DNA of 60,319 nucleotides, the filler included. It is 4 parts of 4 records of this genome, joined end to end, with 100 filler letters (N's around TTAATTAATTAA, not from the genome) between each part and the next. Parts side by side here need not be neighbours in the genome. Positions count along the whole stretch, not along the records: positions 40,513 to 50,202 come from DRR378314_2647; 3 more parts are not named here. One strand, given 5' to 3'. Below the pieces are notes generated by a model. That model worked only from the letters and a program-made list of their open reading frames with translations. It was not told the origin of the DNA and made no database searches. Positions 1 to 60,319 of the stretch are shown piece after piece. A program made the translations under genes and the position numbers. How positions within the stretch are numbered: position 1 is the first letter of the stretch; each line of letters starts with the position of its first letter.

Positions 1-2705
1 GCTGCGCAACGCGGACAACAACGCGATAGACGGCGATGGTGTCTGCCTTTTGCCCTTTCAAAAAGCGCGCAATGTAGCTTAAACTGCCCAACTTGTGACT
101 CTGAATCATAAACAACTCAGAGGTTCCGTTGTCATTCCAATACGAATCAAGGTACCCTTGCTTGTCAGGGTGGGCCGGTCCGCCCTGCGTTGGATACGGC
201 GTGCACAGCATCTTGCCTGCCGCTGCGAGGACCATACACATGCAAGAGAAGCAAGGTCTCGAAAAGGTCAGCGGAAAAAGTCCACGAAATGCGCGCACCA
301 AGTTGTTGTGGGTAGAATGGGGACTGCACGACGAAACACCACGCATATGTGCAACGGCGTCGTCGCATAAGCAGCAGCAAAGCCCCCGCCGCCTCTCAGA
401 ATTAGATCGTGCCGAAGACGCTTCCACGCGCAATAGGCGGAAACTCCTTTCACACAACACTCCTCGGGCAAAACAGCATACAACAGTGGCGATTAGGGAC
501 ACAACTGCTTCACGAGCGTAATCTTTGTGGAGAGAATGGTCCATGGAGCGACGTAGTACTGGCATGATTCAATAATCAATTCTATATTAACGCCCCGACA
601 TGTATCGGTGGATCAGTTGTTTTACACGCAGCTACGAGCTTTCCGTCGAACAGAAACGCGCGCTCCGCAACTATCCCTGCCGGCGCGTCACGCTTGGCCA
701 TCTTCACGTAACTCTTCTGGCCCTTCACCCAGGCACATGGTCAAGCCGACATGAAAAACGAGGGATGGCCTTCAATCGGTAAATGTTCGTTTCTCGCACA
801 AAAAGCAACGTAGTTGGTGACAAACGCGTGGGCAACGTGCGGTACTATGGGAGCGACTACCGCTCGGCGGAACGTCCGCGTATAGTAACCCTTCCAGGCG
901 CACCGCGGCGCCATATTTGGCAAGCTCCTCGCGACCGGCGCCTCGCCACTCCCCCAGAACGCGGCTATGTGGTACGTAGCGGGCGCCACTTCGTTCTTTT
1001 TTCTTTTAACATTGTCGTTCGAGCTAAGGAAATCGTACAATGTTACTCTGTTATGATGAGCGAAAAATACGCGGCTGCAAGGGAAACCACGGCAGGGAAT
1101 AGGGCGAGCGCCGCGTAGTGCGCTACAACGACTGCGCCAGCGCACGCGGGCGAAGCTACAGCGTGCCGACCGGTCGAGTCCCGGAGCGACCGTGACGTGG
1201 GCACCCAGCCAATACGCCACGCACGGACCGCCGCCACTCTTGACGCCCCTACGCCACGTACAAAACCCCCATACTGCACCAGCACACAACGTATCTCAAC
1301 TTCCTATGGGAGCTGGAGGCAAAACTGTCAAGCTATTGTGTGCTCGCGAGTCTCGCGCCGCACTGCTGAAGCACACCGACCGACGTGACGCTGGCGAGGC
1401 TGTCGCATGCAAACTTCACGACGAAGCCACACTTTGCTGAGCACTGTGCGTGCTCGCAGAACCAGAGCATGAAGCGGCAAATTGAGGTGCACGCAACAAA
1501 TAATATAAGCACTCTTTTTCTGCACTGCAAGCATGGCGTACGTCGTTTTCGTTCGGGAGGGGCACGGGCCAAAGGCTTGCTCTTCTCGGGAGCGAGCGCG
1601 GTTGTTGCTCGGTGCTTTGCACGGCGGTTTCTTCGCGAAGAGGAAACGCGTCGCAACGCGCAGCGTCGCGGGCGCCGCGCCGCACTCCAAGGCGAGCGAC
1701 GAGGCGACCACTTGTGCGCGCCAGTGGGATCGCACACGGCTCTGCGCTCAGCGACGGGCAGCCAGCGGTGCCCACCCCAGCGCCCACCAACCCCTGTTGC
1801 GCCCCAGCCAGCAACCCCGCGCGCCCGGCGCTGTTACCACAACGGAAAAGCGGGAGCGCAGCCTGCGTCGCGCCTGTGCGCCGGCTGACCAAAAGGAAGC
1901 TGCGCAAGGCGGGAAAAATATGAAAGAAGCCCGCTACACTCTTCCCGTGCGAAGAGTCTTTTTTTTTCTTAAAAGGCAGGAAATGGGGGTGCGCTGCCGC
2001 TATTGTAGCACAAGGTAAACGGCACGCGCATTGGTGCCAGCACGTGCGCGACAGCGGCCGCCGCCTTTACCGACCGCGCCGGCGCTGGAGCTGTCCTTCC
2101 GCTTCCTAGCCACTTACTCCGCGCGGCAGAGGCAAGACGGCGTACTGTAAGCGGCTAACAAGTTCGCGGGATAGGCATAGAAAGGATTTTGCGCCTCGCA
2201 AGAACTCTGCATTGGCATTACCTCCTCGTGACAATATGCTCATTGTCGCGCGGAGCACGAGGAAGCGCAAACGAGCAAGGCAGCGTGAGAAGACGCGACA
2301 CCCGCGGAGAAACACCGTCGGTGCGGCGCGGTGCGGCAACACCGCGCCCACTTCCGAACCAGCGTTCATGCAGGCATACATGCATTTGCCAAACGCTTGT
2401 ATTTTCTACGAAAAGAAGGCTTTGCACAGTGGCTTTTATTGCAACGAGAGCTAGACAACGCTGGCCTCTCCCACCCCGAGAGAGGCAGCAACGGGAGCCC
2501 GGTCGCACGCTCGCCAATACGCGCCGAGCGTTCCAGCCGCGACAGCGCGCGCGTCCATCCACCTACGGGCAAGCAGCCTTCGCGGAGAACCTCCAGATCA
2601 GTGACGAGGCGCATCGCTTTTGTGGCGCTCAACATTCGTATCAACGTACTACAAACATAACGATTTCGCTCGCGACCTCCTCCTGCGCCCAGCAATTGGG
2701 ACAGC

Positions 2706-5700
2706 TCAAGGTACCGCCTGTACCGGCGGTGCAGCAGGTAGGAGCGCCTGAAGCTTCGCGCGAGCCACCGGTCCGCGCCACGGCTTGGCGCCAACTTGTC
2801 CACCATTCGCAGCGTTGGTCCCGAGGGCTCCTCCTCCCGCAAACGCAAGCGCATTTTCCATGGCGAGCGCTCCTGCAGCGGCATAAGCCGTAGAGAGCTG
2901 CGGTGAGAAGAACTGGCACCCTGTAGAATGGTTCGGGAACGATCCTGCTGGGTCGCATTGGCAGCACACCAGGCAGCCGGTGCAGCAGAGCGCGTGCGTC
3001 CCCGCTTCTAAACTGGCTACATCGCTGAAAGCTGGATTTTCTTCGTTCAGCTTTTCGTAGCAAGCGAATGCAGCAGCCACATCTTCCGAATCGAGAAGCT
3101 CGCGCGGTTTTAGGTAAAGCACAACAGTCTCGCGATCATATTGAGTGCCAGTCTCTGGGTTGAAAAACCGTAGCCCGAACACGAAGAATCGCTCGGTGTG
3201 CAGTTTCGAAAACTCCTCCAGTGCACTGTCGAGGTTTGCTGCAGGCCGATTCGCCCCTCCGCCGCCTTCACACCAAGAATCGAAGATGTGCGGTTCAACC
3301 AATCTCCCATATTCGTTGCGCAGATAGTCCAAAAATTTCGTGAGCCCGGCGCACGTTTGCGTTTTCCCATCCCTGCCGTCCTGCTCTCCGTCGGCGACAA
3401 TGAGCAGCTTGACGCGCTCGTACACAAGAGGAAGCATAGCGAGATTCTCGCTGTGCCCACCGTCGGATACATAAATGGCGGGTGGAATATCCACGTCCGC
3501 ATTTAATCCTCCTTCACTTTTTTTTTGGGCATTTGCGTAACGCTCTGCGTTGCGTTTCACATCCAAGCGAAACAAAATTCGCACGGACTGCATAAATGGG
3601 AGGCTCCACAGCAGCGCAGCAGCACCGCCCCAGAAGCCTTCGCGTTTGCCATAACACGCAGACGTGAAGGCCGATCCAAAGATAAGCAAAACGACCAGCA
3701 GAACAAAAGTGGTCCACACCGACCATTGGTTCTCGTTCTCAACTGGTGTGGAAGCATAAGCGATAAACCAGGAAGCAACAAAGAGCCACAGTAGGGCAAT
3801 TCCGACCCAAAACTTTGGACGGGAGTTGAACCACGGATGAAAGCGTCCGACGCGAATCCATCGGCCAAAAGACAAGGATATCACGCCGAGACACCCGTGG
3901 ATAAATTTGTTCATAGACACGCCTGCCTCACCGAGTTCGTGGGCAACTGCAGCCCCAGAAATTGCCATCATCTTGTCGAGATCTTTAGCATCGTGCGCAA
4001 ACTTGTCTTTTTCGTCTGAATTCTCCGCAAGCTTTACACTGTGCTCGACTGCAGTATACTGGCCGATCTCCCTGTGAGGAGGATATTCTCGCGCATTGTT
4101 CCCATTTCCTTGCACACCCTGGCTTGCTTTTTTGGCTCGGCTCTCACCGAACAGTGCATTCTTGAAAAAGACGATTCGGTCATCAGAGTACCCGGCAAAG
4201 AGATAGCCTTTATCGTTTGGGTTATCTTCGCCGTATTCTGGAAAAGCGAACAGCCACTGCGAGATGGTGATTCCTGTGTATAGCTTTGGAAGGTGCTCGG
4301 AGGACTTTGGGAACTGCGTTCGTTTCGCACGCCAAGAGCCCTCGTAAAAGGCCAACCGCAGACGCCAACGGTAATAATAGTGTAGCCACGTGCTATGTAG
4401 CTCCAGTAGGGCGGGGTGGACGATGAATAGGACTGTCATGAGCGGAATGACGACGTTGAGCGCTTCTTTGTAATCGCCGGCGCGGCAATGGAGCGGCCAG
4501 GCCATTTTGCAACGGTCGTAGTCGTTGCGACATGTCAAGCAGATTTGCATGTCGTGAACAATAGCAACAACGTAGCCGTATCCAAAAGCAAGAGCGCCAG
4601 ACGAGAGCAAAGACACAATGAGACCAGAACCGATACCGGAAAGAAGGAACGAGGCAAGGAATGGAAGAGTCGCCAAACTGGGATCTTCGTGTCCATTCGC
4701 CTCCGTCAAGAGACGAGCGAAGATCACAACGACAAAGATGGTCAGCGTAACCGCACATGCCATATTCGTTGCGGTTCGAATACCTATATCCAAGGCTCCT
4801 CCTTGGAGGCAACATCGATTCCCGTCTTCGTCATACTTGAACACTAGGGAATCAAAACATAGACGAATGAAGTACCAGAATACAGAAACACCCAAAACTA
4901 CGAAGAAGGGTGTGGCGACTCCATCACAGAGCAGATCAACAGTCTCCGCAAGGACAAAGAATCGCGCCAGAAACACCGCGAGAGCGCCATGCCGACCAAG
5001 GTACAGAAAGAAGAAACCGAAAAGCGCAGCGATTAGCACCATAGCATCCAAGAAAGCTCTGTAAAATCTCCACGACAGGCAGAGTGAACAGTCGATCAGA
5101 TAACCTGCATGGCTCCGGAAACTGCTGAAAAACTGTTTATACTGCGCCCAATCGCCATTGTTTCTCTGCAACCAGTGCACGAAAGCCGTTCCAAGGTATC
5201 CTCCTCCAGACACAGTCGACAGGACATCGAACGGGCGCTTATCGTACTTTTTTCCCATGCACTGCTCTTGATACTGCAAAAATTTCTGCAATACACCACT
5301 CGAAAACGATGCGCTGCGTATTCCGCCACCCGACAATGCAATACCGATATTCACGGAATCTCGAGTTTGCAGCGACGAGCTTCCCGCGGTGCTCGTGCTC
5401 GGGACCGACGCCAACGGCTGGCCCGGTGTCTCGCTGGCGCCCGAGGACTTCGCGGGACACCAGTGATTAATAGCACGAAAAATCAACGGGATGATCCCAA
5501 CAATACTCGTGATAACAAACAGTGTAACTGTTACACCATAAATTGGACATTCTGATGCTGAAAAATCGGTCAGGTCCGCTCCCACGCAAGAGAAGTTCCG
5601 CGCGGTGGCAGGACACTCGCCGCACAGCCCGTAGTCCGCATGAAACGTGTCATTACACACCGCGCTCGCGGCGACCTGCAGCGGAACCGCGTACGACATC

Positions 5701-5741
5701 CGCAGGAAGAATAGCTCGTGCAACCGAGGCGAACACTGCAC
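2706..5741 (-). CDS. Multi-pass membrane cPLA2/patatin-like phospholipase; 5' end uncertain, possibly spliced
   Basis: 1011-aa ORF. It has the oxyanion motif GIALSGGGIRS, the nucleophile region LSTVSGGGYLG, the catalytic-Asp motif SDGGHSENL and many hydrophobic segments. The track start is GTG, so the true start is unclear. Confidence 0.75.
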   Translation of the reverse strand: MQCSPRLHELFFLRMSYAVPLQVAASAVCNDTFHADYGLCGECPATARNFSCVGADLTDFSASECPIYGVTVTLFVITSIVGIIPLIFRAINHWCPAKSSGASETPGQPLASVPSTSTAGSSSLQTRDSVNIGIALSGGGIRSASFSSGVLQKFLQYQEQCMGKKYDKRPFDVLSTVSGGGYLGTAFVHWLQRNNGDWAQYKQFFSSFRSHAGYLIDCSLCLSWRFYRAFLDAMVLIAALFGFFFLYLGRHGALAVFLARFFVLAETVDLLCDGVATPFFVVLGVSVFWYFIRLCFDSLVFKYDEDGNRCCLQGGALDIGIRTATNMACAVTLTIFVVVIFARLLTEANGHEDPSLATLPFLASFLLSGIGSGLIVSLLSSGALAFGYGYVVAIVHDMQICLTCRNDYDRCKMAWPLHCRAGDYKEALNVVIPLMTVLFIVHPALLELHSTWLHYYYRWRLRLAFYEGSWRAKRTQFPKSSEHLPKLYTGITISQWLFAFPEYGEDNPNDKGYLFAGYSDDRIVFFKNALFGESRAKKASQGVQGNGNNAREYPPHREIGQYTAVEHSVKLAENSDEKDKFAHDAKDLDKMMAISGAAVAHELGEAGVSMNKFIHGCLGVISLSFGRWIRVGRFHPWFNSRPKFWVGIALLWLFVASWFIAYASTPVENENQWSVWTTFVLLVVLLIFGSAFTSACYGKREGFWGGAAALLWSLPFMQSVRILFRLDVKRNAERYANAQKKSEGGLNADVDIPPAIYVSDGGHSENLAMLPLVYERVKLLIVADGEQDGRDGKTQTCAGLTKFLDYLRNEYGRLVEPHIFDSWCEGGGGANRPAANLDSALEEFSKLHTERFFVFGLRFFNPETGTQYDRETVVLYLKPRELLDSEDVAAAFACYEKLNEENPAFSDVASLEAGTHALCCTGCLVCCQCDPAGSFPNHSTGCQFFSPQLSTAYAAAGALAMENALAFAGGGALGTNAANGGQVGAKPWRGPVARAKLQALLPAAPPVQAVP

Positions 5742-8700
5742 GAATTCACGGGCAAAGGCAAGGAAAGATGTTCTGTCTTGAGGAAGGTTGCAGAGCGGGG
5801 TGGCCTCGAGCAGTCAATACGTGGCACTGGCTGAGAAAGTGGTGATACTGGGAAGGCGTGCCGGCACAGTCCTGGGGCGCGCGGAGCAACACACAGGCGA
5901 AAGTTCGCTATCCACGCAGACGGGAAGAGCGCCGCGTAAGGCTCATGGAGCACGCCCCAAGGAGCACATGACGAACGTGCAGTGTGTCACAACAAGAGGA
6001 TCGCGTCCAGGAGGTTCGATCTCGCTCCCGGCAGTCCGACCGCTCGCTAGCACGCAGCAGAGGGGAACGCGCGCCGAACAAGCACGGGCGCGCTGCACGG
6101 CGCTGGCGAGGGCACGAGCACGATACAGAAACGCGTGTAGCCCTACTATCCCAAGCGATGTTGGCGCCGAGCGGCACATTTCTCTGCGGACGCCAAACCA
6201 GCGCAATGTAACGAATACAATCAGGTATTCGGCCGGGGGGGCTCAAAGTACTTCCACGCAGCGCTACATGTGACACGGTATCTTGTATTCGTGCTCGAGT
6301 TGGGAGTCTTTGCGAGAGGAAAAATAAATGAGCAACAGCACGTCGTCCTCTTGCACAGGGCGCGACCGGGACGGTTAGGCGCACGAGGTGCGGCAGCGAG
6401 GCCGGGACGCAGCGACGGCGGAACGAGGATGACCGCCACAGCACGAGCAAAAACGAACAAAAATGAATGGGGAGAAAAATTCGCCCCCTCTGGCACAGCA
6501 GCTTTGCCCTCGCTTCAACTCATCACCCTCGTTTTTCGTACGACAAGCAGCGCCAGGCGACCTACGTAGAGCCCGCCACGGCAAAGGTTTCTAGGCGTTG
6601 GTGGCAGGCGGTGCGCGATGCGGTTCACAACGGTGGGCGCTTGCAAGAGGTGGACGCAGAGCGGCGCGGAGAGAAAACGCCGACGCCAAGACCAGAAAAA
6701 AATGGCAAAGCAATGCGCACAAACGTACAGCTCGTCAGCAAAACTGTCTTTCGAAAGGAAACTCTATTTGTGAGCGAATAGAAGATGGAAGGACTGAACG
6801 GAGCAGGATTTCGCCTATTGCTAAACGAGTGCACACACCTTTACGCTAGCGCTGAGTGCGTGCACCGGGTGCCTTTTGGCCGGGACGCGGACGATGCACC
6901 GCAGCTCAAGTGCTTTACAGCCTCTCCAGTGGATTGCCAACTTTTGCCGACGCTATGCTGTGGCTGTGTCCTGGCGGTACCTGCTCCTTTTCGTGCACGA
7001 AGCAACTCTACTGATGTCAGCAGCTAGGAAGCCGTGAATGCTTGCGAGTTGTCGGCCTCGCTATGGTTCGTCATAGTGCACACACCTTGCGATGTCAGAG
7101 GTGCCGGGGAAGAGAACATCCGTCGCAACAACAGTCCAACGCGGCAGTCTGCAAGAGGTTGGACGAGCAGCAGAACGGGAGGGAACGTGCACGTGGAAGC
7201 TGTGCGCTGGAGCGAAGCTCTTGTGGAGCCGCACCTGCCTGGGGGAGAGCCGCGCGGGAGCGCAGTGTCTGGCTGGGGTACTAGGGTTCTACCCCCGACC
7301 GCACGGCGGTCCCATCGAGCGAGCGCGGAGTTCCGCAGCCTCTGCTGGGCACAGAAGAGCCGAGTACATCCCAGGTGCGTCCCAGGAGGCCCTGTTCGAA
7401 TTATGGTCAAAATCGGCTGTCTATCATGTGCAAATATATATATTGAATGAAAAACATCTGGGAAATTTCGTACAAGAATCCTACAACGAACGTTGGCTCT
7501 GTTTGTGCGCCGCGCGCGGCTTCGCTCAAGGTGGGAGCGAGTGACAACGCCCCGAGTGTCCCGGCGGCCGTCGCAGTGCGCTGTGCTCCGCGAGTTTCTG
7601 CATTTGCCGTCGACCTCGCCGTGCAACGCTGAGCAAGGAATTCCTGCATGGCCAAATCAATTGCGCTATAGTTAATGTAACGAAGCGCTCCTCATGAACC
7701 CTTTGATGGCGCGGATTTTGTGGGCTTGGGAAGCGGAGGGGGGGCGCGCCTGAAGCATTTTCATGTCCTCGAGGAAGACACGCTGCGCGCGCACGCGCTG
7801 CCCATGCGGGACGGCGGGACAGTGGAAGTGGATGCGCTGGCGTTTCTGCGAGACGGACACGGCCTGGAGACCTCCTAGGCATCCCACGTATACATCACAA
7901 AGATCGAAGACAGATCCTTGGATATTCATGTACATGTTCGACATGATGGAGATCTCGAGAAGTGCCAAAGCGCAGCGACGGCGCTTTTCGTCTCGCCCGA
8001 GGGCGGCTCTCCGGTCACGCCTGCGCGATCCTATCGCACAGCGGTTGCGAGCAGGGCCGGCGCTATGCCAGTCCGCCGTACGTTCGCACACTCGGGCTCC
8101 TGGGACAAGTGAAAAGTCGCTACCGTGCAGAAGTGCCTGTGTGCTCGAAGATTTTCGGTACGTACGTGCTTGACGTGGCACGGGTGGTCTCCGTATGCCG
8201 TTCTGCTCCAATTCTCGCATCACGACAGCCGGCCGCAACTTTCCTCTCGATAGTCGTGTTCGACTACAAGAAGCTCGAAAAGGTATGCGAATGTCAACGG
8301 GAAAAACTACTTGTGATACAGATAATTCGGCTATCATCTATACGGAGTACCTTGTGCGCTGGAAAGATGGTACATCATCGGAGGACGAGTAAAAGAGGTG
8401 CTCACGCGCGGCCACTGGGTGACGAATTAAACGGCGTTTGTTGCTACCGGGACGGAATTAATCAACATTCTGTAGCAGCGGGAAGCGGGAGGCGACTCCA
8501 CTTTATTCATCTCCCACCGTTTTATTCTCGTCATCGTTTTCTTCATCGAATAATACATAACCAACTCTCTCCCTCTTGATTTATCAACGCAATCAAGATC
8601 GCTATGCAGAAAAGTACGCCATAAACGATGTAGCGAGACGATAGTAGGGAAAGCGGATAGGCACAGATTGGTTCTGATGCGCTCTCCACATGTCCGCAGG

Positions 8701-8805
8701 GAAGAGTAAGACGTTGACCGTGCACGCTTCCCGTAGAATACACTCGTGCTCGAGAAAACATTCGCTGCGAATGTTTACACCTTTTTCGCCTTCAGCGTAA
8801 CGCAC

Positions 8806-11800
8806 TTATGGCGTGTTGCAAAAGGGGTCTCGACTACCGCGAGGTGTCTGCAACTCGATCTGTGAACTCACCCGGTGTGCATCCTTGTCCTCTTGGACGT
8901 GTTTCTCCTTCTTTTTCCCCGTTAGAGACGACCAGCAGCGCACAAAAGCTGAGAAGGTATGCTCGTCCTTTCCCGCCTTTTCACGAAGTACGACAGCGCC
9001 GGCAAACAGCCCAAACGCCGTAGAAATAAGCGAGAAGAACAGTGCCACCATAGCAGAGACAGGCTGATTGCGCGTAATCTCAATAAGTGTTGGTTCCTGT
9101 TCGCGGAAGCGGAGAACGATTGCCGAAGACGGAGAACCAAAACACGGTCCATTCGCTCCCGTGAGATCGGTGCCGCCAAATTGTAGCACAAGCTGCTGCA
9201 CCGAGGAGCTCGCGCGGTAGTCCTGCACGACCTCCTCTTGTACCTCGACTGTGTGCGACGGAAATGAAAAGAATGATGTGTCCGCGCGAACGGACGCTTG
9301 CAGCTGCGTGCGGATCGCCGATTCTGTTCCAATCGACGAAAACGTCCACGCGTATGCGCCAAGATTTGAAAACGTTCCTCGCCACGTGGATGTCTGGAAC
9401 GAATTAGCTACCTGAATGCACGCTGAACTCGCGAGCGGGTTGATTATGCACGATGCGCACTCGTACTGGACAAGGCACGTATGGAGCTCCGCGTCGTGTG
9501 ACGGCACGATGTGGCTCACACTTGTCTGCTGTGATCCCGATCCCGTGACACTAAATATGTCCTGCTCCAGAAAAATCGATCCATTTGTGCACATGGTGCT
9601 TACTTGCGCGTCAACAGTCATATTCAGGTCCAGTTGTATCCCGAACGCGACTCGGTTGATCCCGCGGGCGTTGAGGAGACTCTCGTTCACGACAAAGTCC
9701 TCACGCCGGTCGTTGTTCTCCCTATACTGCGTGGCAACGAACGCAATCAGCAGAACAGCAACAAAGAGAAATGCAACACTACACACACCGCCGGTATGCG
9801 TGCGATATGATTTGAGAAAGGCCGGTGTTTCGCCACTTCGCGTCTCAATCTTGACCTCAACGGGCTTGTTCACGGAAAAGAAAAGGTCCACCGGTCGAAG
9901 GTTCCGTTCTCCCTCCGGATCCCACCATGGGAGAATCGCGAGCACGGCCAGCGCCAAAATCACAGCCGCAACAACGACGAATACTGTAATCCATGGCTGC
10001 CATCCTCCAGAATTCACATCCACTTGAGGTGGGAAATCGTTGCTTGCAATCTGCACTTCTCCTCCGGACACGGCCACTGCCGAGGCTGCCGCAGCGGCCG
10101 CCGGAACAACCGGGTCCTCGAACACGAGTGTCGCTCCTACGGGGCAGAACGCTCCAGCTGGACAGGAGCGACACGCCGTATCGTTCGAAAGCGTCCGGTA
10201 CATTCCGCGCGGACACGGTGCACAACCAATGGAGGGAAAGGTTTTGCTGATGAAGCCCCTTGGGCACGAGCCGAGAGCAAAGACCTGGCCAAACGTAGAA
10301 AAGTAGACGGTACCGTCGGGCCCAACGGCCGGATAATCAAACAGCCCTCTGAACGCTTCGAGTTCCCAAACAGATGACGCATTATTTTTTCCGTCCAACG
10401 CGAGAAATTGTCCATCTTGCAGATTCTGATACACATACCCGTTGGCATCGATAAGAGGAGATACTGTTGTCAAGTCATTCACGGGTTCGATTCTCGTGTA
10501 CTCAGGGCTGCGCCACACCAGATCGCCACTGGGCGAATACTTGAAGATGTCGACCATGCCATTGCATACATACACAAAACCGTCTTTGTCGACGCTGGGT
10601 GTACCCAATACAGTCCGTGTTCCGCTTACAGACCCAGTCGGTAGTCTGTCCCAGAGTACGTTTCCGTTGAGGTCCATAGCAACGAGCTGCGGTCCGGCGC
10701 CGATGGTATACCCTCCAATGTACATCGTCGCGCCGTCGTTGGAGAGCGCGGGCCCAATGGAGCCCCAACAGAGGAGCTTCACTCCAGTGTCTTTTACCAG
10801 CGATGCCGAGCTATCAAAGACAAGGATCCCTGCAATACTTCCCGTAAAACCACCGCTTGGCAGTCCAGAGATATACACCATGTTTCCATTGGGAAGAGGT
10901 GATAGCGTAGCGCGTCTGATGTCCTCTACTTCGTTCGTCGTCAACGTGTGAACCGTGCACGACGTGAGTTTCCACGAGCACAGCCGAACGTTCACTGACG
11001 GCCCGCTCACCGTTTCTAGCGCTACAACACGACCAAAAATATCAATTTGGACAGGAATGCGATGCCACTGCGCCACAGAGGATATTGTGTTCAACACTCG
11101 CCCCGAATCAGCGCTCACAGCGTAAAGCTCGCCGCAGCGGAGATAGAGAACTTTTTGGCTGCCCAACGCCAGCGCGCCAAGGCAGGGAATATCCGTATTA
11201 CGCCAGATTTCTTCCCCTGTACTGCCGTTATACGCAACTACACCCGAAGGAAGCAAGGAAGCGTATACCACATTTTCTGCGGAGACGACCGGTGAGAGCG
11301 TCACACTGTGTCCTATCCACTTGATGGCAAACCCTGTAGCGCCTGAGGCGGACAGCGTTGTGAGAGCCTGCGGGATCCGTCCTTGGCGCCACTGGTACCC
11401 CTGCGGAGCACTCCACGAGCGCGAAAGTAGGATCTTTGTCATATTGGTACCGGCATCCACAACGATGACGTATCCATCTGGATGAACAGATAGGGACAGT
11501 ACCGCTGCACTGGCGGAAACCATCCATGCGCGCCTGCGGTGGCTGAACGAAGAGTCTGGACCTTGGCGCAGCGCGACGACCTGGTCAGCGTACGCGACAA
11601 TAACAAGCTCGTCGCCGTACGCTGCGGGCCCGGCCGTGATCGGCGAAGATGCGACATTTGCTTGCCAGAGGAGTGACAACGATCTGACATCATACGAGAC
11701 AACATTTCCAGCGTTCGTGCCTACATAAACAGTGTTCCCATTCACCGCGGGAGGCGTCGAAGCACTCGCCGCAACACTCTTCGTTGCGTACACGCCAGAC

Positions 11801-12618
11801 GAAGTTGCGTTGCGAGACACGAGAGAGCCCGTGTGCTCGACATACACAAGAGCATCACCGCTACCAACGGAAACGGCATCTTGCACCCGACCGGCAGTAG
11901 CCGTGCTCCATAGCAACCGGAGTGAATTGCTTATTGGTACCCATTCATGTGCACTGAGAGTTCCATCTGTGGCGCTCATGGAGGACTGGCAAACAAGGAA
12001 GATGATCGAGCTCCCGTTGGCGAACCGCCGCTCGGATGGTGACGAGCACACCCCTGCCCCGACTCCGGACAAGCTGACGCTGGCGAGCACGCTGCCGTTC
12101 GCAGCGTTCCGCGCCTCGAGAAGCCCGTCAGTATTAACATACATGACAGTATCTTGCACAGCAATGGATCCTGATCGAACAGTATTCTGGTTGGTAAATG
12201 TGCGCCATAGTGTGAGCCCTGTTTCGGCGCGAGCGACCTGCACAAGCGACTTGGTAAGCAGCATGAACAGGCCGTGGCCGCTCGCGTAGGATGGCGTCCC
12301 AAAGTACTCGCTACCTCCAGTGCCAAGAGCGCGAGAGAGACCCGCCGTCCACAGCCGCTCTCCATTGGTCAAATTGACGCTGCCATAGAAGTTTGCATAC
12401 CCAACAACCGCTACGCTGTTATTCACGAGTACAGGCTCACCGAAATCCTGCCCGCTCGTGGAGCTGGGCGAAACGATGGAGACCCACTCGATCAGCGGTG
12501 TTGAGTCAACTTCCAGCGGCAAGATGGCGGGGACGTGGCCGGTTCGCTGGTTGTTGGCACGGAACGTGTCCCACGGGGCTTGAGCGCGCGCGGGCAAGAG
12601 CACTGCTGGAGAGCGCAA
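8806..12618 (-). CDS. Membrane protein with PQQ/BamB-like beta-propeller repeats, Cys-rich (GCC2_GCC3/ephrin-receptor-like) repeats and C-terminal TM helices; 5' exon probably missing
   Basis: 1270-aa ORF. Propeller-type motifs recur (GERLW, TGLTLW, TGEEIW, NGNVLW, SGDLVW). A CPRG..CAPCPRGMY..CRSCPAGAFCP block is followed by three hydrophobic helices. The track start is TTG just after an in-frame TGA, next to a candidate branch point (ACTGAC, 12647-12642) and acceptor (CTCTCCAG ending 12606). Confidence 0.7.
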   Translation of the reverse strand: MRSPAVLLPARAQAPWDTFRANNQRTGHVPAILPLEVDSTPLIEWVSIVSPSSTSGQDFGEPVLVNNSVAVVGYANFYGSVNLTNGERLWTAGLSRALGTGGSEYFGTPSYASGHGLFMLLTKSLVQVARAETGLTLWRTFTNQNTVRSGSIAVQDTVMYVNTDGLLEARNAANGSVLASVSLSGVGAGVCSSPSERRFANGSSIIFLVCQSSMSATDGTLSAHEWVPISNSLRLLWSTATAGRVQDAVSVGSGDALVYVEHTGSLVSRNATSSGVYATKSVAASASTPPAVNGNTVYVGTNAGNVVSYDVRSLSLLWQANVASSPITAGPAAYGDELVIVAYADQVVALRQGPDSSFSHRRRAWMVSASAAVLSLSVHPDGYVIVVDAGTNMTKILLSRSWSAPQGYQWRQGRIPQALTTLSASGATGFAIKWIGHSVTLSPVVSAENVVYASLLPSGVVAYNGSTGEEIWRNTDIPCLGALALGSQKVLYLRCGELYAVSADSGRVLNTISSVAQWHRIPVQIDIFGRVVALETVSGPSVNVRLCSWKLTSCTVHTLTTNEVEDIRRATLSPLPNGNMVYISGLPSGGFTGSIAGILVFDSSASLVKDTGVKLLCWGSIGPALSNDGATMYIGGYTIGAGPQLVAMDLNGNVLWDRLPTGSVSGTRTVLGTPSVDKDGFVYVCNGMVDIFKYSPSGDLVWRSPEYTRIEPVNDLTTVSPLIDANGYVYQNLQDGQFLALDGKNNASSVWELEAFRGLFDYPAVGPDGTVYFSTFGQVFALGSCPRGFISKTFPSIGCAPCPRGMYRTLSNDTACRSCPAGAFCPVGATLVFEDPVVPAAAAAASAVAVSGGEVQIASNDFPPQVDVNSGGWQPWITVFVVVAAVILALAVLAILPWWDPEGERNLRPVDLFFSVNKPVEVKIETRSGETPAFLKSYRTHTGGVCSVAFLFVAVLLIAFVATQYRENNDRREDFVVNESLLNARGINRVAFGIQLDLNMTVDAQVSTMCTNGSIFLEQDIFSVTGSGSQQTSVSHIVPSHDAELHTCLVQYECASCIINPLASSACIQVANSFQTSTWRGTFSNLGAYAWTFSSIGTESAIRTQLQASVRADTSFFSFPSHTVEVQEEVVQDYRASSSVQQLVLQFGGTDLTGANGPCFGSPSSAIVLRFREQEPTLIEITRNQPVSAMVALFFSLISTAFGLFAGAVVLREKAGKDEHTFSAFVRCWSSLTGKKKEKHVQEDKDAHRVSSQIELQTPRGSRDPFCNTP

Positions 12619-15200
12619 GCAGCCGCACGGAGAGCGGACCGGTCAGTTCGCGAGAGCACCCTGTCTCCCCTGCAGGCGCGGTCGGGACCCGGGCTTCCCC
12701 CGCAGCAGCAGGTTCTACAACTAACCCCCATGATCCCCGTCCCACGACACATATGCAGTCCCTTTCAACTCGTCTATTCGTTAACTAATGAATCGCGTGG
12801 TTTTTTTGTGACAGGGATGAGAAACGTCGGCCCACAAGCAGCACGAGTCGATAATTTCGCTCTCGAGGGGGTTCAGCGTGGGGCTTTCACCCGTGACGCA
12901 GTCGCGCTCTCGAGCTCCGTGCACCCCGCGTCGCGCAACGCCGCGTCGCCGAAAATTACAGGGGTTTGGATCCTCCCAAGAACTCCTACAGTATTCCTTC
13001 AGATATAGAATTCTTCTTGTATCAGTTTCTGACTACATGCGATACAGGGAAAGGTAATACTCATGAAATTGTGAGGTATACAGGACGCTTCGCACACAGG
13101 CAAGCGGATCGCACGGCCCACCGTCGCCCGTGCAGCATAAAGGGCCAGGCTGGATTGTAAATACCGAGCAAAGTCTACTAGCACAGCATAAACCAAACAT
13201 TCACTCATCACTATTCTAAAGAATGGCCCGCAAGCTCATAATGTCGCAGTGATAATAGGTTTTTAACGCGAGATATACCGTATTGTGAGATATACGGTAC
13301 TTTGTTCGCCGCCTTTGGCGAGTACAAGCAGCAAACATTTCGCGCTTAAACTAGACCAGGTTGCAACGGAGTTTCCACCCGACAGCTAAGCAGCTCAGCA
13401 GCTCGGCTACTCGAATTTGCTGGAAGCAAGAGCTCATCGCACGCTCCGGAATATTTTTTGGCGCATTTGTCTCCAGTATATACTGCGAAACGGGCGTACC
13501 TACAAAGAGAAGAGAACATAGAAAAAGGGGGCTGCGTGTTGGTTGCATCCAGGCCGCCGTCTGCTGCAAGGTATTGACCAGGAAGCGTTCCGGCACTCGG
13601 AAATGGAGAGCCATTCGTCTCATGCTGTGGAATTAAGCAATCTTTCGGGACAGTTGGGGAAACGCGGCGAAATGATATTGCTGCGCGAGCTCGCGCATTC
13701 TTCGGCGCAGTGCAGCCCACCGGTAGGGAGAGCGCTGAGAGAAGAACGTACGAGAAGCCAGAGCGACCATTCTCCTGAGCGGATGTGCCCCTAGTGCGCC
13801 TTTGGCCGGAGCACGCCCTGGTGGATCTTTCACGCCCTCCCCTGCAGGTGCAAGTTTGGCGCGAACGCGCGCACTCTGCATTCAATAGATATACATCCGT
13901 CCCTGCCCAAACGGACCTGTCTGCATTTCTCTTCAAAGACTCGAACGACGAAATAAGAAAATAGCGGAGATAATAACGGGAATCGGTGCACCTCTAAGAT
14001 TGTACCAGGTATTCAAGTGAGGCACTTCATCAATAGGAGATAGAGCGGAGAGAACCTGCGCCAGGGGTAGACCTATGCGAGCGTAACGCTACCCTGTGCA
14101 CCCGGCCCGCATACATCCTCATGTGGTATTGATCTTACACTCGCTTCTCACAAAATTACTGGAGATCCTCCGTCCCTCAGGAAAGGAGCGATGCAAAAAC
14201 GCGAAAGCAGTCGTTGATTGCATGTTGGTGCCTCGTGCAGCAGATTCTGCCGCGCACCAGCGCCACGAATATCCGAGGTGGCGCAGAGCAATTAGCTTTA
14301 TGCTCTTTTTCGAGCTGTTGCGAATGATTTACAAGTATGAATGAAGAGACGAATCAAAGTACGAGCGTCTATGTATTCCAGAACAGTACCATAGGCACTT
14401 CCAGGGGCGAACACCGAGCGAAGGTGGCAAAACGGAATCTGCGGCGCCACCTCACCGCCAAGGCGCAAAGATACACCGCATGACGCCCGCAGATGAAAGC
14501 AATTCCAGTCATTCGTATTTCCTTTGGAAAGAAGATGAGCGTAACGAAAGGGTATATTACACACGCTACAACGGCACAGAGGAGCTGCCTTCAGAAGATC
14601 AACGAATCCCAAGTCAACACACTGGATACTCTCATGCGCTCAATACATACGGTGCTTCCATAGACCCGGGCAGGATCCGTGGGGAACAGACTAGATTCTG
14701 GTACGCGAGATGCTGTAGCAGAATACAGCACCCATCCCGAGAATCTCTACCGCCAATAAAATAACGGAGCGGAGAGTGAAGCACGCATACTGGCAGCAGG
14801 ATTTGCACAAACGATACGTGAAGCGCTATGCTTTGGGGGCCCTTGAAAGAAATCTCTCTGGATTTGGCCTCCATGACAACAGCAAGCTACAAGCTACGCG
14901 CCTCACGCCACCTCGACGTGTTTCGCATCTTGCCAGCCATGAAAATTCGCTTCTCTTTTCACTGCTTTATCTTTTTTGCTGTACCTTTGCGTTCATATAA
15001 TTTACAGGGGCACTAAGATATCTCCAGGTTCTCACGCATGTTTCCCTATGCAGGAGCTCAGAAACGAGAATGAGTTACGCCGCTTGTCGTTCCTTCGAAA
15101 CCAGAGGAACGGTGCTCGTGCTATGCGACACGTACGATATACTGTACCGCTTCTATTGATATACGAGCGGCGGCTATGGAGATTCTGCCAAGTGTTTCGC

Positions 15201-15300
15201 NNNNNNNNNNNNNNNNNNNNNNNNNNNNNNNNNNNNNNNNNNNNTTAATTAATTAANNNNNNNNNNNNNNNNNNNNNNNNNNNNNNNNNNNNNNNNNNNN
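15201..15300. other. Artificial contig linker
   Basis: N-run, TTAATTAATTAA (stops in all six frames), N-run; composition changes across it. Confidence 0.99.
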
Positions 15301-15440
15301 ATGGTTGAGACCATCCAAAACGGAAAATTTGAGCCATCCAATATTTCGTTGTACTAGGTTGTAGGTCAGTATTTTGCTATGCTCATTTTTTTATCGAAGG
15401 TGGTATATCATGCCCGTTTTTTGCACTGTAGGGATTAAGT

Positions 15441-16469
15441 CTATAAATAGCACTTATAATTTTCTGAATTTATGATATCTATCGGTAGAAAGCGTTTTTC
15501 TGGAAACTCCTTGTTAAAAAGAGAATTTTCAATAAGCTGTTTTAAAGAAAGTGAAGCCTGTAATCCAGGCGCTTGATGAATGAGAAATTGTATCCGACCG
15601 TTTTTTAGATATTCCAAGTTTTGTGGTAAGAGATCATATCCAATTACTATACTCTTTGATTTTATCATATCCAAACAGCGGGCAACTTCATAGGTTTTTG
15701 AGGTTGTAACAAAAAAGATATTGATTTTTAAGGTTTGAACCATATGGGTCACCGTTTCCGGAACGCTATCTAACTTTATGGATTTGATGCATATTTCATG
15801 CCTGGCCTGTTCATCTTTAAAAAAGGATTTGAATCCGTTTTCTTTTTCCCGAATGTGAGTAGCGTTATTGTAAGTTTCATCAATATGGATAAGCCCAATT
15901 TTGGATGGGGAGGAAAGATAGGTTGAAATAAGTTTGGCGCCAACTCGTCCGCTTAAATACAAATCTTGCCCCACATGGTGGCCCTGGTACTCTTGAGGAA
16001 GGCTATTAAAGGTTACGGTCCTGATACCCTTTGTATCCAAATCTTTTAGAATAGCTCGACTTTCCTTTTCGAAAAGCGGAACGAACAAAAATGCATTTGG
16101 ATTTTTTTTTAATAGCTCAAAACCTGTTTGGGCGAATACATCTGGTTTTGAAGGGTCAAAATAATTGACAGAGACTGTTATGTCAAAAGCGTCATATTCC
16201 CGCACCACCTCTTCAATCCCTATCTTGCACGGTAGCCAATAAGGATCTTTTTTGGGGTCGGGAACAAGTATACATATAAAATGGGTCTTATTGTTTTTGA
16301 GTGACCGGGCGAGCGGGTTGGGTTTATAGTTTAGTTCCCTAAGGGCCTCGTTCACCTTTTGAAGGGAATTCTTTGAAACCTTACCCCGGTTGTGCAGAAC
16401 CCTATCAACAGTTCCTATGGATACGTTGGCCACTTTGGCGATGTCCTTTATAGTGATTTTTTTTCCCAT
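15441..16469 (-). CDS. LacI-family transcriptional regulator
   Basis: N-terminal HTH TIKDIAKVANVSIGTVDRVLHNRG followed by a periplasmic-binding-protein-like sensor domain; ATG at 16469. Confidence 0.92.
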   Translation of the reverse strand: MGKKITIKDIAKVANVSIGTVDRVLHNRGKVSKNSLQKVNEALRELNYKPNPLARSLKNNKTHFICILVPDPKKDPYWLPCKIGIEEVVREYDAFDITVSVNYFDPSKPDVFAQTGFELLKKNPNAFLFVPLFEKESRAILKDLDTKGIRTVTFNSLPQEYQGHHVGQDLYLSGRVGAKLISTYLSSPSKIGLIHIDETYNNATHIREKENGFKSFFKDEQARHEICIKSIKLDSVPETVTHMVQTLKINIFFVTTSKTYEVARCLDMIKSKSIVIGYDLLPQNLEYLKNGRIQFLIHQAPGLQASLSLKQLIENSLFNKEFPEKRFLPIDIINSENYKCYL

Positions 16470-16504
16470 CCCCGACAAAGATATTTAAAATTGAGAGCGT
16501 TAAA

Positions 16505-16539
16505 TGTTAACGATAACACTTTTAGTGTGTACGTACACA
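16505..16539. promoter_or_regulatory. Tandem LacI-type operators
   Basis: Perfect 14-bp palindrome TGTGTACGTACACA (16526-16539) and imperfect TGTTAACGATAACA (16505-16518). Both are CG-centred and lie between the divergent LacI and symporter genes. Confidence 0.6.
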
Positions 16540-16659
16540 GTTTTTAATATATTGCATCCGTATTCATAGGGTGGGAACATTGTCCGTGATAAAGGAATGA
16601 AACCAATTTTGAGTTTGGTTTTCCATGTAGAGGCAGCCTTCCTAAAAAACACAATCGTA

Positions 16660-18471
16660 ATGATAGCACTTGAATTCTGGGATTACATCATCATATTTAG
16701 TTTTTTTGCCATTACCTTGGGTATAGGACTTTATGTGTCAAAAAGCTCAGGTAAGAGTAGTGCGGAATATTTTTTGTCGGGAAGGTCCATGCCCTGGTGG
16801 CTTTTGGGAATGTCCATGGTCGCCACCACCTTTTCGACAGACACCCCCAATCTTGTAACGGATATTGTTCGGACCAATGGGGTGTCTGGTAACTGGGTCT
16901 GGTGGGCATTTTTGCTTACTGGGCTGCTGACGGTTTTCATTTATGCGCGGCTTTGGAGAAAATCCAATGTGAACACCGATCTTGAGTTTTATGAGCTTCG
17001 GTATGGAGGTGCTCCAGCTCGATTTTTGAGGGGGTTTAGGGCGGTGTACCTTGGCGTCATCTTTAATGTAATTACCATGTCGGCTGTTACCCTCGCAGCC
17101 ATTAAGGTCGGAGGTATTATGCTTGGCTTGGAACCTTGGCAAACAGTGGTTTCCGCGGGGCTGATCACAGTAATCTTTAGCGCGGTAGGAGGCTTCAAGG
17201 GAGTGGTCTACACGGATTTTATATTGTTCTTTGTGGCCATGGCAGGGGCGGTAGGTGCTGCCTATTACTTGGTAAACATTCCCGAGGTAGGTGGTCTTGA
17301 AGCAATGTTCTCCAATGAAGATGTAAAATCTAAACTGAGCATTTTACCTGATTTTGACAATGCTGATTCATGGGTTCCCCTTTTGGTAATTCCACTTGCG
17401 GTTCAATGGTGGAGCTCTTGGTATCCTGGCGCTGAACCAGGCGGTGGGGGATATATCGCACAGCGAATGCTTTCGGCCAAAAACGAGAAACATGCCATTG
17501 CGGCCACCTTCTTTTTTAATATCATGCACTACGCCGTGCGCCCATGGCCATGGATTTTGGTGGCTCTGGCCTCTTTGGTGGTATTTCCGGATTTGGAAAG
17601 CCTTCAGCAAGCCTTTCCTATAATAACAGATGATAAACTAGGACACGATTTGGCCTATTCTGCAATGCTTACCAAGCTTCCTGTAGGATTATTGGGCTTG
17701 GTCATGGCCTCTTTGGTAGCCGCCTATATGTCAACCATCTCCACCCAGCTCAATTGGGGTTCTTCTTATATAGTCTATGACTTTTATAAACAACGAGTCA
17801 ATCCGGATGCGTCGGAGAAACAATTGGTCTTGGTTGGGCGGATGTCCACCGTGGCATTGATGATCATAAGCGCACTGTTGGCCTTGGCCTTAAAGAATGC
17901 GTTGCAACTTTTTGAGGTGCTGCTGGTATTTGGAGCGGGTACTGGACTGATTTTTATCCTACGTTGGTTCTGGTGGCGGATCAATGCTTGGAGCGAGATT
18001 ACAGCGATGTTCGTGTCAGGCATACTTTCACTGATTTTTAAACTAACGCCATTTGGAGCCTATCTTTTTAATAGGCAAACAGGATTGTTGCCCAGTTGGT
18101 CCGAATATATCATGGTGGTACTGGTGACCACCACTGCTTGGTTGATAGTTACCTATGCTACACCCCCGGAAAGGAAGAGTGTGCTTTATGACTTTTATAG
18201 AAAAACAAAGCCAGGAGGGCCAGGCTGGAAAAAGATTGTGGCACAAAGCAAAAAAGAAGGTGCTGATGTCGGAACTACTGAAGGATGGAGCGTTCCAAGC
18301 GGCATATTGGCCATGTTGGTTGGTTCTATCATGATTTATAGCTGTTTATTTGCTGTGGGTTATTGGATTTATGGTCGATGGACGTTGGCTATTGTATTGA
18401 CCCTGGCTGCTTTTATATCTGGAGGTGGTTTGCTCTTGTTGTGGAATAAAATAAAACAAATTGTAAAGTAA
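16660..18471 (+). CDS. Sodium:solute symporter (SSS family)
   Basis: Highly hydrophobic ORF with EYFLSGRSMPWW, SMVATTFSTDTP and YIAQRMLSAK motifs; ATG 16660 preferred over 16597. Confidence 0.9.
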   Translation: MIALEFWDYIIIFSFFAITLGIGLYVSKSSGKSSAEYFLSGRSMPWWLLGMSMVATTFSTDTPNLVTDIVRTNGVSGNWVWWAFLLTGLLTVFIYARLWRKSNVNTDLEFYELRYGGAPARFLRGFRAVYLGVIFNVITMSAVTLAAIKVGGIMLGLEPWQTVVSAGLITVIFSAVGGFKGVVYTDFILFFVAMAGAVGAAYYLVNIPEVGGLEAMFSNEDVKSKLSILPDFDNADSWVPLLVIPLAVQWWSSWYPGAEPGGGGYIAQRMLSAKNEKHAIAATFFFNIMHYAVRPWPWILVALASLVVFPDLESLQQAFPIITDDKLGHDLAYSAMLTKLPVGLLGLVMASLVAAYMSTISTQLNWGSSYIVYDFYKQRVNPDASEKQLVLVGRMSTVALMIISALLALALKNALQLFEVLLVFGAGTGLIFILRWFWWRINAWSEITAMFVSGILSLIFKLTPFGAYLFNRQTGLLPSWSEYIMVVLVTTTAWLIVTYATPPERKSVLYDFYRKTKPGGPGWKKIVAQSKKEGADVGTTEGWSVPSGILAMLVGSIMIYSCLFAVGYWIYGRWTLAIVLTLAAFISGGGLLLLWNKIKQIVK

Positions 18472-18725
18472 AGATTTGAATTCAGATTTAGCAAATCCCT
18501 TTTGATGATCCGATAAAAGCAGGGTGCCCTGTTCCAATGGAAGATATCTGAACGATGGTTTTTTCTATGGTAATTTTAATGAGAAAGCTAAATTATGGTA
18601 CTTGTTGTAAGAATCAAACAAGTATAGATTAGCGACTCAATGTAACAGAACCTTTGAAGGAGTTTTAATTGTTCACGGTTTTAAAACCTTACGACCCCGG
18701 AAGTAAAAATAGGTGCAACGCAAAA

Positions 18726-18767
18726 AAATAAGGGGCGGAGTTCTTTAAAGAATTCCGCCCCTTATTT
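18726..18767. terminator. Bidirectional rho-independent terminator
   Basis: AAATAAGGGGCGGAGTTCTTT/AAAGAATTCCGCCCCTTATTT inverted repeat between convergent genes. Confidence 0.8.
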
Positions 18768-18810
18768 AAATTACCCCGGTCAAGCTGAATGCTATGGTTG
18801 AAAGTGGGAA

Positions 18811-20415
18811 TCAATAACAATACACCTCTGCCAAAGAGGCAAATTGTTGCCCATCATGCGAAGACTTACATATCAGTTCAAAGTACCTAAAGGAAGTAGG
18901 GTTCTCCAATTGAATGTTCTGAGCCGTGTTGATATTTGCTAGATCGTAATTGCCTATACTCTGCCAAGTCTCGTTGTCATCACTTACCCGTATTTCAAAG
19001 CTTTTGATTGATCTGGAAAGGTTTTCCCGTTGTACAAAGGTAAATCCGCTGGTAGTAATGCTATTTCCTGTGTCAACGATGATACTATGCGGGTATTCGT
19101 TGTCTGTGCAGGCAGCTTGCCAACAAGAGTGCCAGTAGGTTTCCGAATTTCCATCCAATATGTCCGAGGCCCTACCGGTATTGCCCTCACCTCCTGAATC
19201 TTCTTGGGAACTGTAGCTCAAAATACTCCAATCTGCCCTGTCCAAATAGTCTTTTTTGCCAAATCCGAATATCGGTACCCCATCCCTGAACTCATATAAA
19301 TACGAAACTCTGGAAATATCGCCATTCGAATGATTCAGCAGTAATCGAAGTACATATTCGGTATTTTGTTTTTTATATAGTTCCGCTATTGGCATCGCTA
19401 TGTCAAATTCATTGTTTTCTACTACGGCCATCCAACTTACCGCATCATAGTCTGCATCGTCATCGGCCGGATCGTTATATATGCTGATACTGGTAATGGG
19501 CACATCGGTGATCAGGTTGCCAGAGATATTGATGTTGCCATTTGCATAAGAGGCCTGTAATCCTTCTATTTTCCCGGATGCACCAGTATAATATACGCTA
19601 TTATTTTGGTTGAACACCTGATTGTTTGCCAGTATGGCAGAGCTCGCTGGGGTTAAAAAAGTAGGCTTGCTACCATAGGTATAATTGCCTGAGCCCATTA
19701 ATGCCGTACCAAAATCCGGGCTGTTTGTTTGGGAGGCCATTTCCTTATTGTGCGGTAGATTGAGACCGTGCCCCAACTCGTGCAACAATCCACCAATGTA
19801 TGTGGTGGCCAACGAACTCAATTCAGAGCTGCCACCCAGATATTGGATATCCATGTCGTCATAATCGGTTGCAAAGCACCATTTTCCCAACCCGTAATAT
19901 GGTGCATCGCTGTTTTGGGGATCGGCGACAGGGCTCAGCACCAATATGTGATCACTGGTCTTTTTGGATGGGTTTTCCAAATAAAATGCTTCGATTTCCT
20001 CGATCATTTTAACACCTCCGCCCTCATAAGGGTATGCAGAAGCGTTTAGTTTTCCTTCCACATAATCAATCTTGACCCTGTCTTTCTCTTTATCCACCAA
20101 AAGATTGAAAGTTTTGTTCCCAAAACCATTTCTAACCATTTCCTTACGGTAAAACTCCTGACCATTCAGAAGGATTTCGCTGAGCCTTCTATGTGAGTCA
20201 CTTCTGGCGGTCGCACCTTTGGGGATAAAATAGACAATGTTTAAATTGTAAGTGGCCGAGGATGTGTAGTTGAATGTTTCTTCCGTTGGAGAGGGATTTT
20301 CTTGTGCTTCTCCATCAATTTCGTTGATTTTGTTTTCTTCTACTTCTTTTGAGCAACTTATCACCGAGAATAGTAGTGTCAATGTAAGCAGTTGGTATAA
20401 AGTGTATTTGGTCAT
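18811..20415 (-). CDS. Lipoprotein: metzincin-type Zn metallopeptidase plus C-terminal F5/8 type C (CBM32-like) domain; candidate O-glycopeptidase
   Basis: Lipobox VISC, zinc motif HELGHGLNLPH, Met-turn ALMG, and a C-terminal discoidin motif (ILDGNSETYWHS...FASLAEV). Confidence 0.75.
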   Translation of the reverse strand: MTKYTLYQLLTLTLLFSVISCSKEVEENKINEIDGEAQENPSPTEETFNYTSSATYNLNIVYFIPKGATARSDSHRRLSEILLNGQEFYRKEMVRNGFGNKTFNLLVDKEKDRVKIDYVEGKLNASAYPYEGGGVKMIEEIEAFYLENPSKKTSDHILVLSPVADPQNSDAPYYGLGKWCFATDYDDMDIQYLGGSSELSSLATTYIGGLLHELGHGLNLPHNKEMASQTNSPDFGTALMGSGNYTYGSKPTFLTPASSAILANNQVFNQNNSVYYTGASGKIEGLQASYANGNINISGNLITDVPITSISIYNDPADDDADYDAVSWMAVVENNEFDIAMPIAELYKKQNTEYVLRLLLNHSNGDISRVSYLYEFRDGVPIFGFGKKDYLDRADWSILSYSSQEDSGGEGNTGRASDILDGNSETYWHSCWQAACTDNEYPHSIIVDTGNSITTSGFTFVQRENLSRSIKSFEIRVSDDNETWQSIGNYDLANINTAQNIQLENPTSFRYFELICKSSHDGQQFASLAEVYCY

Positions 20416-20577
20416 TCTTTCAAATTTTGATGGTTTATATGATGCTATGTTCCCTTTTCATTACTAAAGAAGCACATGGCGTTATGTTTTATTTTTTTTG
20501 GGAATGGGCATAAAAAGTGCACCGTCAATCCAAACTAAACCGTTTGGTGACGTTAATGCTCAATTGGATTTTAAGGG

Positions 20578-21336
20578 TTAGACTTGAATCAGTTTCACAT
20601 TGATTTTTTCGATGGCTTCCACATGTTCCGGGGCAAGGTCGGTATCCGTGACAATAGTGTTTATCTTGTCAAGGGAACAAATAAAGGCCAATCCCGACTT
20701 CTCAAATTTGGAGCTATCGGAAACCAAAATAATCTCGTCTGCGATATCGATCATAATCTGGTTCAAGTGGGCTTCTTCCATGTGATGGGTAAACACTCCT
20801 TTTTTCGGACGAATGCTATCCACACCCAAAAAAAGCTTGTCACATGACAGGTTCTTTAGGTTCCGTTCGGCCATGGGACCTACCAAGGACATCGAAAATT
20901 CCTTGAGATAACCGCCGGGCATAAAGACCTCCAGGTTTTTCTGTGGTGCTAGGTTGTTGACAATGTCGAGGGCATTGGTAATTACGGTCAGGTTCTCAAA
21001 CTTTTGCAAATAATTTGATACTTCGAAAGTGGTTGTCCCTGAATCCAAAATAATGGTGTCATTGTTCTGGATCAAGGAAGCGGCCATTTTTCCAATTCTC
21101 GTTTTTGATTCGATGTTCAGCTTTTTCTTTTGACTTAGGGTGAGCGCAATGCTATTGGATTTAAAGGCTCCTCCATGGGCTCGAACCAAAAGATTGTTTT
21201 TTTCCAATTTATCCAGATCGTTTCGTATGGTGACCACACTTACGTCCAATAATGTGCTAAGTTCGTTAACGTTTACTTGGCCCTTCTTGTCCAATTCTTC
21301 CAAAATTTTAGAACGGCGGTAAGCGGTGGTTTTCAT
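20578..21336 (-). CDS. agaR: DeoR-family regulator, AgaR-like
   Basis: HTH VSVVTIRNDLDKLE, RAHGGA, IILDSGTT; located in an aga-type cluster. Confidence 0.8.
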   Translation of the reverse strand: MKTTAYRRSKILEELDKKGQVNVNELSTLLDVSVVTIRNDLDKLEKNNLLVRAHGGAFKSNSIALTLSQKKKLNIESKTRIGKMAASLIQNNDTIILDSGTTTFEVSNYLQKFENLTVITNALDIVNNLAPQKNLEVFMPGGYLKEFSMSLVGPMAERNLKNLSCDKLFLGVDSIRPKKGVFTHHMEEAHLNQIMIDIADEIILVSDSSKFEKSGLAFICSLDKINTIVTDTDLAPEHVEAIEKINVKLIQV

Positions 21337-21416
21337 ATCGAATGTTTCTTTATTGTATTGGTTTGGCCTATAAAGATATGGCTATAATAAAAATGAATTG
21401 AATTTTTTAGTAGTTT

Positions 21417-22421
21417 CTATGGTTGATTAGAATTTGTGTTAAGATAAGTCTTCATTGCGTTGCTATAGAATATTTTATCCAACACCTCTTCCGGTAAGTT
21501 TAAACCCTTGAAATTTCCTGAAAATTCAGGAGCCTCCATTTTGTTGTTGGTCGCGAAAAACTCCCAATGAAACTTCCATAACCCTTCAACCTTTTTGGCA
21601 AATTCCTCCCCCGATTGGCTTCCGTCATCAATAGCATCGGTTCCATAAATAATACGATCTTGGTACTGCATGAAAAAATTCCTGACAGAAGACCAATTCT
21701 TCTTGGCTGCTAATTGCACATGACAGATTCTTTCGGCCAAATCGGTCATTAACAGAGGGTGCTCATCAAGTCTTTGGGCAACTTCATAAAGGCTCCATTC
21801 CAAGCTTAGCAGATGAAGACCCACAAAACGGAGTTTTGGAAACTTTTTCAATAAACGGTCCCTTGCTATTATCTGTTGCTGATAAGAAGGATAGTCGGGG
21901 TTGTTGTACATATGGAATCTTGGATGTGCTTCGAAATAATCTCGATCCGATTGTACTGACATTTCCTCCAAGGGCAACCAACAATTTTTAGGTTCTCCCT
22001 GATGTCCAATAATTAGAATGTCGTTGGCAATGGCATATTCAAATATTGGGTCTAGGGCATCATCATCAACCATGAGAAACGAACCGTCCTCTTTCTTAAG
22101 GGCTGCATCCATACCTATGTTCTTCCATATTTTGATACCCTTGGCACCTTTGGCAATACCATCTTTTATCTGGTGCAATGCTCCGTCTATCCAGTCATTG
22201 TCACCCCATTTTTGGGTAGAAAAAGAGCACATATGATGTAAACCCGGATCCGCATCTTTTTGGAGATGTTGAACGATCTGTTCCTGCTCTTCCAAAGAAG
22301 GAAACGAAGGGGCCTCTGTGTTTATGGAAAGGCAATGTGCATTGTATGCATTGGCAAGTTGAATTTTCTCTTTGCTTTTGGAGTTCCAATGTACGTGTGC
22401 ATCAAAGAATCGTTGCTGCAT
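21417..22421 (-). CDS. Amidohydrolase-superfamily (amidohydro_2-like) protein
   Basis: DAHVH metal motif, GIKIWK, RIIYGTD, KIFYSNA. Confidence 0.8.
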   Translation of the reverse strand: MQQRFFDAHVHWNSKSKEKIQLANAYNAHCLSINTEAPSFPSLEEQEQIVQHLQKDADPGLHHMCSFSTQKWGDNDWIDGALHQIKDGIAKGAKGIKIWKNIGMDAALKKEDGSFLMVDDDALDPIFEYAIANDILIIGHQGEPKNCWLPLEEMSVQSDRDYFEAHPRFHMYNNPDYPSYQQQIIARDRLLKKFPKLRFVGLHLLSLEWSLYEVAQRLDEHPLLMTDLAERICHVQLAAKKNWSSVRNFFMQYQDRIIYGTDAIDDGSQSGEEFAKKVEGLWKFHWEFFATNNKMEAPEFSGNFKGLNLPEEVLDKIFYSNAMKTYLNTNSNQP

Positions 22422-23244
22422 TATCTAAATTTTTTACCATTTTTAATTTCTGCTTCACCAGTTCGGTCACTTCATGGGTTGCTACTGGGAAAACTTTTCT
22501 TAAATCGATTTCTTCATTATTGACAAGCTCTTGCTGTAATTGCTTAATAAAGGTATTCTTGATCTCGGTAGCTAAATTGATTTTGCAAATACCCTTCGTG
22601 ATGGCTTCCTGTACCTGTATGTGGGGAACTCCCGAACTTCCGTGAAGTACCAAGGTGGCTGGGGTAGCTGCTGCAATTTCTTCCAATAGCGCCAGCTGTA
22701 GTTTAGGTTCACTTTTGTAAAAACCGTGTGCAGTGCCAATGGCTATGGCGAGAGCATCCACTTCTGTTTCCTCCACAAACTTTTTCGCCTCATGGGGCTG
22801 TGTAAAGCCAACCCCTTCGCTACTTTGGCCCAATTTGGCCACAAAGCCGAGCTCTGCTTCCACATGAGCTCCGTACTTTTTTGCAAGTTGGACGGCTTGA
22901 CGTGTAATCTTGATGTTTTCTTCGAACGGCAGTTCGCTACCGTCTATCATAACCGAATCAAAACCTGCATCCAAGCATTGCTGCACCAGATTTATGGAGC
23001 CTCCGTGGTCCAGATGTATCCATCCTTCGACACCAAATTGCTTCAGTCCCGTACGTCCAAGATTTACTGCGGTTTCCAATCCAAGATAGTCAATGGAACT
23101 CTGTGTAAGTTGTAAAATAATGGGCTCCTTTTCTTCCGAAGCTGCCCGCAAAACACCGTGCAGGGTTTCCACATTATAAAAATTAGTGGCCAACAACCCG
23201 CGCTTTTGATCGGTAAATTTTCTTAGTGTTTCTTTAATTCCCAT
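22402..23244 (-). CDS. Class II fructose/tagatose-1,6-bisphosphate aldolase
   Basis: IHLDHG, GFDSVMIDGS, VEAELG, AIGTAHG, LVLHGSSG and KINLAT motifs. Confidence 0.9.
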   Translation of the reverse strand: MGIKETLRKFTDQKRGLLATNFYNVETLHGVLRAASEEKEPIILQLTQSSIDYLGLETAVNLGRTGLKQFGVEGWIHLDHGGSINLVQQCLDAGFDSVMIDGSELPFEENIKITRQAVQLAKKYGAHVEAELGFVAKLGQSSEGVGFTQPHEAKKFVEETEVDALAIAIGTAHGFYKSEPKLQLALLEEIAAATPATLVLHGSSGVPHIQVQEAITKGICKINLATEIKNTFIKQLQQELVNNEEIDLRKVFPVATHEVTELVKQKLKMVKNLDNAATIL

Positions 23245-23248
23245 ATAA

Positions 23249-24202
23249 TTAATCGCTTTTTAGACTGGAATCTATAATCCTGTTTTTTGTTTCTTCAAAT
23301 TGTTTTTGGTCGCTAAAGGCTCCAGTGCCCCCTGCAGCCGATGTACTTATGGCTCCGATAAGGTTGCCGTTGGAAAGACATTCCCTTAAGGAGCTGCCTT
23401 TTAAGAATGCTTGTATAAATCCTGAATTGAACGAGTCGCCAGCACCAATCGAATCAACATACTTTTCATTGGTATAGGCCGCTACTTTTATAAGTTGCTC
23501 TTGGGTAATTCCCCAGCTTCCTTTGTTTCCCATTTTGATGACCAAGGTTTGGCAATGGGGCAGTACCTTTTCGATGGCCGAGCTTAGGTCAGGTTCGCCC
23601 GTTAGGGCAATTATTTCGGCTTCATTGGGCATAAAAATGTCCACGTGGGGCAAGCAGGATATATAATCGAATTGCCATCTGTTTGTAGGGTCCCATTGCA
23701 AGTCCAAAGATGTGGTCAATCCAAGCTGCTTTGCTTTTTTAAATATTCCTGGCACTTCGGATTGAATTCCTTTTTGCATAAAAAAGTTGGACAAATGAAA
23801 GTGTCGATGGGCTGACAGTTGTTCCCACGGGATGTCCGAACTCCTTAGGGCCTCCATTGCACCACAGTAAGTAATATTTGCCCGGTCCTCACCATAATTC
23901 ATTACCACGGTTATTCCCGTTTTCAATTGTTCGGATTTTTTAATAAAATCCACTCCCACACCACGTTGTTCCAGTTCTTTGATGATGTTGTTGCCAAAAC
24001 CATCATTACCAACAACGCCCACAAAATTTGTCTTAAGGCCCAAAGCAGCTGCATTCGATGCCATGATGGCCGAAGAACTCCCGAGCACCTGTTCAAAAGA
24101 ATCTGCAACAATTTCAGTCCCTATTTTCGGGAATCCCACAATGGAATTAAAAATGAGATCCATGTTGAGTTCGCCAACAACGATGAGGTCTGTTTTTTTC
24201 AT
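23249..24202 (-). CDS. PfkB-family carbohydrate kinase
   Basis: GVVGNDGFG, PNEAE, and the DSIGAGDSFNSGF PfkB signature. Confidence 0.9.
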   Translation of the reverse strand: MKKTDLIVVGELNMDLIFNSIVGFPKIGTEIVADSFEQVLGSSSAIMASNAAALGLKTNFVGVVGNDGFGNNIIKELEQRGVGVDFIKKSEQLKTGITVVMNYGEDRANITYCGAMEALRSSDIPWEQLSAHRHFHLSNFFMQKGIQSEVPGIFKKAKQLGLTTSLDLQWDPTNRWQFDYISCLPHVDIFMPNEAEIIALTGEPDLSSAIEKVLPHCQTLVIKMGNKGSWGITQEQLIKVAAYTNEKYVDSIGAGDSFNSGFIQAFLKGSSLRECLSNGNLIGAISTSAAGGTGAFSDQKQFEETKNRIIDSSLKSD

Positions 24203-25119
24203 TGAGCTATAGGTTTCAGAATTGTTTGGGGAAGAAATTCCACTACATGTTCCTTGCGCAGCATACCTAGGTCTTCGGTAATGCAGTTGGCTGCGCCAAA
24301 GGCTGCTCCGTAACGTGCAATCTCTTCCGGTCCTTTATTTTTTAAAACAGCAAAGATTAAACCTGCGGTAAGGCAGTCGCCGCTACCAACAGTGCTGATA
24401 ACCCGATCCAAGGGTTTAAGAGCATGTATTTTGCCTGCTTTGGATGCGAGGTACAATCCCTCTTTTCCCTTGGTTAGAGCTACAAGCTCCACAGTATCTT
24501 TAAGTTGTTCAAACGCAACATCTATATTGGACGAACCAAAAATTTCTTCGGACTCATGTTCGTTAAGGTGCAGTGCATAGGATTTTGATTCTAAGGCATT
24601 GCGAAGTTGAATACCACTGCAATCCAATATCAGTCTTTTGCCTTTTTTTCTACAGATTTCGGCAACCTGATACGCCGCATTTTCCGGAGCTCCCTTTGGC
24701 CATGAACCGGATAGTGAAACAATATCGGATAGTTCAATACTTCTTTCGAGTTGTTCCATATAAAGCATCCATTCTGCTCCTTTAATGTAAGGACCCGGTT
24801 CCATCAGTTCCGTTGCGTTTAACTCTTTGTTCTTTGATTTGAACGTGTAACATTTTCTGTTGTTTCCAACTATTTCAGGACCTTGTATTGCAACATTCCT
24901 CTTTTTGCATTCATCTGAGATCCAATGTCCACTTGCTCCGGCCCAAAAACCAAAAAGGGTAACATCGATGCCCATCTCTGCTAGGGCCATTGCTACATGG
25001 GTTCCTTTGCCACCAGGATATTCCTTAAGGGATTCTATTCTATTGGCAACACCGAACTCCAGATTTTCCATTTCGGCATAGCAGTCTATGGAAGGGTTTG
25101 GACAGATGCAGAGTACCAT
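24199..25119 (-). CDS. 1-phosphofructokinase-family hexose kinase (likely tagatose-6-phosphate kinase)
   Basis: NPSID, PGGKGTHVA, LSGSWP and STVGSGD motifs. Confidence 0.85.
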   Translation of the reverse strand: MVLCICPNPSIDCYAEMENLEFGVANRIESLKEYPGGKGTHVAMALAEMGIDVTLFGFWAGASGHWISDECKKRNVAIQGPEIVGNNRKCYTFKSKNKELNATELMEPGPYIKGAEWMLYMEQLERSIELSDIVSLSGSWPKGAPENAAYQVAEICRKKGKRLILDCSGIQLRNALESKSYALHLNEHESEEIFGSSNIDVAFEQLKDTVELVALTKGKEGLYLASKAGKIHALKPLDRVISTVGSGDCLTAGLIFAVLKNKGPEEIARYGAAFGAANCITEDLGMLRKEHVVEFLPQTILKPIAQ

Positions 25120-25124
25120 AGCTT

Positions 25125-26258
25125 CTATTTATATATATTAACTCCTTTTACAACCCTACTAATGGAACCGTTGGTAGAGGGATTGTCCGGGTTTAGACCA
25201 AGATTTAGGGATTTGTAAAGGCCAATGAGTTGCCCCACAATAAGGTAGGGTAAGATGGATAGGCCTAAAGTATCCTTTTCCAATTTCTCGAAAGGAATGG
25301 CGTAATCCTTTGGGTTTTTATACTGGACATTTCCAACATGAACAGCCGATAGATAGCCACTGTCGGAGCTTATGGTGTCCGCAAGATCCTTTTCATATTT
25401 GGATGTTTTTTCCTCGTGGGACAATAAATAGACGATTAAAGTATCCTCATTGACAACTGCCCTGGGGCCGTGGCGAAATCCAAGGAACGAATCATGTTTG
25501 CAAACCACATGCCCATTGGAGAGCTCTTGAAGCTTTAAATGACATTCGTTGGCGATGCCCAGAAGTGGGCCCGAACCCAAAAAAACAGCTCTACCGAATG
25601 CTAAGCTCCCTATCTTTTTCCAAATATCCCTGTGCTCAAGAATGGTTGAGGAAATTTTCGAAACTTTTAGCATCGTTTCACGGTTTTCGTCAAGTTTGTC
25701 AATATTAAAGGTAAGCAAGGCCGCCAAAAGCATACTTGAAAAACTACTGGTCATGGCCAATGACTTGTCGTTGGTTTCTTCCGGTAAGGTAAGACAGTAG
25801 TATTTATCGCTGTCCACGGATGTCAATTTCGCCAGCTTACCATCTTTGTTACAGGTTATAAAAAGATGCCTTATGTTCTGATGCCCTTGATTTAACAAGT
25901 GCACGGTTTCAACACTTTCGGGACTATTTCCAGAGCGAGCGAAAGAAATCACAAGCAATTTGTTGTCGGAGAATTGGCTGGTCAATTCAGGGTGGGTGAC
26001 CAAATCCGTTGTTGGTAAGGCGGTTGTGCGACAGCCTGTTGCCCTTGCTATAGGTAATTGCAGTGCCTCGCCTATAAAAGCGGACGATCCTGCTCCAGTT
26101 AATAATATACTGGCATTTTTGTCCGATAAAATCGGGGAAAGGAATTGGGAGAGGCTGCCACTCATACCTTTTACCAATTCAAAAATTTTGATCCACACAT
26201 CAGGTTGCTGAAAGATTTCAGTTTCCGTGTGCATTGTTTCTTTTTTAAATATATCCAT
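25125..26258 (-). CDS. agaS: AgaS, galactosamine-6-phosphate deaminase/isomerase (SIS domains)
   Basis: TETEIFQQP, LTGAGSS, ISFARSGNSPES, SLAMTSSFSSM, LKLQEL, GFRHGP and PDNPSTNGSISRVVKGV motifs. Confidence 0.9.
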   Translation of the reverse strand: MDIFKKETMHTETEIFQQPDVWIKIFELVKGMSGSLSQFLSPILSDKNASILLTGAGSSAFIGEALQLPIARATGCRTTALPTTDLVTHPELTSQFSDNKLLVISFARSGNSPESVETVHLLNQGHQNIRHLFITCNKDGKLAKLTSVDSDKYYCLTLPEETNDKSLAMTSSFSSMLLAALLTFNIDKLDENRETMLKVSKISSTILEHRDIWKKIGSLAFGRAVFLGSGPLLGIANECHLKLQELSNGHVVCKHDSFLGFRHGPRAVVNEDTLIVYLLSHEEKTSKYEKDLADTISSDSGYLSAVHVGNVQYKNPKDYAIPFEKLEKDTLGLSILPYLIVGQLIGLYKSLNLGLNPDNPSTNGSISRVVKGVNIYK

Positions 26259-26600
26259 ACGTATTGGTCGGTGTTAGCGGAACGTTGCCGATAACACATT
26301 GTTGTATTTGTTTCAAACACAAATAAAAGAAAATAAAACGAAAAAAAATAACTTACGTTTATATTTATTACGAAACATTTATTTGAGTTATTTAGCTCCC
26401 AAGGATTTTGAAGTGGCGGTTCCTTTCTTATAAATTTTATGGATATACCTATATTTTAAGGCTTTTGTTGATTTATTGAAGTGGTTTGGTGCTGTAAGTC
26501 ATAATATATGGGATAAGAATATTTAAAAATCATGTTAATTAAAAAGAAAGGAAAAGAAATAAAAAAAGTATCATATATTTTTTTTTGTAAAAATTAAATT

Positions 26601-26608
26601 TATATTTG
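26601..26608 (+). promoter_or_regulatory. Bacteroidetes -7 promoter element upstream of susC
   Basis: TATATTTG matches the TAnnTTTG consensus, about 75 bp upstream of the ATG. Confidence 0.5.
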
Positions 26609-26683
26609 AGCATTAAATAGTTAAAAAGAAGTAAAAAGAAGGTTAAAAAATTACGAACAAACCAAACAATTTAAATCTAACTT

Positions 26684-29617
26684 ATGAAGAACCGAACTAA
26701 AAAAGGGTTGTTCCTGTTTGTGATTTGCGTTTTATGCACCGCTTTTGGGCAGGCGCAGCGCATTACAGTATCAGGATCTGTGAAAGGCAATGAGGGTGCT
26801 CCCGTTCCAGGAGCGAATATTGTTGAAAAGGGTACTACAAATGGGGTTTCCACCGATTTTGACGGAAACTACCAAATTGAAGTTGCTTCGGATGCAGTTT
26901 TAGTCATTAGCTATATCGGGTTTGAAACAGCAGAAGTGGCCGTCAATGGAAGGTCCGCTGTCGATGTGCTTCTCAATGAAAGCACCTCTGAGCTTGACGA
27001 GGTGGTTGTTGTTGCCTATGGTACCCAAAAGAAAGAAACTGTAACTTCATCTGTAGTGGAAGTAAAGGCCGACAAGCTTGCCGATATTACTGTTCCCGAA
27101 GTCGGGTCGATGCTGCAAGGTAAAGTGACGGGTGTTCAGGTATTGCCCGGGAGCGGGTCTCCTGGAGCTTCACCCAATATTTTGATCAGGGGCCGGTCGT
27201 CCATTAACTCCACTAACTCTCCTTTATGGGTGATAGACGGGGTAATTGTTGGAAACTCCGACCCTAAATTGAACCCCAATGATGTAGAAAGTATCTCGGT
27301 TTTAAAAGATGCTTCCGCAACTGCACTTTATGGTAACAGAGGTGCCAATGGCGTTGTTTTGATAACTACCAAACGTGGTAAAATAGGAAGTAAGCCCAAG
27401 ATGCAGGTGTCTATAAAAACAGCAGTCAACCGTTTTAACCCGGGTAAGTTTGAGGTCATGAATGCCCAGCAGCTTTACAATTACCATCTAGAACTCGGCA
27501 ATACCAATCCTTGGTTTCAAGAGGGGTTGAGAGATAGGGATTTTGATTGGTTGGGTGCAGCTACCCAAACGGGACTGGTGCGTGATGCATCGGTAACCTT
27601 TACTGCTGCCGAAGAGAACCATAACTTATTCTTATCTACCGGTTACTATAATGAAGAGGGTACGGTGAGGGGAAATGAATTGAATCGGTATACCTTTAGA
27701 ACCAACATCGATTATAAGATTACGGATAAACTTACCATTAAACCAAAACTGAACTTTGTTTTTGATAGGCGGGATGATGTAAGGGAAGCGTCCTTGTACC
27801 AGGCATATACCAATTTGCCATGGGATTCGCCCTATGCGCCCGATGGTTCCGTTGTCAACGCCAGGGAGGCTGAAGGGGATTCTTGGTTGGGAAGGGATCG
27901 CAGCAATTTCTTTTATGATCAACAATGGAACTATACCGACTCTAGATCTTTTGATTTGTTTGCAAGTTTCGATTTTGAATATAAGTTATTTCCCAATGTA
28001 ACCTTTATCTCTACAAACAACTTCCAGTGGGGCAATTTTGAATCCTTTTCTTATGTGGATCCCCGCTCCAATGCTGGTTTGACCCAAAATGGTTCCGTTA
28101 GCGACACCGCATTTAGGAACCTGAGAAGGTTTACCAACCAAATGTTGAAATACTCCAATGTATTTGGGGAGGACCACACGGTAAATATGCTGTTGGCGTA
28201 CGAATATAATGATGGGAGTTCCAAAAACTTGGATGTGCGTTCTGAAAATGTCATTGTTAATGGAGAAGTTCAAAGTGTGGGATTGGAACCTGCGGCTGCA
28301 GACGGGACTCGTTCGGAATTCGCTCAGCAATCCGCTTTATTTTCTGCCGACTACGACTATAAGGGACTTTATTTTGTAAAGGGATCCCTAAGGATTGATG
28401 GAGCTTCCGCTTTTGATGATGATTACCGTTATGGTGAGTTTTATTCCATTGCCGCCGGTTGGAACGTACATAGGGAAAATTGGTTCAATGTAGACCAGAT
28501 AAACAGTCTGAAACTTCGTCTTAGCAATGGTGCCGTGGGTAACCAGCCCGGAGGATTCGGATACTTGAACCTGTACGATGTTAGATTTCAGTATGCGGGA
28601 TTGATTGCCGCCAAACCCAGCCAGTTGGGTACAGAAGATTTGACTTGGGAGAAGGCTATTGAGACCAATGCAGGTTTGGATGCCCGATTGTTTGACGCCA
28701 TCAGCCTATCTGTAGATTATTACAATAAAGAAAATTCTGGACTACTTTATTTTAGGGCACTATCCGATCAAACAGGCTTTAGTGGAAGGTTTGAAAATAT
28801 CGGATCTATTGTTAATGAAGGGATAGAAGTGGCCGCATCCATAGATGCGGTAAACACATCTGACTTCGGTATCAACTTTGGATTCAATGCCAGTTTCAAT
28901 AACAATACCATAGAAGAATTGGCCGATGGTGCGGATATCATCTCTGGTTCAAATATTCTGAGAGAAGGAGAAGAATTTGGAACTTTTTATATGAGAAAGT
29001 GGTTGGGAGTAAACCCTGATAACGGGGAGCCGTTATATGAAATTGTCGACCCTGATACGGGTGAACGTAGGGCAACCAACGTATATAATGATGCAACGGT
29101 ACAGATTGTAGGGACTTCCAATCCGACCGTATCGGGTGGATTCAACACCAATTTCAGGGTGAAAAACTTCAGTTTGAGTTCCAACTGGACCTTTGCCTAC
29201 GGAAATGAACTCTACAATTCTTCCCGTAATTTGTTCGATTCCGATGGTTTTTACTTACAATACAATCAAATTGTATTGCCTGATGGATGGTCCCGATGGG
29301 AGCAGCCAGGAGATGTTGCTACGCATCCCAAACCCAGGGAAGGCGGGTATGAGGGGAGTAACCAAACTTCTTCAAGATATCTGGAAGACGGCAGCTACCT
29401 AAGACTCAATAATGTTCGCTTTAACTATAATTTCCCTAAATCCATAATTGATAGGTTGGGTATCAGTTCGGCAAACATTTATTTGAGTGGTGACAACCTG
29501 GTGACCTTTACCAAATTTACTGGAGTTGACCCCACTATTGGAGGTGCAGGTGGATTTGTAAGCATCGGTTACCCGGTACCGAAACGATACGCATTAGGTT
29601 TAAACATAACATTTTAA
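26684..29617 (+). CDS. susC: SusC/RagA TonB-dependent transporter
   Basis: LDEVVVVAYGTQKK, plug motif SISVLKDASATALYGNRGANGVVLITTKRG, C-terminal LNITF. Confidence 0.95.
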   Translation: MKNRTKKGLFLFVICVLCTAFGQAQRITVSGSVKGNEGAPVPGANIVEKGTTNGVSTDFDGNYQIEVASDAVLVISYIGFETAEVAVNGRSAVDVLLNESTSELDEVVVVAYGTQKKETVTSSVVEVKADKLADITVPEVGSMLQGKVTGVQVLPGSGSPGASPNILIRGRSSINSTNSPLWVIDGVIVGNSDPKLNPNDVESISVLKDASATALYGNRGANGVVLITTKRGKIGSKPKMQVSIKTAVNRFNPGKFEVMNAQQLYNYHLELGNTNPWFQEGLRDRDFDWLGAATQTGLVRDASVTFTAAEENHNLFLSTGYYNEEGTVRGNELNRYTFRTNIDYKITDKLTIKPKLNFVFDRRDDVREASLYQAYTNLPWDSPYAPDGSVVNAREAEGDSWLGRDRSNFFYDQQWNYTDSRSFDLFASFDFEYKLFPNVTFISTNNFQWGNFESFSYVDPRSNAGLTQNGSVSDTAFRNLRRFTNQMLKYSNVFGEDHTVNMLLAYEYNDGSSKNLDVRSENVIVNGEVQSVGLEPAAADGTRSEFAQQSALFSADYDYKGLYFVKGSLRIDGASAFDDDYRYGEFYSIAAGWNVHRENWFNVDQINSLKLRLSNGAVGNQPGGFGYLNLYDVRFQYAGLIAAKPSQLGTEDLTWEKAIETNAGLDARLFDAISLSVDYYNKENSGLLYFRALSDQTGFSGRFENIGSIVNEGIEVAASIDAVNTSDFGINFGFNASFNNNTIEELADGADIISGSNILREGEEFGTFYMRKWLGVNPDNGEPLYEIVDPDTGERRATNVYNDATVQIVGTSNPTVSGGFNTNFRVKNFSLSSNWTFAYGNELYNSSRNLFDSDGFYLQYNQIVLPDGWSRWEQPGDVATHPKPREGGYEGSNQTSSRYLEDGSYLRLNNVRFNYNFPKSIIDRLGISSANIYLSGDNLVTFTKFTGVDPTIGGAGGFVSIGYPVPKRYALGLNITF

Positions 29618-29628
29618 AAAAGATTAGC

Positions 29629-31287
29629 ATGAAAAGATTAGTTTATGTATCACTTCTCGCGCTAACGTCATTTCTGACGTCCTGCGACTTGGATAGAGAG
29701 CCTTTTACGCAGATAAGTGCTGAAGAATTATTTGAAGACCCGGGTGCTGCCCAGTCAGCTACTTTGGGTAACTATGTGTTCCTGAAAGGAGATAAAGGCT
29801 ATGACGGCTGGTCGGACGATTTGCACAGAATGTCCGAGTATTCCGGTGACAATGTAATGCTCAGTGGGGGAACCACCGATAATTTGTTCTTTTTCTACAA
29901 TTATCAAAGAAACCCCAATAATTCCAGAGCCAATCGGTTTTGGAGTAACTCTTATAAGGCAGTAGTAGGGGCCAATAGAGTAATTGAAGGTTTGGAGGAA
30001 GGTGCCTCTGTCGAGGAAGATCAAGTAATCGGTGAGAACTATTATATAAGGGCCTTGGTGTACTTTCAGATGGGAAACCTTTTTGGAAGACCCTACAATC
30101 AAGGTACTGAAAACCTTTCTGTTCCGCTTAAGTTGACCTCTGACATAGAGGAAATTCCCGATAGAAATACCGTTGGAGAAGTCTACGACCAAGTGATTTC
30201 CGATCTGTTGAAAGCGGAATCATTGATGAGCCTTAACAAAGGACCTTCCTTTGCTTCCAAGGAATCGGCCCAGGCACTCTTATCAAGGGTTTATCTATAT
30301 ATGGAAGACAATGCCAAAGCTATCGAATACGCGGACAAGGTAATCAACTCGGGTAACTACTCCCTATTGGATTCTGAACGATTTTCTAGAATGAATACTT
30401 TGGCCCCTGCTGAAAATGAAGAAGCCATATTCTCCATTACGCTTACTGAAGGTATCGATATACCCGGTACCGAAGATTGGTTTACAATCGGTTCATTTTA
30501 TGCCACTATTGATGGTGTTGGTTGGGGCGAAATGTATGCCTCAAGGACCTACTTGGACCTCATTGAAAAGAACCCTACCGATTTGAGAAAAAGTTTCATT
30601 GAACCTCAATACCTTTTGGATGACAATGGTGACCGCATCCCGGCCGTTTATTGGGTCGATGAGTCCAACTATACCTATCAGTTTAGAAGAACCACCGAAT
30701 CAGGAGGGGAAATCACCTTTGAGGATGAAGGAACTTCCTATACTGTGGAATCTGAAGATATCGATGGACGCACACAGTACTATTTTAACGGTCCGAATGG
30801 TCGTCAGGACGTAGTCTATGATTTTGATCTGGACAAGCGAAATGGATATCCAAAGTTTTTTATCCTAAAGGCTTCACAACAGGAAAACGACCTGCATTTG
30901 TGGTCACCAACGGTATCAAGGTTGGCGGAGATGTACCTCAATAAAGCAGAGGCACAAGCCAAAATGGGCATGGATGCCGACGCGATTGAGAATATCAACG
31001 TTCTAAGAAGAAGGGCCAATGTGCCTGAACTGAGTGCTGGTTCCCTGCCTGCAGGAAAATCAGTATTGGATGTTGTGTTGGAGGAACGAAGACTTGAGCT
31101 CGCTTTCGAAGGACATAGGAAGTTTGATGTATATAGAAATGGAAGGACCATGGACAGAAGGTATCCAGGTACCCACTTGAGCAATGCCAATCCGTTCTTT
31201 GAAATCGAACCCTCGAACAATGTGATCATTGAATTTATTCCAGAGCAGCAAATTCTAATCCAACCTTCGTTGGAGCAGAACGATTAA
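29629..31287 (+). CDS. susD: SusD/RagB glycan-binding lipoprotein
   Basis: Lipobox LTSC, RLAEMYLNKAEA, ERRLELAFEGHRKFD; directly downstream of susC. Confidence 0.95.
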   Translation: MKRLVYVSLLALTSFLTSCDLDREPFTQISAEELFEDPGAAQSATLGNYVFLKGDKGYDGWSDDLHRMSEYSGDNVMLSGGTTDNLFFFYNYQRNPNNSRANRFWSNSYKAVVGANRVIEGLEEGASVEEDQVIGENYYIRALVYFQMGNLFGRPYNQGTENLSVPLKLTSDIEEIPDRNTVGEVYDQVISDLLKAESLMSLNKGPSFASKESAQALLSRVYLYMEDNAKAIEYADKVINSGNYSLLDSERFSRMNTLAPAENEEAIFSITLTEGIDIPGTEDWFTIGSFYATIDGVGWGEMYASRTYLDLIEKNPTDLRKSFIEPQYLLDDNGDRIPAVYWVDESNYTYQFRRTTESGGEITFEDEGTSYTVESEDIDGRTQYYFNGPNGRQDVVYDFDLDKRNGYPKFFILKASQQENDLHLWSPTVSRLAEMYLNKAEAQAKMGMDADAIENINVLRRRANVPELSAGSLPAGKSVLDVVLEERRLELAFEGHRKFDVYRNGRTMDRRYPGTHLSNANPFFEIEPSNNVIIEFIPEQQILIQPSLEQND

Positions 31288-31341
31288 TGATATAAAAATT
31301 TTCTATTCATAATAGTAGTTATTTTGAGTTAGTTGTGTTGA

Positions 31342-31366
31342 TGGCCCCAGGTGTGCACTGGGGCCA
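31342..31366 (+). terminator. Intergenic stem-loop after susD
   Basis: TGGCCCCAG/CTGGGGCCA 9-bp stem without a clear U-tract, so it may be an mRNA-stabilising hairpin. Confidence 0.45.
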
Positions 31367-31414
31367 CACATTAGCTCTTAAGAAAAATATTCAAACTCCA
31401 TTGTATTAGACATC

Positions 31415-34400
31415 ATGAACAGAGTACTATTTTATTCAGCAATGCTGGTTGGCCTATTGGCTTCCTGCAAAAAGGCTGCCGATCATCTCCCGGCAAAGGA
31501 GTTGTTCACTAGTGTTCCTGCCGATGTTTCTGGACTGGAGTTTCAAAATCGAATCCTGGAGTCCGAACAGCTGCATTACTACAAATACCAGTATATCTAT
31601 ATTGGCGGCGGTGTTGCCGCGGCCGATTTTAACAATGATGGACTGGAAGATCTTTTTTTTACTTCCAATGTTTATCCCAACAAGCTCTTTTTGAACAAGG
31701 GCGGATTCAAATTTGAGGATATCACGCAATCATCTGGTATAGAGAATCGGGTAGGCTTCGATACTGGTGTTTCTACGGTAGACGTTAATAACGATGGCTA
31801 CATAGATATCTATATCAATAGGGCAGGTTGGTACAACGGGGATGAAAAGCTTGCCAATCTACTTTATATCAACAATGGCGACCTGACCTTTACCGAGAGA
31901 GCCAAAGAGTTTGGGATAGCGGATACCAATAGGTCCATATCATCCACTTTTTTTGATTACGATCGAGATGGGGACCTAGACCTGTATGTGTGCAATGCAC
32001 CCGCCGATTTTTCATTGTCGGGCGCCTTATTGGATTTGAACCAGCTCGCCGATGACCCTAAAAAAATCGAGAATGCCAAAAGTTCCGATCGTTTGTTCAG
32101 GAATAATGGCCCCAAGGGATTTGAGGATGTGACTCAATCTGCTAACATTTTGCCAGACTTGGCTTTTGGTCTCCACGCACAAGTGTGCGACCTAAATAAT
32201 GATGGATGGCCGGACTTGTACGTTAGCAACGACTTCATCATGCCTGATTTTGCGTACATCAATAACGGGGATGGGACATTTACTGATAAGAAAGATGAAC
32301 TCTTTAAGCATATTCCCTATTACAGTATGGGAGGGGATTTTGCAGATGTAAACAATGATGGTCTCGGCGATCTTTTCGTTGCCGATATGAGTCCCGAGGA
32401 TTATGTTAGGTCAAAGACCACCATGTCCATGATGTCCATAGAAAGGTTCAATACCATGACCAAAAATGGATATCACCATCAGTATATGCACAATATGCTC
32501 CAAATCAATAATGGATCTGAGGTGCCTTTTAGCGAAGTTTCCAATATGGCGGGAACGGCAAAAACGGATTGGAGCTGGGCAGCGCTGTTCGCAGATTTTG
32601 ATTTGGACGGCTACAACGACCTCTATGTAACAAATGGTATTTATAGGGATGTTACCCACCGGGATGCCAATGACAAAATAAATGCGTACATCAAAAGGAA
32701 CCGAAACAATTTGACCGAAAAGGATTTCTACGACTTTACACAACAACTACCACAGGAAAAGCTGAACAATTATTTTTTTAAAAACCAAGGAAATCTAACG
32801 TTTACAAAGGCTACTGAAGATTGGGGCAGCTTGCCTCCAACCTTTTCCAATGGCGCGGTCTATGTGGACCTTGATAATGATGGCGATTTGGATGTGGTTA
32901 CCAACAATATCGATGAGAATGCCACCTTGTTGAGAAATAATGCCACCCAAATGGGCAAAGGCAACTTTTTGGCCGTACGCTTGCAAGGACAGCCTTCCAA
33001 CCATTTCGGGGTAGGGGCAAAGGTCAATATCTATTTTAAAAATGGTGAACAACAAACCCGGCAATTGATCAATTCCAGAGGATATATGTCATCCATGTCC
33101 AATACGCTTCATTTTGGATTGTCCGATAATACCGACATTCAACAAGTTGAGGTCATTTGGTCCGATGGAAACATACAAACCCAGAGCGATGTAGAATCGA
33201 ATCAACTGCTCATTGTTTCATATAACAAAGAACCAGGGAAGGAAAGGGACAATAGGATGGAGAAAAGCGAATGGTTTTCGGAGCTTCCATTTGAGTATGT
33301 CCATTCGGAAATCGAATTTGATGATTTTGAAAAACAGCTACTGCTTCCCCATAAGCTATCCCAGCTGGGTCCGGCCATGGCCAAGGCAGACCTGAACAAT
33401 GATGGCATGGACGATTTGTTCTTGGGAGGAGCAAACGGACAGTCCGCTACATTGTTAAAGGCAACCATGGACGGTGGCTTTGTTAAAGTGAATATTCCCG
33501 ATTTTATAAAAGATAAGGGCAGTGAGGACGTTGGCGCGACCTTCTTTGATGCGGACAACGATGGCGATTTAGACCTTTATGTGGTCAGCGGTAGTTATGA
33601 GTTTGAGGAAGCATCGGATGAATTGAGGGACAGACTCTATATAAATCAAGGTGACTTTCAGTTTGTCATGGAAAACAACAGATTGCCAAATCTCAAAATT
33701 GCAGGCTCTGTTGTGGTAGCGGCAGATTATGATCAAGATGGTGACGTGGATCTTTTTGTGGGAGGTCGCGTAATTCCCGGAAAATACCCTTATGCCCCAA
33801 AAAGTACACTGTTGGTTAACGAAGGAGGTTATTTTAAGGACAGAACATCCACATTGGCTCCTGAACTGGAGAACATAGGAATGGTCAATTCAGCACAATG
33901 GACAGATATCAATCAAAATGGCCAAATGGATTTGATAGTGACAGGCGAATGGATGGGCATCGAAGTTCTTTTGAATGACAATGGTCAACTATCAAAGGAT
34001 ACCGGATATCAAACATTGTCCGAGCAAACAGGTTGGTGGAACCGGGTTTTGGTGCAGGATATTGATGGTGATGGTGATCAAGATATTATTGCAGGGAATC
34101 TGGGCTTGAACTATAAGTTTCATGCCAGTAAAGAAAAGCCCTTTCATGTATACGTAAACGATTTTGACGATAATGGTGTCGAAGACATTATGCTGGCCAA
34201 ACCCCTCGATTCTAGATTGGTGCCTGTGCGGGGCAAGAATTGCACATCACAACAAATGCCATACCTGAAACAGAGAGTGGACACCTATAAAGACTTTGCG
34301 ACCAGTAATATCGAGGAGATTCTAGGAGATAACTTCGATTCTGCAACACATAAACAGGTTGTTGAGTTCAGATCTGGATACTTTCTCAATAATGGAGGTC

Positions 34401-34732
34401 AGTTCCAATTTGTACCATTCCCGATTCAAGTTCAAAAAAGTCCTGTCAATAGCATCGTGTGCCACGATTTTGATGGGGACGGCATCAACGACTTATTATT
34501 GGCGGGCAATAACTATATGTCAGAAATAGAGACCACTAGGGCCGATGCGGGAATTGGCTCCTTACTATTGGGCAAAACAGATGGTTCGTTTTCGTATGTG
34601 GAGAACCATAAAACTGGATTTTATGCCACCAATGATGTCAGAAACATGCTGCTTTTCAATAATAGAGATAGCCAATTGATCCTGGTCGGAAACAATAATG
34701 CCAAGTACCAGCTTTTAAAGAAAATTAAATAA
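31415..34732 (+). CDS. VCBS/FG-GAP repeat (CRTAC1/ASPIC-UnbV-like) lipoprotein
   Basis: Lipobox LASC, many DxDxDGxxD repeats, and an ASPIC-like segment GYMSSMSNTLHFGL. Confidence 0.9.
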   Translation: MNRVLFYSAMLVGLLASCKKAADHLPAKELFTSVPADVSGLEFQNRILESEQLHYYKYQYIYIGGGVAAADFNNDGLEDLFFTSNVYPNKLFLNKGGFKFEDITQSSGIENRVGFDTGVSTVDVNNDGYIDIYINRAGWYNGDEKLANLLYINNGDLTFTERAKEFGIADTNRSISSTFFDYDRDGDLDLYVCNAPADFSLSGALLDLNQLADDPKKIENAKSSDRLFRNNGPKGFEDVTQSANILPDLAFGLHAQVCDLNNDGWPDLYVSNDFIMPDFAYINNGDGTFTDKKDELFKHIPYYSMGGDFADVNNDGLGDLFVADMSPEDYVRSKTTMSMMSIERFNTMTKNGYHHQYMHNMLQINNGSEVPFSEVSNMAGTAKTDWSWAALFADFDLDGYNDLYVTNGIYRDVTHRDANDKINAYIKRNRNNLTEKDFYDFTQQLPQEKLNNYFFKNQGNLTFTKATEDWGSLPPTFSNGAVYVDLDNDGDLDVVTNNIDENATLLRNNATQMGKGNFLAVRLQGQPSNHFGVGAKVNIYFKNGEQQTRQLINSRGYMSSMSNTLHFGLSDNTDIQQVEVIWSDGNIQTQSDVESNQLLIVSYNKEPGKERDNRMEKSEWFSELPFEYVHSEIEFDDFEKQLLLPHKLSQLGPAMAKADLNNDGMDDLFLGGANGQSATLLKATMDGGFVKVNIPDFIKDKGSEDVGATFFDADNDGDLDLYVVSGSYEFEEASDELRDRLYINQGDFQFVMENNRLPNLKIAGSVVVAADYDQDGDVDLFVGGRVIPGKYPYAPKSTLLVNEGGYFKDRTSTLAPELENIGMVNSAQWTDINQNGQMDLIVTGEWMGIEVLLNDNGQLSKDTGYQTLSEQTGWWNRVLVQDIDGDGDQDIIAGNLGLNYKFHASKEKPFHVYVNDFDDNGVEDIMLAKPLDSRLVPVRGKNCTSQQMPYLKQRVDTYKDFATSNIEEILGDNFDSATHKQVVEFRSGYFLNNGGQFQFVPFPIQVQKSPVNSIVCHDFDGDGINDLLLAGNNYMSEIETTRADAGIGSLLLGKTDGSFSYVENHKTGFYATNDVRNMLLFNNRDSQLILVGNNNAKYQLLKKIK

Positions 34733-34759
34733 CAGAAAAACCAATAAAACTATAAACGT

Positions 34760-35878
34760 ATGAAAGGAAAGATAATTTTTGGATGCGCCTTGATGGCATT
34801 ATTATTCAGTATGATTTTGGTTTCGTGTGACCCAGATCAAACATTTTATAACCCAGATGAAGTTCCATTGATCGATGAGCTCCAAGAACAAGCGGAGGAG
34901 GAACCAGAAGAAGAACCTGAGGAAGAACCTGAAGAGGAACCTGAGGAAGAGAACAGCGGGGAACCGACAGGAGAACTGGCCGATACCTCTGGTTGGTCCA
35001 TTGCAGGTTTTAGCAGTGAGGAAACCAGCGGCGGCGAAGATACCGGATTGGCAGATGCCATCATCGACGGCAATATCGAGACCTATTGGCATTCTTGCTA
35101 TTCAGGAGATTGCGGGGATGCAGAACACCCACATACGCTGACCGTGGATATGGGAGCAATCTATGATATGGGAGGTTTGGAATTGGTGCAAAGACAATCA
35201 GGTTCTAGGCAAGTGAACGAGTTTGATGTTGAGGTAAGCTTGGACAATGAAACCTTCACCCCAGTAGGTAGTTTTACGTTGGAGGATGGCAATCTGGAGC
35301 CACAGGCCATCGGCTTTGAAGTTGCTTCCGCCCAATATTTTAAAATTATCATCAATTCTACACACGATGGCGATCGCTTTGCAGCCCTTGCCGAGGTAAA
35401 TGCATATGTTTCTGGAAATCCACAACCTTCCGGAACCTTGGTCGAAGACAGATCGGAATGGGTGATTGCAGCGGTTAGCTCGGAACAGGAGTCGGGTGAA
35501 ACTACTGGTCTCGCCACGGCAGTTTTGGACGGAGATGTAGAAACCTACTGGCATTCTTGCTACTCAGGTGATTGCGCTGATGCTGCCTATCCGCATCAAA
35601 TTACCATTGATATGGGGAGTGAAGTCAACCTATCCGGGCTACAATTTGCTCAAAGGCAAACACTATCCAGAGCCGTAAATGAAATTTCCATAGAAGTAAG
35701 TACAGATAACGAAACATTTACTTCCGTTGGGGAATTCATGTTGGAAGAGATTCCGGATTTACAAGCTATTGGCTTTTCTGCAACTACGTCAAGATATGTT
35801 AGGGTCATCATGAACTCTTCGTATGATACTGACCGGTTTGCTGCCATGGCGGAAATCAATGCCTATACCCAAGATTAA
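34760..35878 (+). CDS. Lipoprotein with two tandem F5/8 type C (CBM32-like) domains
   Basis: Lipobox LVSC, EEEP linker, and two copies of DG..ETYWHSCYSGDC...PH...DMG...DRFAA.AE. Confidence 0.8.
   Translation: MKGKIIFGCALMALLFSMILVSCDPDQTFYNPDEVPLIDELQEQAEEEPEEEPEEEPEEEPEEENSGEPTGELADTSGWSIAGFSSEETSGGEDTGLADAIIDGNIETYWHSCYSGDCGDAEHPHTLTVDMGAIYDMGGLELVQRQSGSRQVNEFDVEVSLDNETFTPVGSFTLEDGNLEPQAIGFEVASAQYFKIIINSTHDGDRFAALAEVNAYVSGNPQPSGTLVEDRSEWVIAAVSSEQESGETTGLATAVLDGDVETYWHSCYSGDCADAAYPHQITIDMGSEVNLSGLQFAQRQTLSRAVNEISIEVSTDNETFTSVGEFMLEEIPDLQAIGFSATTSRYVRVIMNSSYDTDRFAAMAEINAYTQD
34895..34951 (+). repeat. 12-bp tandem repeat encoding (EEEP)n linker
   Basis: GAGGAGGAACCA GAAGAAGAACCT GAGGAAGAACCT GAAGAGGAACCT GAGGAAGAG. 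Confidence 0.85.
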
Positions 35879-35884
35879 TGCGGA

Positions 35885-35922
35885 ACGGTTTGGAAAGTGG
35901 ATGTTGCCGGCTTCCAAACCGT
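35885..35922 (+). terminator. Intergenic stem-loop
   Basis: ACGGTTTGGAA/TTCCAAACCGT 11-bp stem between two PUL genes. Confidence 0.45.
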
Positions 35923-35958
35923 AACCCACAATTACCAAATAAAGTTTAAAAATTTAGT

Positions 35959-37773
35959 ATGAAAGGAAAAATGAACTTGTTATTACTACTGTTGTTCAGT
36001 GTCAGTACAAGCCTCATTTCTTGTGACTCCTCATCGAACGATGTGGATAACGGACAGGGTGGGGAAAATGAAGAACAATCGACAGATTTGGATCTGTCAA
36101 TAACCATTCCTGCAGGCCCCAACAGTTGGGTAATCAACAGTACAGTAAAGGATAGGGATATGATTTCTGAGGAGGGCATACACAATTGGACCTCCAACTC
36201 CGACGTGGTGCGCATCTACTTCCATTTGGAAAATTCGGGTGAACTGCACTTGGGCCTGAACGCAAAATCACCGGATGGTCTTTCCAAAATAAAAGCAACG
36301 GTTGGGGACGAATCGAAAGAAGTTACCCTAACACCCACAGATTATGACACCGTAGAAATAGGCTCTTTTGAAGTTCCAGCAGGATATAACTATGTGGAAC
36401 TTCAAGGTTTGGAAAAAACAGGTTCCCAAATTGGGGATATCAATGATATCCTGCTTGGAGGCCCTGCATCGGCAGGTACTATAACTTCAGTGCCCTTGTC
36501 CAATGCCTATTTTGGTAGGAGGGGACCTTCGGTAAATATTGGATACGATACCCCCGATGGCAAAGAAGTGGAATACTTCTACAATGAGGTCACGGTACCG
36601 GAAGGTGAGGATATTGTGGGCTCTTTCTTTATGGCCAACGGTCATTCGCAGGGCTACTTTGGTATTCAGGTCAATTCCGAAACCGAGAGAAGGGTGCTGT
36701 TTTCCATCTGGAGTGCCTTTACTACGGATGACCCCAACCAAATACCTGAAGATTACAAGGTGACCAACCTTGGTAACGGTGCAGGGGTTACCGTACAGGA
36801 TTTTGGAAATGAGGGCTCTGGAAAGCAATCTTTCAAATTGGTGGATTGGAAAACCGATGTTACCTATAAGTTTTTGCTCAAAGCTGTGCCCAGCGAGAAC
36901 AATTCGACCGATTACACCGCTTGGTTTATGGATCCCGAAGTAGGGCAGTGGGAACTTATAGCCAGTCTTAGAAGACCAAAAACCTCTACCTACCTTACTG
37001 GGTTGTATTCTTTTTTGGAAAATTTCAATCCAAGTACGGGACATTTACAGCGGGAGGCTAAATATGGAAACCAATGGGCGTATACCACGGATAACGAATG
37101 GAATGGAATTACATCGGGTAGTTTTAGGTACGATGCCACTGCCGATAATGGAGATCGCCTAGATTATGCAGGCGAGGTTTCCGGTGATGCATTTGTATTG
37201 CGAAACTGTGGGTTTTTCAATGAGAATACAACATATGGAGTGACCTTGAGCAGAGACGGTTCAAGTACACCTCCTGCCATTGATTTTGAAGCATTGCCGC
37301 AACCAACGCCCCCAGCACCTCCGGTTTCAGTTATTTCTTTGGATAGGAACGGTTGGACCGTGACCGCTGAATCAGAGGAAACCAGTGGTGAAGGTGGTAC
37401 AGGCTTGGCTGCCGATCTATTGGATGGGGATGATACTACCTATTGGCATTCTTGTTGGACTTGCTCCCCTGGAGCAGCATACCCTCATGAAATCCTCATT
37501 GATATGCAATCCGAGGAATATGTGGAAGGAGTGGCCTTTAAACAACGTACTTCTCTTTCAAGGGCAGTGGAGGAGATCGAGCTTTTGACCAGTTCCGATA
37601 ATAACACTTTTGAAAGTGCAGGAACCTTTCAACTAGAAAACGAAGCGGGCCAGCAGCTGGTAGAAATTCCAGAAGGTAAAACCTTTAGATATCTCAAAGT
37701 TATCATGAAATCGGCCCATGATGGCCAACAGTTTGCGGCAATGTCGGAGATTGCCCCTTTTGTATTTGAATAA
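35959..37773 (+). CDS. Lipoprotein, DUF5077/DUF3472-like domains plus C-terminal F5/8 type C domain
   Basis: Lipobox LISC; YFGRRGPSV, YFYNEVTVPEGED, GYFGIQVNSETERRVLFSIWS and YSFLENF motifs; C-terminal discoidin domain. Confidence 0.75.
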   Translation: MKGKMNLLLLLLFSVSTSLISCDSSSNDVDNGQGGENEEQSTDLDLSITIPAGPNSWVINSTVKDRDMISEEGIHNWTSNSDVVRIYFHLENSGELHLGLNAKSPDGLSKIKATVGDESKEVTLTPTDYDTVEIGSFEVPAGYNYVELQGLEKTGSQIGDINDILLGGPASAGTITSVPLSNAYFGRRGPSVNIGYDTPDGKEVEYFYNEVTVPEGEDIVGSFFMANGHSQGYFGIQVNSETERRVLFSIWSAFTTDDPNQIPEDYKVTNLGNGAGVTVQDFGNEGSGKQSFKLVDWKTDVTYKFLLKAVPSENNSTDYTAWFMDPEVGQWELIASLRRPKTSTYLTGLYSFLENFNPSTGHLQREAKYGNQWAYTTDNEWNGITSGSFRYDATADNGDRLDYAGEVSGDAFVLRNCGFFNENTTYGVTLSRDGSSTPPAIDFEALPQPTPPAPPVSVISLDRNGWTVTAESEETSGEGGTGLAADLLDGDDTTYWHSCWTCSPGAAYPHEILIDMQSEEYVEGVAFKQRTSLSRAVEEIELLTSSDNNTFESAGTFQLENEAGQQLVEIPEGKTFRYLKVIMKSAHDGQQFAAMSEIAPFVFE

Positions 37774-37821
37774 ACGAAAATGAGGCGTCCATAGAATGCC
37801 AATTAAATAGAAAATCAAAAA

Positions 37822-39186
37822 ATGAATCAAAGAAGAAAATTTTTGCAAAAAACAGCTCTTGCCGGAACAGGAATGGTAATGGCACCAAATTTAACCTTTT
37901 CCCATAGCGTGAACCCGTTTAAGGAAAACCTTAAGGTGGCCTTGATAGGGGTCGGTCTGCGGGGAACCAATCACTTGAACAATCTATTGTTGCGTGACGA
38001 TGTTGACATCGTGGCAATCTGTGACATAGATTCAGCAAGGATTCAATTGGCAGAAAAGGCCATTGAAAAGGCTGGGAAAGCAAAGGCGGAAATCTTCGGC
38101 AAGGACGCATATGATTATCGTAACCTTTTGGAGCTAAAGAAAGTGGATGCCGTTGTGATTTCCACACCATGGCTTTGGCACACCCGAATGGCTGTGGATG
38201 CCATGCGCGCCGGTAAGTTTACGGGTCTTGAAGTCTCTGCCGCCAATACTTTGGAAGAATGTTGGGATTTGGTCAATACCCATGAGGATACGGGAACCCA
38301 TTTAATGATTATGGAAAATGTAAATTATCGTAGGGATGTTTTGGCGGTGCTCAATATGGTACGCGAAAATATCTTCGGCGAACTGCTACATTTTAGATGT
38401 GGTTATCAGCACGACCTTAGGCATGTAATGTTCAATGATGGCAAAACTGCCTATGGCAAGGGAGCAGAATTTGGGGACAAAGGTATTTCTGAGGCAAAAT
38501 GGAGAACGAGACACTCGGTCCATCGCAACGCAGATGTTTACCCGACCCATGGTCTGGGTCCTATTGCGGCCATGACGGACATCAACAGGGGCAATCGTTT
38601 TATGTCATTGACATCCCACGCTACAAAAGCGGTAGGCTTGCACAATTATGTAGTGGAGACTGGAGGCGAGGACCATCCCAATGCAAAAATAAAGTTCAAG
38701 CAAGGCGATGTGATTACATCGACCATTGATACTGCCAATGGAGAAACCATATTGGTTACCCATAACGTGAACACGCCAAGGCCCTACTCCTTGGATTTCA
38801 GGGTACAGGGAGCCAAAGGAGTTACAGATTTTGATTACCATACCAGACGTATCCATGTTGAGGGAATCACCAAAGGACATGGATGGGAAGACCTTGACCC
38901 ATGGTTGGAAAAGTATGACCACCCCCTTTGGAAAAAATATGGGGAATATGCCACCAATGCCGGTCATGGCGGGATAGACTTTTTTGTGATGAACGCATTT
39001 GTGGAATCCGCAAAGCAGAACATAGCTCCACCCATGGATGCCTATGATGCTGCAGCTTGGAGTGCCGTGACCCCGTTGTCCGAGCTTTCCATAGAAAACA
39101 ATGGAGAACCACAAGATTTTCCTGACTTTACCAGAGGTAAATGGGTGAAAAGAGAGGCGTATAATTGGATCAAGGAAACTTATTAG
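37822..39186 (+). CDS. GH109 NAD+-dependent alpha-N-acetylgalactosaminidase (Gfo/Idh/MocA fold), Tat-exported
   Basis: Tat motif RRKFLQK, Rossmann IGVGLRG, STPWLWH, YQHDLR, YPTHGLGP and GHGGIDF motifs. Confidence 0.88.
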   Translation: MNQRRKFLQKTALAGTGMVMAPNLTFSHSVNPFKENLKVALIGVGLRGTNHLNNLLLRDDVDIVAICDIDSARIQLAEKAIEKAGKAKAEIFGKDAYDYRNLLELKKVDAVVISTPWLWHTRMAVDAMRAGKFTGLEVSAANTLEECWDLVNTHEDTGTHLMIMENVNYRRDVLAVLNMVRENIFGELLHFRCGYQHDLRHVMFNDGKTAYGKGAEFGDKGISEAKWRTRHSVHRNADVYPTHGLGPIAAMTDINRGNRFMSLTSHATKAVGLHNYVVETGGEDHPNAKIKFKQGDVITSTIDTANGETILVTHNVNTPRPYSLDFRVQGAKGVTDFDYHTRRIHVEGITKGHGWEDLDPWLEKYDHPLWKKYGEYATNAGHGGIDFFVMNAFVESAKQNIAPPMDAYDAAAWSAVTPLSELSIENNGEPQDFPDFTRGKWVKREAYNWIKETY

Positions 39187-39275
39187 TTTGTTAGTTGTTG
39201 GAACTGATGCTGTATGGTCATGGATACTGGTATGGCTGATGCAGCATCAGGTTTCTTAATACAAATTCTGGAAAC

Positions 39276-40229
39276 ATGGCAGAAGAAAATGTGTTGATTA
39301 CAGGTGCGGGCGGACAATTGGGTGTTGAACTTGCCCTGGAACTTGTGAAAACTTATGGATCAGAGGCCGTTATTGCTACAGACATTAATTTATTGGCCCA
39401 GAAAAGCTTGGACTTTTGCCGATTTAAAGAGTTGGATGTGCTGGACCTGGGAAAACTTGAAGAGCTTATTGTTAAAAACAACATCACCCAGGTGTATCAT
39501 TTGGCCGCAATTTTATCGGCAAATGGGGAAGCTCGTCCTATGCGAACCTGGAACATTAATATGCAAAGTCTGTTCAATGTACTTGAAATGGCCAAGAAAT
39601 ATGGATACAAGATATTTTGGCCTTCTTCCATAGCTGTTTTTGGCTTGGGCTCACCGCAGTTTGCAACGCCCCAAAATCCACCGATGGTTCCCGAAACCAT
39701 ATATGGTATTTCCAAACAGTCGGGAGAAAATTGGTGCAACTATTACGCATCCAAATATGGGGTGGATGTGAGAAGTGTTAGATACCCTGGTTTAATAGGA
39801 TATAAGACCTTGCCCGGAGGCGGTACCACGGATTATGCCGTTGATATTTTTCATAAGGCATTACAAGAGGAGCATTTCGAGTGTTATCTAACGGAAGAAA
39901 CAGAGCTGCCCATGATGTATATGCCCGATGCGGTCAAGGCGGCCATTTCAATTATGGATGTTCCCAAGGATAAGTTGCGGATTCGAACAGCTTATAATAT
40001 TTCAGGGATGAGTTTTACACCTGACGAAATCTATCAAGAAATCAAAAAATCCTATCCCGATTTTACCATTTCGTATGAGCCAGACCATCGTCAAGATATA
40101 GCCAATAGTTGGCCAAGGACCATAGATGATACCAGGGCAAAGATGGATTGGGACTGGAAACCGTCATTCAATTTGGAAGCCATGGTTTTGGATATGCTGG
40201 CACACTTGCCAAAGACTGTGGTACATTGA
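39276..40229 (+). CDS. SDR-type L-threonine 3-dehydrogenase (NAD-dependent epimerase/dehydratase family)
   Basis: ITGAGGQLG, YHLAAILSA, PSSIAVFG, YGISK, PGGGTTDYAV and LPMMYMPDA motifs typical of this enzyme. Confidence 0.8.
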   Translation: MAEENVLITGAGGQLGVELALELVKTYGSEAVIATDINLLAQKSLDFCRFKELDVLDLGKLEELIVKNNITQVYHLAAILSANGEARPMRTWNINMQSLFNVLEMAKKYGYKIFWPSSIAVFGLGSPQFATPQNPPMVPETIYGISKQSGENWCNYYASKYGVDVRSVRYPGLIGYKTLPGGGTTDYAVDIFHKALQEEHFECYLTEETELPMMYMPDAVKAAISIMDVPKDKLRIRTAYNISGMSFTPDEIYQEIKKSYPDFTISYEPDHRQDIANSWPRTIDDTRAKMDWDWKPSFNLEAMVLDMLAHLPKTVVH

Positions 40230-40346
40230 GGGTTTTGGCCAGTATCGCGAATGTTGATGTATCAAGGGGCAAATAGAGCGGGAAAAACATAGAAGAAAAC
40301 GTAAGTATTGATAAAAATTAAAATATTGACCTTAGGAGAACTGAAC

Positions 40347-40412
40347 ATGAAAATGATAGTTTACTTGTTAACCGTACTCATGTTTTTCGGCTGTAAGGAA
40401 GAAGGTCGCAAA
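40347..40412 (+). CDS. Partial lipoprotein, truncated by contig end
   Basis: MKMIVYLLTVLMFFGCKEEG..., a signal peptide with a Cys, running into the N linker. Confidence 0.5.
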
Positions 40413-40512
40413 NNNNNNNNNNNNNNNNNNNNNNNNNNNNNNNNNNNNNNNNNNNNTTAATTAATTAANNNNNNNNNNNNNNNNNNNNNNNNNNNNNNNN
40501 NNNNNNNNNNNN
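40413..40512. other. Artificial contig linker
   Basis: N-run, TTAATTAATTAA, N-run. Confidence 0.99.
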
Positions 40513-40549
40513 CGCAGGGGGTCGCGGGTTCGAGTCCCGTCCAGACCGC
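40513..40549 (+). tRNA. 3' half of tRNA, most likely tRNA-Asp(GTC); truncated by contig start
   Basis: CGCAGGGGGTCGCGGGTTCGAGTCCCGTCCAGACCGC comprises the 3' anticodon stem, variable loop, T-arm (GGTTCGAGTCCC) and acceptor strand, and is typical of bacterial tRNA-Asp. The anticodon itself is not in the contig. Confidence 0.8.
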
Positions 40550-40574
40550 TGGAATTCGTTCAAGAATTCGCAAT

Positions 40575-40607
40575 AAGCCTGTAAATCAAGTATTTACAGG
40601 CTTTTTT
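40575..40607 (+). terminator. Hairpin plus T-tract downstream of tRNA/att site
   Basis: AAGCCTGTAAAT-CAAGT-ATTTACAGGCTT followed by TTTT. Confidence 0.65.
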
Positions 40608-40650
40608 GTTTTTTTTGATATCAAATAATACCATATAAAACCAATAAAAA

Positions 40651-40670
40651 GGTGACTCTCACGGTGCCTC
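40651..40670 (+). promoter_or_regulatory. Putative integrase arm-type binding sites (left end)
   Basis: AAAA-GGTGACTCTCAC-GGTGCC here and AAAA-GGTGAGCAGGAC-GGTGAG at 50101-50120 have the same 12-bp spacing. Further GGTGAC/GTCACC copies lie at about 40690 and 40765-40788. Confidence 0.5.
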
Positions 40671-40789
40671 TGAACACTCCTTTGAAAGAGTCACCGCCAT
40701 CGCTGTAATTGACTGTTAAAGAAATCTTTACGAAGAAATTTTAACATTTGGTTTTACTACCTTCCGGTGACTATTTTAAAGTGTCACCA

Positions 40790-42046
40790 ATGTCTGGAAC
40801 CATCAACATCCTATTTTACCCAAAAAAAAGAGAATCCGATACAGACGGAAAAGTAACTGTTTATTGTAGAGTAACCGTTAATTCAAGACGTGCCGAATTC
40901 AGCCTTAGGCGTTCTGTGGATGAACAAAGATGGGACTCCCATAGTGGACGATTAAGAGGAACAGGCATTGAAGTATCCAAGTTCAACAGATTTCTGGATA
41001 CCGTCAAAAACCGTTGCTTTGAAATATATGATACCCTGCTCAGGGAACATCAGGATATTTCAGCTTCCATCATAAAGAACATTTATCTGGGAAAGGAAGG
41101 TAAGGAATGGATGGTATTGGAAATCTTTCAGGATCACAATGATGAAATGGAGAGCCTGATCGGGAAAGGATTTACCAAAGGGACCTTGCAGCGGTACAAT
41201 GCGGCCAAAAAACACGTATCAGATTATGTAAAACATACCTATCACCGGAACGATATACCTGTAAAAAAAGTTGACCACAAGTTTATCACCGGGTTGGAGC
41301 ATTTCTTGAAATCCAAAAAGAACTGCGACCACAATACCGCCGTTAAATATATTGTCAACTTCAAGAAAATCATTCGGATTGCCTATGCCAACCAATGGAT
41401 AAACAGAGACCCCTTCTTTCATTGGAAGGCCACTTGGAAAACCAAAGAGAAGCAATTTCTAACCCAAGCTGAGCTTGATACATTGCGAAGCAAAGAATCA
41501 TTTTTACCTCGTCTTGATTTGGTGAGGGATATTTTTGTCTTCTGTTGCTATACAGGTTTGGCTTATTCCGATGTGAAACAATTGAAACAAGGCGATATTA
41601 TAATCGGTGTTAACGGAGAAAGATGGATTAAAATGGCCAGAAAGAAAACTGGGTCCATAAGCAGCATCCCCCTGCTCCCAGTTGCGGAATCCATTATAGA
41701 AAAATACAACGAGCATCCTTATGTGTTGGATGGCAAAGGTGTTTTACCTGTACTCACCAATCAGAAATCAAATTCATATTTAAAAGAAATAGCTGATGTT
41801 TGTGGCATCCGTAAAAACCTAACAACCCACTTGGCCAGACATACCTTTGCCACAACCGTAACTTTGTCAAACGGTGTATCCATTGCCTCAGTGAGCAAAA
41901 TGTTGGGACATCGTTCCTTAAAGACCACTCAGATTTATGCCAAAGTTCTTGATACCAAAATTGCTGATGAAATGGATTTACTAAAAGAACGGTTAAAAGA
42001 GAAAGAGAGTCAAAAACCAGAGAATAAAACTCCATCCAAAACGTAA
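40790..42046 (+). CDS. Bacteroidetes-type site-specific tyrosine integrase (arm-binding + SAM-like + catalytic domains)
   Basis: N-terminal VYCRVTVNSRRAEFS, FCCYTGLAYSDV, HLARHTFATT, VSKMLGH and TTQIYA motifs; ATG 40790. Confidence 0.93.
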   Translation: MSGTINILFYPKKRESDTDGKVTVYCRVTVNSRRAEFSLRRSVDEQRWDSHSGRLRGTGIEVSKFNRFLDTVKNRCFEIYDTLLREHQDISASIIKNIYLGKEGKEWMVLEIFQDHNDEMESLIGKGFTKGTLQRYNAAKKHVSDYVKHTYHRNDIPVKKVDHKFITGLEHFLKSKKNCDHNTAVKYIVNFKKIIRIAYANQWINRDPFFHWKATWKTKEKQFLTQAELDTLRSKESFLPRLDLVRDIFVFCCYTGLAYSDVKQLKQGDIIIGVNGERWIKMARKKTGSISSIPLLPVAESIIEKYNEHPYVLDGKGVLPVLTNQKSNSYLKEIADVCGIRKNLTTHLARHTFATTVTLSNGVSIASVSKMLGHRSLKTTQIYAKVLDTKIADEMDLLKERLKEKESQKPENKTPSKT

Positions 42047-42648
42047 TCAAGTCCCAAACTTACCCCAAAACTTTGCGCTTGGATCCTGTTCCAATTTTAT
42101 AGCATTCGGGAAGATAAGCGTAAAGTAAAATTGGAATAGGGCGCACAACCTATTTTATATAATACATTGAGATGTTCCGGAAGTGGGCAAATCTCGGGAT
42201 ACGGAGTAGGCCGAGTTTGAATAGCGAGAGGGTAGCACGCCAAGGCGGTGCTACGTATTCAAATTTCGGCCCAAAGGGCCAGTGGAATCAAGTTTTTTTA
42301 TAATAAACCCTAATGATCAAACATCGATTTTTGCTGTAAAACCTCTGGAAACCCTTAAAAATACTAAAAAGATTTACTGTAAAAATTTGAGAACATTGAT
42401 TGGAACAGAGGTTTCTTTTGACCGTTCCGGATGGATGGACATGCCATTGATTCCTTTCAAGAAAATGGGTCAAATCCTATTAAATGCCATATAGACAGGA
42501 GAAAATATGGACCAGTTTTGGCTGGAGTATTGTCGTTTGCCTCGCTCAGTAAGGTTAGTTTGGCAAGATTTGGGGCTTGCAGCACTCCACTTCGTTGCGT
42601 TTGCTTTAGTATTGATTTCAGATTTATGATCAGGGTTTTTAAAGGCAC

Positions 42649-42731
42649 CGTTTTATTGAACTTTCAACCATAAACAAGTTCACTGATAATAAGGAGTTTA
42701 CTTTTTCCGTACACTTAAATAGTTTACCTTA
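42649..42731. promoter_or_regulatory. Putative res site upstream of the serine resolvase
   Basis: CGTTTTATTGAACTTT (42649-42664; reverse complement AAAGTTCAATAAAACG, 14/16 to the array motif). It is followed by imperfect dyads AAGTTCAC...GTTTACTT and GTACAC...GTTTAC just before the resolvase ATG. Confidence 0.55.
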
Positions 42732-42753
42732 TATACCCTTTTTTGCCCCTAAG

Positions 42754-43427
42754 ATGAAATTCGGATATGCAAGAGTGAGCACAAAATCACAAAAACACAA
42801 TTTACAGGTGGATGCCTTTTTGAAAGAAGGAATCAAACACAAGAACATCTATGCGGATATTTCATCTGGAGCAAAAGCTGAACGAAAAGGACTCGATGAG
42901 CTTTTGTCCATTTTGAGAGAGGGTGATACACTTGTGGTCTGGAAACTGGACCGAATAGCCAGAAGTCTTTCACACTTGACAAAACTTATTTAGGATTTTG
43001 AGAAAAAGGGAATCCACTTTAAAAGCATTCAGGAGAATTTCATTGATACAACATCCCTACATGGAATGTTTATCTTCAATCTTTTTGCATCATTTGCCCA
43101 ATTGGAACGGGACATCATTATTCAACGAACAAGGGCTGGGCTAGAAAGTTCAAGAAGGCGTGGTTTGAAAATTGGAAGAAAGCCTGGTCTTAGCAATAAG
43201 GCATTGCACAAAGCCATGCTGGCGGAAAGATATTACAGGGACAATAAACTGAGCATTGAAGAAATCATGAAACTCATTGATGTTGGTTCTAAAAAGACCC
43301 TTTATAAAATTTGGCATATCAAGGCAGAAGAAAGTGTATGGAATGCGGAAATCTATTTTGGGATAAGAAACAATCTTTCGACAAAGCTTATTGCAAAAAG
43401 CACAAAAGGAATATCAAAACCAGTTGA
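42754..43427 (+). pseudogene. Serine recombinase (resolvase/invertase family) disrupted by a nonsense codon and a 1-bp frameshift
   Basis: MKFGYARVST (catalytic Ser), LREGDTLVVWKLDRIARS. TAG at 42991-42993 is followed in the same frame by ...FAQLERDIIIQRTRAGL...GRKP and an HTH. After a shift near 43309 the reading continues LAYQGRRKCMEC...YCKKH to TGA 43425-43427. Confidence 0.88.
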
Positions 43428-43515
43428 CCGTTTAACTCTCCTTTCACCGAAAACCCAATTTTTTACAATTGGAAATTCCCTACATTTATTCGATCTTTAA
43501 GGAAACTAACGTGTA

Positions 43516-44256
43516 ATGCTCAAGTTCTTTCGAAAAATCCGTCAAAACTTGCTTTCAGAAGGCAAAACTGGAAAGTATTTGAAATATGCCATTGGTGAAA
43601 TCATTCTCGTTGTTATTGGGATTTTAATTGCCTTACAGATTAATAATTGGAATGAAAATAGAAAATTACAAAATATTGAACATAACTATTTAAAATTGTT
43701 ATTGGAAGATTTAGATGAAGAATCTATTAATCTAAATAATGCAATTTCTAATTCAGAGGAACTGATTACAAGATATGAGGAGTATGAAGAAAAGGCTAAC
43801 AACTCAAATATGGGTTTACTAGAAATTACTAGTAGTTTATCAAAGGTGGATCCTGCGGTAGTAACACCTATTTTCAAAATTGATGTTATGGAAACTTTAA
43901 TATCCACTGGTGATATAAAACTAATTCCAACTGAAATAAGAAAGAAAATCATTGAATTAAATAACGCTCAAGAATATATAAGACAGATCACTAAAAGAAA
44001 CGGTACTATTCATGCTGAGCAAATATACGAATTGGGAAAAATAGGATGGAGTAAAGCAGTCGGAAGATTAATTAAAAACCCTGCAACCAATATAGCTTTC
44101 ACCGATGAGAGGATTATTCAAATAATCTTCGCTGTGGAATCGGTATATTACATGAAATACGAAAATGAAAAATTTTATATTGCAAAATATGAAGGAATGC
44201 TTAGCGACATAATTGGTTTAAAAAAGGAAATAAGGTTGGAGTTAAATCAAAAATGA
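43516..44256 (+). CDS. DUF6090-like N-terminally anchored membrane protein
   Basis: Begins MLKFFRKIRQNLLSEGKTGKYLKYAIGEIILVVIGILIALQINNWNE, a conserved Flavobacteriaceae N-terminus. Confidence 0.75.
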   Translation: MLKFFRKIRQNLLSEGKTGKYLKYAIGEIILVVIGILIALQINNWNENRKLQNIEHNYLKLLLEDLDEESINLNNAISNSEELITRYEEYEEKANNSNMGLLEITSSLSKVDPAVVTPIFKIDVMETLISTGDIKLIPTEIRKKIIELNNAQEYIRQITKRNGTIHAEQIYELGKIGWSKAVGRLIKNPATNIAFTDERIIQIIFAVESVYYMKYENEKFYIAKYEGMLSDIIGLKKEIRLELNQK

Positions 44257-44314
44257 TTGCAGATACCCTCAATAAACTTTAATTGTAATTTCAGAGATAA
44301 CAAAAGTAAAACCC

Positions 44315-44427
44315 GGTGTATGGTTGATGGCGAAGTTTGAACTTAATAGAAAAGTCTAGGATTATTCGCTCAATTATCCATCGGATAAAAAAGATTGTGT
44401 GTCTTTCCTCTCTACTAACCATACACC
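44315..44427. repeat. Inverted-repeat element, attC-like fold-back
   Basis: Perfect 11-bp IR: GGTGTATGGTT (44315-44325) and AACCATACACC (44417-44427). Confidence 0.55.
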
Positions 44428-44459
44428 AATCCGTGGGCAAAGTTCAAATAAACGATAAT

Positions 44460-44924
44460 ATGAAGTTCAAGAAATCTTTACAAATGACCGTTTGTCTTAT
44501 CGCTATTTCTCAGTCAGTTTCGTGTAATTCTCAATCTACTAATAGTTCCAACATACAGGGAAATTGGTTTCCAGAATATCTGGGAGATATTAACGAAGTT
44601 TATACGGAATTTTATATTGATGATACAAGCGTTTATCATTTTTATCCTATTTCAGAGACAATTTCAGCCAACGAATATTATATCACAAATTCAAAATTAT
44701 ATTTCGGAAAGGACAATGGTGATTCTGCCAAGCTCATGGGTACTGTCTCTATCAAAAATGATACTTTAACTATTGTTAATGAAGCAGGAAATAGTTCATT
44801 CTTGAAACAAAATGAATTACCAAGTTTGGAAGATTTGATTAATGATAATACTTCCTTAGATATTTTTTTCGAGGGATATATTAATCGTGAAGCTGTTTGG
44901 AATGAAAATAAGTACAAGCCGTAA
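44460..44924 (+). CDS. Cassette 1: hypothetical exported protein/putative lipoprotein
   Basis: ATG 5 bp after repeat copy 1; signal-like N-terminus ending SVSC; IQGNW lipocalin-like start. Confidence 0.65.
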   Translation: MKFKKSLQMTVCLIAISQSVSCNSQSTNSSNIQGNWFPEYLGDINEVYTEFYIDDTSVYHFYPISETISANEYYITNSKLYFGKDNGDSAKLMGTVSIKNDTLTIVNEAGNSSFLKQNELPSLEDLINDNTSLDIFFEGYINREAVWNENKYKP

Positions 44925-44959
44925 TTTAAATAAAGTTCAAATAAACGATTGCAAGATTA

Positions 44960-45313
44960 ATGGATTTGCTATTAGAAAACCTCAATGAATCTGAAGGTTC
45001 ATTTTATGAAAAACTACATCAGGAAGGTTATTTTGACAATTCCTTGTTTGCAGAATTGATAATCTACATTGATGGATTAAATTCTAGACAATTATCCGAG
45101 ATCCAGCGATTACGGTATTGTTCTCAAATTTGGGAATTGGCTTACCGTATGCAATCGAGTATTGGGTATAATCATAATCAAAATGACGTATTTCAAATTT
45201 CAAATATAGAAGATGAAAAGTTGATTGAAATCGGACAAGTTCTAGAGTATATAAGCAAATCATTCACCGAAAATAGAATGTTGGATATGGATTTCATTAA
45301 TGAAATAATCTAA
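44960..45313 (+). CDS. Cassette 2: small acidic hypothetical protein (possibly immunity-protein-like)
   Basis: 117-aa ORF filling the interval between repeat copies 2 and 3. Confidence 0.6.
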   Translation: MDLLLENLNESEGSFYEKLHQEGYFDNSLFAELIIYIDGLNSRQLSEIQRLRYCSQIWELAYRMQSSIGYNHNQNDVFQISNIEDEKLIEIGQVLEYISKSFTENRMLDMDFINEII

Positions 45314-45365
45314 CTTATAATCCATTTAAAGTTCAAATAAACGTTGGAAGTAAATTAATTACTGA

Positions 45366-46154
45366 ATGAACAAAATACTATTACTAATGCTGATTTCTTT
45401 GCCAATTTATGGTATTGGACAAATTGCGAACAGACTGCAACCCGATAGTATATATTCAAATCGACAAGTAAAGAAAATATTTGTCTATCTAAATTCACCA
45501 AGAGACTTGTCTGAAATAATTGAGTTTGATCGAAGTGGTAAAAAAATAAGCACAATAAAATACAGTGCATCTTATAATAGAAGAACTCGAAAAGTAAAAT
45601 GGGTTGAAAAAATCAACCAATTTAAATATGACAAGGAAAACAAACTCGTTAAAGTAATAGATTCAATAGGTAAAGACACTACAACCTTCCAGTATGGAAA
45701 AAATGGAAAGCTAAAGTCATCAATTGAAAAAGTTGGGAATTTTGTATACCATGTAAACTATCGTCACAACCCTTTCGGTAAAACGACATTCAGAAAAAAT
45801 GACTCTGTTATCCTTTATCAAAAAACCACAGAATACGATAGGGACTTTTATGTCAAACGATTTTACGGATTTGAACTTGAACCTAAACTAAAAAAGATTA
45901 CCGACACTATTGACGGAATTCCTAATACGCTTGTTTATAAGGACTATAATGATTTGGAAAAGTTTAAAGATGATGAAACTATTACGAATCATTTCAATGC
46001 AAAAGGCATTCTAATAAAATCTGAAATTCATTCGATATTCCTAAATAACAGAGTTAATGATTGGGAGTTGAATTATAAATATTTCAAAAACGGACTTTTA
46101 AAGAGTATTCGTGGATATGTGCCAAGGTACTTTAAATATGAATTCTGGGATTAA
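45366..46154 (+). CDS. Cassette 3: secreted hypothetical protein with YD-like repeats
   Basis: Signal peptide; repeated FKYDKENKL / FQYGKNGKLKS / YKYFKNGLLKS. Confidence 0.65.
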   Translation: MNKILLLMLISLPIYGIGQIANRLQPDSIYSNRQVKKIFVYLNSPRDLSEIIEFDRSGKKISTIKYSASYNRRTRKVKWVEKINQFKYDKENKLVKVIDSIGKDTTTFQYGKNGKLKSSIEKVGNFVYHVNYRHNPFGKTTFRKNDSVILYQKTTEYDRDFYVKRFYGFELEPKLKKITDTIDGIPNTLVYKDYNDLEKFKDDETITNHFNAKGILIKSEIHSIFLNNRVNDWELNYKYFKNGLLKSIRGYVPRYFKYEFWD

Positions 46155-46187
46155 TAAAGTTCAAATAAACGATGACAGATTAAACCA

Positions 46188-47237
46188 ATGACCAATAAAT
46201 TGAGAAAAATTGAAATCAACATATTACCATTAATCCTTTCGATATTATTGGTATTAATCTCCGTTGGAGTTATGATGTCATCTCAGTTTGTTTTCACATC
46301 TAAACAATACATTGGAGTAGTTTGTCTGGCAATTTCTACAATCCTTTATTTCCTAAATAAAAAGTTCTATGTCGTTTTCTTCGCATTGACGTTAACAATG
46401 GGACTATTGGGCTTGTTGGACTTTTATGTAACTACATATAAGGTTGGATTTGCTGGTGCTGGAATCAATCCAATTTTCTTGGGATTGATAATATTATTAT
46501 TGGTGGTGAGCAAAGAACAGATGGGTGGCCTTAGTTACAAAGATGCTCATAATGGTGAACGTAAATTGAATGGAGCCTTGATAGAGTCCTTAATTAAAGA
46601 TTTCAATGCCAAATCAGACTTAGAGTTAAATGAGATTTTGAATAATGATTCAAAATACACTGATGAAGCAAAATCTGCAGCAATTAGTATTTTGGAAAAT
46701 AGAGGAGAAAAGAAAGACACCAAGAAATTTAGATGCTCTGTATGTGGGGAAATCCATGATGAATTACCAGCTCTTGGATTTAAAACTCCGTTCCATTATG
46801 ATATTCTAAATGAGGATAACAAGAGGGAGATTGCCGAAATATCAAGTGATTTTTGCGAAGTTCATCAACCAGAACAAACCGATAGGTTCATTAGAACAGT
46901 TTTGACAATACAGGTGAATGATGCATGTGAAAATCTAGACTATGGAGTTTGGGTTTCATTAAGTGAGGAGAGTTTCAAAGAATATGAAAGAAACTTCAAA
47001 AAGGATTCTGAGGAGAAAGTATATTTCGGAATGATCTGTAATGAAATATCAGATTACGAAGAAAGTACCATTGGTCTTCATGTAAATGTAAAAACTCGAA
47101 ACGGGGGTATTAGGCCTGAGATTATTCCTCATCAAAATGATCATAATTTAATTTCTGATTGGGAAAATGGTATTACCATCAAGGAAGCTGAAAAAAGAGT
47201 AAAATTAACTTTAGAGGCTCCTGGCAATAATTCTTAG
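46188..47237 (+). CDS. Cassette 4: membrane protein fused to a DUF2199-like domain
   Basis: About four N-terminal TM helices; C-terminal half FRCSVCGEIHDELPALGF...DRFIR...LDYGVWVSLSEESF. Confidence 0.7.
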   Translation: MTNKLRKIEINILPLILSILLVLISVGVMMSSQFVFTSKQYIGVVCLAISTILYFLNKKFYVVFFALTLTMGLLGLLDFYVTTYKVGFAGAGINPIFLGLIILLLVVSKEQMGGLSYKDAHNGERKLNGALIESLIKDFNAKSDLELNEILNNDSKYTDEAKSAAISILENRGEKKDTKKFRCSVCGEIHDELPALGFKTPFHYDILNEDNKREIAEISSDFCEVHQPEQTDRFIRTVLTIQVNDACENLDYGVWVSLSEESFKEYERNFKKDSEEKVYFGMICNEISDYEESTIGLHVNVKTRNGGIRPEIIPHQNDHNLISDWENGITIKEAEKRVKLTLEAPGNNS

Positions 47238-47302
47238 AGTGATAGAAACAAGATTAATAAAAGTTCAAATAAACTATTCGAAAACAAGTTGTTGCACATT
47301 TG

Positions 47303-47653
47303 ATGGAGATTTTAAACACAAATAATTTGAGGGTTGAACAATTGGATAAAAACAAATATCTGACTTGGACTTCCGTAATGTATTTTTCATTTGTTCCAAA
47401 GGTCATCTTTGAATTGAATGATGATGGAAAAGTAGCAAATATAAAAATTGTTGGATTTACTAAATCCTTGATGCTAAACTTACTATTTGTAATCGCAGTC
47501 TTCTTGATTTATTTTTTTGTAGAAAATATGGAATTCTCAAGAATTATGGATTTTATCCCTCTCCTTATTGGGATAATAATTCTTCTAATTGTTATAAACT
47601 TTATTATTATCGGAACAACTAAAAGAAAAGTAAAAGAACAGATTGAATATTAA
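47303..47653 (+). CDS. Cassette 5: small membrane protein (possibly 5'-truncated)
   Basis: Two C-terminal TM helices; lies between repeat copies 5 and 6. Confidence 0.55.
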   Translation: MEILNTNNLRVEQLDKNKYLTWTSVMYFSFVPKVIFELNDDGKVANIKIVGFTKSLMLNLLFVIAVFLIYFFVENMEFSRIMDFIPLLIGIIILLIVINFIIIGTTKRKVKEQIEY

Positions 47654-47717
47654 AATAATCTGCCAACAAACACTGAGTTAAATCAAAGTTCAAACAAACG
47701 ATTCAGATAAAACTTAA

Positions 47718-48200
47718 ATGAACGAAAACGAAGATTACTTTAGGATTTCCAAAAATGGAAATGTTCATACCCTGAGCGATCGAATCCCATTCAGATGGAA
47801 AGAACTGATGATTTGGACTTCGACTTCGTTCCTTTTTTTGATTTTTCTCTTAGGGGTTTGGGCTGGAATTTTGGTAGCCATTCTGACATTAATCGGTTAT
47901 ATGTTTTATCGATTTGCAGCCAGTATTTATTACTCAGTTTTGGAAATAGATGAGCAAAGTGGAAGAATGACCAGAACAATGAAATTTCTTGACAGGGTTG
48001 ATAAAGAGGAATTGATAACAGACAAGTTTGACCCGAATCGATTTGAATTTTCTGAATTATCAAGAAGTGGAAAATCAAAGTTCTTAATGAATTATAGAAC
48101 ACATAAAAACAATGAGTTGTTGGTGTTGAAAAACAAAAAAGATAAAGAATTCATACAAAAATATATTTCTGACAATTTTGCTATTGGAAGAAATGTTTAA
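47718..48200 (+). CDS. Cassette 6: hypothetical membrane protein
   Basis: 160 aa with a hydrophobic hairpin; lies between repeat copies 6 and 7. Confidence 0.65.
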   Translation: MNENEDYFRISKNGNVHTLSDRIPFRWKELMIWTSTSFLFLIFLLGVWAGILVAILTLIGYMFYRFAASIYYSVLEIDEQSGRMTRTMKFLDRVDKEELITDKFDPNRFEFSELSRSGKSKFLMNYRTHKNNELLVLKNKKDKEFIQKYISDNFAIGRNV

Positions 48201-48243
48201 ACCAAAGTTTAAATAAACGATAAATACAGATATGTAATAAGTT

Positions 48244-48711
48244 TTGAGAAGACCCAAGAAAATATCGGTAACTAAGCTTTTGATTGTAATAAGTGTCTTT
48301 TCATTTATGTTGTCCTCATGTTCTAGGAATACAGCAAATCTATTTGTTGGTGTCTGGACAATTGAAGATATAGCCTATAAAGGAAAAGATATTGGTGAGA
48401 AAATCTCTTTAAATGCCCTTGTTTTTAAAGAGAACAATGAAGTTATGGTGCCAGGAATTGTTGGTGAGTTATTAAATAAAAAAGACAGACAAGGTAAATG
48501 GAATATTGATGAAGACGGGTTTTTAATCATAACTTCCAACAATCAATATATAAATGGAAGAGCTAAATATTGTTTTGAAAATAGTGAGGATGAAGAACTT
48601 CTTAAAGTTGTAATAGAAACAGAAGAACTGTATATGGAGGCATTTAAACTTTTTAGTAAAAATGACACTTATGGTCGGTTGCCTTGTATCAATAATGCCC
48701 TACCAAAATAG
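48244..48711 (+). CDS. Cassette 7: putative lipoprotein, lipocalin-like
   Basis: Lipobox LSSC followed by LFVGVW and GKWNID motifs; TTG start. Confidence 0.6.
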   Translation: MRRPKKISVTKLLIVISVFSFMLSSCSRNTANLFVGVWTIEDIAYKGKDIGEKISLNALVFKENNEVMVPGIVGELLNKKDRQGKWNIDEDGFLIITSNNQYINGRAKYCFENSEDEELLKVVIETEELYMEAFKLFSKNDTYGRLPCINNALPK

Positions 48712-48790
48712 AATAAGGAAAAAGAAAAGTTCAAATAAACGATCAGATTATATACAAAGAACCTAATACCAGATAAAAAAACACAATAAC

Positions 48791-49342
48791 ATGAAAAAAA
48801 TAGTTGTCTCAGTTCTTTTACTCTCATTCTCCTTCATCACAATGACTGCACAGAGCAATGAAGCTACATTAATATTCAAGGATGGAAGCAAAATATCTGG
48901 ACTTGGCAAATTGACAAATGCTAAAACAATCAAGTTCAGAAAAACAAAAAAGGATAAAAGGCAAGTATTTACGTTCAAGGAAGTAGATACTTTGAAGGTG
49001 AACCATAAGTATGGAACAACAACATATGCTGAATCGGAGATTGAGAATCGAGATGAGCCTGAGGTATTGGAAGTTATCATGGTTTCCAATTCAATTGCCT
49101 ATTACCAAAAATTTAAAATGGGAGCTCCAGGAAGGAGTTCAATTAATTATTACTTAAGAAGAAAAACAGAAAACCGAGCTGTTAATTTTGGTTCAAACCA
49201 GTTGGTCACAAGAAATTTCAAAAAAGTGGCAAAAACATTTTTCAGTGACTGTAAAGAATTGGTACAGGCAATTGAGGATGAAAAATATGGTAGATTTCAA
49301 TTGACCGAAATCATTGAGTTTTATGAGGAGGAATGCAAATAG
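48791..49342 (+). CDS. Cassette 8: secreted hypothetical protein
   Basis: Sec signal MKKIVVSVLLLSFSFITMTAQ; C-terminal FFSDC...IIEFYEEEC. Confidence 0.65.
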   Translation: MKKIVVSVLLLSFSFITMTAQSNEATLIFKDGSKISGLGKLTNAKTIKFRKTKKDKRQVFTFKEVDTLKVNHKYGTTTYAESEIENRDEPEVLEVIMVSNSIAYYQKFKMGAPGRSSINYYLRRKTENRAVNFGSNQLVTRNFKKVAKTFFSDCKELVQAIEDEKYGRFQLTEIIEFYEEECK

Positions 49343-49442
49343 TTAAATTTTAGCCTGTAGAAGTTCAAATAAACGTACACCAAAATGCTTTTATCTGCTA
49401 TCTAGCACGATTTTTGTAACTTTATATTAAAGAGGTATTCCA

Positions 49443-49685
49443 ATGAACATGTCAGAATCAAAATCCACTAAAAAAGAACTGGTAGGTTGGATAGAATCCC
49501 TAAAGGATGATACCATCCTAGGGCTTTTGAATTCAGTGAAACTTTCGAGTGAGGGAAAGTCAGGTGACTGGTGGGACGAACTCACAGAAAGTGACAGGGT
49601 AAATATTCTTTCAGGGATACGAGACTTTGAGCAGGGTCTGACAATGAGCTCAAAAGATTTTTGGAACGGCCTGGCCAATGGATGA
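49443..49685 (+). CDS. Cassette 9a: putative antitoxin (addiction-module component)
   Basis: 80-aa acidic protein with DWWDELTES motif, overlapping the downstream RelE/ParE toxin gene. Confidence 0.7.
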   Translation: MNMSESKSTKKELVGWIESLKDDTILGLLNSVKLSSEGKSGDWWDELTESDRVNILSGIRDFEQGLTMSSKDFWNGLANG

Positions 49686-49974
49686 TTTGTATGAAGTACA
49701 GTGGACCGAAAGGTCCCTATCCAACGCATTGGAAATAAAAGCATATCTAAAAAGAAGATTCAGCAAAAAGGAAATTGTAAGATTTGAGGAACTTTTAAAG
49801 CAATTTGAGAATACTGTATCCAATTTTCCAACGCTTTATACGGAATCACGTAAACAGAAATCATTAAGACGTGCTGTAGTCCATAAAAACACTACTATCT
49901 ATTATATTTTCAAGGAAGATAAGGTTACTGTCATTGCTATGAAAGATAATAGACAGCTCAAACCGAGTGGTTGA
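49678..49974 (+). CDS. Cassette 9b: RelE/ParE-family type II toxin
   Basis: YEVQWTERSLSNALEIKAYL...FPTLY...LRRAVV...TIYYIF...VIAMKDNRQ, a basic protein of about 98 aa. Confidence 0.8.
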   Translation: MDDLYEVQWTERSLSNALEIKAYLKRRFSKKEIVRFEELLKQFENTVSNFPTLYTESRKQKSLRRAVVHKNTTIYYIFKEDKVTVIAMKDNRQLKPSG

Positions 49975-50170
49975 TGTTCAAATAAACCATGAACTTGAAA
50001 CTGAGTTTAGACATTTGCTAAACGAACAATAAAATAAAAGTCAAGATAGGCGACAGGGTATAAAGCAAATTATTCAAACAAATGTTAAACTTTGTTAAAA
50101 GGTGAGCAGGACGGTGAGCACAAAAAACCGTCCCTTCGTAGGCCTTATATAGAGTGTGTTTTGAGTAAAA

Positions 50171-50192
50171 GTTCGAGTCCCGTCCAGACCGC
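50171..50192 (+). repeat. att direct repeat (duplicated tRNA 3' end)
   Basis: Identical to 40528-40549. Confidence 0.93.
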
Positions 50193-50202
50193 AAAAAGCT
50201 TC

Positions 50203-50302
50203 NNNNNNNNNNNNNNNNNNNNNNNNNNNNNNNNNNNNNNNNNNNNTTAATTAATTAANNNNNNNNNNNNNNNNNNNNNNNNNNNNNNNNNNNNNNNNNN
50301 NN
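50203..50302. other. Artificial contig linker
   Basis: N-run, TTAATTAATTAA, N-run. Confidence 0.99.
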
Positions 50303-51770
50303 GGGCAAGAAATACGGCACCTCGATGCTGTTTATCTCGCACAACCTCGGGCTGGTGCTGGAAACCTGTGACCGGTTGTGCGTGATGTATTCTGGTGAAG
50401 CCGTTGAGCGTGGTTCGATCAACGATGTGTTCGACGAGATGCGGCACCCCTATACGCAAGCGCTGTTCCGTTCGATCCCGCTGCCGGGGACTGACAAGAA
50501 CGAACGCCCGCTGGTGGCCATCCCGGGGAACTTTCCCCTGCCCCATGAGCGTCCCCCGGGATGCAACTTTGGCCCGCGCTGCGAATATTTCGAAGTGGGA
50601 CGCTGTGACGCGCAAGATGTCCCTATGCAAGCCGTGCCCGGGAATGACAGGCACCAGACGCGCTGCGTAAAATTCCACGAGATCGCCTGGAACGCGCCTG
50701 TCGCTGTGGGCAAGCTGACAAGCAAGACCGAGACCGGCCGAACCATCCTGAAAGTGAGGAACCTCAAGAAATACCATGAGGTGGCTGCGAATGCGTTGTT
50801 CAATGGCAGTAAGACGAATGTGGTCAAGGCCAACGAAACCCTGAGCTTTGAGGTGCGTGAATCCGAGACCCTCGCCATCGTGGGTGAATCAGGTTGCGGC
50901 AAGTCCACCTTTGCGAAGGTTCTGATGGGCCTTGAAACGGCAACCGGCGGGCAAATCCTGCTGGATGATCGCGACATCGAACAAATGCCCATTGAAAAGC
51001 GGGATGCCAAGACCGTTGGCGAAGTTCAAATGGTGTTCCAAAACCCGTTCGATACGCTGAACCCATCGATGACGGTCGGACGTCAGATCATCCGCGCCTT
51101 GGAAATCTTTGGCGTAGGGAATTCAAAGACCGAGCGGAAGAAGCGGATGCTTGAGCTGCTGGATCTGGTGAAACTACCACGCGCTTTTGCCGACCGAATG
51201 CCGCGACAGCTGTCGGGTGGTCAGAAGCAACGTGTGGGTATTGCCCGAGCCTTTGCAGGTGACGCGCGGATCGTTGTCGCGGACGAGCCTGTTTCAGCGC
51301 TGGACGTATCCGTTCAGGCCGCCGTCACCGATCTTTTGATGGAAATTCAGCGTGAGCAGAAAACCACCCTTCTATTTATCAGTCACGACCTGTCGATCGT
51401 GCGGTATCTCAGTGACCGGGTAATGGTGATGTATCTGGGCCATGTGGTCGAGCTGGGCACGACCGATCAGGTCTTTAGCCCACCCTATCACCCCTATACT
51501 GAGGCCCTGCTAAGCGCCGTTCCGATTGCGGATACCTCAGTCGAAAAACAGCATATCGTGCTGGAAGGCGACATCCCTTCGGCTATGAATCCACCACCGG
51601 GCTGCCCGTTCCAAACGCGCTGCCGCTGGAAACCCAAGGTGCCAGACGGGCGATGTGAATCCCATATGCCTCAGGTACAGACGCTTGCGGATGGGCATCA
51701 TGTGAAGTGTCATCTTGCAGAAGACATTCTGGCCAAAATGGAACCTGTTATCAAAATCGCGGCCGAGTAA
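50303..51770 (+). CDS. Peptide/nickel ABC transporter fused dual ATP-binding protein, 5'-truncated by contig edge
   Basis: End of first ATPase domain (FISHNLG, HPYT), then Walker A GESGCGKS, LSGGQKQR, VADEP and a second HPYT/GCPF. Confidence 0.9.
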
Positions 51771-51788
51771 GGCGCGCTGTACGAACGA

Positions 51789-51815
51789 AAAGAGCCGGTC
51801 CAAGACCGGCCCTTT
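51789..51815. terminator. Rho-independent terminator
   Basis: AAAGAGCCGGTC-CAA-GACCGGCCCTTT between convergent genes. Confidence 0.6.
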
Positions 51816-51881
51816 CAGTTTGCGCCATAGATTTCTGGGGAGACAGGCGGCGCAAACTGTGAGTGAGTGGCAGTCTATTTT

Positions 51882-52868
51882 TCAGCCCGTCATCACATTG
51901 TTGCCGAAATGCATGAACTCTTGGTTCATACCCGCAACATCTCCGGCTTCCAGCTTTAGGCTCGCACTATCGAGCATCTTGTAACTCTGCTGACCTTTGA
52001 CCCAATCGTCTGCGGCCTGCAGGGTCGTCAAAGTGTATGACGTAACTTCATTGAGGTAGTGGGTCGGAATGATGATCTTTGGCTTGAGCTTAGCGACAAT
52101 ATCATTGCCCTGATCAAAGCTAAGGATGTGCTCCGAACCGTCGACCGGAAGGGTCAGCACATCCACCTGCCCAATCGCGTCCCAGAATTCCTGAGGTGGA
52201 TTGTGGCGGTTGTCACCCCATATCAAGGTGCGAATGCCGCCGGTTTCAACGAGGTAGACGACCATATCCATATGCCCAACATTGTTGGGTGGGCAGGCTT
52301 CAACCCCGAATTCGGCCAGCGCATTCGTCCAGTCGTACCATCCTGGCGCGACGCAGGCATGCTTGTCAGCAAACCCCGTGATTTTGAGGTCAGCAAACTC
52401 AAAATTACCCGCCATCCTATCCAGAACCATCGTCGAGCTTGGCCGCTCGATTGCATCATGATCAAAATGTGCGTGAGTAGACATGGTGATATCGACCGGG
52501 ATCTGTGGGAATTCGTTGCGGAACCACAAACCCCAAGCACCTGACGGGTCATCACGCCAGGGGTCGAATAATACAGTCGCACCGTTGGGAGAGGTGATCT
52601 TGATGGCGCAGTGACCATAATAATCAATCCCAACTGTTCCCGTGCTGGCCTGTCCAGTCGAGCCTTGCAGATCAACTACGTGATTATTGTTGCCCGGCTG
52701 CAGCCAAGCCTGCGATTGCGCTTCGGCTGGTTTGCTGCCCAGCAACGAAGCCCCTGCCCCTACACCAGCGGCGCCGGCGGCCATAAAGAATGATCGGCGC
52801 GAAAGACCGCATGCAAGTGGGTCACGCGCTCCGTTCAATATTGTCGGCTTCAGATCTTTGCGATCCAT
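51882..52868 (-). CDS. Tat-exported metallo-beta-lactamase-fold hydrolase
   Basis: SRRSFF Tat motif; THAHFDH, WGD and IIPTHY motifs. Confidence 0.8.
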   Translation of the reverse strand: MDRKDLKPTILNGARDPLACGLSRRSFFMAAGAAGVGAGASLLGSKPAEAQSQAWLQPGNNNHVVDLQGSTGQASTGTVGIDYYGHCAIKITSPNGATVLFDPWRDDPSGAWGLWFRNEFPQIPVDITMSTHAHFDHDAIERPSSTMVLDRMAGNFEFADLKITGFADKHACVAPGWYDWTNALAEFGVEACPPNNVGHMDMVVYLVETGGIRTLIWGDNRHNPPQEFWDAIGQVDVLTLPVDGSEHILSFDQGNDIVAKLKPKIIIPTHYLNEVTSYTLTTLQAADDWVKGQQSYKMLDSASLKLEAGDVAGMNQEFMHFGNNVMTG

Positions 52869-52996
52869 TTTTATCCTCCCGATTGGACCGGCGCGGGTTA
52901 ATCCGCACCTCTCTGATCAGCTTAGCAAGGCAAGTAACGTCGGCTCAGATCAGAAAAATCAGGGGTTAATATGGGGGCAATCCCCATATTCAAAGT

Positions 52997-53959
52997 TCAA
53001 GAAATCGACAAAAGATGACTGCGCAAGTTCTGGTCACGGCCTTCAAGACCAAGTTTCCGCCGGATATTGTTGCGATGAAAATCAATCGTCGACGTCTCGC
53101 GCGACATCGCCCGTGCGATATCCTTGGTGGTTTTGCCAGACATGACCAGCTGCGCAATTTCGATTTCCGTCGGCGTCATGATCGAAAACGCATCCGAGAG
53201 TTTATCGGAAATCATCGAGGTAATATCTTGCAGATTGCGCTCGGCCAGTTCCAGATAAACCTGCGAGGCGTCGCCTTCGGTCAGTTGGCCGCGCAGCTTA
53301 TCCAGATAAGGCAGGACCATCGTACGAACTTGTTCAACAATATCCTGATCGCGATCCTTTCGGTCATCGTCCAGACTGGTTAGCAACACCCGCAACGCTG
53401 TATTGGTTTCTCGTAGCTCCCGCGTCCTAGCTTCCACACGCTGCTCCAATTGCGCAAGCGTTTCATTCAACTTCTCTTCCAGCGCGCGACGCAGATAAAC
53501 CTCTTGAATCAAAGCCAAATCCGCCTCGACCATGCGCGCAAACTGCGCCAGCCCTTCGCGAAACAACAATGCGCGGCGATTGCGGTGGTGATCCAGAACA
53601 CAGATTGTTCCGAATATTGAACCGTCCGGCCATTTCAATGGATACCCAATATAAAAGGACATGCCGTGTTCCATGTCTTCATTGTCATCCCAGGCTGGAT
53701 CGCACGTCGCATCCTCGACCACGAATTCACCATCCCGTTCAAGAACACCCTGACAATAAAGCTTGGGATTCAGGCGAAAATTCATACCGACTGGGTATGG
53801 GTTTTCCGGATGATCCGAAGTGATCAGAACCGCGTGATCAGGCGCCTCGGTTTTCATGATCAATGTGGCAGGCACGTCGGCAAGCTGCGAAACAAGGTCA
53901 ACCAGCCGCTGCCAGTTGGCCATTGTGTCAGGTGGAATATCCGGTCGATCCTGGATCAT
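52997..53959 (-). CDS. GAF-domain LuxR-family transcriptional regulator
   Basis: GAF motif FYIGYPLKWPDGSIFGTICVLD, coiled coil, C-terminal HTH TPTEIEIAQLVMSGKTTKDIA...TIDFHRNNIRRKLG. Confidence 0.85.
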   Translation of the reverse strand: MIQDRPDIPPDTMANWQRLVDLVSQLADVPATLIMKTEAPDHAVLITSDHPENPYPVGMNFRLNPKLYCQGVLERDGEFVVEDATCDPAWDDNEDMEHGMSFYIGYPLKWPDGSIFGTICVLDHHRNRRALLFREGLAQFARMVEADLALIQEVYLRRALEEKLNETLAQLEQRVEARTRELRETNTALRVLLTSLDDDRKDRDQDIVEQVRTMVLPYLDKLRGQLTEGDASQVYLELAERNLQDITSMISDKLSDAFSIMTPTEIEIAQLVMSGKTTKDIARAMSRETSTIDFHRNNIRRKLGLEGRDQNLRSHLLSIS

Positions 53960-54046
53960 CTCAAAACGTACCAAGTCTGGGAACTTCTGTCCCAGATTAA
54001 GTCGTTGCCAACCGCTTGATCAAGAATCAGGCACGCTGCAATGCAG

Positions 54047-54625
54047 CTAGCCGCCCCAGATCACTTTCACATAGTTCTGGGTTTCTTTGTAAGGCGGGAT
54101 GCCGCCATATTTTTCAACCGCTTTCGGACCTGCATTATACGCCGCCAAAGCAAGGCGCCAGGATTTGAACTTACGATACTGCCAAGACAGATAACGCGCG
54201 CCCCCTTCCAGATTCTGCAGGGGATCATGTGGATTAACTCCCAACAAACTGGCCGTCTGAGGCATCAACTGCGCCAGTCCCAATGCGCCTTTGTGCGACT
54301 CGGCACGCGGGTTCCAGCCGCTTTCCTGCTGAACAAGGCGCAAGAACAGCTCTTCTGGCACATTGTGTTTGCGCGCGGCGTTTCGGGCGTGATTCAGATA
54401 TTGCCCCCTGTAGCTGCCGGTATAGCGCTTGACGAATTTCCCGTCCTCGGTCTTGGGTCTTAGTCGATCTGAATCGCGATACTGACTCGCAGCGCGACCA
54501 TCCAAAACTTTGGATTGCTTAAGAAATAACGCTTTGCGGTTTTTGCTGGAAAGCGTTTCTGCCTGCGTCGCAAAGGACACAAGGCAAAGACCCAATATCG
54601 AAATACCGCTAACCAGAAAACGCAT
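54047..54625 (-). CDS. Soluble lytic transglycosylase domain protein
   Basis: [34 protein letters not shown]. Confidence 0.9.
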
Positions 54626-54832
54626 TAAAGCCAATCCTGCACCCTCAACAACCAGACAGATTATAGTTGAAACCGCCATAAATGAAAGCTTGGTTAAAGC
54701 TATCCTAAATTTTCCCCGATCACAGTTGCACCATCAATGATGTTTTAACCAAGTCGCAGCCCGTATAGGGTCGGCAACAGAACACAGCGCCAGATTCGGG
54801 CGCCATCCAGTCAGAGTAGAACGAGGGAATAT

Positions 54833-55327
54833 ATGGCGGGTTCAGTCAACAAGGTCATTCTGATCGGCAATCTCGGTGCCGACCCAGAGGTGCGGTCGTT
54901 CCAGAACGGTGGAAAGGTATGTAACTTGCGCATCGCGACCTCCGAAACTTGGAAAGACCGTAACACCGGAGAACGTCGGGATCGAACCCAATGGCACACG
55001 GTCGCCATCTTTTCGGAACCACTGGTCCGGGTGGCTGAGCAATATCTGCGCAAGGGCAGCAAAGTCTATATCGAAGGCCAGCTTGAAACACGCAAGTGGC
55101 AGGATCAGTCGGGACAGGACAGATATTCGACCGAGGTGGTCTTGCGGCCCTATCGCAGCGAACTGACGATGCTTGACGCCCGCGGCGAAGGCGGCGGCGG
55201 AGGTGGTGGTGGTTATGGCGGCGGTGGCGGTCAGGCCGGTGGCGGCTATGACGATCCATATGCAGGATCATCCAGCGCACCTGCACCGGCTTCGGGCGGA
55301 ATCGACGACGACGAGATTCCGTTCTAA
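54833..55327 (+). CDS. ssb: Single-stranded DNA-binding protein
   Basis: [19 protein letters not shown], Gly-rich linker, C-terminal DDEIPF. Confidence 0.97.
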
Positions 55328-55345
55328 ACCAAGCGGAGATTCAAC

Positions 55346-56416
55346 ATGGCATGGTCCTTCTCACTTGGCCGATTGCTCGGCTCGGAGCTGAGGGTCCATG
55401 TCACCTTTTTCCTGTTACTTGCCTGGGTTGGCTTTGCGGCCTATTCCAACGGCGGCTTGCCTGCTGCGATCGACAATATTCTGTTCGTACTGGCCCTGTT
55501 TGCTTGTGTTGTGGCACATGAATTCGGCCACGCGCTGATGGCGCGGCGATTTGGTATCCGTACCCCTGACATCACCCTGTTGCCAATTGGTGGGCTGGCG
55601 CGCCTGGAACGGATGCCTGAAAAACCGATGCAAGAGGTTTGGGTCGCTCTGGCCGGTCCCGCCGTGAACATTGCGATCTGGGCGGCCCTTGTTGTCCTTG
55701 GGGCCGGGATACAGCTTGGATCTCTGGCCCAAATCGATTCTGCCGGGACAGGTCTGCTTAACCGTCTGGCCTATGTGAACCTGCTGCTGGCGGCCTTCAA
55801 TATGATCCCAGCTTTTCCGATGGACGGTGGTCGCGTCTTCCGCGCCTTGCTGTGTATGAAAATGGAGCGCGCCCAGGCCACCCGAATTGCAGCCACCGCT
55901 GGTCAGGTTGTTGCCGTCGGGCTGGGCTTTCTTGGGCTAACCTCGGGCAATCCGGTACTGGTACTGATCGCCGTCTTTGTCTTCATCGCCGCAAATGCGG
56001 AAAACCAGGACGTCGCCCTGCGATCAGTTACGCGTCGTGTCAAAGCGCGGGATGCGATGATCACCGAGTTCAGGGCCCTTTCACCGGACGATACGCTTGC
56101 AACGGCGGCTCAGGCCGTCATCCACACGACGCAGCATGAATTTCCGGTATTGGCACAAGATGGCGGACTGGTTGGTTTTGTCACCCGTGATCGCCTGTTT
56201 GCGGCCTTAGCCAGCGACCAACCCCGATCCGAATCTGCCGCTTCAGTCATGGACACAAACATACCAAAAGTCGGGCCAACCAGCGGATTGGATCAAGTCT
56301 TGAATGGGTTGCACAAAGGTGCCCCAGCGATTGCCGTGTGCACCAGGTCGGGGCACATGGTCGGCTATATTACGCGCGAAAACATCGGTGAACTGATGGT
56401 TATTCAGGGGCGTTGA
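55346..56416 (+). CDS. Site-2 protease (M50) with CBS domains
   Basis: HEFGH, AGP and FNMIPAFPMDGGR motifs plus a C-terminal CBS pair. Confidence 0.9.
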   Translation: MAWSFSLGRLLGSELRVHVTFFLLLAWVGFAAYSNGGLPAAIDNILFVLALFACVVAHEFGHALMARRFGIRTPDITLLPIGGLARLERMPEKPMQEVWVALAGPAVNIAIWAALVVLGAGIQLGSLAQIDSAGTGLLNRLAYVNLLLAAFNMIPAFPMDGGRVFRALLCMKMERAQATRIAATAGQVVAVGLGFLGLTSGNPVLVLIAVFVFIAANAENQDVALRSVTRRVKARDAMITEFRALSPDDTLATAAQAVIHTTQHEFPVLAQDGGLVGFVTRDRLFAALASDQPRSESAASVMDTNIPKVGPTSGLDQVLNGLHKGAPAIAVCTRSGHMVGYITRENIGELMVIQGR

Positions 56417-56425
56417 GTCACGGTC

Positions 56426-57538
56426 TCAGCTCAAAGCAAGTGCGTCTTCAAGTACTGATACCACCGCGTCACGCGGCACATCCGATGTGACAAAAGCCTG
56501 CCCAATCCCGCGCGCCAGAATGAAACGCAGTTGGCCGTCTACTACCTTTTTATCCTGCGCCATCAGGCCAACCAGCGTTTCGGCATCCGGCAATTGTCCG
56601 GGGATATCGGCAAGCTCGGTCTTCATTCCCATCGCGCGCAGATGTGCCCTGACCCGGCTGGGGTCTTCTTGTGAACACAACCCAAGCCGAGAAGACATTT
56701 CAAACGCGAGCGCACAGCCTATGGCGACGCCCTCGCCGTGCAGCAATCGATCAGAGTATCCTGTCGCAGCCTCAAGTGCGTGGCAGAAGGTATGGCCGAG
56801 ATTTAGCAACGCACGGTCGCCCTGCTCGGTCTCGTCGCGTGCAACGATATCGGCTTTCATCTGAACCGATCGCGTAACGGCCTGCACGCGCGCCGCCATA
56901 TCACCCGACGCCAACGCGGGGCCGTTGACCTCAAGCCATTCAAAGAAGTTGGCATCACCCAACAGACCGTATTTGACCACTTCACCGTATCCAGCCAGGA
57001 AATCCCGCGCCTCAAGCGTGCCCAAGACTTCCGTATCAGCCAACACCAGCGACGGCTGGTGAAACGCGCCAATCAGGTTCTTGCCCTGCGGCGCATTAAT
57101 CCCGGTTTTGCCACCGACCGAGCTGTCGACCTGTGCCAACAGCGAGGTCGGTATCTGCACAAAACGCACCCCGCGCCGCATCACAGCAGCAGCGAAGCCA
57201 GCCAAATCGCCGATTACGCCGCCACCCAGCGCGACCACGATGTCATTCCGTTCGACCTTTTCAGCCAGCAACCATTCCACGGCACGTTCAAAATGGGGCC
57301 AGCTCTTGGTTGCCTCACCTGCTGGCAACGCCAAGGCATTCATCTCGATGCCAGATGCGGCAAGACCGTCGCGTAGGCCATTCAGATGCAAGCCCGCAAC
57401 CGTTTCATCGGTTAGAACGGCAACCCGGGGGCGCTTCAGAAACGGGGCGATCCGTGCGCCTGCTTCGGCCAAAAGACCGGGGCCGATTTCGACATCATAA
57501 GAACGATCAGCCAGGTCTACATGTACGGTTTGATGCAT
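56426..57538 (-). CDS. aroB: 3-dehydroquinate synthase
   Basis: ALGGGVIGDLAGF, PTSLLAQVDSSVGGKTGIN, LLNLGHTFCHALE, HGEGV. Confidence 0.97.
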   Translation of the reverse strand: MHQTVHVDLADRSYDVEIGPGLLAEAGARIAPFLKRPRVAVLTDETVAGLHLNGLRDGLAASGIEMNALALPAGEATKSWPHFERAVEWLLAEKVERNDIVVALGGGVIGDLAGFAAAVMRRGVRFVQIPTSLLAQVDSSVGGKTGINAPQGKNLIGAFHQPSLVLADTEVLGTLEARDFLAGYGEVVKYGLLGDANFFEWLEVNGPALASGDMAARVQAVTRSVQMKADIVARDETEQGDRALLNLGHTFCHALEAATGYSDRLLHGEGVAIGCALAFEMSSRLGLCSQEDPSRVRAHLRAMGMKTELADIPGQLPDAETLVGLMAQDKKVVDGQLRFILARGIGQAFVTSDVPRDAVVSVLEDALALS

Positions 57539-58125
57539 TACATTCGTTCCAAAATATCCGGGCGGGTCACCAGTGCGGCGATAACCCGATCGACCATGTC
57601 TTCGATTGCGGTTTCACCATCTGAGTCTGCAACCAGATCGGCCTGCCCATAGACCGGCACCCGTGCCTCATACAAACCGCTGAGCGTCGCATAAGGATCC
57701 GCCGTGCGCAGCAGCGGGCGCGTGTCTTTATGTTTGACGCGGTTCCACAACACACTCAGATCAGCCCGCAACCAGACCGATGCGCCCCGATCCGAGATCA
57801 TTCGACGATTACCCTCCGACAGAAACGCGCCACCCCCCGTTGACAGGATGCCTTTTTCTTCGTCCAAAAGCCGCCCGATGACCTGACTTTCCTTGCTGCG
57901 AAAGAACTTCTCTCCGTCACGGGCAAAAATCTCTGGGATGGTCATATTGGCTGCCGATTCGATCTCGGCATCGCTGTCGAGAAACGGAACGCCAAGGCGC
58001 GCCGCAAGCGCGCGGCCCACCGCGGTCTTGCCAGCCCCCATCATTCCGACCAATACGACGGTTTTGTGCAGTTGAAACCGCTCTGACTGATCTGAATGCG
58101 CCGTGTTATGCTTAATTTCGCTCAT
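57538..58125 (-). CDS. aroK: Shikimate kinase
   Basis: GMMGAGKT, FLDSD, GEKFFR, STGGG and RPLL motifs; upstream of aroB. Confidence 0.95.
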   Translation of the reverse strand: MSEIKHNTAHSDQSERFQLHKTVVLVGMMGAGKTAVGRALAARLGVPFLDSDAEIESAANMTIPEIFARDGEKFFRSKESQVIGRLLDEEKGILSTGGGAFLSEGNRRMISDRGASVWLRADLSVLWNRVKHKDTRPLLRTADPYATLSGLYEARVPVYGQADLVADSDGETAIEDMVDRVIAALVTRPDILERM

Positions 58126-58204
58126 TTCGTCGTGAATGACGTGATCTTAAGAAAAATGCTAGTTATAACTTGGCCAAAAGCAAAAATTGAGGCAGCGTTC
58201 ACCC

Positions 58205-58354
58205 ATGGGCCGTTTGATCAAGTTCCTGATATACCTCATCTGCCTGAGTTTCATCGGGCTGGTCGGGTATGCATATATCGGGCCGTATTTCGGCGCGGAT
58301 TTCTCCGCCCCGCAAAATGAAGTCCGTGAACCGGTCATCCTGAATGCCGACTAG
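58205..58354 (+). CDS. 49-aa small membrane protein (absent from the ORF track)
   Basis: MGRLIKFLIYLICLSFIGLVGYAYIGPYFGADFSAPQNEVREPVILNAD*, a single TM helix; its end overlaps the next gene's start. Confidence 0.7.
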   Translation: MGRLIKFLIYLICLSFIGLVGYAYIGPYFGADFSAPQNEVREPVILNAD

Positions 58355-59870
58355 AAGCACTTTGCTGGCGCTTCTTCTGGCCGGAACCGCGCAGGCACAA
58401 ACACAGGAACCTCTGTCAGTCATCGACTGGCTGACCGACCCGCCCGAGAATCTGCCGGGTACGGTGTTGATGGAACCTCCGGTGACCCAAACAGGAATAC
58501 AGCCGGACGTGCAGGTCACCCCGTTAGAAGCGCTGTCGCCTCCGCTGGGGTTGGTGGCGTCCTCGGTCACAGGTCTACCTGTGGACTTATGGCAAAGGAG
58601 CGATGCTGATCGGTTGGCTGATCTGATCATGCAGGTGCGGGTCAAATCCAATCCCGCGATGCAGCGGCTGTTGTTTACCCTGCTTCTGTCCGAAGCACGC
58701 CCCCCTGCCGGAGGGCGGGCCGAGGACACATTGCTGATGGCGCGTCTGGATCGTCTGATGCAGTTGGGCGCCTCTGATCCGGTTCAGTCATTGGTTCAAC
58801 TGGCCGGTCCGACCGATACACAAGAGCGTTTCAAACGCTGGTTCGATGCCACATTGCTGACGGGTGACGAAGATCGAAGCTGCACCGCTTTGATCGCGCA
58901 ACCGAATTTGTCGCGGAACTACGCTGCACAGATTTTCTGCAAGGCACGCCGCGGGGATTGGGCTTCGGCAGCTCTGACACTTGAAGCGGTACACGCGCTG
59001 CAGATATTGCCCGAAGATCAGCTTGCCCTGCTTGATCGCTTTCTTAGTCCCGAGCTATTTGAAGGGGCAGAATACCTTCCCCAACCCGATGATCCCGACC
59101 CTCTGACCTTTCGTCTGTTCGAGGCGATTGGAGAACGCTTTCCGACCTCATCCTTGCCACGAGCCTTTGCAAACGCCGATCTGAGGGATGTGGCAGGGTG
59201 GAAAGCACAGGTCGAAGCCGCCGAACGGTTGACGCGCATCGGCGCGCTGACGCCCAATCAACTACTGGGTCTGTATACCGAACGCTCTCCTGCTGCATCT
59301 GGTGCAGTATGGGACCGCGTCGCGGCCATACAAAAGTTCGAAACAGCACTGGGATCCGGAGACCCAGAGGCAGTTTCCAAGACTTTGACGGCTGCTTGGG
59401 CACAGATGAAGACGGTTGGTCTGGAAGTGCCCTTTGCCGAATTGTTCGCCCCCCGTCTGGCAACAATGACATTGCCCAGCCCAGCGGCCGAAAACCTCCG
59501 CTGGCGCATTCTGCTTTTGTCTGAGCTTTATGAAGACGCGGCGCGCACAACGCCCGACGGATCAGAAGCCAACATGTTTCTCGCGGCTCTGGCGCAAGGC
59601 GATCCACAGCGCGCGCCCTCACCTAACCCACTGGCCGATGCGATATCTCAGGGCTTTGCCTGGTCTGCCCCCATCCCTTCTGACATAGACACACTGCTGA
59701 ACAACAACCAGTTGGGCGAAGCCATTCTGGAAACGATGCAATTGTTTGCCCACGGCGCGCGCGGCAACCTTGTGGACCTGACAGCGGCGATTGCCGCGTT
59801 CCGCCGTGTCGGGCTTGAAGACACCGCGCGCCGGGCTGCGTTGCAATTGATGATCCTGAACGGGACTTAA
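58344..59870 (+). CDS. Hypothetical exported helical protein upstream of xerD
   Basis: 508-aa Ala/Leu-rich ORF with a signal peptide, between aroK and xerD. Confidence 0.75.
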   Translation: MPTRSTLLALLLAGTAQAQTQEPLSVIDWLTDPPENLPGTVLMEPPVTQTGIQPDVQVTPLEALSPPLGLVASSVTGLPVDLWQRSDADRLADLIMQVRVKSNPAMQRLLFTLLLSEARPPAGGRAEDTLLMARLDRLMQLGASDPVQSLVQLAGPTDTQERFKRWFDATLLTGDEDRSCTALIAQPNLSRNYAAQIFCKARRGDWASAALTLEAVHALQILPEDQLALLDRFLSPELFEGAEYLPQPDDPDPLTFRLFEAIGERFPTSSLPRAFANADLRDVAGWKAQVEAAERLTRIGALTPNQLLGLYTERSPAASGAVWDRVAAIQKFETALGSGDPEAVSKTLTAAWAQMKTVGLEVPFAELFAPRLATMTLPSPAAENLRWRILLLSELYEDAARTTPDGSEANMFLAALAQGDPQRAPSPNPLADAISQGFAWSAPIPSDIDTLLNNNQLGEAILETMQLFAHGARGNLVDLTAAIAAFRRVGLEDTARRAALQLMILNGT

Positions 59871-59872
59871 GC

Positions 59873-60319
59873 ATGACCGCGCCCTCAACACAGGATCTGT
59901 GGATTTCCACCTTCCTTGAAGCGCAAGCCGCCGAACTTGGAGCGGCGACAAACACCCTGCTTGCCTATGGCCGAGACCTAAAGGATTTCTCGGATTGGTT
60001 AGTGCGCCGCAAGTTTGGTTTTTCCGAAGCGGACCGTGACCAGATCGAAGGTTACCTGATTGACTGCGACGCGCAGGGCCTGTCGCGTGCGACACGGGCG
60101 CGGAGGTTGTCGGCGATCAAACAGCTTTATCGCTTTGCGTTTGAGGAAGGCTGGCGTGACAGCAACCCCGCGATCCAAATCAAAGGACCGGGGCGTCCAA
60201 AACGGTTGCCGAAAACGCTGGACGTGCCCGAAGTTGATCGCTTGCTTGTCGCAGCGCGCCGAACGGGCCGTTCCAACGCAGACAAGATACGCAACACCTG
60301 CCTGATGGAGCTGCTCTAT
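59873..60319 (+). CDS. xerD: Tyrosine recombinase XerD, 3'-truncated by window end (absent from the ORF track)
   Basis: MTAPSTQDLWISTFLEAQAAELGAATNTLLAYGRDL...ATRARRLSAIKQLYRF...NPA...RLPKTL...RNTCLMELLY. Confidence 0.88.
   Translation, partial: MTAPSTQDLWISTFLEAQAAELGAATNTLLAYGRDLKDFSDWLVRRKFGFSEADRDQIEGYLIDCDAQGLSRATRARRLSAIKQLYRFAFEEGWRDSNPAIQIKGPGRPKRLPKTLDVPEVDRLLVAARRTGRSNADKIRNTCLMELLY

Follow-up and report, generated by a model that had tools for sequence, protein, structure and literature searches.

Two recombinase genes, one of the tyrosine and one of the serine type, lie upstream of a cassette array on contig DRR378314_2647 (positions 40,513 to 50,202 of the window, i.e. of the whole 60,319-nt stretch of DNA that was analysed), and a single copy of the array repeat faces the other way directly upstream of the serine recombinase gene. 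Which enzyme uses the repeat, and what is the inverted copy? Comparison with related loci indicates that this copy, designated S0, is probably the resolvase-side arm of the serine recombinase's own recombination site and the left edge of an integron-like cassette array. S0 would then be the key link between repeat and enzyme, and would display the arm-centre-arm geometry of the site.

As the initial annotation had noted, CGTTTTATTGAACTTT at 42649-42664 is a minus-strand copy of the array motif with 14 of 16 identical positions; its reverse complement, AAAGTTCAATAAAACG, differs from the motif AAAGTTCAAATAAACG at the other 2. The full upstream copy comprises 18 nt (42647-42664, minus strand; ACCGTTTTATTGAACTTT), namely the centre dinucleotide AC (42647-42648) and the 16-nt recombinase-side arm. 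Over the 3,888 nt of the contig outside the array, the motif was matched once with at most two mismatches, and at least one such match arose in 26 of 2000 dinucleotide shuffles (p about 0.013); judged from the window alone, the match is only moderately significant. The question of chance was settled by comparative data from related loci. When the regions upstream of homologous resolvases were compared, a check proposed in the initial annotation, the site was found to be conserved in 13 of the 15 closest loci (all Flavobacteriaceae), about 105 nt ahead of the recombinase orthologue (minus strand, at least 11 bits, -125 to -95 from the recombinase ATG), as well as in the window. ACCG, with the centre dinucleotide AC, was present in all 13 Flagellimonas-type copies. 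Twelve of the 13 S0-bearing loci are close relatives (81-94 % protein identity), and the Aquimarina locus L012 (59 %) also has S0. The outer half of S0 is lost in L013 and L014, where T.AACTT alone is left; their arrays persist, so a complete S0 is unnecessary for keeping an array. The spacer from S0 to the next hexamer varies in length, S0 itself being constant. The array motif was the same across recombinases of 58-94 % identity: conservation, not co-variation, was seen, together with a full dyad in distant, array-less plasmid relatives.

The array comprises the ten sites annotated before, nine strong and one degenerate and all on the plus strand. They lie at 44439-44456 (site 1; AAAGTTCAAATAAACGAT, arm plus centre AT), 44932-44949, 45328-45345 (site 3, centre TT), 46156-46173, 47260-47277, 47685-47702, 48204-48221, 48726-48743, 49360-49377 (site 9; GAAGTTCAAATAAACGTA) and 49973-49990 (site 10, terminal and degenerate; GATGTTCAAATAAACCAT). 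The repeat is 18 nt long with sharp edges, array sites reading AAAGTTCAAATAAACGAT. Positions 17 and 18, which were not used in site selection, were A in 77 and T in 76 of 79 sites, and the centre dinucleotide of the array sites was AT in 73/77. Positions 19-34 carry no information, and no second arm was recognisable there. No hairpin tendency was found at nine array sites (80-nt windows, DNA parameters, mean MFE z +0.61), and an Rfam search of the contig returned nothing near gathering scores. A further inverted site at the 3' end of the recombinase gene (43483-43498, three mismatches) was rejected as being at chance level (1.38 expected per window) and as not conserved in other loci.

Between the recombinase gene and site 1 lies a DUF6090 gene (43516-44256, plus strand) that occurs in no related locus. 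It is followed by nine co-directional cassettes (44460-49974, plus strand), mostly without a Pfam family. Among them are a DUF2199 cassette (46188-47237, plus strand) and the last cassette (49443-49974, plus strand), with an antitoxin-like ORF and a weak ParE-like match (E=0.001, 20.1 bits, cut-off 23). No relatives of the nine cassettes were found in the 80 loci. The GC content of the array is 0.31-0.33, against 0.36-0.38 in the region of the integrase and recombinase.

The serine recombinase gene (42754-43500, plus strand) is a pseudogene: its reading frame is interrupted by a TAG at codon 80 (42991-42993) and shifted by -1 beyond codon 186 (about 43309). The orthologues, of 217-224 aa, end in a CxxC...CxxH tail, which the frameshift deletes from the C-terminus. 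Judged from these two lesions, the window's recombinase is dead; the array would then be frozen unless another copy acts in trans, and activity in this genome cannot be inferred from the broken gene. The product matches PF00239 (3e-39) and carries a YARVST motif, and its best relatives of solved structure are Gin invertase (1e-36) and gamma-delta resolvase (2.5e-31). Matches to HTH_7 and HTH_23 were obtained for three Aquimarina orthologues only and were below the curated Pfam cut-offs, except HTH_23 in L014 (24.7 against 24.6); no Pfam HTH was detected in the Flagellimonas-type orthologues or the window copy, for which we infer an HTH from the alignment. A catalytic serine near the N-terminus and a C-terminal HTH are the marks of the small serine recombinase of Tn3-type res systems, and this architecture was found here.

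In 16 sequences (the 15 closest loci and the window), 95 plus-strand sites of at least 14 bits were found downstream of the recombinase and none upstream, and no other minus-strand site reached 14 bits. In 68 loci with distant resolvases (975 kb) there were only eight matches of at least 11 bits, none of them forming an array. Site, recombinase and array occurred together in 12/12 loci whose downstream sequence spans at least 5 kb. They make up a conserved module, in which S0 and the recombinase are accompanied by cassettes arrayed in a single direction. Cassette content is wholly different between genomes, and the few cassettes that recur do so at other array positions, bounded exactly by the repeat (L004 11748-12297 and L008 12625-13174, 96 %; L004 14975-15610 and L007 12231-12868, 90 %; L007 11572-12025 and L008 13341-13795, 93 %); the neighbouring cassettes differ in each of the three pairs. 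In L001, L002 and L005 the platform is followed by one variant site, AAAATTCAAATAAAGGAT, and then by three different cassettes; another variant, AAGGTTCAAAAAAAC, is common to L003 and L008, again with different cassettes next. Cassettes have been exchanged between arrays at the repeats, and each repeat remains with its upstream unit, which puts the point of exchange at positions 17-18, where the repeat ends on its 3' side. These common, repeat-bounded cassettes at different positions lend indirect support to excision of cassettes between array sites, which the initial annotation had predicted.

S0 is the exact left boundary of the module, and a sharp one in at least seven genomic contexts. In the alignment, conservation starts with ACCG and extends to the ATG, the sequences further left being unrelated, and in pairwise blastn comparisons of loci with different flanks homology begins at 9886-9895. 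In L015 a tyrosine-integrase ORF is cut at the outer edge of S0, after ...WINKD. The module lies in opposite orientations on a common island flank in L002 and L006: in L006 this flank adjoins S0, and in L002 it adjoins the terminal array site in inverted form (77 % over 126 nt, the match ending at the site). At the L015 and L002/L006 junctions, AC and AT follow the module end, not the flank. In the window, the flank of about 110 nt directly left of S0 (42537-42646) is common to L003, L004, L008 and L009. At the right end, comparison established neither a common flank nor a target-site duplication; an apparent right flank in L007 proved to be a truncated cassette. No transposase was found among the ORFs of the contig or the loci, except for one IS200 insertion in L014.

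The region between S0 and the start codon had been described as res-like, with two imperfect dyads. Its elements were all found (AAGTTCAC at 42677-42684, GTTTACTT at 42697-42704, GTACAC at 42710-42715, GTTTAC at 42723-42728, ATG at 42754), and the description holds in outline: in the plasmid relatives an arm-AC-arm dyad is followed by GTTYAW repeats, and GTTYAN hexamers are enriched in the 107 nt concerned (five found, 1.07 expected; equalled by 1 of 2000 shuffles). The two dyads, however, are not kept as such in Aquimarina, which has the hexamers as direct repeats. In the window, the hexamers lie at 42679-42684, 42697-42702 and 42723-42728 on the plus strand and at 42656-42661 and 42671-42676 on the minus strand. 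The putative res-like accessory and promoter region (42665-42753, plus strand) lies in a stretch, between S0 and the ATG, that 13 loci conserve and Aquimarina conserves in part.

Resolvases of the Tn3 type use res to repress their own gene, and S0 might be an operator only, at which, together with the hexamers, the recombinase represses its own promoter without strand exchange. Such a role agrees with the fixed distance to the ATG, with the conserved hexamers following S0 in the only possible promoter region and with the arrays of L013 and L014, which persist with the inner part of S0 alone. It leaves unexplained that homology breaks exactly at the outer edge of S0 in at least seven contexts, that an integrase ORF is cut there in L015 and that one flank is found next to S0 in one locus and next to the opposite module end in another, and we consider an operator-only S0 rather unlikely.

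Complete versions of the site are found in two plasmid loci, L081 and L082. A dyad of 34 nt (arm, AC, arm) occupies the same upstream place as S0, 110-130 nt upstream of recombinases of 54-56 % identity. The dyad of L082 (8856-8889) reads TAAGTTCAAAAAAACGACCGTTTATGTGAACTCA, its arms being self-complementary at 13 of 16 positions; those of L081 (106-139) match at 10 of 16. In the Emticicia plasmid L083 there are hints of a dyad whose outer arm differs. From these dyads it follows that the array repeat would be one arm plus the centre AT, and S0 the centre AC plus the other arm, a reading that rests on these two loci, both from the genus Aureispira. The recombinase-bearing segment is inverted between L081 and L082, homology being broken at the AC centre. 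Two whole-module flips of orientation exist, L002 against L006 and L081 against L082.

Other dyad centres were considered and rejected. A centre at positions 9-10 of the 18-mer was ruled out: positions 10-11 vary most, A and T being swapped, variant sites remain whole with the upstream unit, and the plasmid dyads centre on positions 17-18. A centre at C15-G16 was dropped, as the symmetry axis of L082 lies within AC.

We lean towards a split dyad, with a platform arm and cassette arms. The serine recombinase would have a crossover-type site of its own, and S0 would be the half of it that lies next to the gene. Its seemingly inverted orientation would, with somewhat better than even confidence, be that of a complementary arm and not of an inverted site, and in the natural alignment S0 stands in direct orientation to the array sites.

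The initial annotation had taken S0 for an inverted site whose recombination with the array sites would invert the recombinase plus n cassettes in a shufflon-like way; as a rival model, such inversion would be routine, as in a shufflon or a Hin-like switch. The 18-mers are indeed oppositely oriented, the catalytic domain resembles that of Gin invertase most, the flank at S0 in L006 is found inverted at the terminal site in L002, and L081 and L082 differ by inversion of the recombinase segment at the AC centre. The L002/L006 flip, however, is equally explained by insertion in either orientation, and the full dyads make S0 the other arm of the same site. Partial inversions would yield arrays split across the recombinase; the 95 array sites lie on one strand and downstream, and in none of the 16 sequences is part of the array found on the left side of the recombinase, which counts against inversion. 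The centres also mismatch, S0 having GT in its own orientation and the array AT (AC in 13/13 S0 copies against AT in 73/77 array sites, read on one strand), and in serine recombinases a mismatch of the centre dinucleotide blocks ligation of the recombinants. Routine inversion was not borne out, and we regard it as unlikely.

The tyrosine integrase (40790-42046, plus strand; Pfam Arm-DNA-bind_5, SAM_5 and Phage_integrase) belongs to the carrier island. An exact 22-nt direct repeat of a tRNA 3' end at 40528-40549 and 50171-50192 (both plus strand) provides a putative attL and attR, and the islands of L003 and L009 are bracketed by analogous tRNA-3' repeats. ARAGORN found no tRNA in the window because the contig begins inside the tRNA, which is truncated. 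On integron-integrase models the integrase scored 46 (TIGR02249, cut-off 265) and 30.3 (NF011946, cut-off 435). Homologues of it occur in only 3-4 of the 15 related loci, and a tyrosine integrase is detectable near only 5-6 of them, in two cases downstream on the other strand and in one cut by the module. No PF00589 match was found among the scanned ORFs of L001, L004, L007, L008 and L010-L014 (9/15 loci; ORFs were called with ATG starts and at least 70 aa, so that a small or GTG/TTG-started recombinase could escape). With the module co-travelling in 12/12 loci, the link drawn earlier between the array motif and the resolvase, rather than the integrase, was upheld.

Use of the array repeat by this integrase, in the manner of integrons or rAID and with an incidental upstream copy, might be suspected from its position 0.6 kb upstream in the window, from integrases upstream in L003, L009 and L015 and, as far as the available descriptions go, from the tyrosine recombinases of the known cassette arrays (integrons, rAID-1). 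It is very improbable given the 9 of 15 scanned loci without homologue or PF00589 match, the integrase's own putative sites at the tRNA-3' repeats, the interruption of the L015 integrase by the module, the array sites devoid of hairpin tendency and the related site upstream of recombinase relatives on plasmids without such an integrase. The window's integrase is very probably not the array recombinase. Chance resemblance of S0, or conservation by descent without function, is scarcely credible: the p value within the window is modest and some upstream conservation is expected among 12 close relatives in 13 loci, but S0 stays constant beside a spacer that varies, recurs in Aquimarina L012 and as related sites in the Aureispira plasmids, and coincides with a sharp module boundary.

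If S0 is the platform arm of a split dyad, the chromosomal module would retain the right arm beside the gene, and each cassette would end in the opposite arm plus the centre AT. The Gin/Hin-like recombinase would bind the arms, and cassettes would be excised and inserted by recombination between AT-centred sites. S0 may have originated as an attL-like half-site, when a circular element, bearing a full site as well as the recombinase, inserted at a non-cognate target. Today it would be a fixed end and, with the hexamer repeats, a binding and regulatory region for the recombinase; its AC centre, as opposed to AT, would hinder free recombination with cassette sites and so protect the recombinase gene. 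Rare events between S0 and the terminal site could flip or move the whole module. In the window the module rides within an island that targets a tRNA gene and that the tyrosine integrase would mobilise. The split-site reading is weakened because a serine-recombinase dimer on half-sites is unusual. A single integration event should leave S0 and the terminal array site with matching centres, so the difference between AC and AT counts against it, and the L002/L006 and L081/L082 flips fit inversion better than a protected S0.

At a little under even confidence, the locus may be a serine-recombinase counterpart of the integron in marine Flavobacteriaceae, a platform for gene-cassette capture run by a small Gin/Hin-like enzyme, with a dyad split into platform and cassette arms and movement of cassettes, and now and then of the entire platform, at half-sites. 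As in integrons, a recombinase platform is followed by a one-directional array of promoter-less cassettes, whose site is at the 3' end and remains with the upstream ORF; the cassettes vary between strains and include toxin-antitoxin pairs, and the module can ride on a larger mobile element. Unlike the divergent tyrosine recombinase IntI, the enzyme here belongs to the small serine recombinases and its gene runs in the direction of the cassettes; the site is an 18-nt double-strand motif without hairpin tendency, in contrast to the folded attC of 60-140 nt, and the platform has its site upstream of the recombinase gene instead of between gene and array. A co-oriented variable array with 3' sites is present, whereas an IntI neighbour and attC are absent.

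According to the available portions of the published accounts, rAIDs have a XerD-like tyrosine recombinase at the 5' end and occur in Bacteroidales (Ross et al. 2019, 10.1101/471110; 10.1101/2025.05.03.651265; Zhang et al. 2012, PMC3482391), rAID-1 being recognised by a tyrosine recombinase at least 44 % identical to BF9343_RS08045. Common to rAID-1 or polyimmunity loci, so far as these accounts describe them, and the present loci are Bacteroidota hosts, short, co-oriented, low-GC genes next to a recombinase and, between the genes, a conserved motif, the motifs being likened by description. The window array has at least two co-directional low-GC genes downstream and a repeated intergenic motif, and some cassettes here are of immunity type. 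The constant recombinase being of the serine type, membership of rAID-1 is unlikely; the hosts here are marine Flavobacteriaceae and not the gut Bacteroidales of those accounts.

The arrangement resembles res of Tn3/gamma-delta in that the crossover-type site lies farthest from the gene and is followed by repeats up to the start codon, over about 105-130 nt. It differs in that transposase and 38-bp terminal repeats are absent, S0 is one-armed, partner sites have no accessory region and the proximal repeats are direct rather than dyadic; full dyads occur only in L081 and L082, the chromosomal S0 being one arm. With Hin, Gin, Cin and Pin the module shares Gin as the best solved relative, a recombinase gene between oppositely facing arms and the two flips. 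In contrast to those systems, many partner sites lie on one side, the centres of S0 and array differ, and the outcome is cassette turnover, not a two-state switch; two inverted dyads with the same centre are absent from the window, whereas in L082 such a pair flanks the recombinase. The shufflon (Rci, sfx) likewise has many copies of a short repeat (about 19 nt) beside a recombinase, but its repeats face both ways and Rci belongs to the tyrosine recombinases, whereas here 95/95 array sites share one orientation and the recombinase is of the serine type.

In the model for IS607, Tn4451/Tn5397 and the Ccr system of SCCmec, the ends bind the recombinase on the element side only, the excised circle joins them into a full site, and targets are weakly specific. 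The arms that face outward at S0 and at the last array site, and the variety of contexts on the left, match this model. The order catalytic domain-HTH differs from the MerR-HTH-catalytic order of the IS607 family; its model NF033518 matched the catalytic part only (39.8, cut-off 110), the catalytic domain being N-terminal here, and the Ccr and XisF models matched the catalytic domain alone, far under their cut-offs.

To our knowledge, the well-described cassette-array systems (integrons, rAID) all employ tyrosine recombinases, and no published serine-recombinase cassette array was found in full-text literature searches. If the proposal is correct, gene-cassette capture evolved at least twice, on unrelated chemistries, and the hypervariable islands of abundant marine Flavobacteriaceae would be explained; a 16-nt arm and a 2-nt centre would also make a compact recombination system for engineering. 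A paper on RADS links small serine recombinases to defence genes; its available text mentions neither integrons nor inverted repeats, uses "cassette" only for resistance and SCCmec, and contains no cassette arrays or recombination sites (PMC13552941). Among the cassettes of the islands compared here are hydrolases, proteins of immunity type and toxin-antitoxin pairs, besides many unknowns; Imm27 was found in L001, and a weak Imm11 match in the left flank of L012.

Four contigs, with N/TTAATTAATTAA linkers between them (window 15245-15256, 40413-40512 and 50203-50302), make up the window; their GC contents lie far apart (0.55, 0.43, 0.31-0.38 and 0.55); this spread suggests a draft or binned assembly, which may mix organisms. 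The third contig (40513-50202) starts within a tRNA gene, in its 3′ end, and closes with an exact 22-nt copy of this sequence (40528-40549 = 50171-50192). The DNA in between is therefore an island with tRNA-3′ direct repeats on either side, and the contig breaks fall at its att repeats. Inverted matches close by (40733-40753 / 50076-50096) may be integrase-binding sites. From left to right, the island carries a tyrosine integrase (40790-42046; Arm-DNA-bind_5, SAM_5 and Phage_integrase in Pfam), a 0.6 kb non-coding/short-ORF stretch, the minus-strand site S0 (42647-42664; centre AC and a 16-nt arm), a gene for a small serine recombinase (42754-43500; PF00239, 3e-39), a DUF6090 gene, and nine cassettes that all point the same way, each with the 18-nt repeat AAAGTTCAAATAAACGAT (16-nt arm and 2-nt centre) behind it. 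The last cassette (49443-49974) contains an antitoxin-like ORF and a weak ParE-like match below the Pfam cut-off (E=0.001).

Genome contigs were searched with the window recombinase, its stop codon read as X, and 80 loci were obtained: 12 from Flagellimonas, Allomuricauda or Muricauda (81-94 % identity), three from Aquimarina (58-59 %), and unrelated resolvases (L016-L080; 41-54 %). Sites were scored with a position matrix derived from 79 array sites; as these had been picked at ≤2 mismatches to the 16-mer, only positions 17-18 are unbiased. The initial annotation had proposed checking upstream regions for conservation of the site, and a minus-strand site was indeed present 125 to 95 nt before the ATG in the window and in 13 of the 15 close loci; in L013 and L014 it is reduced to the inner T.AACTT. 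All 95 strong plus-strand sites in the window and close loci lay downstream of the ATG, and the same matrix scan gave no strong minus-strand site other than the upstream one. Arrays were found in 12/12 loci reaching at least 5 kb past the ATG; a control of 68 distant loci (975 kb) gave eight weak matches and no arrays. S0, the recombinase and a one-directional array form a conserved module.

The intact orthologues (217-224 aa in the Flagellimonas type, 206-207 aa in the Aquimarina type) carry a catalytic domain at the N-terminus with an HTH after it; among solved structures, Gin invertase (1e-36) and γδ resolvase (2.5e-31) are the closest, and no curated NCBIfam model reached its cut-off for the recombinase. 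A conserved C-terminal CxxC-x15-CxxH tail, possibly a zinc ribbon, marks the Flagellimonas type (L001-L011; for example, L008 10577-10675); the Aquimarina type lacks it, yet uses the same array repeat. The window gene is a pseudogene because of a TAG at codon 80 (42991-42993) and a −1 frameshift after codon 186 (∼43309). The L009 recombinase has no intact ORF either. Both L006 and L009 come from the genome of Allomuricauda sp. CAU 1633, so two modules are possible per genome; an intact copy elsewhere in a genome could act in trans on a module with a broken gene.

S0 is a recombination junction at the left edge of the module. In the upstream alignment, conservation sets in at ACCG and lasts to the ATG, and the sequences left of ACCG are unrelated; the spacer 3′ of S0 varies while S0 itself is constant, and at least seven different left contexts adjoin it. 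In blastn comparisons of loci with different flanks, homology began at 9886-9895. At L015 (9275-9911) a tyrosine-integrase gene beside tRNA-Arg, with an internal stop and an ORF running to ...WINKD, breaks off exactly where S0 has its outer edge; the recombinase module has inserted into this gene. At L006, S0 is adjoined by a 105-nt flank of tRNA-Arg/integrase-like backbone, and at L002 this flank, inverted, adjoins the terminal array site (77 % over 126 nt). The ∼110 nt to the left of S0 in the window (42537-42646) recur in L003, L004, L008 and L009, in loci with an integrase and without one, and had no match in Rfam.

The geometry of the complete site is seen in plasmid relatives. A tblastn search of plasmids with an intact orthologue gave three Bacteroidota plasmids (52-56 % identity), none with a cassette array. 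In the plasmid of Aureispira sp. CCB-E, TAAGTTCAAAAAAACGACCGTTTATGTGAACTCA forms a 16-2-16 dyad 110-145 nt upstream of the recombinase, in which the left arm matches the array repeat and the right arm S0, with AC between them; in the A. anguillae plasmid the dyad is weaker, again around AC. Homology between the two Aureispira plasmids ends at this AC, and one flank runs in opposite directions in the two; the recombinase-bearing segment (L081 1-853 versus L082 8863-9730) is flipped with its breakpoint at the dyad centre. L082 carries a tandem pair of recombinase genes. In terms of the dyad, an array site consists of the left arm and a centre, AT (73 of 77 sites), with nothing conserved beyond it, and S0 is the centre AC plus the right arm (ACCG in 13/13 Flagellimonas-type copies). 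The supposed inverted copy is therefore the complementary arm, and S0 and the array sites are directly oriented in the natural alignment. An array arm joined to S0 would recreate a plasmid-type full site on a circle. The Emticicia plasmid (L083 ∼8850-8877) has a different dyad upstream of a 52 %-identical recombinase; by eye, its inner ATAAAC...GTTTAT is as in the arm and its outer part is different, which hints that the outer arm co-varies with the protein.

Cassettes are exchanged at the repeats. Three cassettes are common to different arrays, at other positions and beside other neighbours, with homology beginning in the first 2-4 nt of one 18-mer and stopping within a few nucleotides of the next. 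Odd repeat variants keep to the upstream unit while the downstream cassette differs (L001/L002/L005 and L003/L008); the site therefore belongs to the upstream ORF, as does integron attC, and the exchange point lies at its 3′ edge. No hairpin tendency was found in the array sites. Positions 17-19 read ATG in 23/77 sites, and an ORF of at least 60 aa begins there in 12 of those 23, so the crossover dinucleotide forms part of a cassette start codon. Among the cassettes of L007 are a clear ParD/ParE one and a RhuM/Fic one; NYN, GIY-YIG and nucleotidyltransferase cassettes occur in Aquimarina arrays.

We propose that the arms are binding sites of the serine recombinase, whose action on AT-centred sites would excise cassettes and insert them. 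S0 would be an attL-like remnant of an integrated circle and would now serve as a fixed end and, together with the hexamers that follow it, as a binding and regulatory region; the AC/AT difference would restrict reactions between S0 and the array. Several points count against this mechanism: a serine-recombinase dimer would not usually act on half-sites, one integration event does not readily account for both AC and AT centres, and two flips have occurred in nature (L002/L006 and L081/L082).

Five GTTYAN hexamers lie between S0 and the ATG (1.07 expected; equalled by 1/2000 shuffles), and the plasmids have similar repeats between dyad and recombinase. Both dyads of the initial annotation exist in the window and the Flagellimonas loci; Aquimarina lacks the AAGT/ACTT arms and keeps the hexamers in the same orientation, and we take the hexamers for direct repeats. 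The description of this region as res-like holds for its layout, with a crossover-type site distal and further putative binding repeats proximal, and need not mean three dimer subsites. That S0 is an operator only is unlikely; the hexamers would suit this reading, and the exchange of flanks at S0 speaks for a junction. Routine shufflon-like inversion, proposed in the initial annotation on the grounds that S0 is inverted relative to the array, is quite improbable: the natural flips would suit it, and the direct orientation of the sites speaks against its premise.

The window integrase has relatives in L003, L009, L015 and, weakly, L005 among the 80 loci. Pfam was run on 186/188 ATG-started ORFs (≥70 aa, with starts from position 6000 onwards) of the 15 loci and on eight large upstream ORFs: PF00589 lies upstream of the module in L003 and L009, and, in L002 (weak) and L005, on the opposite strand downstream of it; it was not found among the scanned ORFs of L001, L004, L007, L008 and L010-L014. 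L006 has a 378-aa ORF that is a DNA-level homologue of the weak L002 integrase. Apart from this the flanks carry ordinary chromosomal genes; many loci have a tRNA or tmRNA gene close by, and tRNA-3′ repeats of 28 nt (L003) and 25 nt (L009) bracket integrase and module. From this distribution and these repeats, the tyrosine integrase moves a carrier island and has its own sites; the constant partner of the array is the serine recombinase, and the original assignment of the motif to the resolvase is borne out. That the array repeat is a tyrosine-integrase site is most improbable. The cassette proteins and DUF6090 of the window have no relative in any of the 80 loci. The inverted motif reads as first described. 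By the window alone it is only moderately unlikely as chance (a ≤2-mismatch match in 26/2000 shuffles of the 3.9-kb non-array part); with its recurrence in the close loci, chance resemblance is scarcely credible.

The module works like an integron or rAID array (the Bacteroidales arrays with a tyrosine recombinase), but its recombinase is not of the type that defines them. It shares its layout with res systems and is no cointegrate-resolution system; its enzyme is similar to Gin, and it is no two-state inversion system. Its ends resemble the model for serine transposons, from which the protein architecture differs. No serine-recombinase cassette array was found in full-text searches of freely accessible papers, and there is a substantial chance that a recombinase-associated cassette array with a serine recombinase merits a new class of its own.

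The 180-nt spacer preceding the first array site contains an 11-nt inverted repeat, GGTGTATGGTT / AACCATACACC (44315-44325 / 44417-44427), and a minus-strand 9-mer matching the arm, AAGTTCAAA (44333-44341); these are possibly a decayed site.

Follow-up and report, generated by a model that had tools for sequence, protein, structure and literature searches.

A single-gene cassette array with an 18-bp junction site in a genomic island of a marine Flavobacteriaceae

The stretch of DNA analyzed here (hereafter, the window; 60,319 nucleotides, filler included) is composed of four contigs joined by N linkers, and the features described below lie on the contig at positions 40513–50202. This contig is a 9.7-kb tRNA-Asp island with a GC content of 34%. 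It starts with the 3′ half of a tRNA-Asp gene (40513–40549, + strand), which is a 100% match to the tRNA-Asp region of related loci, and the last 22 bp of this half (40528–40549) form attL, whereas a 22-bp copy of the tRNA-Asp 3′ end at the contig end (50171–50192, +) forms attR. ARAGORN found tRNA-Asp at the same place in three loci (L002, L004, and L013; L, G, and X numbers are used here for loci, genomes, and sequencing runs). The island has its own tyrosine integrase (40748–42046, +; Pfam Arm-DNA-bind_5, Phage_int_SAM_5, and Phage_integrase). The 20 relatives of this integrase sit beside tRNA-Asp with mixed cargo and no arrays, and we thus assign it to the island and not to the cassette array.

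Downstream of the integrase is a small serine recombinase pseudogene (42754–43427, +), with a TAG codon at 42991–42993 and a frameshift near 43308. Both pieces matched Pfam Resolvase, the gene is 78% identical to the intact gene of Flagellimonas pacifica, translations showed the stop and the shifted C-terminus, and a related contig has an extra T after 43308. It is followed by a possible decayed primary site (CTACATTTATTCGAT; 43480–43494, +), which was assigned by eye and is weakly supported; in L136 the homologous spacer runs into a good site 83 bp after the recombinase match ends. A DUF6090 gene (43516–44256, +; E = 2.8e-7) lies between the recombinase and the first good site and is possibly a cassette 0; the genes at this position differ among loci.

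The sequence-only reading had described ten same-orientation copies of a 16-bp repeat that divide the following region into nine units, and this observation was confirmed. A search with the 16-mer found nine copies on the + strand, of which five are exact (44439, 44932, 45328, 46156, and 48726) and four have one mismatch (47260, 47685, 48204, and 49360), against a chance expectation of 0.11, and none of 100 shuffled sequences reached ten matches. The tenth copy, at 49973, is degenerate with three mismatches (GATGTTCAAATAAACC). Eight of the ten copies are followed by AT, as had been stated. An eleventh copy, not listed in that reading, is inverted with two mismatches and lies before the recombinase gene (16-mer at 42649–42664, about 90 bp before the start; 18-bp element at 42647–42664, − strand, ACCGTTTTATTGAACTTT on the + strand, 107 bp before the start). 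To define the extent of the repeat we made a logo from 139 sites in 19 array regions, which showed that the conserved element has sharp edges and is 18 bp long, AAAGTTCAAATAAA[C/G]GAT, as AT was outside the search pattern yet present at 132 of the 139 sites.

The ten co-oriented sites cut 44439–49990 into nine cassettes, each with one co-oriented ORF except for the last, which holds two. Site 1 (44439–44456, +) precedes cassette 1 (44460–44924, +; 154 aa, lipoprotein-like N-terminus, no family), and site 2 (44932–44949, +) precedes cassette 2 (44960–45313, +; 117 aa), which had no Pfam hit and is Imm41-like by language-model features only (score 0.90; a lead). Site 3 (45328–45345, +; ending GTT rather than GAT) is followed by cassette 3 (45366–46154, +; 262 aa, no family), site 4 (46156–46173, +) by cassette 4 (46188–47237, +; 349 aa, DUF2199, Pfam E = 2e-46), site 5 (47260–47277, +) by cassette 5 (47300–47653, +; 117 aa, no family), and site 6 (47685–47702, +) by cassette 6 (47718–48200, +; 160 aa, no family). 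Site 7 (48204–48221, +) precedes cassette 7 (48244–48711, +; 155 aa from TTG), with a weak lipocalin-like match below the cut-off (E = 0.024), and site 8 (48726–48743, +) precedes cassette 8 (48791–49342, +; 183 aa), with a weak PADLOC PDC-S15 match (E = 1.5e-5). Site 9 (49360–49377, +; ending GTA) is followed by cassette 9 (49443–49974, +), in which overlapping 80-aa and 98-aa ORFs encode a putative antitoxin and a RelE/ParE-like toxin (ParE_toxin E = 0.001, 20.1 bits against a cut-off of 23); the same two-gene cassette, 71% identical and also bounded by sites, occurs in G003a. The degenerate site 10 (49973–49990, +; GATGTTCAAATAAACCAT) has no gene after it.

The sequence-only reading interpreted the repeat as a conserved recombination half-site with an AT core, and the locus as a gene capture and shuffling platform run by the adjacent serine recombinase. 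This interpretation was supported, although no result shows that the recombinase binds or cuts the site. A genome-wide distribution upstream of ordinary genes had been given as an outcome that would contradict it, and we instead found the site in clusters. Of 401 Flavobacteriaceae genomes, 18 had four or more hits (hereafter, site-rich genomes), and the reversed control pattern never exceeded four; G342 had 33 hits, mostly in two arrays, and G047 had 29. An exact scan of metagenomes for the 18-mer returned at least 120 hits, and arrays of the site were found in marine metagenome contigs.

To determine whether cassettes are gained, lost, or reordered exactly at the site, a comparison that had been proposed for related islands, we compared array regions with each other and with other sequencing runs. 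Among 31 HSPs of at least 85% identity and 200 bp, 12 of 25 internal left ends and 13 of 23 internal right ends lie at site edges in both partners, whereas about 2% of positions lie near a site. Related cassettes in other genomes begin and end at the site edges, with different neighbors and a different order, and near-identical copies of this window's own cassettes likewise recur in other runs, cut at site edges and with different neighbors and a different order. The stretch 44440–44949 (cassette 1) recurs with nine differences at another position in a 22,087-bp contig of run X22, and 47259–47702 (cassette 5) lies before cassette 1 in the X22/X3 contig, so the order is reversed there. The stretch 44932–46173 (cassettes 2 and 3) recurs in a 5,610-bp contig of run X7 with six differences, and 48726–50200 also recurs. 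G047 holds two 98% identical copies of one cassette in different arrays. All of this junction evidence comes from assembled contigs, not from raw reads or experiments. G342a and L081 are 99.98% identical over 5,621 bp up to and through the site and then diverge immediately after GAT, while the right side of L081 equals L103 and L089, which carry other site variants. The site thus travels with the upstream cassette, although position 14 (C/G) does not follow either flank consistently, and the crossover maps to the final GAT, which fits the AT core proposed from sequence alone.

We also considered whether the motif is mainly an expression signal for island genes, such as a translation start region or an RNA processing or binding site, with the modular breakpoints arising from occasional homology-driven exchange at the shared 18-mer. 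The motif is A-rich and co-oriented with the genes, and an ATG starts at its AT at 111 of 316 sites, 46 of which open an ORF of at least 50 codons. However, the motif variants are inherited with the upstream cassette and not with the gene they precede, arrays end with a site that no co-oriented gene follows (this window, G300c, and G300d), and the distance to the start codon varies from 0 to over 100 bp. Moreover, 18 bp is short for RecA-dependent exchange, and the crossovers cluster at the 3′ edge of the motif rather than being spread across it. We regard this explanation as quite unlikely.

To seek evidence of a relationship between the site and the serine recombinase, an association that had been named as a test, we searched for homologs of the 42754–43427 gene. 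They were present in 11 of 18 site-rich genomes and in 6 of 383 others, a genome-level association that was not corrected for phylogeny. The recombinase is the most recurrent gene family across 99 array regions and was found in 16 of them; in 15 it is at the head of the array, always co-oriented, with 0 sites upstream and 1–17 downstream. An inverted site-like sequence lies at −104 to −110 in 7 of the 12 recombinase regions examined, and L136 has one 20 bp before a start codon that the ORF caller set about 87 bp early. The proteins are 207–228 aa with a Resolvase-type catalytic domain and a C-terminal helix-turn-helix (PF00239 at E = 5.9e-41 plus HTH_7 in L036, and E = 1.2e-41 in L136), and the closest solved relative is Gin invertase (E = 6.8e-38). 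On the other hand, seven of the 18 site-rich genomes lack a homolog at E ≤ 1e-40, and three of these site-rich genomes (G047, G300, and G358) have no Resolvase-family gene at all.

The site also lacks the form expected for a substrate of such enzymes. It has no dyad symmetry and no second half-site, unlike every characterized crossover site of small serine recombinases; the information content is at most 0.33 bit at every position after the AT, and C, the base that dyad symmetry predicts at +18, is the rarest there (12 of 139). The crossover sites of Gin/Hin DNA invertases and Tn3/gamma-delta resolvases are dyad-symmetric pairs of half-sites around a 2-bp core, helped by accessory sites or an enhancer, and they support only resolution or inversion; these enzymes are also not known to integrate circles. 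Here only one half-site is conserved and the outcome is cassette exchange, and the single orientation of all 15 array-head genes argues against frequent inversion. The systems are alike in the domain composition of the recombinase and in the site copy upstream of its gene, as res lies before tnpR, and by inference the crossover next to a nearly invariant AT fits a 2-bp central dinucleotide.

Given the site-rich genomes without any serine recombinase and the asymmetry of the site, the cassettes could instead be moved by another recombinase acting in trans, such as a housekeeping or island tyrosine recombinase, with the array-head gene serving island maintenance or regulation. Tyrosine integrases occur in 8 of the 99 array regions, but on either strand and at either end, no other gene family recurs at arrays in a fixed position, and the relatives of the window's integrase carry no arrays. 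This alternative, which we consider unlikely, would leave unexplained the head position of the serine recombinase in 15 of 15 loci and the site copy before its gene.

The arrays are similar to integrons, especially sedentary chromosomal integrons and clusters of attC sites lacking an integrase (CALINs). Both have mostly single, co-oriented, promoterless-looking genes of very diverse or unknown functions, with the recombination site at the 3′ end of each cassette, one extra site at the array head, and a recombinase gene at the head, and in both there are many orphan arrays, decayed recombinase genes, and toxin-antitoxin cassettes. In 196 units of 2.5 kb or less, the longest ORF is co-oriented in 177, reversed in 8, and under 40 codons in 11. 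The exclusion of IntI and attC had been requested in advance, and was addressed by profile searches and folding rather than with IntegronFinder itself. The only tyrosine recombinase scored 45.9 bits against a cut-off of 265 for TIGR02249 and 30.2 against 435 for NF011946. The 120-nt stretches around sites folded more weakly than control stretches (mean −7.1 against −8.5 kcal/mol over 614 folds each), and the 18-bp motif has no conserved partner on either side. A classical integron or a cluster of attC sites is thereby refuted. The candidate recombinase is a small serine recombinase co-oriented with the array rather than a divergent IntI tyrosine recombinase, the site is an asymmetric duplex-type sequence rather than a 57–141-nt folded attC, and the distribution is restricted to Flavobacteriaceae.

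Staphylococcal cassette chromosome (SCC) composite islands likewise have tandem units separated by short direct-repeat integration sites and a serine-family recombinase. However, SCC units are tens of kb, carry their own large ccr genes, and insert at one chromosomal gene end, whereas here the units are single genes, one genome can hold several arrays, and the small recombinases, at 207–228 aa rather than over 400 aa, scored only 40–52 bits with the Ccr models against cut-offs of 700–900.

In the same phylum, rAID-1 arrays of Bacteroidales are low-GC arrays of short co-oriented genes with conserved intergenic motifs downstream of a recombinase (bioRxiv 10.1101/471110; PMC12247911). The locus fits the published criteria in part, with a 5′ co-oriented tyrosine recombinase, ten or more co-oriented ORFs (two or more are required), a GC content of 34% (41% or lower is required), repeated intergenic motifs, and some immunity-like cargo, i.e., Barstar in L002, Imm26, and the Imm41-like lead of cassette 2. 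The identity of the tyrosine recombinase to B. fragilis BF9343_RS08045, for which at least 44% is required, was not measured. The 18-mer is not clustered in 301 Bacteroidales genomes (22 have 1–2 hits, similar to the control), and as it was not compared with the published rAID-1 motif, this leaves undecided whether a family motif is shared. rAID-1 is defined by a XerD-like tyrosine recombinase, while the recurrent array-head gene here is a serine recombinase and most arrays have no tyrosine recombinase at their head. The cargo is also far broader than orphan immunity genes: of 87 cassette ORFs from 18 regions, the listed families are mostly unrelated to immunity and Imm26 appears once. We therefore consider it improbable that the locus is a Flavobacteriaceae member of rAID-1 assembled by the 5′ tyrosine recombinase.

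Taken together, we favor with moderate confidence the explanation that the locus is one member of a Flavobacteriaceae-wide, integron-like gene-cassette system, in which a cassette is usually one co-oriented ORF followed by the 18-bp site, so that n cassettes are bounded by n+1 sites. The comparisons demonstrate that cassettes are exchanged, lost, duplicated, and reordered between genomes with breakpoints at the site edges, and that the first 16 bases of the site travel with the upstream cassette, which places the crossover in or next to the final AT. The remainder of the model is inference, namely that two sites recombine to release a cassette as a circle carrying one site, that such a circle can insert at any site, and that the A-rich site also gives the next cassette a Bacteroidota-type translation start context, with the AT being the start of an ATG at about a third of sites. 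That the enzyme is the array-head serine recombinase is likewise inferred, rests on association only, and is about as likely as not. In this view, its 2-bp staggered cut would fall at the AT, the inverted site copy about 105 bp before its start would serve for binding or autoregulation, and arrays without the gene would be orphans, like attC clusters without an integrase. In this window the recombinase is dead, so the array is probably static, and it rides on a separate tRNA-Asp island moved by a tyrosine integrase.

We found no paper describing this system; the closest known systems are integrons and the rAID-1 arrays of Bacteroidales. Integrons are the standard example of how bacteria collect and reshuffle single genes and are rare or absent in Bacteroidota, and how rAID arrays of gut Bacteroidales are built is still described as an open question (PMC12247911). 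Here the junction site is short and well defined, the crossover is mapped to within about 3 bp, a candidate enzyme sits at a fixed position, and the cultured, non-pathogenic strain Flagellimonas pacifica DSM 25885 carries an intact copy beside an array, which makes the mechanism directly testable. The further possibility, somewhat less likely than not, is that Flavobacteriaceae possess a second, independently evolved integron-type gene-capture platform, in which a small serine recombinase of the resolvase/invertase type uses a single 16-bp half-site plus an AT core as its attC analog to excise and insert single-gene cassettes, and the same site supplies the translation start context, often the AT of the ATG, for the next cassette. 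If the serine recombinase is the enzyme, this would be a new activity for the resolvase/invertase family, i.e., cassette capture on a one-half-site substrate, and it would also point to a pool of mobile genes in abundant marine bacteria.

To test whether the repeated motif of the sequence-only reading is real, we searched the 60-kb window for the 16-mer with up to 2 mismatches. This gave ten matches against 0.11 expected, and 0 of 100 shuffles reached ten. Nine matches are on the + strand between 44439 and 49375, of which five are exact and four have one mismatch. The tenth copy listed in that reading, at 49973, has three mismatches, whereas one further copy, inverted and with two mismatches, lies at 42649-42664, about 90 bp before the resolvase start. 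The ORF layout is as described there, with one co-oriented ORF per unit and an overlapping two-gene pair in the last unit, and eight of ten copies are followed by AT. The observation of the sequence-only reading therefore held.

The window consists of four contigs joined by N/TTAATTAATTAA linkers, with GC contents of 55%, 43%, 34% and 56%, a spread that suggests a mixed bin or foreign islands. The array lies in the contig at 40513-50202, which is 9,690 bp and 34% GC, while its neighbours are 43-56% GC. This contig starts inside the 3' half of tRNA-Asp and ends with a 22-bp copy of the 3' end of the tRNA, and is therefore a complete tRNA-Asp genomic island. In order, the island holds a Bacteroidota-type tyrosine integrase (40748-42046), the inverted site copy, a small serine recombinase gene, a DUF6090 gene, and the array. 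A 49-bp non-coding stretch between the integrase and the inverted site (42536-42583) is 84% conserved in L002 and L003, two related integrase loci, at the same place after their integrases. Its function is unknown, and a search of the contig against Rfam gave no match at E<=0.1.

We first considered the tyrosine integrase as the enzyme of the array. It is 88% identical to that of Flagellimonas pacifica DSM 25885, and 20 relatives were retrieved, which sit beside tRNA-Asp in Flavobacteriaceae and other Bacteroidota. Only 1 of these 20 loci (L002) has an exact match to the core of the motif, a single site before a Barstar gene, and the cargo of the relatives is mixed in orientation. We thus rejected this assignment and take the integrase to move the island, not the cassettes. 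The serine recombinase gene in the window is broken, with a TAG at codon 80 and a frameshift near 43308 that puts the conserved C-terminus in another frame; a related contig has an extra T there.

A genome-wide scan, and the possibility that the motif is a common genomic signal, had been set out beforehand as tests of the capture reading. Genome-wide counts were obtained from relatives. In 401 Flavobacteriaceae genomes the 16-mer (up to 1 mismatch) gave 4 or more hits in 18 genomes and 5 or more in 13, with a maximum of 22, whereas the reversed control pattern never exceeded 4. The hits form co-oriented clusters; for example, genome G342 has two arrays of about 13 and 17 sites on one contig. 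A logo from 139 sites in 19 array regions of 11 genomes showed conservation from position 0 to 17, AAAGTTCAAATAAA[C/G]GAT, and none outside it. The final AT was not part of the search pattern, yet it is present at 132 of 139 sites. No dyad symmetry was found, and nothing resembling a second, inverted half-site follows. A resemblance of the reverse-complemented site to the XerD arm of E. coli dif, judged by eye, was dropped, as no XerC-arm-like signal follows at the expected spacing and there are several arrays per genome.

The exact 18-mer is also frequent in marine metagenome contigs, with at least 120 stretches detected, of which 80 were analyzed as loci. In 301 Bacteroidales genomes it is not clustered, and 22 genomes have 1-2 hits. 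To evaluate a phage origin, we searched IMG/VR and found the exact 18-mer in 21 stretches, of which 18 have one site, two have two and one has three at up to 3 mismatches; a search for close relatives of the recombinase found none. The stretch with three sites (L183, positions 2345-4927) carries them on the same strand within 2.6 kb of a 26% GC viral contig, and this may be a small array in a phage.

To determine whether gain, loss or reordering of genes falls exactly at the motif, as had been proposed as a test, we performed an all-against-all BLASTN of the array regions (named by genome number, with letters for individual regions). Related cassettes in different arrays and genomes show similarity that starts at site offset 0 and stops at offset +17 of the next site, with unrelated flanks. 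Examples are G003b/G342b (92.6% over 544 bp), G047c/G047d (98.2% over 457 bp, same genome), G342a/G342b, G001/G342b and G231/G342b. With the metagenome loci (also given L numbers) added, there are 31 HSPs of at least 85% identity and 200 bp. Of their 25 internal left ends, 12 lie at site edges in both partners, as do 13 of 23 internal right ends, although only about 2% of positions lie within 20 bp of a site. The remaining ends belong mostly to repeats outside arrays and to the recombinase region. The sharpest case is G342a against L081, which are 99.98% identical over 5,621 bp, through an unusual site variant, and diverge at the first base after GAT. The continuation of L081 equals L103 and L089, which have other left flanks and other site variants.

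The cassettes of the window behave the same way. In a 22,087-bp contig found in two sequencing runs (X22 and X3), 47259-47702 (cassette 5) lies about 6.5 kb before 44440-44949 (cassette 1). Stretch 48726-50200 follows with a single difference, so that the right end of the island, including the toxin-antitoxin cassette and attR, differs by 1 base in 1,475, whereas the recombinase gene at the start of the same contig differs at 82 of 514 positions (84% identical), a strong mosaic. A 5,610-bp contig of another run holds 44932-46173 (cassettes 2 and 3). Every internal piece end is within 1 bp of a site edge. Joints in the same comparison whose shorter sides are 20-33 letters, about the length of the repeated site itself, were not counted as evidence of excision, and no conclusion was drawn from parts of the stretch without cover in the runs compared. 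The last cassette, with the toxin-antitoxin pair, also occurs site-bounded and 71% identical in G003a.

Among pairs that share the left flank at 98% identity or more (G342a/L081, L079/L087, G047c/d), the first 14-16 site bases are shared as well, whereas among six pairs that share the right flank at 95% or more the site differs in five. The site therefore belongs to the upstream cassette, as attC does. Position 14 (C/G) follows neither flank consistently, for which we have no explanation. In L103 even position 15 differs while the right flank is identical, which places the crossover in or next to the final AT.

Across 316 sites, the median spacing between neighbouring sites is 662 bp. In 196 units of 2.5 kb or less, the longest ORF is co-oriented in 177, reversed in 8, and shorter than 40 codons in 11. 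An ATG begins at the AT of the site at 111 sites, and 46 of these open an ORF of at least 50 codons. Arrays start and end with a site, including ends where no co-oriented gene follows (this window, and regions G300c and G300d). A role as an expression signal only is at odds with these terminal sites that precede no gene, and with inheritance of the site with the upstream unit.

The cargo is very diverse, and includes TPR, WG repeats, LGT, DUF427, bacterial PH, Mrr, ABM, beta-lactamase and methyltransferase families, with Imm26 once among 87 ORFs and, in addition, Barstar in L002. In the window, only DUF2199 passes a Pfam cut-off, and cassette 2 is Imm41-like by language-model features only. 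A PADLOC search of ten window proteins gave only weak matches, among them one of the cassette 8 protein (48791-49342) to the candidate defence family PDC-S15 (E 1.5e-5).

To seek a candidate enzyme, we clustered all ORFs of the 99 regions. The small serine recombinase ranks first, in 12 regions and always co-oriented with the array, followed by a tyrosine integrase family in 8 regions, on either strand. By TBLASTN the serine recombinase or a remnant of it is in 16 of 99 regions. Fifteen of these are at the array head, with 0 sites upstream and 1-17 downstream, and the first site lies 83 to 6,429 bp after the gene. All 15 array-head genes have the same orientation relative to the array, so there is no sign of the flipping of a Hin-like inversion switch. 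The F. pacifica copy, an intact gene at G001:C13:42946-43629, lies just upstream of region G001. In G342a (L045 and L046 joined, reverse-complemented; 6322-8266), two 99.5% identical 978-bp repeats, each with a 297-aa ORF on the opposite strand, lie between the recombinase and the first site and look like insertion sequences.

Co-occurrence of the motif with homologues of the resolvase had also been named in advance as a test. Homologues at E<=1e-40 occur in 17 of 401 genomes, i.e., 11 of the 18 site-rich genomes against 6 of the other 383 (Fisher p 4e-13, not corrected for phylogeny). A site-like sequence in inverted orientation (ACCGTTTWATTGAACTTT) lies 104-110 bp before the start in 7 of the 12 regions examined, and locus L136 has one 20 bp before an ORF start that was called about 87 bp too early. 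The seven regions that we aligned by eye also share GTTCA-like boxes after that sequence. The protein has the Resolvase domain and an HTH, and its closest solved relatives are Gin invertase (E 6.8e-38) and gamma-delta resolvase. One subgroup of the recombinases (window 43311-43427; locus L001, 14201-14887) ends in a CxxC...CxxH stretch, possibly a zinc-binding tail, which the 207-aa subgroup (locus L036) lacks. The gene is often decayed. Besides the pseudogene in the window, it is riddled with stops in genome G224, and is almost wholly deleted in L101 (reverse-complemented, 351-575), where its upstream region and first few codons are fused to the spacer that normally follows its stop, and the array follows.

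Several lines of evidence count against this enzyme assignment. Genomes G047, G300 and G358 have no Resolvase-family gene at all, although they hold 29, 9 and 8 sites, respectively. The site is a lone half-site, and small serine recombinases are known for resolution or inversion on symmetric sites, not for capture. None of the data show binding of the recombinase to the site or cutting of it. Classical integrons, whose exclusion was another test specified beforehand, were excluded: the integrase is far below the IntI cut-offs, and the sites do not fold, being weaker than controls over 614 folds each.

The rAID-1 arrays of Bacteroidales are the nearest described relative in concept. They combine a tyrosine recombinase, low-GC co-oriented short genes and conserved intergenic motifs, and how they are built is unresolved (10.1101/471110; PMC12247911). 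Literature searches for the motif string and by keyword found no description of the present system in the library searched, figures and supplements (those of the rAID papers may show the rAID-1 motif) not being covered. We conclude that this is a real, family-wide, integron-like cassette system with a precisely mapped junction. The sequence-only reading had proposed a gene capture and shuffling platform run by the adjacent serine recombinase, and this interpretation is supported, although the comparisons show only the cassette exchange at the site, whereas the enzyme is inferred. The serine recombinase is the best candidate, about as likely as not, and the copy in this window is probably a frozen array on a tRNA-Asp island.
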